Origin: Octopus bimaculoides | Taxonomy: Eukaryota | Direction of reading: 5' to 3' | DNA: 64,000 nt | Assembly (NCBI RefSeq): GCF_001194135.2 | Contig: NC_068990.1 | Coordinates: 84,097,634 to 84,161,633 of the forward strand | Shown: positions 1 through 64,000 of the stretch, piece after piece | Layout: each line of letters begins with the position of its first letter | Position numbering within the stretch: position 1 is the stretch's first letter | Position numbers and translations under genes: made by a program | The notes under the pieces: generated by a model | Told to the model about the DNA's origin: nothing | What the model saw: the letters and a program-made list of their open reading frames with translations, nothing else | The model's database searches: none

Positions 1-120
1 AGAAAGAGCACAGAAAGAAAAGAGGGTGGAGTATACATATTTACATATGACGGAGGAATTTATGCAGTAGCCATAAAAAAATTTACATTCAGATATTCAC
101 AAATACTGCAGTGGATAAAA

Positions 121-133
121 ATAAATAATAATC

Positions 134-184
<51 letters not shown>

Positions 185-257
185 GCGATGATGCTGATGA
201 TGCTGATGAGGATGATGGTGATGACGATGACAACGATGATGATGATAATGATAATGA
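121..257. repeat. (AAT)n followed by (GAT)n microsatellites
   Basis: Direct reading; explains the poly-Ile/His/Tyr ORFs. Confidence 0.95.
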
Positions 258-735
258 GGGTAATTTCTTGCATTGGCACAGGGCCACAAATTTTATAGGG
301 GGTCAGGGATGTAGTTGATTGGATCAACCTGGAACTCATTTTCTCGAAACCTTGGAGGAACATTGCACTAAGTCTACCTCAGAAGGATTTGAACTAAGAC
401 TGTAGAAGAACAAAACTAAGCACTATAAAATATTTCATCCAACTTTCTTACTGTTTCTGCAAACTCAACACCCTCAGTAATAATAATGATAATTGTTCTT
501 TTCTTTTTTTTCTTTTTACATAGGCACAAAGGCCTCAAATTTCAGTGAGGGGTTTTAGTCAATTAAATCAACATCAGTACTTGACAGGTACTTTTTTTAT
601 CATATCAACACCCCCCCCAGAAAAATGAAAGCAAAAGTTGGCCTCAGTGAGATTTGAACTCAGAACGTAATGGACTGCAAGTAAATGCTGCAAAATATTT
701 CGTCAGATGCTTTAACAATTCGACCAAAATTCAAA
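255..735 (-). mobile_element. Two degenerate family-A-type SINE copies
   Basis: ggcacaaaggcctcaaattt...aaaatgaaagcaaaagttggcctcagtgagatttgaactcagaac is the reverse complement of the family-A central domain and B-box. Confidence 0.6.
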
Positions 736-916
736 ATACAGGCAACAAGGCCTCAGATTAGTAAGGGAAAGAAAATGAGACAGAGTGACATTCATGCTGT
801 TTTCACTGTACTAATCATCACATGTTAAAATGACCTTGAATAAGAAATCAAAAGCCTGACAACAGATTGAACTTTACAAGATTTTAACCTTCTCTACTCT
901 GCAGCATTTACCACCA

Positions 917-920
<4 letters not shown>

Positions 921-951
<31 letters not shown>

Positions 952-1038
952 TATTATTATTATTATTATTATTACTAATTATTATTATTATTATCATTAT
1001 TATTAATATTACTATTATTATTATTATTATTATTATTA
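921..1038. repeat. (AAT)n directly abutting (ATT)n
   Basis: Direct reading; strand switch at ~949. Confidence 0.95.
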
Positions 1039-1252
1039 TAATCATTCCCAGTTTCTTACACAGGCCCAAAAGACACTATAGGAGATACCCATACTGTTGA
1101 GTTAATCAGCTATAACAGATTTACTAAGATGGTAACAAGCCGACACGTTTTGAGGAAGAATTATACCAATTCATGGCTGCTACTTATTCTGTCAAACCCT
1201 TGAAAGGATGTAAGATAAAGTCAACCACGGCAAGCTTTGGGTATTAATATTG

Positions 1253-1294
<42 letters not shown>

Positions 1295-1393
1295 TGGTCT
1301 TTCATAGAAACATGGCCAATTTTGTAGAGGATGCAATGTGTATAGATGCCTGAATCAACTACAGTAATAGTAGTCGTAGTAGGAGTAGTAGTA

Positions 1394-1433
<40 letters not shown>

Positions 1434-1814
1434 TGATGATAAATAAAGCCATAAATTTGAGAGGGTGGGTTACCCAAGTAAGTCAACCCCATTAATTTGA
1501 CTGGTACTTTATTATATGGACATCAGAAGGATGAAAGGCAAAATTGATATCAGCGAAATTCAAACTTAATAATAATAATCATAATAATAATAATAATAAA
1601 AATAATATTTTCTTTAATAATGATAATAATCATTAGTAATAGAAATAGAAGAGAAATTAAAAGAAAAACAAAATCATGAGACTATGAAAACCAAAAACAA
1701 CAAAATTACCAACAAAAACAGGAAAGGTGGGTGTGAGGCTCCCTAAACAAAGCTGGTTATATATGCTGATTTATACAATATGTACAAGCATAAAACACTT
1801 CTTAATTAAAAGTA

Positions 1815-1859
<45 letters not shown>

Positions 1860-2666
1860 CATTTTAGGTGGGTGGGGAGAAGGTTTTATATCATTTTTTT
1901 TTTCCAGTTGGGAATAGGTAAGTTTTTTTGTTTTTATATTCTTTTTGTTAAACCCATCAACAACAACAACAACAACAACAAAAGGAATATAGATTTAAAT
2001 TATAAACAAATGGGGAGGGGGGAAAGAAAATGAAAATTTAAAAGAAAACAACATGAATAAAAGAATCAAATAAAAACAGTGCCATCAATGAGATAAGATA
2101 TATACATATTACATATATTTTATATATATCATAAATCGCATATATATTATATATATCATATATATATCACAAATATATCCTTCATATATATATATATATA
2201 TATCATATATATATATATATACATATATATATATCCATATATATATATCATATCATATATATGTGTGTATATATATATATAATGTGGTATGTGTGTGAAA
2301 AAATTAAACAGTAATTGAAGATATTGATGTTAGCGACATGTAAATAGCAGTGGTATATGTCAAGTGTGTGTGTATGTGTGTCTATGTTTTATGGTAAGAA
2401 ATGAAGCAAATTTCAATGTAAATTTAGCAAGTAGTAGTAGTAGCAGCAGTAATTTCTTACATTAACAATGTGTTTTGACTAGGCACCAGGCCCATCTTTT
2501 AGAATGGAACAGTCCACTTATTTAAACCAGTGTGCAAGTAATGGCAATGAAAAGGTTCATTTGTTTAATTAAGATACTTGATTGAGGGCAAGAGATCTGA
2601 TACTATATAGAATACAGTAAAAACTGTGTGCATGTGTGTGTGTCTCTGTCTATGTATGTGTGTGCA

Positions 2667-2723
<57 letters not shown>

Positions 2724-4218
2724 NNNNNNNNNNNNNNNNNNNNNNNNNNNNNNNNNNNNNNNNNNNNNNNNNNNNNNNNNNNNNNNNNNNNNNNNNNNNN
2801 NNNNNNNNNNNNNNNNNNNNNNNNNNNNNNNNNNNNNNNNNNNNNNNNNNNNNNNNNNNNNNNNNNNNNNNNNNNNNNNNNNNNNNNNNNNNNNNNNNNN
2901 NNNNNNNNNNNNNNNNNNNNNNNNNNNNNNNNNNNNNNNNNNNNNNNNNNNNNNNNNNNNNNNNNNNNNNNNNNNNNNNNNNNNNNNNNNNNNNNNNNNN
3001 NNNNNNNNNNNNNNNNNNNNNNNNNNNNNNNNNNNNNNNNNNNNNNNNNNNNNNNNNNNNNNNNNNNNNNNNNNNNNNNNNNNNNNNNNNNNNNNNNNNN
3101 NNNNNNNNNNNNNNNNNNNNNNNNNNNNNNNNNNNNNNNNNNNNNNNNNNNNNNNNNNNNNNNNNNNNNNNNNNNNNNNNNNNNNNNNNNNNNNNNNNNN
3201 NNNNNNNNNNNNNNNNNNNNNNNNNNNNNNNNNNNNNNNNNNNNNNNNNNNNNNNNNNNNNNNNNNNNNNNNNNNNNNNNNNNNNNNNNNNNNNNNNNNN
3301 NNNNNNNNNNNNNNNNNNNNNNNNNNNNNNNNNNNNNNNNNNNNNNNNNNNNNNNNNNNNNNNNNNNNNNNNNNNNNNNNNNNNNNNNNNNNNNNNNNNN
3401 NNNNNNNNNNNNNNNNNNNNNNNNNNNNNNNNNNNNNNNNNNNNNNNNNNNNNNNNNNNNNNNNNNNNNNNNNNNNNNNNNNNNNNNNNNNNNNNNNNNN
3501 NNNNNNNNNNNNNNNNNNNNNNNNNNNNNNNNNNNNNNNNNNNNNNNNNNNNNNNNNNNNNNNNNNNNNNNNNNNNNNNNNNNNNNNNNNNNNNNNNNNN
3601 NNNNNNNNNNNNNNNNNNNNNNNNTATATATATATATATATTTATATATATATTTATTTATATATATATTTATTTATATATATACACACACACACAATCT
3701 ATATACACACATACAGCTATATCTACACACACCTTTCTATCTATCTGCATACATACACACAGACCCACATTTGAGCTTCGGCCTAAATTTGAGTAAAGGT
3801 AGCTATCTCAAATTTGAAATAAATAAATACTTTCTGTCAACCTGGAAGGTTGCCTTTGGTGGTTAACACAAGAATGAGAAAATCTGTTTCTGAGGGCTGA
3901 ACAGCTTCTCCATGCTAAATTTCTAAATTCTTCACTCTCTTACTCACATCATCCTCAAAAACCACCCATCCTACTCATGTTTCAAAATGCCTCTCTCTCT
4001 CTCTGACTTTCACTCACTCACACACACACACACCGTGTCACAGAGATTTTGCCCAACAACTGTTATTTATATCCAAGCATGTGTAACATCATAAATCTAT
4101 CAATTGGCTTTGATGCGAATCTGACACTGCCTGTCACTAAACTTGAATGGCTTGGTCATCTTGTTCTCTGACCAACCATTTTTCGCTATGCATTAAACCA
4201 GTGTTTATATATATATAT

Positions 4219-4459
4219 ATGTTGTTGTACTTGAGGATGGTCATATTGCCAGTTTAGCCAATAAAAACACACGCACTGTATATTTGGTGTTAATTTGCTT
4301 CAGTTTTATATTACATTATATTACATTAGTAATGTAATGTAATGTAATATAATGTAATATAATGTAATATAATGCTGAAGCAAATTAACACCAAATATAC
4401 AGTGCGTGTGTTTTTATTGCCTAAACTGGCAATATGACCATCCCCAAGTACAACAACAT
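4219..4459. repeat. Long near-perfect inverted repeat (hairpin)
   Basis: 4219-4303 is the reverse complement of 4375-4459 with 2 mismatches in 85 bp; the spacer (attac)n/(taatg)n is also largely self-complementary. Confidence 0.95.
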
Positions 4460-4559
4460 CTGTTTCAACGCACGATTTCACATCAAAAGTCTTGCAAAAC
4501 AAATATATATATATATATAAATATATATATATCATGCTATGTTATTACATTATTAATAT

Positions 4560-5771
4560 ATCATTGTATCCAGTATTTTTAAAACTTGTACTTCCTACAG
4601 AGCACACTGTTATTGTACACTTTGTTAATGTACACATTGCATAATGATTTATTACAACATAACAGATGTGTAGCTGCTTCCATCACTGGGTCAATGCATG
4701 CGTTTTCGTGTTGTTTTACTGTAATTAAACTGACTGCTTAGAAAATAGCTGAGGGTGGGGGGGGGAGAGAAAAAAAACTAACCTGTTGGTTATACAAACA
4801 GACGGACACCCAAATCTACAAGACAGACAAACGGAGAAACAAAGACACAGGTAGCCACAACCACAGCCCAACAACAGTGTGAACATTTTGTAAATATCGG
4901 CATCAGCAGCCATTATCAAAATCCAAAGAAGGAACAACAAAAACAAACGAAAAAAATCATCATTTTCTTTGTTTTCTTTTTCTTTCTTTCTTAAAAGAGG
5001 GAGTGGGTGTCAGTTTTTTGCTTTATAGTTTACGTTTCTTTTTTGCCTAATTTTTTTTTTATTTAATTTTTTTTGCAGCAGTAGCAGTGATGAGACAAAA
5101 GAGTGGGGAGGGCTCATAAATTGAAAAGAGAAAAAAACCATTTTAAATATGGATATATANNNNNNNNNNNNNNNNNNNNNNNNNNNNNNNNNNNNNNNNN
5201 NNNNNNNNNNNNNNNNNNNNNNNNNNNNNNNNNNNNNNNNNNNNNNNNNNNNNNNNNNNNNNNNNNNNNNNNNNNNNNNNNNNNNNNNNNNNNNNNNNNN
5301 NNNNNNNNNNNNNNNNNNNNNNNNNNNNNNNNNNNNNNNNNNNNNNNNNNNNNNNNNNNNNNNNNNNNNNNNNNNNNNNNNNNNNNNNNNNNNNNNNNNN
5401 NNNNNNNNNNNNNNNNNNNNNNNNNNNNNNNNNNNNNNNNNNNNNNNNNNNNNNNNNNNNNNNNNGTGTGTATCATTTGCCAAAAAAAGTTTGGATGGAG
5501 GAAGAAATAACAAAATAAAAAGTTGGAAAAAAAAAAGGTTGCTTCTATTGGACACCCCCTCCACCCACCATCCAGTAACACATAGATAGTTATAGTCTGA
5601 TGTAGTTTTGTTTGTGTGTGTCTTTTGCAGAACCACAGACAGAGACAGACAGACAAATAAAAACAAGAGGAAGGGAGGGATGGTAATGGTCCAAGTCCCT
5701 CTCCCTCCAGTCACCCACCATCTTTTTTTTTTGCTTTTTTTTTTTCTCTCCTTTTATGTATTTCTCCACCA
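4560..5771 (-). other. Probable 3' UTR of PIP4K2 (true end unknown, interrupted by gap 5160-5465)
   Basis: Directly follows the stop codon; non-coding with U-rich/GU-rich tracts on the minus strand; extent is inferred. Confidence 0.5.
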
Positions 5772-5953
5772 CTACTCAATTGAACGCTCAATGAATTCCA
5801 AGAACCTCTTGGCATACTGATCAGGGCGCACTGTTGAGATCTCGGCACCAGAACCGTGTTTTACAGTCTTTGCAGCCTGAGCAGTCCGTTTCTTCATGCC
5901 GTACTTCGTAAGGATATCTATCATGGCCAAGAAATAAATGATTTGTTTGTCTT
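5772..5953 (-). CDS. PIP4K2: PIP4K2 last coding exon: (E)[59 protein letters not shown]
   Basis: Acceptor tttgcag|AA; IDILT motif and activation loop; TAG stop at 5774-5772. Confidence 0.96.
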
Positions 5954-8315
5954 CTGCAAAAAAAGAAAAAAATAGTAACAGGTCAATGAAATTCAGCATA
6001 TTATTATTACTATTTTTATTATTGTTATTATTCATAGTTTGATAAATATATCAACACATTTCTTTTGAAACTCATGAAGAACAGGATAATTCTTAGAAAA
6101 CATACATAAAATTGCTTCAAGCTAACATATATTTTCAAAGAATACACTAAGCATATTAACAGAACCTAGCATTATCATTTTCTAAAATGGGTATGTCTAT
6201 CCTTATATGTAATCATTGAATATTCTTATAAAACCTGTTGTACAAATTACAAAGTGGATACGGACACGGTCAGGATCTGCCATAATGTTGGATTAAAAGT
6301 CAACACTAAGTCAGTGTAATTCTTTACAACAGTCACTTGCTATTACTATGTCAATACTTAGAACATTATTGCCATGTCAGCAACAGAAATTGGTGTGAGG
6401 CTTGTTATAACATTTAAATAATGCAAGCAATAACTCTCAAAGTGCTTTTGATTATCATGTGATCATCATCATCATCATCATCCGCTTTCCATGCTGGCAT
6501 GGGTGGGACAGTTTGACAGGAGCCAGCCAGTCAGAAGCCTGCACCAGACTTCTGTGTCTGTTTTGGCAGGATTTTCACAGCTGGATGCCCTTCTTAACAC
6601 CAACCACCCAGCAGACAAAATACAGCCACAAAATATGAGCACTGCAAACAAAGATAATCTTTTGTAATTTATGTAACTTTGTGCTATAATGTAATTCTCT
6701 TAATGCATTGATCAACTTTTATCGTTAGTACTGATTTTTGTGTCACCCTTCGGCAATTGTTAAGTACCAGGCTGAATCAACTGCACTTCCCCACTCGCTA
6801 TAAAAATCATAAATTACAACAGCTTAATGTTATTTAGTTTATCTGAGTTGATATACCCAAAAGTAGTCGAGTACTAGGGTTGAATTCTTTGACTACACAC
6901 ACCCAGAAAATGTTTGGCTCTAGACCTAAGAAATCACTATGAGAAAAGGCAGCAGGCATAAGTGAATGCATATTTTGTTTTGTTCTCTACATTCTAGATA
7001 CAAGAGTTCAAATCCAACCAGAATCAAAAATAAAGGTACCAAACATGTATTAAGACCAATACAAATCACTATAATCCTCTCAAAATATTAAAAATCAAAG
7101 TTGTGTGNNNNNNNNNNNNNNNNNNNNNNNNNNNNNNNNNTGTGTGTGTGTGTGTGTGTGTGTGTGTTAGTAGAGGAAGGGTGAGTTCCTTTTTTGTTCT
7201 AGGTTAATGCTTAGAAATATCATATATATATACACATACATAAATACATATAAGACAAAAAGAGAAAGGAGAGAGATGTGACAAATATATAAAAATGTAA
7301 ACTTAAAAGCAGAAAAACAGTTTAATTTTTAATAATTTTTAATACTTTTATTACCTTTCTCACTTTTTATACCAAAAATCTCGATTTTGGGATCAACTTC
7401 TCCGGTGAATGGTTGTCCAACAAATGTTTGGGGACTATCAGGTGGAGTAGGTACACTTCCCATCACATCATTAATTTCTTCCTCCTCTAAAAGTCCATCA
7501 TCAGCTTCCCCATCAGCATTTTCTCCATTTTCCGCCTCTGCTTCGGCTTCTAGTTGAGCTTCAAATGCTTCCTGTTCAGCTTTCTCACAGTCATGAATAC
7601 CAACAATTAAACTATAATCCATCAAGTGTAAACTGGCAAGAAACTAGAAAGAAACAAAGAAGTAAAGTAAGACTTTCTCTTCAACAAAGAACAAAAATTG
7701 GTCGATGCAAGTTTGATTAACATAGTCAATTCTAAGAGGAAACTCTGACAGCAACAACAACTTTAAAAGGGTTGGAGGTTTTACATTTCTGAATCCAAGT
7801 CTCATTACAAGCTCTGTAGATTCATAACATATACTGGAAATCAATGAAATCAAATAAAATAAGTATGGACTGACATCAACATAATTATAATCCTCCACCA
7901 TAAATTTACGGTTCTCTAATAATGTAAGTAATAGTAAAATAGCTAATTAAATACTTCAGTAATTTGTTGCATTCCTTGATATTATGAGTTCAAGTTTTGC
8001 CAAGCATGATCAAATAATTACCAGTTGTGTAATGGGATCTAGGTTTTGTTATTTTCAATCATTGAAAAAGAAGATTGTGAATCCATATACTAAAAGATGT
8101 GACTTATTTTCCCTTCACTTTGTCAATAAATGCTAAGCTGAACAAAAAAACATTTTCCCCTTCTTTTTTCCCAAATTTATGCATGTGTTCAAATTGATTC
8201 TAGTAAAATGAATGATATTGAAAGCTTTTGCAGGTGAAACAGAGCAAGATTTCAATGAAGTAATAATCTTCAAAACTGTATTCATTTGGAGAATTTCTGT
8301 CTCCACTTATGCTCT

Positions 8316-8355
<40 letters not shown>

Positions 8356-8592
8356 TATATCCATACATATATGTACATACCTACATCTATATGTATACAT
8401 ACATGCATATATGGGTACAGGACATCACAAAAAAACATTAAACACAATGAGAAATGAAAAACAAAGACGAAAACAGAAAACGAACTTTTTTCAAACAACG
8501 AAAAAAAAAAACAAACAGAAAAACGAGACATGCAACATAAAGAGTATAACCCTTCGTCAGTTGTCCCTGTCCATCTACTCTGCGTTATATAA

Positions 8593-8628
<36 letters not shown>

Positions 8629-11600
8629 ATGAGTTTTCTTTCTACACGTCCCTGTCCACACATTCTGCAAACACCTCATTCTTTTTTCCCTTTATTGTTA
8701 CTAAAGCTCTTATAATGCATCTAGGCTTTTCTCGTCAATTTACTTTGGCCCACATTATGAACAGCGTTTTTTAAGAATAATTTACTCTTTCCAACCCAGA
8801 TCTAGCTTATGCTTCAATCCAGCCCACAGAGCCAAAAGAGTTTGGCACCGTTATCCCAGATATGAGAATGTTGCTCGAGAGAAAGAGAGGAAGTGAAGGA
8901 GAAAGGGATTGGTATCTCCTCCAGGAAGAGATATATCATCTATCAATTGCTTCACACTAAGAAATCAAAAGTAAATACTGACACTTAACAACAATTGCAG
9001 TCTCTTCCCGGTATTAAGGTCACGCCTGCTGGTGAAGAGGATTGGTTTTCAAGAGTTCTGTGTCAGTACCACATGGAAAGCACTCAGCACACTCTGCAAA
9101 GTGGTTGGCATTAGGAAGGGCATCCAGCAGCAGAAACCCTGACAAATAAGACTAGAGCCTGGTGCAGCTTGCCAGCCCTGGTCAAAGCATCCAACCCATG
9201 CCAGCATGGACAATGGATGTTAAATGATGATGATGATGATGATGATGATTATGATGATGATGATGATGATGGAGATACAATTTTTCAATTTTTTTTACCC
9301 TAAGTATACATGGTGTTATGCAGTTGAGAAACAAAAATTTCCCCTGGATAGGACACCAGAATTTTCACAGGGATATTCAAAATTTAATGTCTATAGTCTT
9401 CTGAAACAAGTTTAAGAGCAAGATGTAATTATTAGAAAAGAAATCATTCATTGTATAGGATCAATGTATTCAATTAACCTCCCTCCCAAATTTCTGGCCT
9501 TGTGCTTATATTTGAAGATTGTTATCATTGAGGGACTGGCAGAGTTGATAGCCAGTCGGACTAAATGTTTTGTGATATTTGTTCCAGCTCTTTATATTCT
9601 GAGTTCAAACATCACCAAGATCAACTTTGCCTGCCATCTTTCCAGGAGTCGATAAAATAAAGTACAAATGAAGTACTACTGTGAATTTAATTGACTTACC
9701 CTTCCCTTCAAAATTGCTGTTATTATTGTTGTTGTTGTTATGATTACTATTATTATCATTATTAAGGCAGTGACCTTGTAGAATCATTAGCAAGTCAGAC
9801 AAAATGCCTAGTGATATTACTTCCAGTTCTTTATGCTCTGGATTATAAACTCCACTGTGGTTGACTTAGCCTTTTAATTTTTCGGGGATTGATGAAATAC
9901 ATAGCAGTCAACCACTGAGGGTAATGTAATCGACACTCCCACTCCCCTCAAAACTGCTGGCCTTGTGCCAAAATTTGAAACAGTTATTATGAGCAGCAGC
10001 AGCTGCCATGATAAGAGTAACAATAAATGGTGAGAGGAGGGGGGAAGTGAGGATGGAGAGGGGGAAAGGGGGGAGGAGGAGGGGAGGNNNNNNNNNNNNN
10101 NNNNNNNNNNNNNNNNNNNNNNNNNNNNNNNNNNNNNNNNNNNNNNNNNNNNNNNNNNNNNNNNNNNNNNNNNNNNNNNNNNNNNNNNNNNNNNNNNNNN
10201 NNNNNNNNNNNNNNNNNNNNNNNNNNNNNNNNNNCTGCAGCTCCAATATGTATGATGACACCATCATTGACAAAGTCGTTATCTTTCAGAGTTGGGAGGT
10301 CTTTTGCCTGCAAAATAAATCAAACCTTTCAACAATCTGTACAATGATTACAAATAATTTATGCTTCAGTTCTTTATTTTTTTATTTCTAAGTTTTAAGT
10401 AGAAAATAAGAATTTCCAGGAAGCCTTGCAGAATTTTGCCAAAAATCATAATTGCCAGTTTTGAAAAGTATTGGAAGATCTATACAGCAGAAACCATATT
10501 GCTTTTAGCAGATAATATAAGTAACAATTGAAGTTGTTTAGCTCTAGATCAGCTCAGGCAATGCTAACTTAAATTCAGAGGCAGCCCAGCTTTCATTATC
10601 CTACTTCTTTGGTACAATACAACCAAGACTACATTATCTAATCTATATTGATGTACATGATAGAACTGCATCTTTATCTAAATTGTAAAATCTATGTCTC
10701 ACTATATCCAATAAATGAAACTAAACAAGAAGTCAATACTTCTTGTTTAGTCTCATGTTAGCCCTAACTAAGCAAATCTATTTTCAAAGGAGTTCTAGCC
10801 ACAATAAAGCACTAGTCAGGTATTAAGGTCAATGGTACTGACTAACCTACTCCCTCAAAATTGTTGGTTTTGTGCCTAAATTAGAAACAATTATGACTAT
10901 TACATGCACAATATCAGTAGGACACCCAACAAAAGGACTTGTTGTCTATTCACTTTACTGAGACCTAATATACCTGCTAGAGACAACTTAGCAGTTCAAT
11001 CTCTAGAATCAATAAAAATACAGAACCGGTAAAAGACTGAATAAATGAATCATAGTATAAGAGCTACTTACTTTCTCTTTATCACTTGCTTGCCGATCAA
11101 CAGTAGATCCCTGGAATAAATGTAAATGTGAAAAGTATTTCATAGTAGGCAGATTTTAAGCCACGAAATCCTCCACTTCAATATATAGGTTTAAAGTTGG
11201 AGGGTGTCCTTAGCTTATAAAAAAATTACACAAAATAATTTTTGGTTAAATATATAAATAAATAAAATTATTAAATGTGCATTTCTCAGATGCAGAACAT
11301 TAAGAAGCATTCAGTAAGAATAGGAAGTTCATCAAAGGAATAAAAAAGCCAACTGAAAATTACTTCCAGCAGTATCAACCTAGAAAACATTTATAACAAG
11401 CAAAAGTTAGCATTATATGTGACATTACCCATTGTCATAGTTGTTCAGCTCTGTTTACCATTAATACTCTATATAATAATAAAGCACTAACAAAATCAGT
11501 GATATAGAATACACATTACCAACCTTGAGATCATACTTTTTATGGATGGTCAACCTGGGACTGAAGACATTTCTTAAAACAACAAGGTAAGTCTCCACAT

Positions 11601-12547
11601 CATTGACAGTAATCCGATACATTCCTAGATATTGCGGTAACAACGTCTGTGCATGTATTTCAACAATATACTGCAAATATAGAAATGTACAAAATTACAG
11701 AAACGTACAGCAGGTCAAGTTTTGATATCTACATTTGTTTTAAAGGAATAGTTTTTTAAAAATAAGATGTAGAGATAACCTAGAACATTACTTTTGTGTT
11801 ATAATCTATGTCAAAATATTTCTAGAATATTAGGATCCATATAAGCAAACCAGGCCATGAAAGATAAAAAAAACATTCATACTGACGCCATAGCTTGACC
11901 ACTTATTATCCTCAAACATAACTAAAGGAATCACTACAGGTCAAGTTGACAGGGTGTTAAACTTGTCTAAAGGCCAATAGTTGCTTTTTGCATCAATAAC
12001 CTCCATGGCTAAAACAACCAACTCTCAGCAATCCAATCTACCTGGCTGTAAATATATACCATAATGAGGTGCAGTACAGCAGCATAAAAGATTAATTATG
12101 TTAACTTACAGTGATGAGTTCAGATCTCTTACCAGGGATCTGAAGAGAGGAGTAAGAGGCTATTCCAATTCATTCTCTTAATATACACATTTAATATGAT
12201 GCTAAAATTGACTACACAACCTAGATGATCAAACTACACTCTATCAATAAAGCAAACTTCTCCCTACATATTCCAACAACATCTAGACTATCCAATGCCA
12301 TACTATAATTAATATTTCACTTCAACAACTAATCTCCACTAATTTCCCCATTCTCCTTCATCAATATTCTTTCAGTTAAATATCAAGTCCATTCACAACT
12401 TGTGATCACAAGGTCATCCACTCTTCCATGTTAAATAACACTGAGTTTATTCACTGCTGAATATTAGTGGTTCTCACCTGAGATTTACTTCTGATGTCAA
12501 TGACAAAATTTATGATTAGTCTTTGACGGACCAAAGAATAAGAAAAC

Positions 12548-12591
<44 letters not shown>

Positions 12592-15500
12592 NNNNNNNNN
12601 NNNNNNNNNNNNNNNNNNNNNNNNNNNNNNNNNNNNNNNNNNNNNNNNNNNNNNNNNNNNNNNNNNNNNNNNNNNNNNNNNNNNNNNNNNNNNNNNNNNN
12701 NNNNNNNNNNNNNNNNNNNNNNNNNNNNNNNNNNNNNNNNNNNNNNNNNNNNNNNNNNNNNNNNNNNNNNNNNNNNNNNNNNNNNNNNNNNNNNNNNNNN
12801 NNNNNNNNNNNNNNNNNNNNNNNNNNNNNNNNNNNNNNNNNNNNNNNNNNNNNNNNNNNNNNNNNNNNNNNNNNNNNNNNNNNNNNNNNNNNNNNNNNNN
12901 NNNNNNNNNNNNNNNNNNNNNNNNNNNNNNNNNNNNNNNNNNNNNNNNNNNNNNNNNNNNTTTTTTTTTTTTTTTTTTTTTTTTTAATATTCTAAATTCA
13001 AATGCAACTGAAGTAGTAGTCTGTGTTTTCCATCAATCGGAAGAGCTAATAAAATATACAAGACTAATATACTGGGGTTGGCTTCTCAGACACAAATCTA
13101 GCCTTGGATACTCAGGTTAAATAAGGGAAATTGTAGAGGAGCTGTCAGTTTCCATTTTAAGACCTGAAGCCTCATTGAAAAATACACATGCGCACGCATG
13201 CATTTGTGTGTGTTGGGTTTATACATATTATCCAAGCACATTGAGTTTTGTCATGTTCAATGTATGAAATCTCACCTGCTTGGCATATTGCCTGTTTAAA
13301 ATTTTACCTCAAGATGGTGCATTTTATGTTATGATGTAATCTATGGATACAGCAATAAAATTCTACTGAAACAGCTGTCATAAATCTTAAATGCCATTTG
13401 TGTTCTTTATATATATCAAAAGGATGTGTTATAATACTATTCCACAGCCATACCAACAATCCAACATACCTCCATCATCAGCTGCCCCACGGATATCATT
13501 ATGGTTTCGACACCTGGGCATTACCATTCAATCCGACAGTGTCAACAGCACTAAAATAAGTGTTGTTTGGGAACAAAGAAACCACAACTTTCAAACACAT
13601 TTACCCTGTGTACCAACCATATCAATAAATAAATTCAATAAGTAAATTACAACCACTCCTAAACAAGTAACTAAACAACAACAACAACAACTCTATTAAG
13701 CCATACAAAATTATAATCCGTACCATCTTCTGTAGTACGATATAAAAGTTAAAGCTTAATAACCACATTATTTCAATCAATCAATATATAGGCAGGATTA
13801 AACACTAACTTTAATGAAACTACAACAAAGGGACATACAAAGCAATGTACATTGTATCTGTATTAATAGTAAACTGCAATAACAAAATTATATGCTAAAC
13901 TGCAACCAATCTTTAAGTCCATACAAATAATAATCCCACCGGTCTTCCATAGATATTACTATAATGAAAGTTAAAGTCTTATAAAAATCTCTCCAAAACA
14001 AAACATGATACAAATTAATTTAAAAGGCGGGCGAGCTGGCAGAAACGTTAGCACTCCGGGTGAAATGCTTAACGGTATTCATCTGCCGTTACATTCTGAG
14101 TTCAAATTCCGCCAAGGTCAACTTTGCCTTTCATCCTTTTGGGGTCGATAAATTAAGTACCAGTTATGCACTGTGGGTCGATGTAATCGACTTAATCCCT
14201 TTGTCTGTCCTTCTTTGTCCCCTCTATGTTTAGCCCCTTGTGGGCAATACAGAAATAAGAAATTAATTTAATATTTTTATGAGTGAAATACATTGTTTCA
14301 TCATTCGAAAGTTAATAATAAAACACTACATACTCATTACTATATCACCACTACACGCTATAATATTAAATTACCAATAACTAATATAAACATTAAATTT
14401 CATTAAATAAGAACTAATAAAAGTACTTCTAATTAACTATTATTATAAATCTTGCTATGTTTAAAGCTAATTAAACTGTTTAATAAAACTACAAGTATTA
14501 ACACTTACATGTTTAATCAAACACAAGGTTCCTTCACCAAGAATTTAAAAGGCCAACTAAATATTTATGACACAGTGTGTAATTACTTTCTCAACTGTCT
14601 CAATATTGGTGACATAGTAAGCAAATAACTCGAATCGTAAACCTTTCAAATCCTTAAATATTTGCTAAGCTGAAGACTAGATATTACCCAATATTTATAT
14701 AAAATTACAAGGTTCCCACCTAAACAGCGATTAAAAGTTTTAACCAACTTACCATATTTATACCCTTGTTTTACTAAATGCCTTAACAGTTAATTTATTC
14801 TTTCCAAAAATTTATTAGCATTATTAATAAAAGTACTATATCTAACAATTTGCCCTGCAAAAACACCATAACCAATAAAAGAAAGAATTTTACTACTGAC
14901 CCATGGCACTGAAGCCACTTGGAAATCAAAATTTGTTTTATTATAAATGTCAGTACATATTTCATTATTACCTTTAATTACTCAAATGACATCTAAATAA
15001 CTAATATTTTTTATATTATTACCATTTCTGGTGGCTATAAGCTCACTAGAGTATATTTTATCTGAGTAAAAATTCAAAGAAACCATAATTAGGTATAAAC
15101 ATATCATCTATGTATCTGCAGACAATTTGTTGTTGACAGGGAAATGACAAACTTCACTGCTTGTGGTTCAGCATGGTTTCAATCAAAGTATGCAAGACAT
15201 AAACATTCAAAATATTTAATATCAAATGCGATTGCTTAGTTTGTGAAGTTTCACCATTAAAAGTAACTTCTCAAAAAAGACAAAATTTTATCTAATTATA
15301 GCAGTTTAGTTTTTTTTAAGTGTGGAAGGTAGTACTGAATGCAGGTATAACGAGAGGTGGAAGGGAATAGTAATGGTTGAACAAACAAAAGGGAGGAAAT
15401 GCAGTGAGGTCATCATATACTGAGAGCTTATGTAGCCATGCAGTGTATCACTTTCCTATTGTATTAATATTCCAGGTATAGTGTGCCTGTGATAAACAGG

Positions 15501-16562
15501 AAATGACAGACTGCTGTTACTTATCTGCTATAGTAGTTTGAAGAATTTTATGTAATCAACTACCGTATGACTAAACATAAAACATTTGGGCTACAGAAGA
15601 TTACTAATTATATTCAGCTGTAAGGATTTACATGTTTAAGAAGTCTAAGGGTTTGAAATGTTGCAATGAATTATGTACAAGTGTTGTACTTAATAGATGA
15701 GATGAGTCCTGAACTACTTAATAATTGCTTTGTAAAGAATATCTTGCTGTTTTCTAATATGCAAAGTTGGCACACTTTGTTTTGTTTTGTTTTTTTAATT
15801 TCATTTGTATGATTTGACCCTTGACAGAATCTTCTATGAAATGTTAAAATTTGTTTAGTCTTTGAGAAGCTATAAATATTTTGATTGTGGAAGTACTAGC
15901 TTTTTCTGTGAGGAGCAGGGCGTTAAGTGAAAAGACCTGTTGGTAACATCTTTGTTTATAGATACATGCATTGAAGCCAATATAGAAACAAAACCATGAA
16001 ACTAATCAATATAGCCTTGTGGGTATGTTCTTGGTTATGCAATGTCCTTTAAGTGAGTATAAGTTGCTGTTAGAGTAATTTCAGTTATGCGGAGGATTTA
16101 CATTGTCAGAGTGGATATTTTTTAGTTTGGTTGCACTAAAGAAAATCTTTGATTAAAAAATAATGATAAAATTGAATGTCATATAACAATCATAAAATCC
16201 TTTTCGTTTTTTCTAATAACATTGTTATGAATCTGTAACTAGATATTAATGCTTGATGCCACAATGAAACTAAGTGACAGACATGGTAATAAATGAAATA
16301 TTTAGTATTCTTTAAATAACAATAATTAATAATAAATGTCTCAAGTTTTGGCATAAGGTTAGCAATTTTAAGGGAAATGGGTAAGTCAATTACATAGAAC
16401 TTAGTATTTGACTACTGCTTTATTTTACTGGCCCTGAAAGGATGAAAGGCAAAGCTGACCTCAGCAGGATTCGAGCCCAACACATAAAGAGCTAGAAGAA
16501 CTACCACTAAGCATTTTATTCAATGGACTAACAATTCTGTTAGCCTCAGCAGCAGCAGCAAC

Positions 16563-16621
<59 letters not shown>

Positions 16622-19154
16622 CAGCAGCAGCAGTAGCAGTAGTAGATTCTAACAGGTATAAGGCTAGAAATTTAGCAAGGAGAGGCTAAGTTGATGAATC
16701 CCATTTCAGCAGTTGACTGGTACTTATTTTATTGATCCCCTCAGAGGGATGAAGTTCAAAGCTGGCTCTGGCAAAGCATAAAAAACCAAAACGAATACCA
16801 TAAGGCACTCTTAAGTAGTCTGCTAATCTGCAACCCTCTTTAAATAATAATAATAATAAAAAAATTAAATGCTAACTCATTAATTGATTATACATATTTA
16901 AATGCAGTCAATATTTTCCCTTGAGTTGTAGTGGTGACATTCAGTATAGAATTATCTGCAAAGAGGAGTTCACAGACAGTGATGGTTTGGACAGCACATT
17001 CAGCTTTGAAGCATGTGAGATTATGATAGCTGCCATCTATTCAGTAATGGATACATACACCTGCAGAGTTATCTCTGACGGCATCTGTAAGCACTGCTTA
17101 GAACATCATACTGAACAGTGTTAAAGCTAGTATATGATTCTGTTGTACAGTATTGCTGACTGGAAAGTCTGCTAATGTTTCATCATTATCATCATCATCA
17201 TCATCAAGGACATGAGCCTTTGAACCATTGTGAAACAGGCCTGATAATGGATGGTTGATTTATCCGAGTAGCTAAATGTAGGCATAATCATCCAGAGACT
17301 TTTATAGCTCACAGTGTCAAATGCCTTGGTTATATGTACAAATGTGGTGTATAGATATTGGTGTAGTTCTTAGTATTTCTCCTGTTGTTGTCTCACAGTA
17401 AATGCCCTGTTTATGGAGCCATAGCTCTTTTGGAAACTACAAGAACTCTCTGAGAGCAGGCTCTTCTCAAGGTGTTTGATGAGATACTTCAGAACTCTGG
17501 CAAAGATCTTCCTAGCAGTGAACAATAGGCAGAGGCCATAATGGTTGTACTTGTAGATGTGAATTATTGAAGCAGCTTTGAATTTCTTGGTTCCATAAAG
17601 ATAAGAATATTTGCATCAACTTTTGTTGAAGAATGGCTCCTAAATTTCTGCTGGTATGGCATTTGATCCAAAAGCTTTGCCACAGGATAGTTGCTTAATG
17701 GCTTTTGCTACTTCAATGTCAGAGGGATGATTGTCGAGTTTGGAGCTGGTTTTCACTTGGTGCAGTCATCAGAGGCCAATCAGGGACTGTGCCTTAGTTT
17801 TCTGCCTATCTTTCTATATTTTTGAATATTTTCTGTACAAACCTATTGTCAACAGCCAAGGATTATTAAATAAACTATCACAATCATGAACCAGATGTAA
17901 TAGTTGATTGGTGGACTTTTGGAATAGCTATCACTACTTCATAGAAAAAAGTACCAGTGAAAGTTTACCAAAAGAAGGGCATGGAATTGGAAGACAAAAA
18001 TATTTAAAAGTTTAATGTCTTGGACAAAAATTTCTTTCACAGAAGGAAACAATCACTCAATTCCAAGCCCTTTCTTTCTCTATGAGGTAGTGGTAACTAT
18101 TCTGAAAGTCTGCTGATTGACTATTACACCTGTCTCACTAAGATAATTTATAATCCTTCAGTAAATAAGAAACTGGCTGTCAATAAACGGAAAGTACTAT
18201 ATTTTCCCTATGATACAATAACTGACAATCAAATAATATCTAATATCTAACTCTTTACACTACAAGACTTCTTTATTGGTTAATGCCTATATTTTCGTGG
18301 GGAAAATTTCACTGGAATTCACAGATTTGTTTATTATGATTCGGTCTTCACTTTGTCAAAATAGGAACAGAAGAGAAACCACTGATAAATTGAATATTAC
18401 ACCATCTTTACCAGAATTCTTCACATTGTTAGCCCACCAATCATTGTCTCTTCCATCAATGGCTACTTTTGATTAATGAAACAGAAACATTGAAGTACAG
18501 GCCTGGTTGTACACCTGTACAACACCTGAATCTAACTTTTAGTCAAGGACAATGCCAGATGAGGTATCTGAGTGGAGCAGTGTACCTGTCAAATGGTACT
18601 GTAAGCATGTGAAGTTGAGCCTAACAAATAACAAAAACCTATAAACCAATGAGGGAGCCCCTATGTAGCCATTCAACCAACTAGATGTAGTAACCAAATT
18701 CCCTCAAATAACCCTACTCTCTTTAAAAAAAAAAGAACAAAAAACACACACACATTTGACAATCTGTTTCCTAATATGGTTTTGGATGGAATGTCTTTGA
18801 TCATAAGGTTTACTCAGTTAATGCAGATTTAGGGCTAAATAACAAATTCTTATGAATTATGCTTGCTCAATCAAAATTCTTGATGCATATATAGAGAGCA
18901 AAATTGTCTCCGACTGATATTTTCTATGATGCAATAAGCATTGTTATAAGGTGCTAAAAGTTACCCTGGACAAATGACTTGAAGCAAAAAGTGCCCAAAG
19001 GGGTGTCACACTCAGACCCTTCAGTATTAGCTCTTACTGATTTCTTATCAAACAAATTTTTTTGAAAGTATTACATAGTGTCATTTAAGGGGATGGCAGA
19101 ATACAAAAGGCTACATTTAATAAATATCTAAATTTAAATTAAAAAAACTCTCTC

Positions 19155-19190
<36 letters not shown>

Positions 19191-21731
19191 GCTAAGAAAC
19201 TTACTGAGTGATACTGTTTCAAAATATGATGCATCTGTTCAACTTCTTCGCTGACCAATGTCTTGATAAAATATTTCTTATCTTGTGACAATAGCATGCG
19301 GGCACCACTACGACCAGGTGAATCCATCTCAACAGGCTGCTTTGTCAAGGAATTCTGAAAATTAAGAAATGAAACTGAATAATTTTAGAAATGGAATTGA
19401 CACTGGAGTAAATAAAACAGTTTGAAAATAAACAGGCAGTTGGAAACATTGTTTTTTGAACAAATGATATGACAGGTTGAAAATAGATGAATACATAGTA
19501 AATCTGTGCTAAAAGAAAATAGTTGAGAATATTTCTAAACATAAAGAGATGAAAGAGACAAGATTTTGTTTTTTTTTCATTTCATTTGTTTTGTTACATT
19601 TTATGAGAGATAAATTATTATATAGATAGTGCAGCAATGATCAAATAAACAGAAAAGTGGAAATATTAAGTTTGATGGGAAATCAGCACTTCAAATGTAT
19701 AAGAGCACTGAAGACTTTGTACTGTTTTAAAAGTTTACTAAAAGCAGACATTGTTCTATGACTAGAGCACACTAATTAAAGCTAAAATTATAGCAAATGA
19801 TAACACAGTTTCTATGATTGATGGTAAAGTACAAAGAACTTCTGGCTGTGTTGGTGATTATGTTATTTTCTTTCCTTATGAAGAGTCAGCTGTCTTTTCA
19901 AGTGTAACAATGAATGGTAGCAATGAAAATAGAGAATTTGAGCTGAAGGGAATAAGCAGGGTGGATAAGCAACGAGAAGTGTAGATGAGCAGCAGGAGAG
20001 GGTTATAAGAGTAGACAAGCAACTGGAGGGGACAGGCAGGCTAGATAAGCATCTGAGCAAATGTGAAGGTTGGATAAGCAATTGGAAGAAATGAGAAGGG
20101 TAGACAAGCAATTGGGCGGGAAGAGATAAGCAACGAATAACTGAGGGAGGTAAAAATGAGATTAGAAAGTGATTATAGCTAATGTATGCATTGGTGTGCA
20201 TAAAAGACAAATGCACTTACAGTGGTGTGCCGGGGATGATTGGAAAAGATTGGGGGGAAATTTTAGGAAAATATTTTTGAGGAAAATATAAATGGATAAA
20301 TGGTAAAGTCAATACAGCATCATTAGAAATTACCAAAATTAATTTTAAATTTCCTCCACTGCAGAATTCTTTTCATGACTAATGTAAAATATTATTTTAT
20401 TCTCATTTCTTTAAGATGTATGTAAAATAATTTTTTTGAAAATTTCTTATTAGACATGGTTTCTTGAAGAACAAATATGAAATTATACCACACATGAAAT
20501 TTCAAAAAAAAATAATTTCTAACATTAGCACAAGGAATATAGGGGACTCAGTGAATTAAAGTAAGTCAGCACTTGACTAGTACTTTATGTTATTGATTTC
20601 CAGGAAAAGGTGAAAATTCACAGTGGCTGGAATTAAACTGAAAATTTAAAGAGATGTAGGAAAATGTTTTTAAGTCTCTGACTGATGGTTTAACAACTTT
20701 ACTCAACCATTGCGCAAGAATACTGATACAGTAAAAGAAATTGCACCACTTGGAAAACAAAACCAGGCAACAGTGTACTGTGTTTATATTTTGATTTACC
20801 ACCAAGTCTCTCTCATGTAATAGTTTAAAGGTGAGATTTACAATGCAAATAGAATGGTAATTTTTCCAATGTGAAACAAAGAATAGCAATTCCAATAATC
20901 TTCAAATATCAAAACTTTGATGACTGAAGATAAAGAATTAAGTTTTTAAAACAAAAGCACTGCAACATTGTAAGGATATTATGGCTCAGTACTGATGAAG
21001 GAAAATATATAAATAAAGATTTATCTTTGGCAGACTACATACATTGTATCAAACATAGAAAGAAGTGCAGTTCCTTTAGATATTCATGACCAAACTGAAG
21101 AAATCCAATTGAATGTGTCTTGCACTGGGTAATACTATTTGCAAAACTTCACAATTTTGAGTGCATCATAATGGATGTATCAAACAGTACTGAGTATATA
21201 GGTCAAGAATTTTAAAATATTCTTTCAATACTATCTCGAGTTTGGGTAAATCCAGAAAACAGGAGAAAGACATTACATTTAAGGATAAGTTAGAAAGGTT
21301 AAATAGAAGATGTAGGAACTTAGACTATTTAAGTGTTGATCTCCTTCCAAAATTATTTCCAAATTCAAAAGAGCAAAATTTCTGTGCATGAACAATACTT
21401 ATTTTAATAAAACTTACATAATGAGGAGGAAAAAGGTTAAGTAACATGAGATTAGATTGAAAGATCATATAACAATAGATTTGTGAACCTTATAACACTT
21501 CTCATTAATAATTCTTGATGTTTTAGATATATTATGAGACAGTAATGACAAAGTGAAAACTTAGAATGAGGTGGGTTTTGTCTTGCTCGTAACCTGGTGA
21601 CTGCACTGGTGCCACATAAAAAGCACCCAGTACACTTTGTGAAGTGGTTGGCATTAGGAAGGGCATCCAAAGTTCCAGGCTGATCAATGCCTTGGGAGTC
21701 AATTTAATAGACAGAAACTGTGTGGAAGTGC

Positions 21732-21767
<36 letters not shown>

Positions 21768-22152
21768 CATGCACACACCAGCATGGGTGCAGTCCAATGA
21801 CTTAAACAAGTAAAAGATGAAGGAAAAAAAAGAATCACACCACATAATACAACATAACTAACACAAAAAACAACTACTTTAGCATAAAGAGCAACAGAAA
21901 GAAAAAATAACACCTTCCAACATTTCTATTTGCAAATTACATTGTCAGTAGTTGTTAATGATTGTTTATTTTACATAATGCATTTTTACAAACAATATCA
22001 TTGTTGGTTTTATGGCTTTAATGATCCAGTCACTGGTTCACAGGATTTCTGAAGGAAAGAATCACAAAGAACTACATTCGTGACATGAGTGGTATAAATA
22101 CCATGAGGTATTTTTGTTTGAATGCATCACTTCATTAACAATCTTCTTGCTG

Positions 22153-22183
<31 letters not shown>

Positions 22184-25100
22184 TGTGCACACACACACAC
22201 ACATTCGTATATGGCAGGTTTCCACACAGTTTTATCTACCACATTTCACTGATCCAAGCTTTTCAGTTGGTCCACCCACCATATCTATATTAGAATATGC
22301 TTGCCTAGGGAACTGGTGTAGTGAGATCAAAGCTAGAACCACATGATTGCAAATCAAACCTTGTAATCACACATGCATACCAGCTTCCAGCTGCTCAGCT
22401 TTAATCAAGACCTTTTGATAAATGTGTATCAGTAGTGGACTAGTCCTTTTATTTACAGAGGGTATAATATGCTACATATCCATCTTGTTTCTAAGTCAAA
22501 AATGTGGCTCTTATTTCTAGCTCAATCAACATTGTAAGGGCTTCCTTGTCAATTGTTTATCCAGATGGTATATAAATCTGAACAAATCAATATTTCATAT
22601 CATTCACATAGAAAGAGGCAGCAAAGTTTACAGAAACAGTAGATTGCAAGACTAAATTGTTTTCAATGTTAATGGCCTTTCAACACTCCACAATCAATAG
22701 ATTAAGAACTAGTGATATGATACAGACAATTCAGTTCACTATACTCAACTAAAAAGAAAACAAAAACATTGACCTTTGGCTTCATCAAAAGAAACCAATA
22801 TTACAGCTATAGAATTCTAGTTAGTTAGTTTTTAGCCTTGATTTTGATGCTCTATAAAATGATTTCACTAATAGAAGAAAGAGGTCTTCACAAAAGACAT
22901 CAACATAAGTCTCCTTTTCTTTTCTCCACAAGGCTTTGTTTAACATATAATTATTATCATATTAAAAGTATTTTAACTTTTAGCAAACAAAGACACGTGC
23001 CAGCAGATTTTCTGGAATCTTTTGATCTAATTTTATAGAAGAGAAAAACTCTCCCAATAAACACCTCACCAAGTTTAATATGGGAAATATATACTTAAAT
23101 CCACAGTTAACTCTACACCAAAGTATACTTAACAACATCGCTATAATCATTCCAATGGTCAATATAGGCTCTACACTACTTCATGGTTGGATAGTTAGAG
23201 GTAATGAGAGTACAAAGCAATAAGTACAGCAAACCAGTGAAGTAGTCTCTACATCAGGGGTGGAGAAACTTTTTAGTGCAGTGGCCAAAGATTTCCAAAA
23301 GAAAAGGTCTGCAGGCGGATCACAAGTTCTGATTCTTATGTTTGTGTAGATCTTGTATATATTTATGTATAATTCGATATACATTAATAAAGATAAGTTT
23401 AACACATTAAGTTAACACGTAACATCATTAACGCTACCACTGAATTTAGGACTTTATATTACTTATGTGGTATTCTTTATTTTTCAGCTAGAGTGTAGTG
23501 GGGTTTCAAGGGGGTGGTACAAACCTAGCAATATGTGTTTTATAGTGAAAACAAAATTTACATTCAAATGGCAAGTGCTGGACGATTTTCTGTTTGAGTT
23601 TAACCATTTTAAGTCGTATTGGAAATGCGACCTATGTTGCAAAGAGGCATACGAGTATTGAATAAATTTTATGATTGAAAAATTGACTATATTTTGTACA
23701 TTCGAGTATGCCAGCCTATGGACAAGAGTATCCCAATAAGCCTATGTGATTGAAGGATGAGCTAGAAATAACAGCCAATCTGCACTGAGTTATGGAACCG
23801 GATGGAAGTAATTATTGAGTTATTGATGTCAGAGTTAGAATCAGCAAAAAACAAATCCCAACTGACTGACTAAATGTAAAATTACAATATACTACAAATT
23901 TAACAATTTTTGTCTGTACTAAAAATAAATCAGATCTAAGGGATTCTATGAAAGAGGATCGATCTGGTAGGGGCAACTCTGCTTCTAACAACAAAATGCA
24001 AATTATGGATTTGGGTTTTTTATTTAACTTCTTTTCTACAATATTTTTTTGATAAATTTTGTCAGGAAAAATTTTCAATCTTTCAAAATCTTTTATGTTG
24101 TAATTCACTTACATTTTGTATTTAAACATCTTTTTGTATTGTTTGAATATAAAACTTAAGTAAATTTAAAATATAACAAAGGGTCATTTCTTCTAAAATA
24201 ACCATTTGCTAAGTTGGTTTAGATTTTTATTTTTTTCATTTTACTTTGATGTATTTTAGATTTCTGATCTGGGGAAAAAAGATATTCTTTCACAGTATTT
24301 TTATAGTTTATTTCTTTCACATACCCTTTAACTTTGCAGTCTTCTTTTTTGATAAAACCGATCCTTATTTTAAAATTTTATCTTTGTAAAATTGTTTCTA
24401 ACTTCCTTGATAATGAGATAGCAATGGCCTTTAAACCCAAACTTAAGGTGCTAAGAAAAATCACCTGGTAGTTCACAATGGCCATATATGTTGGGTACTT
24501 TCAATCAATATAAGAAATATAGAATTTAATCAAAACAAATAGGGGTGCTGGAATCGGAGCTGGTGTAAAAAGAATTGACGAAGCAGAGTCAAAGGTTCTG
24601 TGTATCAAATCCGCAGCACTGCTCAGTGACTTAATATACACAATAACTAAGATGACAATATAACATGCTCGGGAAAAGACAAAATAGTCAAATCTAAAAT
24701 GATGGTCAGACAATAGTGGTTAATCACAAAAAATTCATAGCAGTTGAACATCAAAAGGTCTTGTGGCTGAAAAAAATGATAGATGTAAAGCTAAAATTCT
24801 TTTTTTCTTTAATCTCACTATAGTGGAGGGCTCAATGCTTTTGACATACAGAAGTCCTAGAACATCATCATCATCATCATCATTTAACGTCTGCTTTCCA
24901 TGCTAGCATGGGTTGGACGATTTGACTGAGGACTGGTGAGCCAGATGGCTAGACCAGGTTCCAATCTGATTTGGCAGAGTTTCTACGGCTGGATGCCCTT
25001 CCTAACGCCAACCACTCTGAGAGTGTAGTGGGTGCTTTTACATGCCACCGGCACGAAGGCCAGTCAGGAGGTACTGGCAACGGCCACGCTTGAAATGGTG

Positions 25101-28100
25101 TATTTTACGTGCTACCTGCACAGGAGCCAGTCCAGTGGCACAAGCAACGATCTTGCTCAAATGTCTTTTCACGTGCCACCGGCACAAGTACCGGGAAGGC
25201 GACGCTGGTAACGTGAAGTTACAAAATATCAACTGCTAAGATTAAAACGATGTATATTTATCATTGCTATCAAAATACTGGTTTCAAATTTTGGCACAAG
25301 GCCAGCAAGTTCAGGAGACACAGTAAGTCCAGTTGTATCAACTCCAGTACTCAACCGGTACTTATTTTGTCAACTCCAAAGTCAACCCTTCAGCAGAACT
25401 GGAACTCAGAACATAAACACAGGCAAAATGCTGCTAAGCATATTAACAATTCTGCTAGCTCACCACTTTAATTGCTATCAAAATATCAAAACTTTATTTG
25501 ACATACAACACTAAGATATTACTGCAATGTTATTATCCAAGGACTGGCTCTTGTGCGGGTGGCACATAAAAGACACCATTTCGAGCGTGGCCGTTTTCGT
25601 GCGGGTGACACGTAAAAGCACCCACTACACTCTCTGAGTGGTTGGCGTTAGGAAGGGCATCCAGCTGTAGAAACTCTGCCAAATTAGATTGGAGCCTGGT
25701 GTTGCCATCCGGTTTCACCAGTCCTCAGTCAAATCGTCCAACCCATGCTAGCATGGAAAGCGGACGTTAAACGGTGATGATGATGATGATGATGATGATG
25801 ATACTTGATGCACATTTGAACTGGGGAACAAGCTACTCACTAGTTTATTACATTTTATAATGAAACATGGAACTGAAATATAATCTTTTCTACCCTAGGC
25901 ACAAAACCCGAAATTTTGGGGGAGTAGGTCAGTTGATTAGATCAACCCCAGTATACAATTGGTATTTAATTTATCGACCCTGAAAGGATAAAAGGCAAAG
26001 TTAACCTTGGTGAATGTTAAGACTTCACCTAAGGTATTGCCAAGACCATTGCTATCAATCATAGATATTCTGGAGAGTGGGCATTGCACTGTAATTAAAG
26101 AAACAAAATACATCATGTCACTGAAATAAATGATCACTAAGAAATACAGCACTCACCATATAATCAATGTCATCCACACTAAAACGTTCTCGAAGGTTCC
26201 GAAATACCATAGGGCAGTATTCTTTGACTTTAAAATGGCTTGGCATATTCTCCCTAGAAGTAAATGACACAGAGAATGAATATATATTTATATTTTATTT
26301 GTACATACACACACATACACAAATGTGTATATATGAACAAAATGAAATTAAGTAAAAACAAAAAATGGCTTATGAAGTAATGTTTTCTTTTATAAATTTT
26401 TTTTTTAATGTTTCTTTAAATGCCATGAAATAAGAATGGTCTCTGTAAAATTTGAGTGCAGTCATGGAACATTATTTACCTTTATTTCAGTAGCATCCAG
26501 CACAGGATTTAAAACTCATTAAAAATAAAGAAAACAGATGTCTCTATTATTTTTTAAACCATTAAGTATTAACGTGAAGAAATAGCTATAGTGCCCCACA
26601 ATGCTATAGTGAAATAAACGGCAGAGTAGTTAGTTAGGTAACCGTAATTATATCATAAAGCATAGTGTATTGGTTGTTATATATGGAATTGTATTAGAAA
26701 GCCACACAAATGATTGAAGTTTGTATATTATGAGTAAACTTCATTTTTAAAAATTGCTATATTATTCAGAGATTATAATAATTCTTACATATTTATCAAA
26801 ATATGCGATATTCAGAAGTGTTGCTTATGGGACTATGGGTTTAGCACAATTCACAGAAAATTTCTGACAAGGGTTGTGACGAGAACACTTGTCACTGCAG
26901 AATTATGCAAATAATAGTTATATACACTTTACAATAATTTTGTATGAAATTAAAACGGAAGTTTTTTTTTTTTGTTTTTTTTTTTTTCTGTTTCATTATA
27001 TTGCAAAAATTAAGTTTATTTGCCAGTCCACACACACAATTTTATATTTATATAAGGCCAGTTATGTAAAAGACAGGGTGAGTATATTTTCCTACAATTG
27101 GTCTTGGTATGTTCATTTTAAGTTATTTATTTTATCAATCCTCCATAGATGGAAGGTAAAATTGTTCCTGGTGGGATTTGAACTCAGAATGTAAAAAGAT
27201 AGAAGTAAAATATTATAAAACAATATAATTATTGCAAAAATTAAGAAAAAAAGAAAATAATCACCCGCTACATTTTTTTTCAAATTTGAAAACTAATTTT
27301 CTTAGTTACTATCGAATTATGTAACAATACTAGTGCACAAACTATTTGCATTAGTCTAGTATAAAGCACACCATGCCAGAGAACCTTTGAATAGGTAAAT
27401 ATTGGTGAGCAGGATATATTAGGAAAAAAAAACTTGGATTGGTATACGTTGCAGAAAGATTATTTTGTGTTATACAGTACCAAAAAGCAGATACGGATAG
27501 AGAAGGAGAGTCGGGTAGGAAACCAAACAAATAAGTTTCATGGTTTAAAACAAAGATATCACAAGAGATATCATAATTATTCTATTTACTACCTACAGTA
27601 GTACTACTTCCTGCAAGGAAAATATGTTTTAAACAACTTCTTTTTTATTTTTTTTTTTTAAATATTAACAATCAGCATTTACATTGATGTTTCTGTTTAA
27701 TAAATTGATTTATTCCAAAGCTTCCCAAAAAAATCCTTTATGTGCCATCAAATAACATCTGACTAAATACTCAATAGAAACACTACAAATTAAGTTATAA
27801 CAAGAAAAAAATGATATTCTTAATTTTCAAAATTGGTGCAAGGAAGAAAAGTCTAAAGCCCCCCCCCCCCCCCCCCCCCGCCTCCCCAGTGGGATTTGAA
27901 ATAATAAGGCAGAGAATGTAAGATATTCAATCAACCTGATATTCTGTCATTTTACCACTGACAGAACAATTGCTAATTTAATAACAGGAAAAATATGTAT
28001 AGAGCTCACCAATAGGCATTATAGGAATACTATTGAAATGTTAAATGAATGAAATAAAGCCAAACTTGCCTCAGACACATCATATATAATGTGATATATT

Positions 28101-31100
28101 GTCAAGACAAAGTTTGAAGGAAATTGAAGAGGAAAAAAGATTCAATAATGCTGAAACTTTTATATTCTCAGTTGAATATTTCCTTAGCCATTGTATTTCT
28201 TCTTGCAGGTCAATATCTATGAAATTAAATCCCTAAACTTGACTGGTCTCAGAAGATATATGCTTTTGCAGTTGACATCTTGTGAGTCATTTGAGGCTCA
28301 ATGGTCAAAGCATATATCTTCTCAGTCCAGTCAACTTTAAGGATTCCCGCTCATGGACATTAAGCCTGGGAGAAGAAATGCAACAACTAAACATTCAGCT
28401 AAGAACATCACTATTGAATTTTATTTTTATTTTCTTTTCAAAACTTTGAGAAAAATAATTTTACACCAATCAATATATCAGATTATGTTGTAGAAAACAA
28501 AGTTATATTTCTAGGTTTTATTATTTCATTCTTAGCTGTCATAATATTTTGAGGGTCTGATAAGATAACCTTCCCAGAATATGGTTTTGGCGTTAACTCT
28601 TACATGGAAAATATTCCCCAACTTGAAGCTTCAAAAGATTTTTTTTTTTTTTTTATCTGATATCTTGAGATGGTTTTACATAAAGTGCTTTCTTTCAGCG
28701 ATTGCATCAGTACAAACTAAATATTCTAGAACAAATAAGCACCAAAGCAAATTATGGTAGTAAAGATACAACAGAGAGATATCAAGGAACATACTGAAAT
28801 TATGTTATAGTGGTGTACCAAACAAAAACTTTTCACAAGAACCCATGCACTTTGATTTAAAATAAAAGCAGATTGGTGCACTAAAACTAAGGAAATTCAC
28901 ACAATTTTGTTTGAAACAACAATGAATACTATTTTATTATGATCTTTTTTTAACCATGGCACAATACCTCCCGTTTACAGGAGAAATTTTAATCACTTGA
29001 CATCTAGTATCCATTTAACTGACCCCAGGAAGATGAAATGCAAAATCAAAGGTAAGAGGCAAACTTTGAACTCAAACTGAAAGAAAACAAAATTAATTCT
29101 GAAAAAGTATTTAGTCCTATGTTTTTTCCATTTCTGCTACAACACCAATTACTATTGATTCTATTTTACCTTATTTTCCTCGTTTCCAATCAATGCAATT
29201 TCACTGACAATCAGACTATGATCATAAGTTTCAATATTAAATAGACTTCAGATCTTAAATACCAAAAACAAATCTGATATACTAGTGATGTGTATGCATC
29301 CATCTATACTATAATGTACCTATAAAACAATAAAATATTCTTACTATTTACCTAACATAAATTGCCCATATATACATATATATATATATATATATCTTTT
29401 TAAGGCAGATAATTCATTGCAATATAACAGAACTTTATCAAACGTAAATATTAGAACAAACAAACAACATGAAATACCAACACAAGGTGCAGTGCATAAA
29501 GCTGTGCATGGTCAGAACTACTAAACCAACAGAAGAAGTAAAGTTTTTAACAAACAGATAATAAGTATAAATGGCTCCAAAAGAATAGAATTCAGCTCAA
29601 ATTTCAGTCGTATTGAACAAATGAGAGATACATGCTTTCAGAGATAAGACAGCAGTCTATTACAGGTGACATTCCTAGATGATGATTTGGAACAGGTTCC
29701 TGATAATAGAGATGCACTGGTTTAAGAAAACAGCATGGGCATAATGGCTTTGAATCTATGACATGAGTCAACTGTCTCACAAGATTGTCCACTTTTTCAA
29801 CCTATCTTTACTATCAACTAGAACCCAACGAACCATTGAGAGCCTTTAGACAAACATTTGAAGCACAATAAATAGTAGCTTTATCTACCACAAATCTTAC
29901 TCCACAATCTTACAAAAAACTAAAACACATTATATAATGTGTTTCTAGATACTAGAAAAATGGGTGGAATGGTCAAAATCCAAATGCCTATGATAATATA
30001 TTTGCCTGGTCAAGGTTTATCCAGGACTAAACAACAACGGCAATGAAACAATGTTGTGCAACCTGCTAGAAGTAGCAGTAAATCTCATTCAAATCAACAC
30101 CACTGTCTTAGATAATGTCGTCTTAGGTGTACCTTTAAAAAGATTGCATGGTTGGAACTGCAGTGCCTTTGATCAGAGATCAACTCAATGGGGGTTGACT
30201 TGGGGTTAAACTATGATTTGAAATGCGATGTACATCTTGAATGGTTTTTCTATTAAATCATGACTAACAATAACACTCCAGAGATTTTAAAATTAACAAA
30301 ATATGCATAACCACGCGTGTGCACGCGCATGTGCACATTTGCGGAGAGGGAAATCATTTTAATGTATATGTGTACAAACTTAAATATACATTGTGTGTGT
30401 GTGTGTGTGTGTGTGCATGTGAAATCTCAAATGAGTAGTACATATGTGTATGCATGAAAGCAAGAATAAGTACAGTTAGAGAGTTGATGTGGGATGGGTC
30501 ACAAATACATGGATTGTAAGTAAGAATTATTTAGAGTAACAGTGTTATAATGATTGACAAGATTAAAACACTTGAGTTGTAAACAGGAAAAAAAATAATT
30601 TCCCAGAAGAGATAACTACATGAAACCCTGCAAGCACATCATATTACAAATAACAACAGTTAATATCTAATGCAAATCAACTTCACACATTCATTTCTGC
30701 ATAATGTCTGTAAAACCAGGTCAGCCCTTAAGTACGTCTGTGTGTGTGTATACACGTCCACAAGCATGCACACACATTCTTAGATATACATATACTCATC
30801 AAAAGTTTTCAATAACTTACTCTCTACAAGAATCTACACTGATCTTTGGAAACATGCTAGAGTGTTCCATTCTCAAGAAAAGGCAATCCCTCTGATCCTG
30901 TCAAATGATGGAGACAGACATTTAATAACGACATACTCCAATACCTATCCTTATGTTAGTACAGTTTCCATAATGTCAGACCCCATAGATACCTACTTTC
31001 CTGTGATACACACCATGGGTTCACTCATCAGAGAAATTCTGTGAAAAAAACACCATCCTTAGCAATTTCCAGCTATAATGAGCATGTGAATCACCAATCG

Positions 31101-31429
31101 AAGTTTCCACCCAATGGGCTCCAGCTAGGCCTTCATCTACTAACAGTTTACTATCACATGTGCTGGCACAGTTATTTCTGTCCCACTCAGTCAATTCCAA
31201 TATACTTCCACATCTAGTTTTGCACTCTACCCTCTTCCTTTCGGATATGAACGACTTACTTGCTTTCATGTCCAACACACAAATGAATCAACCCTTCATT
31301 GCTCTCTAATCTTCCATAGTTATCTAGACATGTGATCTAGACACCACACACCAAAACTGCAACAATTCCATGATTGGTGACCTCAAAAACATCCTCCTAA
31401 GGGATCATGCCAGTCTTGTCTCTTTCATC

Positions 31430-31465
<36 letters not shown>

Positions 31466-34400
31466 CCTTTTTACTAAAGGCACGTAACTTGAAATTTGTG
31501 AAGAGAGGATAAGTCAATCACATCGACCCCAGTACTTGACATATTTTAATTTATCAACCCTGAAAGGATGAAAGGCAAAGTCGACCATGGCAGAATTTGA
31601 ACTCAGAATATTTGGACAAAGGAAATACCACCAAGCATTTTGCTTGGCTTGATAACATAAGGCCTTAATATCTTTCCTGCCAAAAGAACATGCTAAAACA
31701 TGACTAGGACTGCATCTTAAAGACTGGCCCTTTTCAGGAGCACAAAAAACTTCAGCCTCTAACAATACTGACATTTTACAAAGCTCAGTTGAGGCCTGCA
31801 ATGGAGTCACTGCTCCCAGTTCTGATGCAATGTTACTGCTGCACACAGATATCCTAAACAGCATCCAGAGAAAGCCAATTTGCTGATTGGCATAAAATCA
31901 CTCAGAAATACTGCAGCCTCTGGCCCACAGCTCACAAGTATGTTTCATTTTTCTGCTTTCTCTACTGCTATAATAATGACTTCTGTTTCTTGATGCTAGT
32001 TGTTTTTATGCTGCTGCTTCTGAGATGCCACCAACTTACTCTTCTGTCCTCCTCCTCATATTACCCATATTGTGTCCAACAACCTGGGCCACACACTATA
32101 TATAAATACAAACAACGCAATATTTTCTATCAAACCACATTTTGCATGTAAATTATGTAAGTGGAGCAATACACTGTGTTGATAATAATTTTCACAGAGA
32201 ACTATGAACCTCTTACACGTTACATTAATGTAATGTAGACAAAAGAATCACTACAATTATTCTCTACATCTTCCTAAATGAGACAATTTGTAAAACTGTT
32301 TGTACTCAGTTTATATTTTGAAATTCTTGTCATCATATAAGATTACTTCACAAGGATGTACACATGAAGGCTGTGAGTCACTGGCCAAGAGAGTTCATTA
32401 CCAATGGAGCCAGACAACTTCTTGATGTTGTCTATTACATATTTTAAAGGATATTGTATCCAACTCATATAAGATGGTTCCATTTTGGGGCATTTTCCTT
32501 TAAACAACCAACATCTGGACTGTGTTACCACACTGATCAGAATCTTATGAGGAAATTTCCAGATAAATGTTTACTAAACTGCAAAGTCGGGAATATAAAC
32601 ACAGCTCATATAACCTTCTCACTAAATTACTTAATTGGTAATAAGAGGTAATTCATTCTGTACCTATCAAAGCCATATTTCTGATTTGTTTCATTGGTGG
32701 TGTTTTGCTCTTTAGAGCTTGGTGAGTGCACCAAACTTGAATAAAGTTTGGAAATAAATATACTAAATCTATTATAGTGGAAAGTAAGTAATATTCGGCA
32801 CCTAAGTATTTTTGAAACTCGCTCTGTCTACAGTGACCGAGGACAGTTTACATTTAATGTAGTTCTTAAAATCTAAACAAACCAATGCTGAAAACACTGG
32901 TTCTGGCTGAGCACACTTGCAATCAATGATATTACAACTATGACCATCCAGATTCCCCACTTACACCAGACATATTTGAAAGATATTTGCCTGTTATTTC
33001 TCAGCAGACTAACTGCTCACATAGAAGTTCTTTCCCAGCATGTTCTACATGTAGTTGTACTACTACATAGTATCAAAGACATAGAGACAGATCATAACAT
33101 CTCATCATGTAACATTAATATAATCTTAATTCAGAGATAACAATAACAATATTTAATATCAGGATTTTAAAATTTTGCACTTTTCATATTTGATAACTGA
33201 CCTGTCCTTATCATAGGCGCAACGACAGCTTTTGTAAGCCACTCTTTAAATGACTTTCCCTTGTAGTTATAATATGCAAACTTTTTACCCTTATTTAGGC
33301 TTTCAAAGTGAATTTTTTCTGTCATACTGGTGATAAATGCCAAAGTTATGGAGAGAGAAAAAAAGAATCAAATGCAAATTTTTTTCTCCAATTATAATTA
33401 TTCAGTTTTATGTCCATTAAAATTAACTTTGAAGAAGCTCAAAATTTAAACTTCTTTTATGTATCACACATAGAAAAAATATGTGATGTTTTTATCGCTA
33501 AATAAAAGGAACAAAAAAATGTACTTGAGATAGTCCATGTGGCAAGAGAATATAGGTAGGTAAAGCTAAAAATACATTAATATAATTAATTCACCACCGC
33601 CAACATACCTTTGTTGGAACATAAATATCTACAGAATATACCATATAACTTTGATAACTTTTGATAGGTTGCAGCCAGTATAGGCACAGGTCATGTCTAA
33701 CTTAATAGCACCAAAAAAATAGGAAGATAAATATCTAAAAAAAAAAAAAAAAAATTACAAATCAAACTATACTAATATAGTTTCCTTAAGCTGCAGGTAA
33801 TAAATCTTGCTTCATCATCTCTGCCATCTCATTCAGATAGCAATAAAACAGAAATTTCCTCATTAGTTTAAAATAAATAAGTAAATAAATAAAACCTGTT
33901 TCCTAAACACTTCAAAATGTCAATGACAACAGACATCAGCAACATATCAAAATTCTACAACCAGGAAAATGAGCTGCAATTTCACACGCACACGCACACA
34001 CACACACACACATACGCGCGCGCATGCACACACCACTCCAGTTTCTTTTTCAGCAAACTATTTTGGTTTCCTTAAATCCTGAAAACAAAAGCCACAGATT
34101 TTCAAATGAGTTGTATTGCAAGCTATCTCCTGGCAAATTATTTTAGCTTTTTTCAATTCCTGAAAACAATAAGAAAATCAAGGGACATTCTTTATTATCC
34201 ATGTTACTTTCTATTTATGAATTTCTTTTGAATTTACTTAATAATTCCTCTGCTTGTTTCCATGTCACTTCTCTCATTACTTAGATGAGACAGAGAGAAA
34301 TCATTTACTCTGTACTCCCTAAAATCAAAATCAACTTGGTGTTGTTTCTTGTGATCATTAACAATCTGTTCCACAATTATTACCTTACTAAGTTTGCTAA

Positions 34401-36362
34401 CCCCTCTAGGAAACAAATCTGAACCCATTTTATAGGCATATAAAGTAGAATCATTTGACATTGCTATTGACACCTTGAATCTCCATAACAACATAGTTTT
34501 TCTTAGCAAATGAAACTATTTTTAACTCTTTCAAATCTGCAATGCTGTTCATACATTATAGTTTCTATTTCAGTTATAGCTGCAATGTATACTAACAAAA
34601 TAACGAATAAATAATTTGGGGCAAAAATATTCTAGCTTTCACCAAGACTGATAAATATAATTAACACAGTAAACATCAATTACATTTCAAATGCAACAGT
34701 ATTTATATATTTATTTTCCCAAAGTAGGAACACAGGGTTTAGATCCAATTTAAGAGGGGAAGACAGCTGATGTTATTCTATTTTGTACTAATTAATACTA
34801 TCTGCTTCTGTATATTTATGACTTCTTATTTACACTGTTACACTGAGTAATAACAAGTATTTTAACCACACATTTTACGTTGCATATGATGATGATGATA
34901 CAAATACACATAGATATGCAATCATATATACCCAACCTTCACACACATCTACACAGGTAAGCATATACACACAGAAGCACACATACACACAAAGATTAAA
35001 ACACACACACACACACACACATCAATTTTCTTAAACTAATCTTATTTACATATTGCTTGCCATAATTTAATTTAAATATTTCAAATTTCATTCATTTTGT
35101 TAACAAGCTACTTTTCACACCAAGTTGGTTCCCCAACACCACTTAAATACTTCTATATTTTTTTACCAAATATTTTTATATTTTTCCAAAACTTCCATTA
35201 TGCCATTCAGTGTTATTACAAAGAAGTCAATCAAATAAATATGAAGGACAATTCTACAAAAATGGCAAACAAGTGCAACTAAAGTTCTGTAATTAGCAAT
35301 ACTTAAAACAGCCAATTAACAAGTAAATTCAGATGTGACTTTTACTACTAATGTATTATTTATCACAAAACACAATCACTATTAGTTAGCTGTCTTGCAG
35401 CTGAAATTAAAAAAAGTAACTTGTTCTCATTGTTTTATGACCACAGATCAACAGTCTTTTCAAGTGGCAAACTTTTCTACATTCTATCCATCACTTTTGC
35501 ATCTTGTCAATTGGTGAATTTTCTTTTTGACAACTAATGAGTATTTCTGGTCACTATTTCCATACTTCTTTTTAAGATTTAATGTGATAGTGTTAAAAAG
35601 TTCTGCTTAATAAAGATGGAGTATATGTGGCCAAGTGGTTAAGGTGTTAGGCTCCTGATCTTAAGGTCATGGGTTCAACTCTTGGCTTCTGGTAGCATGT
35701 TCATGAGTAAGGTACTGCATTTCATATTGTTCTTGTCTACTCAGCTGAAAATCAATATTAGTTAACTTACTGGTGCAAATCCTTCCAGTAGTCAAATCAT
35801 CAATGTTCTGCTGGGTCAAGAGTAGGAGAGTCAAGAGTAGAAGAGTCAAGAGTAGAAGAGTCAAGAGGGTTTTTGCTTCTTTGAATCCAAGTTACCCCCA
35901 CTCTGCAACAATTTTAAAATCTTCTCAGTTCAGCAAAGATGTCAACTTAGTCTCTTTGCCTTTATTAATATGCTTGTAAGCATACACAAAAGCAAGGATA
36001 GGCCAGTATAAATTATAAGGTACTGCTGTACTCTCCCTTAATCTCTAAAAATATTTCAAAAACCAAAAGCCCTGTAGCAAATTTCATGTTTGGGTTAAAC
36101 ACCTGTTGAAGAATATCTTTGTCTTAAAAAGTCCATTTGCTTTCCTTCGTTGTTAGTCTGTGATTGAGAGTCACTGTTCAATTGTACTTTGGCAGAGTAG
36201 ACTAAATAAAAAAAAAGAACCTTAATTATTGAGATTTTGAGAATCAGAAAGATTAAACTCAAAGCAATAATATTTGAAACTTTAGCTTCATAATTATAAC
36301 TCAATGGTCAGCATTAAGTAATCATTTTACCTTCTTTATATTGAAGATTTTGCATTTAAATG

Positions 36363-36412
<50 letters not shown>

Positions 36413-39400
36413 AACATGCATAATTTCAAGTGTATGAACAGGGAAATNNNNNNNNNNCATGCATAATTTCAAGTGTATGAACAGGGAAATCTCCAACTCC
36501 TTGTGCTGTTTCATCTAGGGACTGTGGGGGATAGAAATCACTTCTCTAACATCATGTGGATCATTCTTGATAGGGGTCTTACTTACCTTGAGTTTGTAAT
36601 TGCCAATTCTGCCACAGTCAGAAATTGCACGTACTCAACTAGCTTGAAGTATCGCAACTGACCTAATCTGTTGCTATCAGAAGAATACCCTCTTAGGTAA
36701 TTTCAAGTCACTAACCAATGATAAGTTGAATAGAGTACCCCAGGCCCGGCTGGCCCATGCACAATGGCAGGGTGAGTAATTCCTGCTACCTGTAAAGGCC
36801 ATTCTGGTCATGCAAACTCATACATAACCTGAAACCATCAAATTGGTTACTTCCCCACTTGATAACTGTTGTCACTGAAGTTCTACATTCTACAAAGTGC
36901 TAACTAATTGATGCAAACATCTTGCTTGCTCTGCTAAGTGAAGCATCTAATGTAAAAACTGAAGTAGCTGAAATATCACATCCACCAAATGTTGTCTGAC
37001 ACCAGCATCCTTGCTGCTCTACCACATGAGGAATCCCACTAAGATAGTTAAAACACCTGTGGAACCTGAACTGACCAAATGGAGGCCCTCATCAACAAGC
37101 CATTTAAAATTCTTTTTCACACCAATGAAGCATAGACAAATGTAGATATAGTTAAACACTCACACATACATGCAAATACACAAACATACAAGTAATCACA
37201 AGCAGGGTGTTCAGGCTAAAAATTTTTTTTTTTTTTTTACATCTTTTTTTTTTTTCAGGAACAGTTAAAGTTGCAGTTGAGAAAAAGTTAGCTGACATGG
37301 AGGACTGTAAGCCACCTGGATAAGAGTCAGCTGTATCATAAGTTGCACAAGGTATCAAAATGCCAACATGATGACTGCTGCTCAATGTTTTGTGGAAACA
37401 GTAAAAGGTGTAGGACATGATATGGACATCATGAAAACCAAGTCACTCCAAAATGTGATGGACTTGAGTGCGTCTCCAGTGAGGGTGATGTCATGCAACC
37501 CCACATCTTTCAACAGCGACTTAGGTTCAATCAGATAGTTATGTGAATCTGCTGGGAACTGTGATCAAATCCTAGCTGGAGAGGGTTGCTGCCGGAAAAC
37601 CATATTTGTAGCAGCAGGATTTGGCTGAGAAATACACCAACTACTCTGCCTGCATTACCAAGGCCAAACCGATGGCCAAGATCAAGGAGGTTTATGAAGA
37701 TCTTGCCAGGGACACAGTGAGGAATGCCTGAACCAGGTTCCAGAGCTGTGTTCAAGCTGTGGTGGTAGTTGAAGGCAGCTACTTTGATTAAACTTATTTC
37801 CCAGTCATAATCTGGTTGATATATTTTGATTTCTTAAAATACTTCTATTTTTGAATGGGATACTGTGTTTTCTTTTCCTTTTATGCACACAATCAAATTT
37901 TGCCTGAACACCTTGATATACATGCAATCGTAATTCACATGTATACACACACACACACACACACACACATACACATACATATATATCCTACATCATCATC
38001 ATTATACATGTACACATACACATATCCTACATCATCACCATCAATATACATATGTATACACACAAGTATACACACACAAATGAACATACATAATACACAT
38101 ACAGTGTGTATGTGTAGAGCCAAAAAAGCTAAGTGATGCAGGTGGAGAGGCTGGTGAAGGGAAACAGCAGAGAAATATACCAAGCAGTTAGTAGAAAAGC
38201 TAAATACCAGGTGTACTTAGAAAGGGGTGAATCAGAAGGTAAGAGGTTTGCCAATGTTCTGCAGCACTAGGAGTGAAATGTCCTGGATTGCAAGGCAATG
38301 TATTAGAGGCAATGAAGAGATACCATAGTGAGGAAGTGTGTACAGAACGATAACAGCACACTTACTCGGACATTGAAAAGTAAGAGGAATCAAAGTGCTA
38401 TGATGAAAGGCTGCTGCATGAAGAGGATGCATGGAAGAGAGAGGGTTTTTCCCAGCCTAGATGCAACAGATCAGAAACCAACCAGTCAAGTTGATTGTAG
38501 TATGATAGATAGAAGTTGTTATGAAAGCTGAGAAGGAACTTGGTCTAAAAGGAATCATTGCAGAGATGCTTAAAATGTCTGGCAGAGTAGGGTTCAGGCT
38601 AATCATACAGAGTCAGTCAGATAGTGGAGGATGGGTTTTATAAACAAATAACTGGTGTAGCAGTTTCATTGTAAACTGTTATAAGAACAAAGAAAATGCA
38701 TTAGAACTAACAAAAAAAAAAAAGCTGCAAAAGTATAAAATTGTTGGACCAAGTTATTTAAGTTGCATAAAGAGTTACAGCTCAATTGCTTAAAATGAGA
38801 ATTTGCCTATATGGGATGCAGGAAGATGTACTATTGATGCCATCTTGCTTGTGAAACAACAGCAGATAAACAGGAGCAAGCTGCTGTGCCTAGTATTAAT
38901 TGACATGAAGGCCTTTGCTAACTGTCTCTATGATTACGACCAGATGGTCACTGAGAAAGTGAGGAATAGATAAATGGCATGTAAGGACTGTACAAGCCAT
39001 GCACAAAGGTCTAGTCAGTAAAGTGAAAGTCAGTACTGAATACACCAACAAATTCAGCCTGCAGATAAGAGTACACCAGGGCACAGATCTCAATTCCCGT
39101 CATACTGCTCCAGGTCGCAATCGAGTAGTTCAAGACCAGCTAATCATGAGAACTCCAACATGAAGACCTAGTCCTTATAGTTAAATCTGTAGTGGGACGA
39201 AAGGCAAAATTCTTGATGTGAAAGCATAACCTAGAAAAGGGAGACTGCAAAATAAATTTAGCAAAGAAGACAGATTTCTTCGGTCAAGGAAATGCTCTTG
39301 TTTGATACAGCAAAAAGAAATGGGAAGAAATGCCATATGCTGTGCCCAGTCTAAATTATGGTATTAGTGGAATCACAAAAGTTAATGAAGGGAAGTTTTA

Positions 39401-42127
39401 TTTTTATATGTGGCAGATGACAAGGACAATAAGACCACAAGGCAAATAAAATCTCTCAAATAACCAGGAAACTCCCTAGAAATAGTTGATAGCTTTTGAT
39501 GCTCAAGTGGCCTAATTAGCAGTGGAAACAGATCTTTGTGTACAAACTGTATAGCTGCATGGTAGCGAGAAAGGAGTCTTGAATGCAGAGGATTTACAAA
39601 GGCTAGAAAGAAACGAAGTAAGCATGCTCCATCGGATGTGTAATGTTAGAGTGAATGAAGGCTGGAGTACAAATGAACTGAGAGAAAAACTGGATATTAA
39701 AGGTATCAGACGTGATATGCAAGAGAGAAGACTATGTCGATATGGGCAATATGATGCATAATATATAGCTGCATTATAAAGGGCCAAGTGTTTGAAATGA
39801 ACAGAAGAGGGAGACCAAATCATCGGACAAGGTAGTGAAGACTAACCTCGAGACGATGTGTCTCACCAGGGAGTTGACTAAAAACCATGTTGATTGGTGA
39901 CATTCACCCACTTAAGTATAACAAATCAAATGGTTAATAGCAGAAGTGATGGAGGCTGGGAGACGTATGTGCGCACGCACATATTTGGGCCTATTATCCA
40001 ATATGTCCTTGTCAAAACTCCCCTCCTCTTGCCTCTCTGATACCCTCTTATCTTCCTCTCTGTAGACTATATTATGCTGCTAGTGTTAGTCAAGTTACCT
40101 GGTACTCCCTATCAGTAACCTTTCCATACTTCTTGTTATTATTCCCTTAACAGCTGTCACACCATTGTTCACTTCTACCACTATCCATCACTTTCTACCA
40201 TACTTTGAGGACAATGTATTATTCTGTTTCTACCACCATACTTTTGCTATCTTCACACATACGTACATCATGGTTCTTCTCTCACTGATCCTTCTTCAGG
40301 CCACACTTTCAGTTATTTGAGTAAACAAACGCATCATATATCAGTAGAGTTTCTTCAGTTTTAAAAGATACAAGGTAGCCTCACTCTGTGCCGGTGCCTT
40401 AATAAAATACATTTGTGACACTGTGTAAAATGGCTGGTGATTGAATGAACAGAGATAATGTAGGGTTGAGAGGACCACCCTTTAGTCTTGGCAAGGGCAA
40501 GACAACTTCTGTAATGCAGGTGCCACTATATATATATATATATATATNNNNNNNNNNNNNNNNNNNNNNNNNNNNNNNNNNNNNNNNNNNNNNNNNNNNN
40601 NNNNNNNNNNNNNNNNNNNNNNNNNNNNNNNNNNNNNNNNNNNNNNNNNNNNNNNNNNNNNNNNNNNNNNNNNNNNNNNNNNNNNNNNNNNNNNNNNNNN
40701 NNNNNNNNNNNNNNNNNNNNNNNNNNNNNNNNNNNNNNNNNNNNNNNNNNNNNNNNNNNNNNNNNNNNNNNNNNNNNNNNNNNNNNNNNNNNNNNNNNNN
40801 NNNNNNNNNNNNNNNNNNNNNNNNNNNNNNNNNNNNNNNNNNNNNNNNNNNNNNNNNNNNNNNNNNNNNNNNNNNNNNNNNNNNNNNNNNNNNNNNNNNN
40901 NNNNNNNNNNNNNNNNNNNNNNNNNNNNNNNNNNNNNNNNNNNNNNNNNNNNNNNNNNNNNNNNNNNNNNNNNNNNNNNNNNNNNNNNNNNNNNNNNNNN
41001 NNNNNTATATATATATACATACATACTCACATAATGCATATGTGTATACATGAATGTTGACATTTCCGACTGCATGAAGTCGTTCAAACAAAAAGCAGTG
41101 AAGTCATATTTACAATCCCCATGAACAATAATCCTTTAGCTCTACATTTTCAAAGTCTAGTGGGATAGAAATACCTACTTAACAAACAGGTAAAAGCTGA
41201 TGACAAGAAGGATAATCAGTCGTAAAATGCTGCCTTAAATAAGTACCTGTCCAACCCATGCTAGCAAAGAGAACAAAATGGATATAAAAATGAACACAGT
41301 GAATTTAATAATTCTTATTATTAATAGTGACTGTTTACTCCAATGTTTTGCTAATATAGGCATCTGAAAATAGTGTTTGCGGAGATGAAATTTTCCTTAT
41401 ATAGTTGTAATTGTTGTCAGGGGGTAGTGGGTTGAAGTGGTAACAAAGAGAGGGGGGAGAAAAAGAGAAAGTTTTGATTTCGGCATAACTAAAAGGAAAT
41501 GAAGAAAGGAGGTGGGGGAGAACATATTTAATATGTTTAGTCATGTTGGTAATATTCTTTAGTATTGACTGTTAAGATGAAGGTCATTGATACAAAGTTA
41601 TTTTGTACATGGCTGATTTTATTTACAGAAAAAATATTTTTTTTTTTTTAGTATGCATATATACATAGAAATATAAGGTCATCTAACAAACTCCTNNNNN
41701 NNNNNNNNNNNNNNNNNNNNNNNNNNNNNNNNNNNNNNNNNNNNNNNNNNNNNNNNNNNNNNNNNNNNNNNNNNNNNNNNNNNNNNNNNNNNNNNNNNNN
41801 NNNNNNNNNNNNNNNNNNNNNNNNNNNNNNNNNNNNNNNNNNNNNNNNNNNNNNNNNNNNNNNNNNNNNNNNNNNNNNNNNNNNNNNNNNNNNNNNNNNN
41901 NNNNNNNNNNNNNNNNNNNNNNNNNNNNNNNNNNNNNNNNNNNNNNNNNNNNNNNNNNNNNNNNNNNNNNNNNNNNNNNNNNNNNNNNNNNNNNNNNNNN
42001 NNNNNNNTCTGGGTTCAGTCTCACTGCGTGGCACCTTGGGCAAGTGTATTCTACTATAGCCCCAGGCCAATCAAACAACCAAAGCCTTGTGAGTGGATTT
42101 GGTAGATGGAAACTGAAAGAAGCCCAT

Positions 42128-42161
<34 letters not shown>

Positions 42162-43387
42162 ACCACCACCACCACCATCGCTTGACTGATGTTGGTGTCG
42201 ATTTGTTCAACTAAAGGCAGTGCTCCAGCATGGCCGCAGTCAAATAACTGAAACAAAAGAATAAAAGAACACACACACACGTACTTATACACCCATAAAT
42301 AACTATACATATACCCATATACAAATTGTGTTGTATATGGGTATATTTCCGCTAGCTATTTCTGTATATCTACCATCTATGTACTATTTTTCAGTTACCC
42401 ACCTCTTATGCACCCAAGTTCACATTGGTTATGTTATATGGAATTCCTACCAACTCATTTTCTGCTTATCAAGTGTGGACACTTCCCACAAGGCAGAATA
42501 GCCCCATTTTCTTTCATAACAAAATAATTGGCCTTTGCTACATTTACTAATTACAAGGTTTTTTCAATTTGGAACTTTGCATCCATATTTTGGATTCTCT
42601 AAATCTTAATAAGATTCACCTATGAAGACTAGGGACAACTGATCTTAAACTCATCTGTTATGACTTGGAGAAGTATAATACACAGGGCTGGGGTACAAAC
42701 CATGTCTTGACTGACATATTCCTATGCCCTGCTTGTTCAAGGTAATGTGGTCAATAGCAGAGAATGATGGAAGCAGGGCAAGGAATGTGCAAGTGAAAGG
42801 ACTGAAAGTATGATAGGATAAACACAGCAATTGCAATGTAGTTGAAATGATGAGAAAGTGACAGAGCTGGGGGTGAGTAATGGAAGAGAGACAATAGCAG
42901 CAGCTAAAGGTTTGCTGGTAGGAGAGATATGTTTAATAATATTTTAATGCCATTAATATATTTTTTTGCTTATACAATACTGCATTTCAGAGACTTTAGC
43001 CTTGTAGTGTATTGAATAAGAGAATGGGAGTCCTGCATGAAATAAAAAATTTATAAGTTCAATCCCAGTCTGAGCACCTATTTATAAACATAGCAAATAT
43101 GGCATCTGACATTGAACTTTATTTTACACCATGGGAAAGATAGGTTTAACAATATCATAAGTATTCCATTAAAAACATTTTCAGCAATTTCAGCTCTGGA
43201 ATACTGGTTAAGTTATTTTTACCCCATTTTTACTGAACATATGTGAAATCATTTTCAAAACCAAAGGAAATTCAACAGTTAACTCATTAACTGCTATGTG
43301 CCAGAATACAAAAGTTAGTGAAGTTCACCTTTAATTATTCTTTAAACGGAGATTTAAAGATAACATTTCAAGGAGAGAAAAAGTTGA

Positions 43388-43427
<40 letters not shown>

Positions 43428-46400
43428 GTTATATACAAAAAAACAAATAGATTATCAAAAAAGAAGAGATACAAACTCATGTTAGTGATTCAGAGATAAA
43501 GCATTATCTGAAGAGAAAACCAATAGAAAACTAGCATTCAACTTACCAGAATATTGTATTACATGCCAAAGTGCTGTAATTGGAAACATAACACAGCAAA
43601 AGGGAAAATACATTCAGTATTTAAAACAATGGCATATTAAAACCAGCTCATTAAAATATTTTATAATTTTCCATAATCTCTTAAGGAAGATATAAAAGTT
43701 AAGTAACTTTACATATCTAGGGTAAATCATAATATTCTCTTATACAGACAAAATCAGTTAATTTATTCAGTGAATGGGTAGTAATAAGATTGTTGCTGAA
43801 TATTGTAGAAACGCTCAGTTTTGTCTGACCAATTATCCACACTAAAAGAGTTTTCTGCTGGTGCCATCAGATAGTAAATATTACAAGGCAAAAGCTCTAC
43901 AAAGTAATTTTACATGTACTGGAACACTTATCACTCAAAATCTAAACCAGTCTTCCTTTTTGTTTTTTTTTCTTTTCTTTTTTTTTAGCCCATTTGGAAA
44001 GGACAGGGAGCAAGGTCTCTAAGACTGGTGGGAGAAATAAAGGAAGTTATCCTCAAAACCAGACTGGGTTGCACCAGAATGAATTTTATTGAAGAAACCC
44101 AAGGGCCAAGTGATTGTATTAAACTAGGCAACGGACTAAGTCTACCACCTGAGAACTCAGAGGGCAAAGAACTAAAACTACCACAAGGCATCTCATCCAA
44201 TGCTCTGACAATTTTGTCAATCCATTGTCCTACACTGATACTTTATTTCATAAATGCTGACAAAGATGAAAGGGAAAGTTGATCACAGTGGGATTTGAGC
44301 TCAGAGCATTGAACTTATACCACAAAGCATTTTACTCTATGCTCTAGCAACTACTAAGTTACATATACTAATAATATTTCTAACCGATTAATTATCTGAA
44401 TATGTTTCTTTTTATGTTGATTTCTTAGTATTTTTTCACAGGCCTTTTATATCTTGTGTTTTAAAAAAAAAGTTAACTGCCAAAATAATAGTTTTTAATA
44501 ATTTTGTTCTAACAATCATTTCTACAGACTATTCTTAAGTCTTGATTGATAGCAAGTATGAATGACAACTAATCACACAATTGTAATGAGAAATTTCAAA
44601 CAAATTATGATGATGGATAGAAAACACTACATGGTAAATTGAAATTCGCTAAATGTGCTTCTCCAACTAAAAACAATTTTCTTCGATCGCTTGGCTCAAT
44701 TTAATGAAGACAAAAAAATAATGAATGACTATATGAGAAGAGTATTAAAGAGACAAACATTTATTTACACACAGTTGCAATGAAGAAATTACTGTAAGTC
44801 ATTAGTAAAGGTAGATAATATAAAAACTAACTTTTCCAAAACACATCTTAGATGTGCATAAACAATATACAACTTGAAACACAGTTTGTCCAAGAAAAGA
44901 TACATAAAGTATAAAAGTTAATTACCATTTTCCTCACTGACATGAGACAGCATACAAAGTCCTCCATCCATGCTGGCATGGGTTGGATGGTTTGACAGGA
45001 GCTGGAGTATCAAAAGATTGTGCCGAGCTCTACAGTCAGCTTTGGCATGGCTTTTATGGCTGGATATCCAGCTGTGGCTATTTTACTTAACTAAAATGAC
45101 TTGTGGTTATAAGAAAGACAATGTCAACAAGGAGAATTACCAACTTGCAGATATCTCTAATCAAAAAAACAAAAGCCAAGCAGTTGACTCTATGTCAGGT
45201 ATATGTGAGGTAAACAAAATACTGATTGCTCTGTATCCCAACAACACTTTTACTATAGAAATTCAGTAACCAAAATGTAAATGAAAATTGTAAACCATCA
45301 TAAATGACAACTTTAGATACACAGATGTGTTTGTCTTTTTTCACATCATTCCAGAGATACACTGGTCAGTCATTCAATTGACTATATTCCTGCTCACAAA
45401 TGCGTGGCCTTATGTAAGCCAATCTAGAAAGCCCTTGTTAATAAAAGCCATCTAAATATCATCTCAAAGATATAAAAGTGCAATAATGAGTTTTTTAAAT
45501 GCTACATTTTCTTATTTGAATCCCCATAAGGGAAATGGTTATAACCTAATAGGATACGGGGAAGACAAAAAGTGAAATTGTGTTAGAGAGACATAAGTAC
45601 AGTAAGTTATTTACTTTACAGTGTAGGTGATTAGATTAACATGGTAAACATAAGAATTCCAGAGAGGAGGTTATAAATCTGAAGAGAAACTATTGTGCAT
45701 ATAATTTGGCAGACTACTCTTTGTTATTTTTGTATAACTAAGCTAGTCACATATACTTTGTGTATTTGTGGTTACCTGTGCTTACATAAAAATAACTTCT
45801 CTAAGCTATAAGTTATTTATTGACTCTAAAGAGAAAACCCAGACTTTCTATTGCATGCATCTTTTGGCTATGCTGAATATGAATTATTGCATCAAGTAGT
45901 TTAGTACCAAAATCAAAAGTGAAAGGCTGCTCACATTCACCTCTTTTTTTATATTGTCTTTGTGATGCAAGATTCATCAAATACATAAAAGAGCCTTACA
46001 CCCTTACACACATACAAATCCATCATCTAGATTTAGAGACCACTGAGGTCAAGAGAGCCCACTTATCTGTGTTACATGTAAAATAGCTGAAGAAACAGAA
46101 TGTTATATCAATCTGAGCAAAATTAAAAATTCAAAACTCTACTGAAAATGTTAATATCACAGATGAGAGTATATAAAGCCCACCATACTCATTAAGTACT
46201 CATCTTGGATTCAAATTTGATTGTTTACTATGAGCCAACTTAATTCAATTAACTTTCATGCAATAAACATCCTATCACTGAGTATAATGTTACTTGTGTA
46301 ATCAGGATGTAGTTCCTGCACTTAAGAGTTACATACATAATTTGAATAAGCTGGTAATATTTTTACAGTCTAGACCAGCGTTCCTTTTTTTTTTTTGTGC

Positions 46401-49400
46401 TTTTTTTGCAAATTTTCAATAACACCCACTGTGGGGCAATGGAGAAAATGAATGGAGTATTTGCATGGAGCAGTGAGAGTGTTTAAAGGCAATGAAGCCT
46501 GGACTGTATCAAGAAAGATGGAACAGTGCTTTGAAAAGTATGTTTATACATTTTGTAATTAGATATTTTTACACTTCGTTAGTATCAAAATCTAAAACAA
46601 AATAATAACTAAATGAAACCAACATCTGTTGTGCAGGAAAAATATTCTACTAGCCAGGTCCCATCACCAACCAACAACTGAAAGCTGTTTATAATCAGAA
46701 ATGGTGAAGAACATTTGGTTAAACTTCCCCAATGAAAAACGTCTGAACGTTACATAACATGACCAACTTGGTGAACAGAGGTATGGGGTAGGCTGAAAAG
46801 TTCATTTGCTAACTATGAAGGAGTGATGCTAGAGCTGCAAAATCTTGCATGCATTAAATTCAGCTATTCTTATTAATAACTGCTACATTTTTTTCCATGT
46901 AAACTGACATCAAAGAACACATCCGTAGCGACTTTTCTTGAAAATCAACAAAAATTAGCATCATGGTATTATCAAGTACCTGCAGAAAAAAGGTTTAGCT
47001 CCCAAGAACATTCATGCTGGCATGGTAGCTACATTAGGGGATGACATTCCAGCTTTATCAACAATGCAAAAGAGGGTAGCTGAATTTAGGAAAGGAATGG
47101 AAAGTCTTGAGGATGACCCAAGGTCTAGACATCATACAATTGCCACCACCAAAGAAAACATTGATCGCATTCACCATATGGTGATGAATGACAGGCAAGT
47201 GAATATAAATCAAATAGCCAATGCTATTAGCATATCTCGTGAGAGAGTTGAGAATATTCTGTACAATGAACTTGGAATGATAAAGGTTTCTGCTAGGTGG
47301 GTGCCATGTCTCCTGACACCAGATTGATCACATCTGACATTGTTTCAGGCAGATCAAGCTGGTTTCCTTCAATGTTTCCTAAACCAGGATGAGTGTTGGC
47401 TTTGTCACTTTGAGCCAGAGACAAAGTAACAGTCCATACAGTAGAAACACCCCTCTTCACCTGCACCAAAGAAGGCCAACGTCATTTCATCTACAGGGAA
47501 GATGAGGACCTCAGTTTTTTTGGAATGCAAAAGGCATTGTGTTTATTGACTATATTCAAAAGGGCCATACCATCAATGGAGAGTACTATGGCAACTTGCT
47601 GAAGCAGATATAAAAGGCTCTAAGATCAAACACCCAGAAAAACTGACAAAAGGGATCTTGTTTCGTCAGGACAATGATCGAGCATGCAAGTCCTTGCTTT
47701 TAATGGCTTTTGTGAATGATTGTGGTTTTGAACTGTTTAATCACCCGCCACTATTCTTCTCTGATTTGGCCCCATCTGACTATCATCTGTTCCCCAAGAA
47801 AAAAACATTTTGCTGAGAACCAGTATCACAGTGATGATGACATCATATCTGCTCTGATGACATTTTTTTTACCAAAAGGACGGAAGCTTCTTCACCAATG
47901 GGATTGAAGCACTGCAACACTACTGAAAGAAACATGTGGACCACAAGGGGCACTGTGTTAAAAAATAATCCTTATTTGGTCACATTCCATGAGAGCATCT
48001 TGAGCAGCCTATGAACTTTTCAGCTGACCCTCGTATATCTTAACATACTTGTATTTCATTTCAGTTTTTCTATTTGCCTATGTTTATACATAATCTGAAG
48101 ATTTTAACTTAAATTCACTAACTGTTCAAAACATGCATCCAGAGAAACTGGAAAAGGAGAAATGAAAAGAAAAATCATTATAAGCAATATAGAAGATGAT
48201 ATTTCAATTCCATATTTCACATTAAAGACAAAATAGATGATGGCTTTTCAGAAATACAAATCAAAACACTAAACTTTAACTGAATTTGAACTTTTATACT
48301 ATGTTTTATATTAAATGATAATGTTTGCTTCTCCATAAGAAAAACGGTAGACTATTTTATTATTCTGCTAAACAATAAGAAAATGAAGAGGATATGTTAT
48401 GTGAACGATAAAATAACTTTAGTTAGGGGGCACTGATAATTTTATAAGATCAAACAGAAGCATTTAAAGGGGAAAATGGCTGACAATCACTCATCTAGAC
48501 AGTTTAATCCCCTCACAGAATTGAGCAAGATAGGTTCAAAAGTAATAGCTAAGTTTGGACAAATTGTATTCATCCAGTTAAATTTTTTAGTTCTCACTAG
48601 TGGACAACTCATAAGTGATGGTTTATTATTCTTATGATTAAGACTTAAACAATCTCAACTCTACACTTCAGACTACAGAGGTTTGTATATATTTTCATAT
48701 TACTGCTGAAGTAACAGTTTACATAACCTACATAGAAACTTCAAAAGCTAACAAAGCTTAAATAAAAAGTTTACAACACCCAAATATATATGTTTAAAAC
48801 ATATGTAGGCATGCTATGGAATGATTCTTGGCAATATAGACCAATTTTTCAGCAGCACAGCATATCAAACTTATAGCAGTTCTTGGTTTGTTAATGCTAG
48901 TCAGAATTTGCCTAATTCTGCTACTTAGCCAAATAATGATAGTTTAGAGTTTTATTGAAAAAAACATTCTACTTAGCTTACAGCTTATTCATAATAATTT
49001 ACATAGTGATATTAGTTTAACAATTGTTTAAAAAAATTATATCAAAAACAGCAGCACTAGAACTAAAACTGCTACATTGATACAGCGGCCATTTTTAACA
49101 ATTGTTCAACTACACTGTATATGTAAGTTTAACTACCTTGTAAGCTAAGCAGAATGTTTTTAATGTAGCTGTAAGCCGTGATCACTTGGCAGAATGACAA
49201 GATTAGCCAAAGTCTGACAATAATTAATCAATCAGAAATTATGATCACTTCAATACTTGTGATGGTTTCACAAGAAACTAGTGTTTGTCCCAAAGATTCG
49301 TTCCACAGCATGACTAGACGTGATTTAAACAAATATTCTTTGGTGTACTTAACTCTTCACTTTCCTCCCATAATGTGTTAGTCTAAAGCTTAAGGAGTAG

Positions 49401-52400
49401 TTATTGGGTAGCATCAATCAGCTCTTCTTGAGCACACTTATAGCTTGTTGATGAACTAGATATATCAATAAGGAAGCCTTTATGCGGGTGCTCAACTTGC
49501 TAGATATAGCAGTCTAATAATCAGAACAGCTGTATGATCAAAACATCCCAGTTGTCATCATCCATGTTTTTCAGACATAGTATATATAAGACTATATTAT
49601 TCAATGTGTAATTTCTTTTCAAGGGAACATGATCTTTCATTTTTCAGGGGTTCATAAAATAAGTAGCAGGAACATAAGAAAGATCAATTTAATATATTGC
49701 CCCTCTTCAAATGTACAGCCATTTACCAATATTGGAAATCATTAGAGTGAAGATAGCAAGGCCAAAGTGCCAGACTAAAAATAGAGAGGGATAGATTGGT
49801 TTTGTTCTAAATGGAACAAAAGGGAAAGAAATGATGATAAACATAAAGTCTATCTCCACAATCAAATGTAGCCTACAACATAGATTAATGGTTAGCAGAT
49901 TCAAGAAAAGGAAAGAAACCCTAATTATTGTTTAACTCCAAGCTAACCCTGGTCAAGCAGGAATATATCATAAAAAAGCATTCCAGCTATAACCACATCT
50001 TTTTTTCTAATTACAGTGTATCTAGGACTATATTATCAAATTTGTCCTTCCTTTTTAAAACTTAGTGTGACCTTAGGAAAATTCAGCTGATATTTGTAAT
50101 AGATAGTCTCCTTATTTAGTTCAAACCTTGTGTAAGGTGAGAGTGGGTGAAGACAGCTGTAGAGATTAAATGAGAGATAATGAAAAGAAAGATATAAAAA
50201 AAAAATAAGAAAATTAAAAAAAAAAGAAAAACAGCAAGACTTTCATAGAAAGTTGTTAAAATGTTAAAAGCATCAAGATTGGCATCAGAACAGGAACTTG
50301 CAAGGTGTATTTTAAGTGCACTGATATGTAGCAGAGAATCCCAAGCACTTACATCAGCTGTTAAGTATAATGCACTGGATATGTAATATGAAGCTGACAG
50401 ATGGGTTGAACACAAAATGGGTTATTAAAGCACCAGGATATGAAAATCAGCAGCCGATGATTCCTAGAGAAACAACTGCATTGAACTATTGTAAGCGATG
50501 CAAAGAGACAATGATAAATGCTGAGTTAAATATTTTTTAAGATGTTAGTAAAGGATTTAGTGATGGGCACTCAGTGTTTGATCAACTGGATTCCTACTTG
50601 TGAAATTAACCTGCAAGTGGTTGAGTATTCCACAGACATACAATCTGCTGCAAAGACTGAATCAATGTGACACTATGTGATAGGGTTGAAGCTTTGAATA
50701 AAAGAAAGAATCCAGAGAGGAACAAAGAAGTATCAATTCAGTACTGGCCTGGTATTTGGACCCTGAATGGATGAAAAGGCAAAACTGATCTCAGTAGGGT
50801 TTTAACGGAGTCCAATAAAATGGGACAAATATTGCAAGATATTCTAACCAAAGCTGTAGTGATTCTGCCAGTTCATTGTCTTGAAGGGGACATAGGATAG
50901 AGTAACTCAAACAAATATTTGGCATGAGGTAATAAACAATAGAAGCTCACATGGGATGCCACAATATTTTAAAGATATACGAAGTTAATGTAACAAGAGG
51001 CGCACAAAATCATGCTATCAATAGGAAGCAGTGAAGGTCACATACATGCTCCACAAACACTCATGAAATGATAACAGATTTGAAACATAAACCTAAGTTT
51101 TAGAATTTAAATAAATTTTCAGATTTAAATTACAAGATATAATCAGTAAAAAGAAGCATTATATGGAGAAATACTCAAATACAAAAGGGACAACAAGGAA
51201 ATATGCTATCGTTAACAAAACCAAGGTACACAATGCGTTGCTCTCTCGTCTCCATATGGAGTTGTAGGAGTGCCTTTGAGATTTTTAAACCCAGATAGAT
51301 TGGCTTTTCAGCCTAAACAGTACTATAAGGGGGTTTTTGAAATTACTGAAATAAAGAGACATGTGAATCAGATAAGCATACTATCCACAAGGTCAATAGT
51401 CCATGATGTGTTTCCTGTTCCCTTGTATAGCACTATACTTAAGAATGATTAAAACATTTCTAAAAAGGGCAGCTGAGTTTTGTTAACACTGAAATTACCA
51501 GTATTATTATTCTAATTTTCCATAATATTTGTGTTCGTGTGATTCCACTGGGTGAAACCATAGGATAGAGAAATAGATAACCTTAGGAAAAGATAATTAG
51601 GAATGCCTTCTCGAGTTTCTGACATAAAATCTATTCATGCTCAACTTTACCTTTAAGGGAAATCTTTAATTTTTTTGTTTGTTTGTTTATTTGTTTTTTT
51701 TAAACAAATAGTTCAGATGTGGCTGAGACAAAAGAGAATGAAACTAAATGCATTACGATATTTATTTCTTCATTTCATCATTCAAAAATCTGAAGTGAAA
51801 ATTCTGTTATTCCCCAAGGATTGATCAAATAAGTATCAATCATATGCAATTGATTGAGTTGACTATACACTCTACAAAAAAACACTAGACAAGAACCTAA
51901 ACCAGTATTTACTCTGGCAGAGAAAATCTTAAACCAATAATTATTGGGATAGAAGGCCTAGCTGTGTGTCTAAGAAGGCCTTTTCTCAGCCACTAATAGG
52001 AAACCACTCCAAAGTATTCTTTTCACAGAAGCTTATGAACAATCCCTGTATGTGCATTTGTATTCTTTTTTTACCATCAATCAGGAAGACAATTGAATTA
52101 CAATGCTGAGGAGGACTGGTAAGACCAAAACAGGTCTGAAATTGTCCACCTATTTCCAGTCTTAATTTAGACTTTGATACATCAATTGATTTGATTTGTT
52201 TTTTGTAGTTACCTCTTTTGCCTTTGGTTTGGTAGAGTTAACTATTGTTGAAAAATGTCTGTCACTCCTCAATACAAATATAACTCCCTCTAGACATAAG
52301 TTTTCTCTTGGAAACAACACTGGTAGTCACTCCTATGCCATGGAATTGAACTTGGCACTTGACAAATTACTGTTAATTCTATAAAGCTTATGTTCTTGAC

Positions 52401-54307
52401 AGCTGTAAAGTATACCATCCTCAATGCAGGTGGATTTGTCTATTGAGAGTTAAGTGGCTATCAAGACAATATCAAGCCATAAACAGGATCTGAACTGATG
52501 GCTTCTCAAGTGCTTCATCCAGCCAACTCAGCCAATCACTTTTTCAAGCTTATCAAGAGATAAACTAGCCAAGAATCTGCTTATGAAGACCTTTTCTTTC
52601 TTACCATTTCCTTTTGAAAGAAAAGCTTATTTCTGTAGCTGATATTTCACACCTTGTCAATTACAATTTGATACAGGTTTATCAAGCCAGCTTACTTTTA
52701 TCATCAACATTTTTGAAATCATTCAAGATAAGGAACACTTTATGCACACCACATATTATTCCATACGTCTTAATATTCTATTTGTATAGTTGTTTCCCAG
52801 TACAGCCAATATCTTTCAACATCAAGAAAGTACAACACACACATGAACCACATATCTATATCATTAACACTAACTTGTAACACTTGCTAATCAATTACAT
52901 TTCCTTTTATTTGCTGGAATTCAGTTTATTTGCAGCTACCATTCCATACAGTGCAAGCTAGGTTAAAATTCCATACAGCGTACCCAGTGCAGCGTAAGAG
53001 GTGCAGCAGTATCACAGGATAGTTAACAGAGAAAGTAGTCTCAGTGTGTGGCAGGTGTGTTCACTAAGAATGTACACGAAACAAACTTCCTCAAACGTCC
53101 AAGGGAGGGAGTCCTTAGTAGTAGTAGATAGCTTCTGCTACCTAGGCAACCAATTTAACAGTGGAGGAGGATACTACGAAAGCATAGTTACTAGAATAAG
53201 AATGGGCTAGGCAAAGTTCAGAGAGCTACTACTGTTGTTGATAACAAACAGCCTCTCCCTCAGAGTATAATGCCTGTGTTCAGACAGCTATGCTACATGG
53301 CAGTGAAACATGGACTGTGACTGCAGAGGACATGTGAAGGTTTGAAAGAAATAAAGCCAGCATGCTCAGCTTGATGTGCTGTGGAAGTGTGCATTTGAAC
53401 AATTACAAAGTGAAAGTGCTTCAAGGAAAAAAATTGGATATAAAAGGAATCAGATGTTGTGTGCAAGACAAAAGACTGCACTGGTATGGACATGTGATGT
53501 GTATGGATGAGAACACATGCATAAGTGCCAATCCTTAATTGTGGAGGGAACCTGTAGAAGAGGTAGACCCAGGAAGATGTGGGACAAAGTGATGAGAAAC
53601 AATCTTCAGACGTTGAGCCTCGCAGAGGAGATAACAATGGACTGAGACTTCTGGCAATCCACTGTACTTGAGGAGACAGGTCAAGCTAAGTAAAATTGTG
53701 TCAGGCAATCCCACCCTTTACACATGTTCTTTGCTCTGTCAAAACTCCCCTGCAAACCCATCTTTTCAACATACCTGCATCCTATTCATGATCACTCCCT
53801 ACAGCAGGCTCCTCCTCTCTTCCCTCACATGCCTGTCTGTACACTCTCCATACCCTCACATATCTACCATACTCCAGCCACTCCAATTTCTATCACCATC
53901 CCTTACTAGTTACATCTTTTCCATCTCTAAACATCCCCCCTCTATTCCTTCTGTACCACTTATACTTTCCCCCCACTGCTACCTGAGGTCAGGTCCTGAT
54001 GCATCTCCAATACCATTTCTCTCTGACTGTCTCTATATCTCCATTTTCTCCTCTCTTTTCCTACAGGGGTAGCCAAGTATCTCTTCTACAGTAAGACACC
54101 TATCTCAACCTCTCACCTGGCACAAAGCCACTACTCATGTTTCCACTCTTTCTCTCCAATGATGCCAGTGCCATGTAAAAAGCACCAGTGCTAGTGCCAC
54201 ATAAAAAAGCACCCATTACACTTAGTAAAGTGGTTGGCATTAGGAAGGGCATCCAGCCATAGAAAGCATGCCAAAACAGACAATGGAGTTCAGAAGGCCT
54301 GAAACTT

Positions 54308-54341
<34 letters not shown>

Positions 54342-54576
54342 NNNNNNNNNNNNNNNNNNNNNNNNNNNNNNNNNNNNNNNNNNNNNNNNNNNNNNNNNNN
54401 NNNNNNNNNNNNNNNNNNNNNNNNNNNNNNNNNNNNNNNNNNNNNNNNNNNNNNNNNNNNNNNNNNNNNNNNNNNNNNNNNNNNNNNNNNNNNNNNNNNN
54501 NNNNNNNNNNNNNNNNNNNAGATATTTTCCAAATCTTTAAGAAATGCTTTCCTTCTCTCTCTCCCTCTCTCAATTG

Positions 54577-54622
<46 letters not shown>

Positions 54623-56233
54623 AATAAAAGAAAATTATCTACAGCAGTTAAAAGTACTTACAAATCTAGTACTAAACTCGCCAAGCTAAATTACCTCTCA
54701 GTAATCAGAACACTGATTATTATAAGTAACATTCTAAAAAAAATCTTTTCGTTTCTCTACAGTTAGGTGAATGGAGATACAGGTAAGTGTTGTAATATCA
54801 AGTGATCCAATCTCACACACAAACTAGTCTCGAAAAGCTGAATTTCATGTATGAGATGTTGGCTCTCCTTCACAGGAGATTTTTTTTACTACTTTTTCTC
54901 TGTCTGACTCTATAACTTTCATAATATTTATAAGTACTAAATTAGTACTTTACAATAGTAATTAATACTGGCCCACGCAACTCATTGACTTTTAAATTTG
55001 TTGCAAATTTAGCTAACAAATGTCATGAACAAATTATATTTAGGTCAAAATTAAAACCATTTATTCTTTTATTAATGTATTGTTTGGAGGTGGTGGGGGT
55101 CTTGATAGTAATTTTCTTGCTATAACTGACTCGAATGGAAGATTAACAATAAATCTTGTTTAGCAGCAGCACAGTTTCACTTTTTACTTAAGTAGATCTA
55201 TACCACAATATAACCAACAGAATGAAGAAACATCCTGTCAACAAAATTTAATGATAGCTTTATTGTCCTTACGGTGAAGCATTTTATCTTAAGCTGATCG
55301 ATTGGTTGAGACAGGTGACATCTCGCATTCACATGTCATTGCTGTCTGACATTAAACCATACAACTCTCCCTCATTATAAGAATGGTAGGAACTTTTCCC
55401 TGTTGGTTCTGGGCAATGACTTTGATCAAGACAAGTAACTACTTTTACTAGTTTATAATCCAGAGTTATAAACTATGCCAAAAATTTTACAGCAGATATC
55501 TTAATACACTTCTGTGCATCCAATCAAATTTTATGACCCCTACAGCCTCCTGTAGAGATCTTTAAAATAACTATTTTAATATCTTTTCAAAAGAGACCAA
55601 GAATAACTTGTAGGAAACTTTTTTTTTTTACAAGCAACTCTCAATGTATTAAAATAGAAATATTTAATTAACATTCCAGATAAATTTTCAGTGGGAATTT
55701 CCATAATAAATTCTCCTTCTCATTTATTTTCTTAGTTCCACTATTTAGCAATTAAGGGTATGAATTATTTCAAATAACATACACACAATCACTAAATCTT
55801 TTTTCACTAATTCTACACAACTTTTACTTCATCCAAAGAAATCAACATGAAGCAAAATTACAAAATATATTAGGGTTCCTAAACCGATGTAAATCTGCCA
55901 TGAAGATTGCAATGTGGGAATGAAACTAACTGACTCTAAGACAATAATTTTGGCTATGATCACTCTATCAGACAGATTATTACTGCAAATTCTCATAAAC
56001 TAGGCTTTACTGATCTATCCAATACTTAAACTGAAGTGTAAACAGGGATTGATAGTGTCCTAAAATAGAAGAAATGTTTGTTTCAATCCTTTTTCTTTAG
56101 AAGTTTGTATAAATCGATATAAAAGAAAGACTTACTTATTGTACAGGTGGTTATCCTTCCTCACTTTGGTAAATGCCTTAAAATCATCAGGCATTAACAT
56201 GACTGGCACAGGTATATGGCTCAGTTCATTGAT
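5772..56233 (-). CDS. PIP4K2: Phosphatidylinositol 5-phosphate 4-kinase type-2 (PIP4K2/PI5P4K), multi-exon; 5' coding exon lies outside the window
   Basis: Joined exons 56136-56233, 26157-26253, 19205-19354, 11524-11670, 11072-11110, (gap)-10307, 7355-7643 and 5772-5953 give [21 protein letters not shown]...[24 protein letters not shown]...[19 protein letters not shown]...[10 protein letters not shown]...[31 protein letters not shown]...[12 protein letters not shown]...[10 protein letters not shown]...[31 protein letters not shown]. This is collinear with human PIP4K2A/B. The activation-loop Ala (codon 5880-5882, KKRTAQAAK) is at the position that is Ala in type II and Glu in type I PIP5K. 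Confidence 0.97.
6462..6615 (-). mobile_element. Family-B copy (3' part)
   Basis: (CAT)n ccgctttccatgctggcatgggtgggac...ctggatgcccttcttaacaccaaccac. Confidence 0.75.
7355..7643 (-). CDS. PIP4K2: PIP4K2 exon (289 nt): [18 protein letters not shown]...acidic insert...PTPPDSP...[10 protein letters not shown]
   Basis: Acceptor tttctag|TTT; donor G|gtaata; MDYSL motif; phase 0 to 1. Confidence 0.95.
9050..9270 (+). mobile_element. Family-B copy with (GAT)n tail
   Basis: gtggttggcattaggaagggcatccagc...ccaacccatgccagcatgga...gttaaatgatgatg. Confidence 0.75.
9520..9985 (+). mobile_element. Two tandem degenerate family-A-type SINE copies
   Basis: ctgagttcaaac...actttgcctgccatcttt...gtcgataaaataaagtac (9520-9720) and a similar, more decayed copy (9770-9985) ending ggccttgtgccaaaatttgaaac. 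Confidence 0.65.
10088..10234. other. Assembly gap overlapping a PIP4K2 coding exon
   Basis: N-run begins in-frame after ...IHIGAA; the conserved stretch before FLA (human KLKKDVE) is missing. Confidence 0.95.
10235..10307 (-). CDS. PIP4K2: PIP4K2 exon truncated by assembly gap: [24 protein letters not shown]...
   Basis: Acceptor ttttgcag|GCA; PTLKDNDF motif; the 3' part of the exon and its donor fall in gap 10088-10234. Confidence 0.92.
11072..11110 (-). CDS. PIP4K2: PIP4K2 39-nt exon: [13 protein letters not shown]
   Basis: Acceptor ttccag|GGA; donor AAA|gtaagt; completes the DLKGS motif; absent from the ORF track. Confidence 0.95.
11524..11670 (-). CDS. PIP4K2: PIP4K2 exon (147 nt): [49 protein letters not shown]
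   Basis: Acceptor tttgcag|TAT; donor AAG|gttggt; LLPQ.LGMYR and YDLK motifs. Confidence 0.95.
14024..14262 (+). mobile_element. tRNA-derived SINE, family A, well-preserved copy
   Basis: Head ggcgagctggcagaaacgttagcac (A-box-like); gagttcaaattcc B-box; central actttgcctttcatccttttggggtcgataaattaagtaccag domain shared with many degenerate copies in the window. Confidence 0.8.
16345..16835 (-). mobile_element. Two degenerate family-A-type SINE copies separated by (TAG)n/(CAG)n
   Basis: ggatgaaaggcaaagctgacctcagcaggattcgagcc; tggtacttattttattgatcccc...ggatgaag. Confidence 0.6.
16548..16645. repeat. (CAG)n-(TAG)n-(CAG)n compound microsatellite
   Basis: Direct reading. Confidence 0.95.
16920..17800 (-). 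mobile_element. RTE-clade (BovB-like) LINE reverse transcriptase remnant
   Basis: Minus-strand translation gives [38 protein letters not shown] and [15 protein letters not shown] (decayed FADD), plus a [13 protein letters not shown]-like segment; stops and a (CAT)n tract interrupt it. Confidence 0.75.
19205..19354 (-). CDS. PIP4K2: PIP4K2 exon (150 nt): [50 protein letters not shown]
   Basis: Acceptor ttttcag|AAT; donor TCA|gtaagt; G-loop (GRSGA) and catalytic IKT Lys. Confidence 0.96.
19935..20135. repeat. Degenerate purine-rich array with recurring RGAYAAGCA motif
   Basis: Motif or variant at 19951, 19963, 19983, 20013, 20043, 20072, 20102 and 20124. Confidence 0.75.
21595..21670 (+). mobile_element. 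Family-B fragment
   Basis: gccacataaaaagcacccagtacactttgtgaagtggttggcattaggaagggcatcca. Confidence 0.65.
23255..23330 (+). mobile_element. Possible hAT (Charlie/Tip100-like) terminal sequence
   Basis: caggggtggagaaactttt...gcggatca resembles hAT MITE 5' ends; the matching other end was not found. Confidence 0.35.
24863..25213 (-). mobile_element. Family-B short retroelement ((GAT)n-tailed, RTE-type 3' end)
   Basis: (CAT)n followed by ttaacgtctgctttccatgctagcatgggttggacg...ggatgcccttcctaacgccaaccac; reverse complement of the copy at 25540-25803. Confidence 0.85.
25262..25470 (-). mobile_element. Degenerate family-A-type SINE lying between the inverted family-B pair
   Basis: ttttggcacaaggccagcaag...ggtacttattttgtc...ggaactcagaac...ctgctagctcaccac. 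Confidence 0.6.
25540..25803 (+). mobile_element. Family-B short retroelement, well-preserved copy with (GAT)n tail
   Basis: gtggttggcgttaggaagggcatccagctgtagaaac...ccaacccatgctagcatggaaagcggacgttaaacggtgatgatgatg. Confidence 0.85.
26157..26253 (-). CDS. PIP4K2: PIP4K2 exon (97 nt): (K)[32 protein letters not shown]
   Basis: Acceptor cttctag|G GAG; donor ATG|gtgagt; completes the AA|G Lys codon of the upstream exon. Confidence 0.96.
30890..32060 (+). mobile_element. CR1/L2/Jockey-group LINE ORF2 remnant, split by a SINE
   Basis: [15 protein letters not shown] (31218-31262; decayed ..VL.PTLFLL.INDLL) and [11 protein letters not shown]...DILNSIQRK...LQPLAH (31770-31930). Confidence 0.65.
31455..31655 (-). 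mobile_element. Family-A-type SINE inserted into a CR1/Jockey-like LINE remnant
   Basis: atcgaccccagtac...tttatcaaccctgaaaggatgaaaggcaaagtcgaccatggcagaatttgaactcagaa, preceded by (AAT)n; LINE homology on both sides. Confidence 0.7.
35618..35868 (+). mobile_element. Degenerate tRNA-derived SINE with a 15-nt tandem tail
   Basis: A-box tggccaagtgg (35628-35638); B-box ggttcaactc (35672-35681); tail of about 3.5 copies of agagtcaagagtaga. Confidence 0.55.
37203..37915 (+). mobile_element. Internally deleted Tc1/mariner element (DD37D/maT-like) with TIRs
   Basis: Left cagggtgttcaggctaaaaattt; right aaattttgcctgaacaccttg; internal transposase C-terminal remnants ([14 protein letters not shown]; [18 protein letters not shown]; [13 protein letters not shown]). 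Confidence 0.7.
38100..39900 (+). mobile_element. RTE LINE ORF remnant (RT to C-terminus), heavily decayed
   Basis: [29 protein letters not shown] (ADDL-like) and [21 protein letters not shown]...RRLCRYG segments in shifted frames. Confidence 0.75.
42008..42270 (+). mobile_element. Family-C SINE, 5' end lost in gap, internally shortened
   Basis: gggttcagtctcactgcgtggcaccttgggcaagtg...aaagccttgtgagtggatttggtagatggaaactgaaagaagccc...gctccagcatggccgcagtcaaataactgaaac. Confidence 0.8.
44962..45075 (-). mobile_element. Family-B fragment
   Basis: tccatgctggcatgggttggatggtttgacagga...ggctggatatcc. Confidence 0.6.
46784..48033 (+). mobile_element. Near-full-length mariner (DD34D-type) transposon, transposase pseudogenised
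   Basis: Imperfect TIRs (TA)tggggtaggctgaaaagttcat / atgaacttttcagctgaccctcg(TA); ~1.25 kb; HTH region EDDPRS..., WVPCLL (WVPHEL-like), QDECW, QDND and ...[11 protein letters not shown] motifs with stops and frameshifts. Confidence 0.88.
50190..50560 (+). mobile_element. Small RTE C-terminal remnant
   Basis: [22 protein letters not shown] resembles the AEDL.RLERNE.SMLRWMCNV segment of the other RTE copies. Confidence 0.45.
52940..54300 (+). mobile_element. 5'-truncated RTE LINE: ORF end, pyrimidine-rich 3' region and family-B-type terminal segment
   Basis: VVDSFCYLG...[17 protein letters not shown] and [12 protein letters not shown]; then a C/T-rich stretch (53700-54150); then gccacataaaaaagcacc...gtggttggcattaggaagggcatccagcc. 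Confidence 0.75.
56136..56233 (-). CDS. PIP4K2: PIP4K2 exon (98 nt): [32 protein letters not shown](K)
   Basis: Acceptor ttttcag|ATC; donor AA|gtaagt; phase 0 to 2; matches PIP4K2 N-terminal region. Confidence 0.95.
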
Positions 56234-56427
56234 CTGAAAATAAAAATAGGATATCAATTAACCGTTCCATCAATACTGTTAACACAAGTTACAATAGTGA
56301 AAATAAGGATGTTGTTTTATAATAAGTGGCAGTTTATTTGTTATTTACAAGACGTTTCCTTGATAAATTTGCTTGTTCCAGTCCTAATCACTTGCATTTA
56401 AAATATGTCCTACCATTATGAGATACC

Positions 56428-56467
<40 letters not shown>

Positions 56468-56775
56468 AACCTGACAACTCACTCTATCACATCTCCTCCT
56501 CCTCCTCCAAGAGTTGAAACGTTTAAACCAGAAAAGCATTATTTCAAGGTATGAAGAAATCAACTTTTGTAAAAGTCTCAAGAATGATAACTCAATTTAA
56601 GAAGGTTATCTCTCAATTCTTCTGCAAGATACCAGTTAAAGCATGTAAGACTTCGAAAAAACAACAGGTCAAATACTATTGAAAATGTTAATTACATGGT
56701 ATACTAGAAATTTCCATATTTAAATAAAAACTCTTTTGCTAGTTTCCTGCCAACAAAGGGAATGGTATAATTATA

Positions 56776-56937
56776 GGCGTAGGAGTGGCTGTGTGGTAAG
56801 TAGCTTGCTTACCAACCACATGGTTCCTGGTTCAGTCCCACTGCGTGGCATCTTGTGCAAGTGTCTTCTACTATAGCCTCGGGCCGACCAAAGCCTTGTG
56901 AGTGGATTTGGTAGACGGAAACTGAAAGAAGCCCGTA

Positions 56938-57007
<70 letters not shown>

Positions 57008-57233
57008 GTATGTGTTTGTGTGTCTGTGTTTGTCCCCGCAACATCGCTTGACAACCGATGCTGGTGTGTTTACGTCCCCATAACTTAGCGGCTCGGCAAA
57101 AGAGACAGATAGAATAAGTACTAGGCTTCCAAAGAATAAGTTCTGGGGTCGATTTGCTTGACTAAAGGCGGTGCTCTAGCATGGCCACAGTCAAAAGACT
57201 GAAACAAGTAAAAGAGTAAAAGAGTAAAAAGAG
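56776..57233 (+). mobile_element. tRNA-derived SINE, family C, full-length, with CORE-like segment and internal (TA)n(TG)n
   Basis: A-box tggctgtgtggt; B-box ggttcagtccc; gtggcatcttgtgcaagtgtcttc resembles the CORE domain; internal microsatellite 56938-57025; (aaagagt)n tail. Confidence 0.8.
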
Positions 57234-57590
57234 TATAATAGTATAATACAAAAAAAAAAAAACCATAAAATATTTTGTAATTTTAACAAAGCCATAAGCT
57301 ATTAGGGATTGTCTTACTGAGTGACACACCAATACTTAAAGGATGCACTAGGAAATTTCTAATTATCTTTTCCATGAAACAAAGCCCTGATAGTTTTTAG
57401 TATCATGCAGGAAGGCCTTAGATTTATCAATATGAAGAACTAGGAAATATGTGACATTTATGTACTTGGTGACCATTTAAGCAAAATAAATTATGCAGTT
57501 AACTGAACTACAGTGTGTAACTCCATTTTCTTTCTCTATATGCCAAATCATCATGGAAGCTAAACAATTTGATGAGAGAGAGAGAGAGAA

Positions 57591-57624
<34 letters not shown>

Positions 57625-59169
57625 TGTGCGAACATACACAGAGTGGAAGCTGCTTATTATGACCACTCTCAAATGGGGCATTTTAGACAATGATAATTGG
57701 TTGGTAACGATAGTCATATGATAACATTAGCCATGATTATAATAAGCAGTCTCCACTGTGAGTGTTTTTTATGTATTTAATCAAACCCCTGTGAACATGG
57801 AAAATAGATGTTAAAATGATGATTTTACTTCAGTTTAAAACTACAGAAGGGACACCAACAAAACAAAAAATACACAAACAACAGAGTTGGGGAGCTATGG
57901 TTTCTCTCCTGTATGAATACAACTAAAAAACTATTAGCAACTTAATTCAGTATAGTAATAGTTCAGAATAGTAGATGGCAGAAACAGAAGAGTGTCAGAT
58001 AAATAACTCGTGCTATTAGGTTATGTCCTTTTTCAAATTCTGAGTTCAAACCCACTCAAGTCAACCTTTCAAGTTTCTGAGGTAAATAAAATAAGTGCTA
58101 GTCAAGAACTGATATAAATAAAATATCTGCGAAAATAAAGATCTGAGCTGAATTAAAATAACAAAGATGCCAAAATATTAGAACACACTTCTTCTCATAG
58201 TCTTATCTAACAAATTCTATTTACTGCTTTTTACCAACAAAGACCACCGCTACTTTCTTAAAGTGTAGTTTTCCTTTGCTAATTCGTGGTTAGACCAGTA
58301 TTGTAACTTGTCATCACTATAACTTGTTCTAAGTTTTAGATTATTGTCAAATGTAGTTTGTTTTTGATGTGGTAAGGAGGCTTTTAAAGAAGATTCTACG
58401 GTTATGTTCAGCAAGTTGAGTAACTACAATACAAAACTTTTACTACCTTGCTCATCAAGTGTTTCAGATTAAATAAATTAGACTCTTTAATCAGTTATAT
58501 GAGCTTCTTGAGAATTTCCCACTGTGCAATTCTCTTCTGCAAATGACATGTAGAAAACCACCCACACAACAGTATTTTTATTCATAGCTCTGAATCAAGT
58601 TGCAAATGTTATGATCCTACAGCCAAACGCTTTTGTAAACTCTCCCCTAAATTCTACCATTTTTTCTTTATTTTTATTATTAACCTATAATAAGGAGATA
58701 TATGAATTAAAAAAAAGAAAGAAAAGGCTAATCTTTATAGAGAGACATGATTATTTTCAGAATTATTAACAAATAGGTTAGATAAATACAAGTTAAAATA
58801 TTAAAGTAATTTGAAGCTAAACACCATCTAACTACATGTATATTCATTGCATGTTAGATAAAATAAAAAAGTGAGAATACAACTGAGAAATGACTGGCAT
58901 TTATTCTAAGATAATAGCATACACCACAGATCTGTTACAGTTGGTGTTGAATTAGAAGTGTTGTCTATTAATACTTGCTGGTTAATACATAAGCTAAAGC
59001 TGAATAAGTCTATGGTGTTTGTAAAGCAACTTAGATTGATGTATAAATGCATAAACTAGTATTGTGTATTCTGCTTTAAGCATGACCATCTTTCTAATTA
59101 AGTATCCAGATTTAACTCCTAACATTGAAACCAAAATCCAGTTGCTGCCTATGAGTCAACAAGAGAATC

Positions 59170-59362
59170 TCTGTGCAATTGCTCAACCTGTTAAATATAG
59201 CAACCAAATTTCACTCAAATCACTAACACAGCCATCTTTAGAAAAAAAGGACATGTCTGGTAATATAGTCAGAGATATATCTGAAAGTACAATGGGATGG
59301 TCACATCAAGAGCACTTTTGATCATAAATCTTCATCAGAGCTAACCTGAGAGTAAACAAACT
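59170..59362 (+). repeat. Dispersed repeat family D (unclassified)
   Basis: caacctg.tagaaatagcagccaaat...ggatggtc...tttgatcata...gacctggggctaaacaac-like sequence; similar copies at ~18655-18845(+), 30050-30210(+), 60685-60852(+), 49490-49620(-), 49925-50065(-) and 10515-10680(-). Confidence 0.6.
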
Positions 59363-62300
59363 TACTGTTGTATCTCGCCTTATTCATTATTAGTAGTAAA
59401 CACCATTAGTATTACGAATGTTACAGTTCAACCAGGGCTATCAGTATTGTTGTTATAAAATTATATCAAAAATGTATACAAAATACACATGAAACAGTGA
59501 AGTATAGCTTCAATATCAATTTTATTCATATCTAGTTCGTACAACACGTTCAGTTATTGCAAAATAATTTGACCCAAAACCAAATGAAAACAAAAGGAAT
59601 TGTGTTCTCTACATATGTGATCAATATCTGAATGTATTTTCTACAAGTTAATCCTTCATATGGAATACTTGAAAACGGGTGTATTTTGGATTCAAAAGTG
59701 ATTGCATATTTGCATCTATCATGTCTCTAAGTCTTTACTTATCATCAGTCTTTTAAGGGGCATACTTTTACTCCAAAACTGATAGATCAACTCCATCAAC
59801 ACACAATCAAGATCTTTATATTTAGTTCTATGCAATGTTTTGTTTTTATTTTTCATTAATTCTGTCCCTTGCTTTCAGCATAGAGCTTCACTAGTTTGTC
59901 CTTTTTGCTTTTTAGGGTTAGATGAAGTGGTTGTTCCAAAACCAAACACCTCAGTCAGACACTTCAGACATTGCTGTTAAGACTTTTCAACAATTTGACT
60001 CCCTGTGGTATTGTTAAGCATAAAATGCTTCCACCTCCTCTCGGTTACCCATAAGAATATCTTCACACCTTTTCATCACAGAATACTGCACAAAACATAT
60101 GCAAGTATTGCATACCTGAAGGTTCTGCTACGATAGCTACTAAATATAAACTGGCACCAACTTGACTGGGTTGGGTAGCCCAACTCAGAGTAGGTGAGGT
60201 TACTGTTAAAGCAACTGACAGGTGGTCACATGGATCAGAACAGCAGCACAAGGCTGAAAAGCCTTCCAAGCACTTTCTGAAAATTATTTGTGATGCTTCT
60301 CTCACTCAAAATGCTTTCAAATTTTAGTGTTTTCAGTTGAAGACAATGAACCTGCAATCACTATTATTATAGTTACTAATATCAATACATTTATGTGTAA
60401 ACACATTCCTTTGGCATTTCATTTTTCATGTAAATGATTTCTTTCCAGATATACCATGGTTTCACCAGCATATAAAAACTCAAAAAACAGTGCTGGTCTA
60501 AGTAGTTGATATAAATAAATTTGTTTCAAAAACAAAAGGTTTGTTTTTTTCTCCCCCACTTCTCTGAAAAATATAATTTACTTTGTTCAGTAATAACTGA
60601 TGAGAAACTTGGGCTTTCTACCTTCAAGAATCTCTTAGGTATCTGAGTAAATACTTAGGTAAACAAACAAACAAACAAACAAATCATCATGTAGTTGCTC
60701 AATCTGCAAAGAATAACAGCCAAATTTCACTGTGAGAGACATTAGATACTGTCATCCTAGAAGGACAATGTCCAATAAAAGAATATGATGGTCACAAACA
60801 CCTTTTGAATATAAATTTTCTCAGTCAGGTCTGACCTGGGGCTAAACAACAAAACACTGACAAAAATAGCCACTTAATGTTTAGATGGCTACAAATGTTG
60901 GATGGAAGAAACTATGGTAAGAGTACAGGCTGACATACAATCTTTACACTATGATTCTGCAAGCTCTAAAACACTCATGGGCAACCTGCAGCTTGTGAGG
61001 CTCTCTGATTGGCATGATTAATGGGGAAAAAATCACCTTGAATTTATGCAGCCCACTTCTTGAAAAAGATTGCCTGCTCTAAAATGACAAGATAATGCTG
61101 GTATAACCAATAACTATATTGATGTTATTCACACCATATGCGAAGACACATGAAAGACAAGGAAAAGTGCCTATCTTTTACTGCATTTCAAGAAATCTAT
61201 GGTCAAAAGTGGCTAATTTAACAACTGATACTTCTACATTCTTTAAAATAATTTTATCTTTAATTAAAAAGGTCACAGTGATAACACTCCCAGCGGAGTT
61301 ATTATCCTATTAATAATAAACATTGCCAAAGGAAATGCATCCACTGACTGTCAAAGGACAGGTTGGCAGTGCTTGCTAAAATTCTCAGAGGTCGGCTGGT
61401 ATTTTAGTTGCAGCATATTATCTAAGCAGCCACCTCAGTTCGGTAAACTGGCATGGTAGCTGTATTTAACTATACCAATATGCACACACGCATGTGTGTA
61501 TGTTGGTGCAATAGAGTATTGAAAATAATCGCTGCCTGAAAAACATGGGTGAAACTCAGATTAGTGACAGAGATATCACTAATGTTTGAGAGAGGGGGAG
61601 GCAGAGTAGAGAATAGGTCAGTAGGTATAATTACATACACAATGTGATTATGCAACACAAAAGGCAAGAATTAGGGTCAGATGTTGAACTGGATAATACA
61701 TATGTACATTCTCAGAACAGCATTCTGATTTTGTTTCACTGATATAAGCAACTAAGCCAAGACTACAAATGAAAACAGCTGTTTGTTTGGAAGATGTGTT
61801 ATCATGTAGCAATAAGCATTATCAAAAGTGTGTGGCAACTCAACATTATGTTTCTAGGACATAATTAGTTCCAGTATGTTAAAACAATGTGGTTTGAATT
61901 GCCATCTGGATGCAAAATATTGTAATCAATTTGACCAAAAATACTTAATTTGTAGAGAAAGCCAATATGAAGTAGAAATCAGAAAGAACTTCATTTATAT
62001 CTATCATAAATATGCTTACACTGAGTATATTTGATGAAGAAAACATTATCATTATTATTATTATTATTATTAAATGTAAAACAGAAGCAAAACAAGAATA
62101 GTTTATTTCTTTTATATTTATATATTTATTTTGATTGTTTGACAAAGGATTTCAAAATCTGAAACATCGAAATGCAAAGGAAATAACAAAAAGTATAAAC
62201 AAACCACTGTTTTTGTTTGGTTTTCGTTTTGTTTCTGTTTTCTCTTTAATTTCAAACTTGCATTATAGAGGCTTTGTTAAACATTATTATTCTATTTCAC

Positions 62301-63336
62301 AATGCTTCATATTAAGTAAATAATATCTAAGATGTTACAAGTGAAAGGCTTTAACTGTTTTGACACTGACCAATAAATACACTTTAATATTTCTTATCCA
62401 TATGAAAGTGTTGATCTGTGACCATTTTACATTCAATGATTTTAAAGATTGATAATTTTCAGTTAATAAAACACATGATTTGTTGTAATTCAAGATTTTC
62501 TAAATTCAGCTAAAGTTGTTTGCAAAACAAAGAATTTTGATTTTGGAATAGTTTTCATTCTAAATAAAAGCAGAGTTATTTGTAAGGGATTTAAATATGG
62601 TCATTGTATCTGCCCCAAATGAATATTAACAATGGTGAACACTTAAATCAGCAGATGTAAAGTAAAACAATTGAATGGAAGATAATTCATTCTCTTTGAT
62701 AATGGAATCATTTAATTTGCTCCTTCAGAGATTTTGGTAATATAATTTGGAAGATGGAATGAGACTTTTAGACACAAAGGAGATAAAATGTCATGTTATT
62801 CATTAGATTAAACACAAATCCAATTGAAGCTGATGTTTCTTTGAAATGCTTTCGACAGAACCACCAGAGTTGTACACTGAAAGCTAAAACATACAATTCA
62901 GTTGAAACATGAAGATCTTGTTATCTAGGGACCACAATATTGATTTATTTGTTAGGCATGAATTTACAGATGAAAAATATGTCAATGTCCTCTAAGCTTT
63001 TAAATGCTGGTGCTTATACAGATGAGAGACGAATCTCTTTAATAGGATAGGAAGGATGTCAGTCTATAATAACACTCCCTAATGATCTGATATTTATTCT
63101 TTAGAAGTGGACTTCCCAAATCCACAACAAAATACTGGTGATAGTTTTGAAATCAAAACCTTTCCAAGGGTTGTCCATTCTATTCAGCTATTTCACTCTT
63201 GCACAAATGTAGAGACACTAAAAGAAAGATATTTATGACTTCTATTAGCACTATAAGGGGAAAGAATTGTCTTCAGTTAAATCTGACCAATTCACAGGTT
63301 ACTTCTAACTCAAAAACACACACTACATCCAAAGTA

Positions 63337-64000
63337 CAGGGTGCGTAAGGTATTTGAGGACATACCTTTTTTGGGGTCATTGCTGCATTTTTTGCTAACT
63401 CTGTATAATCTTGTTTCAGAAAATAATAATGGCAAACCTTCAGCTTACTCAAGAAATGAAGAGGCATGCTGTTATTGTGGTTATAAAGGCTGAGCATAGC
63501 GATTTAGAAATATCTCAATTTTTAAAAATTGTCAGAACTTTCATCTACAAAGTTCGTAAGGAGTTAGAAACTGGAGATGGAAATGTATCACCAGTATCAA
63601 AGCATAAAAAGCATTCTAAATGCTATGAAACCATCAGAACACCTGAATTTATCCAGCAAGTTCAACAGACCATTGATTACAAACCCAGAAAGTCCATGAG
63701 ATCAATTGCAAAAGATCTCCATGTGTCAGAAGGAACAGTCAGAAATGTTGTCTACGAAGACATCAAATATAAGTCTTATATGATGAAGAAAGGTCACTTT
63801 GTCAGAAAAAGCAAAAGAAAATCACTATATCAGATCTAAAAGGCTCTTAAACAAACTGAAAAATCCAGCAGTGGTTTTTCTCAAACGAGAAAAACTTTGA
63901 CCAAGATCAAAAAGTTAACAGAAGAAATGACAGATGGTTATGTGCAGACTCTTCTGAAGTTCCAAGTGTTACACATACAAAATTTCCTGCAGTTATCATG
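63337..64000 (+). mobile_element. DD37D/maT-like Tc1-mariner transposon, 5' half (runs off window), frameshifted
   Basis: TA|CAGGGTG terminus; ORF MANLQLTQEMKRHAVIV...RTPEFIQQVQ...RKSMRSIAKDLHVSEGTVRNVV (HTH); then WFFSNEKNFDQDQKVNRRNDRWL...TKFPA, where the first catalytic D has become N. Confidence 0.82.

What the first reader, a model, noticed from the sequence alone, without database searches (positions are those of the whole stretch)
4219..4500. Near-perfect ~240-nt hairpin 1.3 kb downstream of the PIP4K2 stop, with AATAAA in both arms
Seen: arms 4219-4303 and 4375-4459 differ at only 2 of 85 positions, and the (attac)n/(taatg)n spacer also pairs, so nearly the whole 240 nt can fold. Each arm has an AATAAA (plus strand 4260-4265; minus, gene strand 4418-4413). 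The unit is bracketed by (TA)n runs (4205-4220, 4503-4533), and the right copy extends ~40 nt further. It looks like two copies of an unnamed element joined tail-to-tail (Penelope-like inverted arrangement or a microsatellite-targeting foldback MITE; inference). If it lies in the 3' UTR it would be a long dsRNA: a possible ADAR hyper-editing target (coleoids edit very heavily), Dicer/endo-siRNA source or Staufen site, or a bidirectional terminator.
Basis: partly seen in the sequence, partly recalled or inferred. Interest (0 to 1): 0.7.

Follow-up and report, generated by a model that had tools for sequence, protein, structure and literature searches.

The report
Inverted-repeat hairpin behind octopus PIP4K2
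A 240-base palindrome lies about 1.3-1.55 kb past the stop codon of the Octopus bimaculoides PIP4K2 gene, but it belongs to a class of near-perfect inverted repeats already known to be very common in this genome, and nothing found here gives it a special role.

Summary
Arms 4219-4328 and 4350-4459 are 110 nt long and 96% complementary; the unique 85-nt cores match at 83 of 85 positions. Either strand folds at about -185 kcal/mol (z about -26). The window is Octopus bimaculoides, with PIP4K2 on the minus strand and its stop at 5777-5775.

The hairpin is one fuller copy of a short unit (4375-4503) plus an inverted partial copy (4219-4328). They are joined across an AT-rich pentanucleotide microsatellite, and the whole lies inside a (TA)n tract. 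The fuller copy is a contiguous unit: an 80%-identical 66-nt stretch crossing the palindrome boundary occurs at a non-syntenic site in Argonauta hians.

Argonauta carries an independent hairpin of the same layout 355 nt after its own PIP4K2 stop. It is built from a different, abundant octopod repeat and sits in a gap-free assembly. Squid or cuttlefish PIP4K2 transcripts have no such hairpin.

I favour a local fold-back (template-switch) duplication at AT-rich microsatellites. Two tail-to-tail insertions or a foldback MITE are not excluded. Published work already reports that such structures are exceptionally common in this genome and are ADAR substrates.

Verdict: an ordinary member of a known kind.

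The parts
4206..4220 (.). Left flanking (TA)7.5 run. It directly abuts the outer end of the short (left) copy, and its last AT is part of the palindrome.
   Evidence: TRF; sequence
4219..4303 (+). Left arm: the shorter, inverted copy of the unit. It matches the right arm at 83 of 85 positions and carries AATAAA at 4260-4265 on the plus strand.
4304..4328 (+). Left half of the central microsatellite, (TTATA/TTACA)n. It pairs with 4350-4374.
4329..4374 (-). Right half of the central microsatellite, (GTAAT/ATAAT)n, about 20 nt longer than the left half. Positions 4329-4349 form the unpaired loop.
4375..4459 (-). Right arm: the inner part of the fuller copy of the unit, read on the gene (minus) strand. 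It carries AATAAA at 4418-4413, followed by CA dinucleotides and a GU-rich stretch.
4460..4503 (-). Extension present only in the right copy. It is contiguous with the arm in the ancestral unit: window 4496-4431 matches Argonauta L001:6906-6971 at 80% over 66 nt without gaps, crossing the 4459/4460 boundary.
4503..4532 (.). Right flanking (AT)15 run. It can pair with the left (TA)n and lengthen the stem, leaving the extension as an internal bulge.
4648..4653 (-). Gene-strand AATAAA, 1122 nt after the stop and upstream of the hairpin. If used, the mRNA ends before the hairpin.
5058..5063 (-). Gene-strand AATAAA (overlapping an ATTAAA), 712 nt after the stop and upstream of the hairpin.
5160..5465 (.). 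Assembly gap of 306 N between the PIP4K2 stop and the hairpin. A second gap, 2724-3624, bounds the contig on the other side.
5775..5957 (-). PIP4K2 last coding exon with stop codon TAG (5777-5775).
   Evidence: Pfam PF01504 in homologues

Best explanation
It is most likely a real, evolutionarily young, local inverted partial duplication with no specific function of its own.

Structure (shown): a short non-coding unit, read on the minus strand as extension, then arm, then (ATTAC/ATTAT)n (4503 down to about 4329), lies in a (TA)n-rich stretch downstream of O. bimaculoides PIP4K2. Its inner 85-110 nt are present a second time in inverted orientation (4219-4328). The two copies are joined across the AT-rich, partly self-complementary pentanucleotide microsatellite. 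The outer end of the short copy abuts a (TA)n run through an AT microhomology.

Origin (inferred): a fold-back or template-switch event during replication or break repair at these hairpin-prone AT-rich repeats. The two substitutions and the 20-nt difference in microsatellite length accumulated afterwards.

Consequence (inferred): either strand can form a stem of about 110 bp. If PIP4K2 transcripts read through the two upstream AATAAA signals and are not cleaved at the AATAAA in the first-transcribed arm, the 3' UTR would contain a long dsRNA. It would then be an unremarkable ADAR hyper-editing substrate, like the many other such loci reported for this genome.
For: Structure:
- Arm identity, asymmetric centre and fold are as described.
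- The two arms have different unique outer junctions and differ at 2 positions, so they are two distinct genomic copies.
- The right copy is the ancestral, fuller one: the Argonauta match crosses the arm/extension boundary.

The Argonauta parallel:
- A. hians has an independent hairpin with the same layout of (TA)n, short copy, AT-rich centre, longer copy, extension, (TA)n. It lies 355-557 nt after its PIP4K2 stop at L001:37536-37738, with 86-nt arms at 94% and a fold of -163 kcal/mol, z = -23.
- That stretch has no N, so such palindromes exist outside gap-ridden short-read assemblies.
- Its arms are fragments of an abundant octopod repeat. The short copy is truncated at both ends relative to other family copies. 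That fits DNA-level partial duplication better than two transposition events.

No coding or known RNA identity:
- No meaningful protein hit, no tRNA, and Rfam matches only below threshold, on both strands.

Background frequency:
- PMC5625713 reports that 4.4e-3 of O. bimaculoides loci lie in long, nearly perfect dsRNA-forming structures, exceptionally high among the 19 species compared, with very high hyper-editing.
- PMC9699675 reports that most octopus editing is in introns and 3' UTRs, in line with the hairpins there.

Genomic position:
- No other annotated gene lies within 10 kb of PIP4K2.
- A decapodiform PIP4K2 mRNA has a 3' UTR of about 1.8 kb, so a UTR reaching 1.55 kb is plausible.
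Against: - No read-level confirmation was possible. The contig is 1.5 kb long and lies between two gaps, in an assembly of 713,915 contigs (PMC10700109).
- The fold-back mechanism is inferred from anatomy and from one analogous locus. [quoted passage not shown]
- Both composites sit inside (TA)n, which would also fit insertion of a mobile palindromic unit at a TA target.
- The Argonauta non-syntenic match shows that the unit is, or was, dispersed.
- Two canonical AATAAA signals lie upstream on the gene strand and a third lies in the first arm, so mature mRNA may never contain both arms.
Confidence: 0.5

Rival explanations
1. There were two separate insertions of a dispersed short element, such as a SINE or LINE 3' end with an (ATTAC)n tail, or one insertion of a palindromic foldback MITE. 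The target was a (TA)n microsatellite. The arms are two family members lying tail-to-tail, or the long terminal inverted repeats of one element.
For: - The unit has a relative at a non-syntenic site in Argonauta.
- Each copy ends at the centre in a simple-repeat 'tail' about 45 nt after an AATAAA, and the two copies are truncated differently at their outer ends, as 5'-truncated retroposons are.
- The whole insert is bracketed by (TA)n, so a TA target duplication cannot be excluded.
- Palindromic multi-copy elements exist in this genome: L004:11603-12106 has a second copy at 16377-16597. Mariner-type transposase remnants are present in the window.
Against: - No other copy of the arm or unit in 61 kb of window plus 77 kb of other O. 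bimaculoides DNA.
- No 3-9 bp target-site duplication at the palindrome ends. Only AT/AT is seen there, and AT is itself palindromic.
- The ends of the full insert (4221 and 4503) are not inverted repeats.
- Priming on an element's own tail should give head-to-tail copies, not tail-to-tail ones (inference from target-primed reverse transcription).
- In the analogous Argonauta hairpin, the short copy lacks both ends of the family unit.
- No tRNA-like head.
Confidence: 0.27
2. It is an assembly artefact. Only one arm exists, or the two arms are alleles or are far apart. The short-read assembler folded back or collapsed sequence at the quasi-palindromic microsatellite.
For: - The contig is 1,535 bp long, between N gaps of 901 and 306.
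- The assembly has 713,915 contigs (PMC10700109).
- The turn-around lies in a microsatellite. The longest exactly shared stretch of the arms (about 45 nt plus repeat) is as long as typical k-mers (inference).
- No reads could be examined.
Against: - A graph fold-back gives a perfect palindrome running to the contig end. Here the arms differ at 2 of 85 positions, the centre is asymmetric by 20 nt, and each arm joins a different unique flank about 600-700 nt long.
- A hairpin of the same layout exists in a gap-free Argonauta assembly.
Confidence: 0.1
3. It is a selected structural element: octopod PIP4K2 needs a long dsRNA stem in its 3' UTR (for ADAR or Staufen binding, localisation, siRNA production or 3'-end control), and the stem is renewed from whatever sequence is available.
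For: - Two octopods of different families each have a near-perfect stem of at least 85 bp, bracketed by (TA)n, within 1.6 kb after the PIP4K2 stop. The two stems are built from unrelated sequences.
- These are the only two compact high-identity palindromes in about 186 kb of octopod DNA examined.
- At roughly one such locus per 45-50 kb (my estimate from PMC5625713), the chance of one falling in the Argonauta 1.6-kb interval is a few per cent.
Against: - This is a post-hoc coincidence, n = 1.
- The positions differ (355 nt against 1316 nt after the stop).
- No hairpin is present in decapodiform PIP4K2 3' UTRs assembled from several RNA runs.
- No sequence conservation, and the fold is equally strong on both strands.
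- The region is simply rich in AT microsatellites, which may make it a hotspot.
- There is no evidence that either hairpin is transcribed.
Confidence: 0.07

Closest known systems
Near-perfect dsRNA-forming inverted repeats (hyper-editing loci) of Octopus bimaculoides and other Metazoa (Porath et al. 2017, PMC5625713; Zolotarov et al. 2022, PMC9699675)
   Same: Two neighbouring inverted copies of a repeat that can form a long, almost perfect duplex in a non-coding part of a gene region. The species is reported to have an exceptionally high density of such loci.
   Different: Editing and transcription were not tested here. This one is an unusually compact, self-contained hairpin with a 21-nt loop, rather than two separate repeat copies hundreds of bases apart.
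Inverted Alu pairs (IRAlus) in human 3' UTRs
   Same: The hairpin would lie in a 3' UTR and be made of two inverted copies of a short repeat. Expected consequences are ADAR editing and Staufen or nuclear-retention effects.
   Different: Alu is a defined, million-copy SINE. The unit here has no demonstrated family in this genome, and only one partial relative was found, in Argonauta.
MITEs and foldback elements (Stowaway/Tourist-type, Drosophila FB, frog palindromic Harbinger repeat)
   Same: Small, non-coding and almost entirely palindromic. It lies in a TA-rich target. Sub-threshold structural matches to MITE-derived plant MIR hairpin families were found.
   Different: No clear target-site duplication, no other copies found, and one arm is longer than the other by 43 nt.
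Inverted duplications by fold-back or template switching (FoSTeS/MMBIR) at palindromic AT-rich repeats
   Same: One original and one inverted partial copy, a junction with 2-nt microhomology in (TA)n, an asymmetric spacer, and an AT-rich self-complementary context.
   Different: The mechanism is inferred only. No ancestral allele or breakpoint polymorphism was seen.
Drosophila hpRNA (endo-siRNA) loci
   Same: A long, near-perfect hairpin that could be diced.
   Different: There are no small-RNA data, no evidence of independent transcription, and no known target.

Membership tests
MITE / foldback DNA transposon | Terminal inverted repeats at both ends of the element | tested here: inconclusive
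   The 110-nt arms are inverted repeats. If the inserted unit is 4221-4503, the whole piece between the (TA)n runs, its two ends are not inverted repeats.
MITE / foldback DNA transposon | Target-site duplication flanking the element (TA, TTAA, TWA or 8 bp) | tested here: inconclusive
   At the palindrome ends only AT/AT is seen, and it is itself part of the palindrome. There is no 3-9 bp duplication. Both outer flanks are (TA)n, so a TA duplication can be neither shown nor excluded.
MITE / foldback DNA transposon | Multiple dispersed copies of the whole element | tested here: not met
   No second copy in the 64-kb window or in 77 kb of other O. bimaculoides loci. There is one 66-nt partial relative in 47 kb of Argonauta. 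The sample is very small compared with the genome.
Non-LTR retroposon copies (SINE or LINE 3' ends) lying tail-to-tail | 3' simple-repeat or A-rich tail, variable 5' truncation, flanking target-site duplication, multicopy family | tested here: inconclusive
   A tail-like (ATTAC/ATTAT)n and unequal outer truncation are present. No target-site duplication, no tRNA-like head, and no family shown in this genome.
Penelope-like element | Reverse transcriptase plus GIY-YIG open reading frame, terminal repeats in direct or inverted order | tested here: not met
   The longest frame over the hairpin is 71 codons. Its 43-aa core has no true homologue among 1.84 billion representatives; the only hit is a chance match to a WD40 repeat.
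Rfam microRNA precursor families (MIR6140, MIR4208, MIR6217 and others) | Score at or above the family gathering threshold, on one strand | tested here: not met
   The best score is 77 bits against a threshold of 140. The matches are equally good on both strands, so they reflect structure only.
ADAR hyper-edited inverted-repeat dsRNA | Long, nearly perfect intramolecular duplex | tested here: met
   110-bp stem at 96%, -189 kcal/mol on the gene strand.
ADAR hyper-edited inverted-repeat dsRNA | Both arms present in one transcript, with clustered A-to-G mismatches in RNA but not in DNA | not testable with these tools
No O. bimaculoides transcript contig could be retrieved.
Fold-back / template-switch inverted duplication | One copy contiguous with ancestral flank, inverted partial copy, microhomology at the return junction | tested here: met
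   The right copy is contiguous with the extension, as in the Argonauta relative. The left copy stops at the boundary and joins (TA)n through AT. The analogous Argonauta hairpin has a doubly truncated short copy.
Fold-back / template-switch inverted duplication | Ancestral (unduplicated) state at the orthologous site or in another haplotype | not testable with these tools
   O. sinensis and O. vulgaris DNA was not returned because the gene ranges exceed 100 kb. No reads were available.

The most novel reading that the evidence does not exclude
Octopod PIP4K2 3' flanks repeatedly acquire a long, near-perfect stem embedded in (TA)n. One reading is that a dsRNA element in this 3' UTR is selected and renewed from unrelated sequence. 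The other is that an undescribed mechanism targeting TA microsatellites inserts a sequence together with an inverted partial copy of itself.
Probability: 0.08. Interest if true: 0.6.

Novelty: new member of a known kind. Interest (0 to 1): 0.2.

Why it matters
If both arms are transcribed, this would be one more long dsRNA in an octopus 3' UTR and a convenient, compact test substrate for ADAR hyper-editing in a lipid-kinase gene. The class is already documented genome-wide, so little changes. The only point with wider reach is the parallel hairpin in Argonauta. If that pattern held across octopods, it would point either to a mutational mechanism at (TA)n tracts that makes hairpins, or to selection for structure in this 3' UTR.

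Tried and rejected
No RNA or DNA reads, and so no test of editing, polyadenylation or assembly.
- Exact look-ups of four window open reading frames, two over the hairpin and two PIP4K2 exons: nothing on record.
- Last-exon protein search: no octopus hit, so unannotated octopus contigs appear to be absent from that collection.
- Orthologous loci in O. vulgaris, O. sinensis and O. bimaculoides v2: gene ranges of 159, 159 and 112 kb, so no DNA was returned.
- Coding origin of the unit: rejected.
- Known RNA family or tRNA-derived SINE head: rejected.
- Metagenome scan with a degenerate 29-mer of the conserved core: 0 hits.
- Sampling 85 kb of further O. bimaculoides DNA through mariner-like genes: no further copy.
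- Helitron ends (5' TC, 3' CTRR) and hAT, piggyBac or PIF target duplications: not seen on reading the junctions.
- Weak matches of the extension near window 39.2-39.5 kb: judged to be chance; that region looks like a LINE remnant.
- Conserved hairpin in decapodiform PIP4K2 3' UTRs: none.

Full report
**1. The observation**

The sequence is as described. The repeat finder gives one outstanding inverted repeat: arms 4219-4328 and 4350-4459, 110 nt each, 96% complementary, 21 nt apart.
- The non-repetitive cores (4219-4303 and 4375-4459) match at 83 of 85 positions.
- A 55-nt arm pattern occurs only at these two places in the 64-kb window and in none of 100 shuffles.
- The centre is a pentanucleotide/decanucleotide microsatellite: (TTATA/TTACA)n at 4306-4328 and (GTAAT/ATAAT)n at 4329-4374. 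The right side is about 20 nt longer.
- (TA)7.5 at 4206-4220 and (AT)15 at 4503-4532 bracket the whole.
- AATAAA lies at 4260 on the plus strand and at 4418-4413 on the minus strand.
- As RNA, 4200-4520 folds at -189.3 kcal/mol on the minus strand (z = -26.3) and -183.3 on the plus strand (z = -25.8). The flanking TA runs lengthen the stem, and the right-hand extra 43 nt form a bulge.

**2. Context**

The window is Octopus bimaculoides. Exons found by tblastn on the minus strand, from 56236 down to 5778, are identical to XP_014773204.1 wherever they could be compared.
- The last exon ends ...[10 protein letters not shown], with TAG at 5777-5775. The hairpin therefore spans 1316-1556 nt after the stop.
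- A 306-N gap (5160-5465) lies between the stop and the hairpin. The contig carrying the hairpin runs only from 3625 to 5159, with a 901-N gap on its other side.
- This assembly consists of 713,915 contigs (PMC10700109).
- No other gene is annotated within 10 kb of PIP4K2 in O. bimaculoides, O. vulgaris or O. sinensis. The hairpin is therefore either PIP4K2 3' UTR or intergenic.
- On the gene strand, canonical AATAAA signals lie 712 and 1122 nt after the stop, before the hairpin. The third is in the first-transcribed arm. If that one were used, cleavage would fall inside the arm and the mature mRNA would lack the second arm.
- Decapodiform PIP4K2 transcript contigs from several independent RNA runs carry a 3' UTR of about 1.8 kb. 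A UTR reaching 1.55 kb is thus plausible but not shown.

**3. What the arms are**
- The arm has no other copy in the window or in 77 kb of non-gap sequence from three other O. bimaculoides loci.
- It is not coding. The 43-aa frame across extension and arm finds, among 1.84 billion representatives, only a bacterial WD40 repeat protein through a repeated LGDGxxAS motif.
- Rfam gives only sub-threshold, strand-symmetric matches to long plant MIR hairpin families. ARAGORN finds no tRNA.
- In the Argonauta hians PIP4K2 locus (L001), window 4496-4431 matches L001:6906-6971 at 80% over 66 ungapped bases (E about 1e-11). The window stretch is the extension plus the first 29 nt of the right arm.
- That Argonauta site is upstream of PIP4K2, so it is not syntenic. 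The match crosses the palindrome boundary at 4459/4460.
- Two conclusions follow. Extension plus arm is one ancestral unit, so the right copy is the fuller or original one. And the unit is, or was, a dispersed sequence in octopods.

**4. A parallel case**

One is the one under study. The other is L001:37536-37621 / 37653-37738 in Argonauta: 86-nt arms, 94% complementary, 31-nt spacer, lying 355-557 nt after the Argonauta PIP4K2 stop (-163 kcal/mol, z = -23).
- Its layout is the same: (TA)n, shorter copy, AT-rich centre, longer copy, an extra 27 nt or so, (TA)n.
- Its arms are unrelated to the O. bimaculoides arms. They are fragments of an abundant octopod repeat also seen at L001:28235-28400 and at window 6462-6620 and 44935-45090.
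- The shorter copy lacks both ends of that family unit. That is not what a retrotransposed or transposed copy looks like; it is what a partial inverted duplication gives.
- L001 has no N, so such hairpins are not peculiar to gap-ridden short-read assemblies.
- Older, degenerate palindromes are frequent: window 28162-28408 and 48765-49357, and L004:11603-12106. The last has a second copy at 16377-16597 and so belongs to a palindromic repeat family.

**5. Mechanism**

I favour a fold-back or template-switch duplication at hairpin-prone AT-rich microsatellites, at confidence 0.5. Shown by the sequence:
- One copy is contiguous with its ancestral flank.
- The other copy is inverted, partial, and joined to (TA)n through an AT microhomology.
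- The spacer is asymmetric.
- The Argonauta analogue is truncated at both ends.

Inferred: the event itself and its timing.

Rivals:
- Two tail-to-tail insertions of a short retroposon, or a foldback MITE in a TA target (0.27). For it: the simple-repeat 'tail' after an AATAAA, the unequal outer truncation, the (TA)n bracket and the dispersed relative. Against it: no target-site duplication, no further copies, and the wrong orientation for self-tail priming.
- An assembly artefact (0.10). Against it: two arm differences, a 20-nt asymmetry and two different unique flanks.
- A selected structure (0.07). It rests only on the Octopus/Argonauta coincidence and is weakened by the absence of a hairpin in decapodiform 3' UTRs.

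**6. Comparison with what is known**

Porath et al. 2017 report that O. bimaculoides has an exceptionally high fraction of loci (4.4e-3) able to form long, nearly perfect dsRNA with nearby sequence. They report an exceptionally strong hyper-editing signal, mostly from neighbouring inverted repeats (PMC5625713). Zolotarov et al. 2022 report that most octopus editing lies in introns and 3' UTRs, in line with the hairpins there, and that octopus 3' UTRs are long (PMC9699675).

By my rough arithmetic, 4.4e-3 of a genome of about 2.3-2.7 Gb at about 200-250 nt per locus is some tens of thousands of loci, or about one per 50 kb. This agrees with my small sample. One such hairpin within 1.6 kb of a given stop codon is therefore not surprising. 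The locus is a new member of a known kind.

**7. Limits**

Nothing can be said about transcription, polyadenylation, editing, small RNAs or read support. Orthologous DNA from O. sinensis and O. vulgaris could not be fetched. Copy number in the full genome is unknown.

Noticed in passing
L001:37536-37738 (Argonauta hians, 355-557 nt after the PIP4K2 stop at 37179-37181): An independent near-perfect hairpin (86-nt arms, 94%, 31-nt spacer) with the same (TA)n-bracketed layout of a short and a long copy. It is built from fragments of an abundant octopod repeat.
   Followed up: yes
L001:38251-38306 / 38572-38627: A second inverted pair (56-nt arms, 93%, 265-nt spacer) in the Argonauta PIP4K2 3' flank, about 1.07-1.45 kb after the stop. 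It also starts at a (TA)n run.
   Followed up: no
window 10088-10234 (N gap) and PIP4K2 exons around 10245-10310: The annotated O. bimaculoides protein XP_014773204.1 reads ...[16 protein letters not shown]... where O. vulgaris, O. sinensis and decapodiforms have ...GAAEKDIFMKKLNADTE... The conserved exon probably falls in this assembly gap, and the gene model reads into intron sequence.
   Followed up: partly
window 6462-6620 and 44935-45090; L001:28235-28400: Copies of an abundant octopod short repeat (...TTTCCATGCTGGCATGGGT.GGACAGTTTGACAGGAGC...GATGCCCTTC...), preceded by (CAT)n. In Argonauta it often occurs in inverted pairs (28042-28469).
   Followed up: partly
window 46959-47324 and 47550-47813 (+); 63399-63836 (+): Remnants of a mariner/Mos1-type transposase: an HTH region with homologues carrying PF13565 and PF17906, and a frame with a C-terminal transposase-like motif. 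There is also a further frame with an apparent Tc1-like HTH region.
   Followed up: partly
window 28162-28408, 48765-49357; L004:11603-12106 and 16377-16597; L002:8483-8618: Older, degenerate palindromes (64-71% self-complementary, 136-593 nt). The L004 one has a second copy 4.5 kb away, so palindromic repeat families exist in O. bimaculoides.
   Followed up: partly
L001:6436-6458 / 6947-6969: In Argonauta, the stretch homologous to the outer end of the O. bimaculoides arm has a 23-nt inverted partner (87%) 488 nt upstream. This may be a terminal inverted repeat of the unit's parent element, or chance.
   Followed up: no
window 39500-39700 (+): A stretch that by eye resembles the C-terminal region of LINE reverse-transcriptase genes (...[25 protein letters not shown]...). 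It was not checked against Pfam.
   Followed up: no
window 3625-3684, 4011-4033, 4206-4220, 4503-4532, 5147-5159: The PIP4K2 3' flank is unusually dense in TA-type and CA microsatellites. Both contig ends next to the N gaps fall in TA-rich repeats, which are probably what broke the assembly.
   Followed up: no
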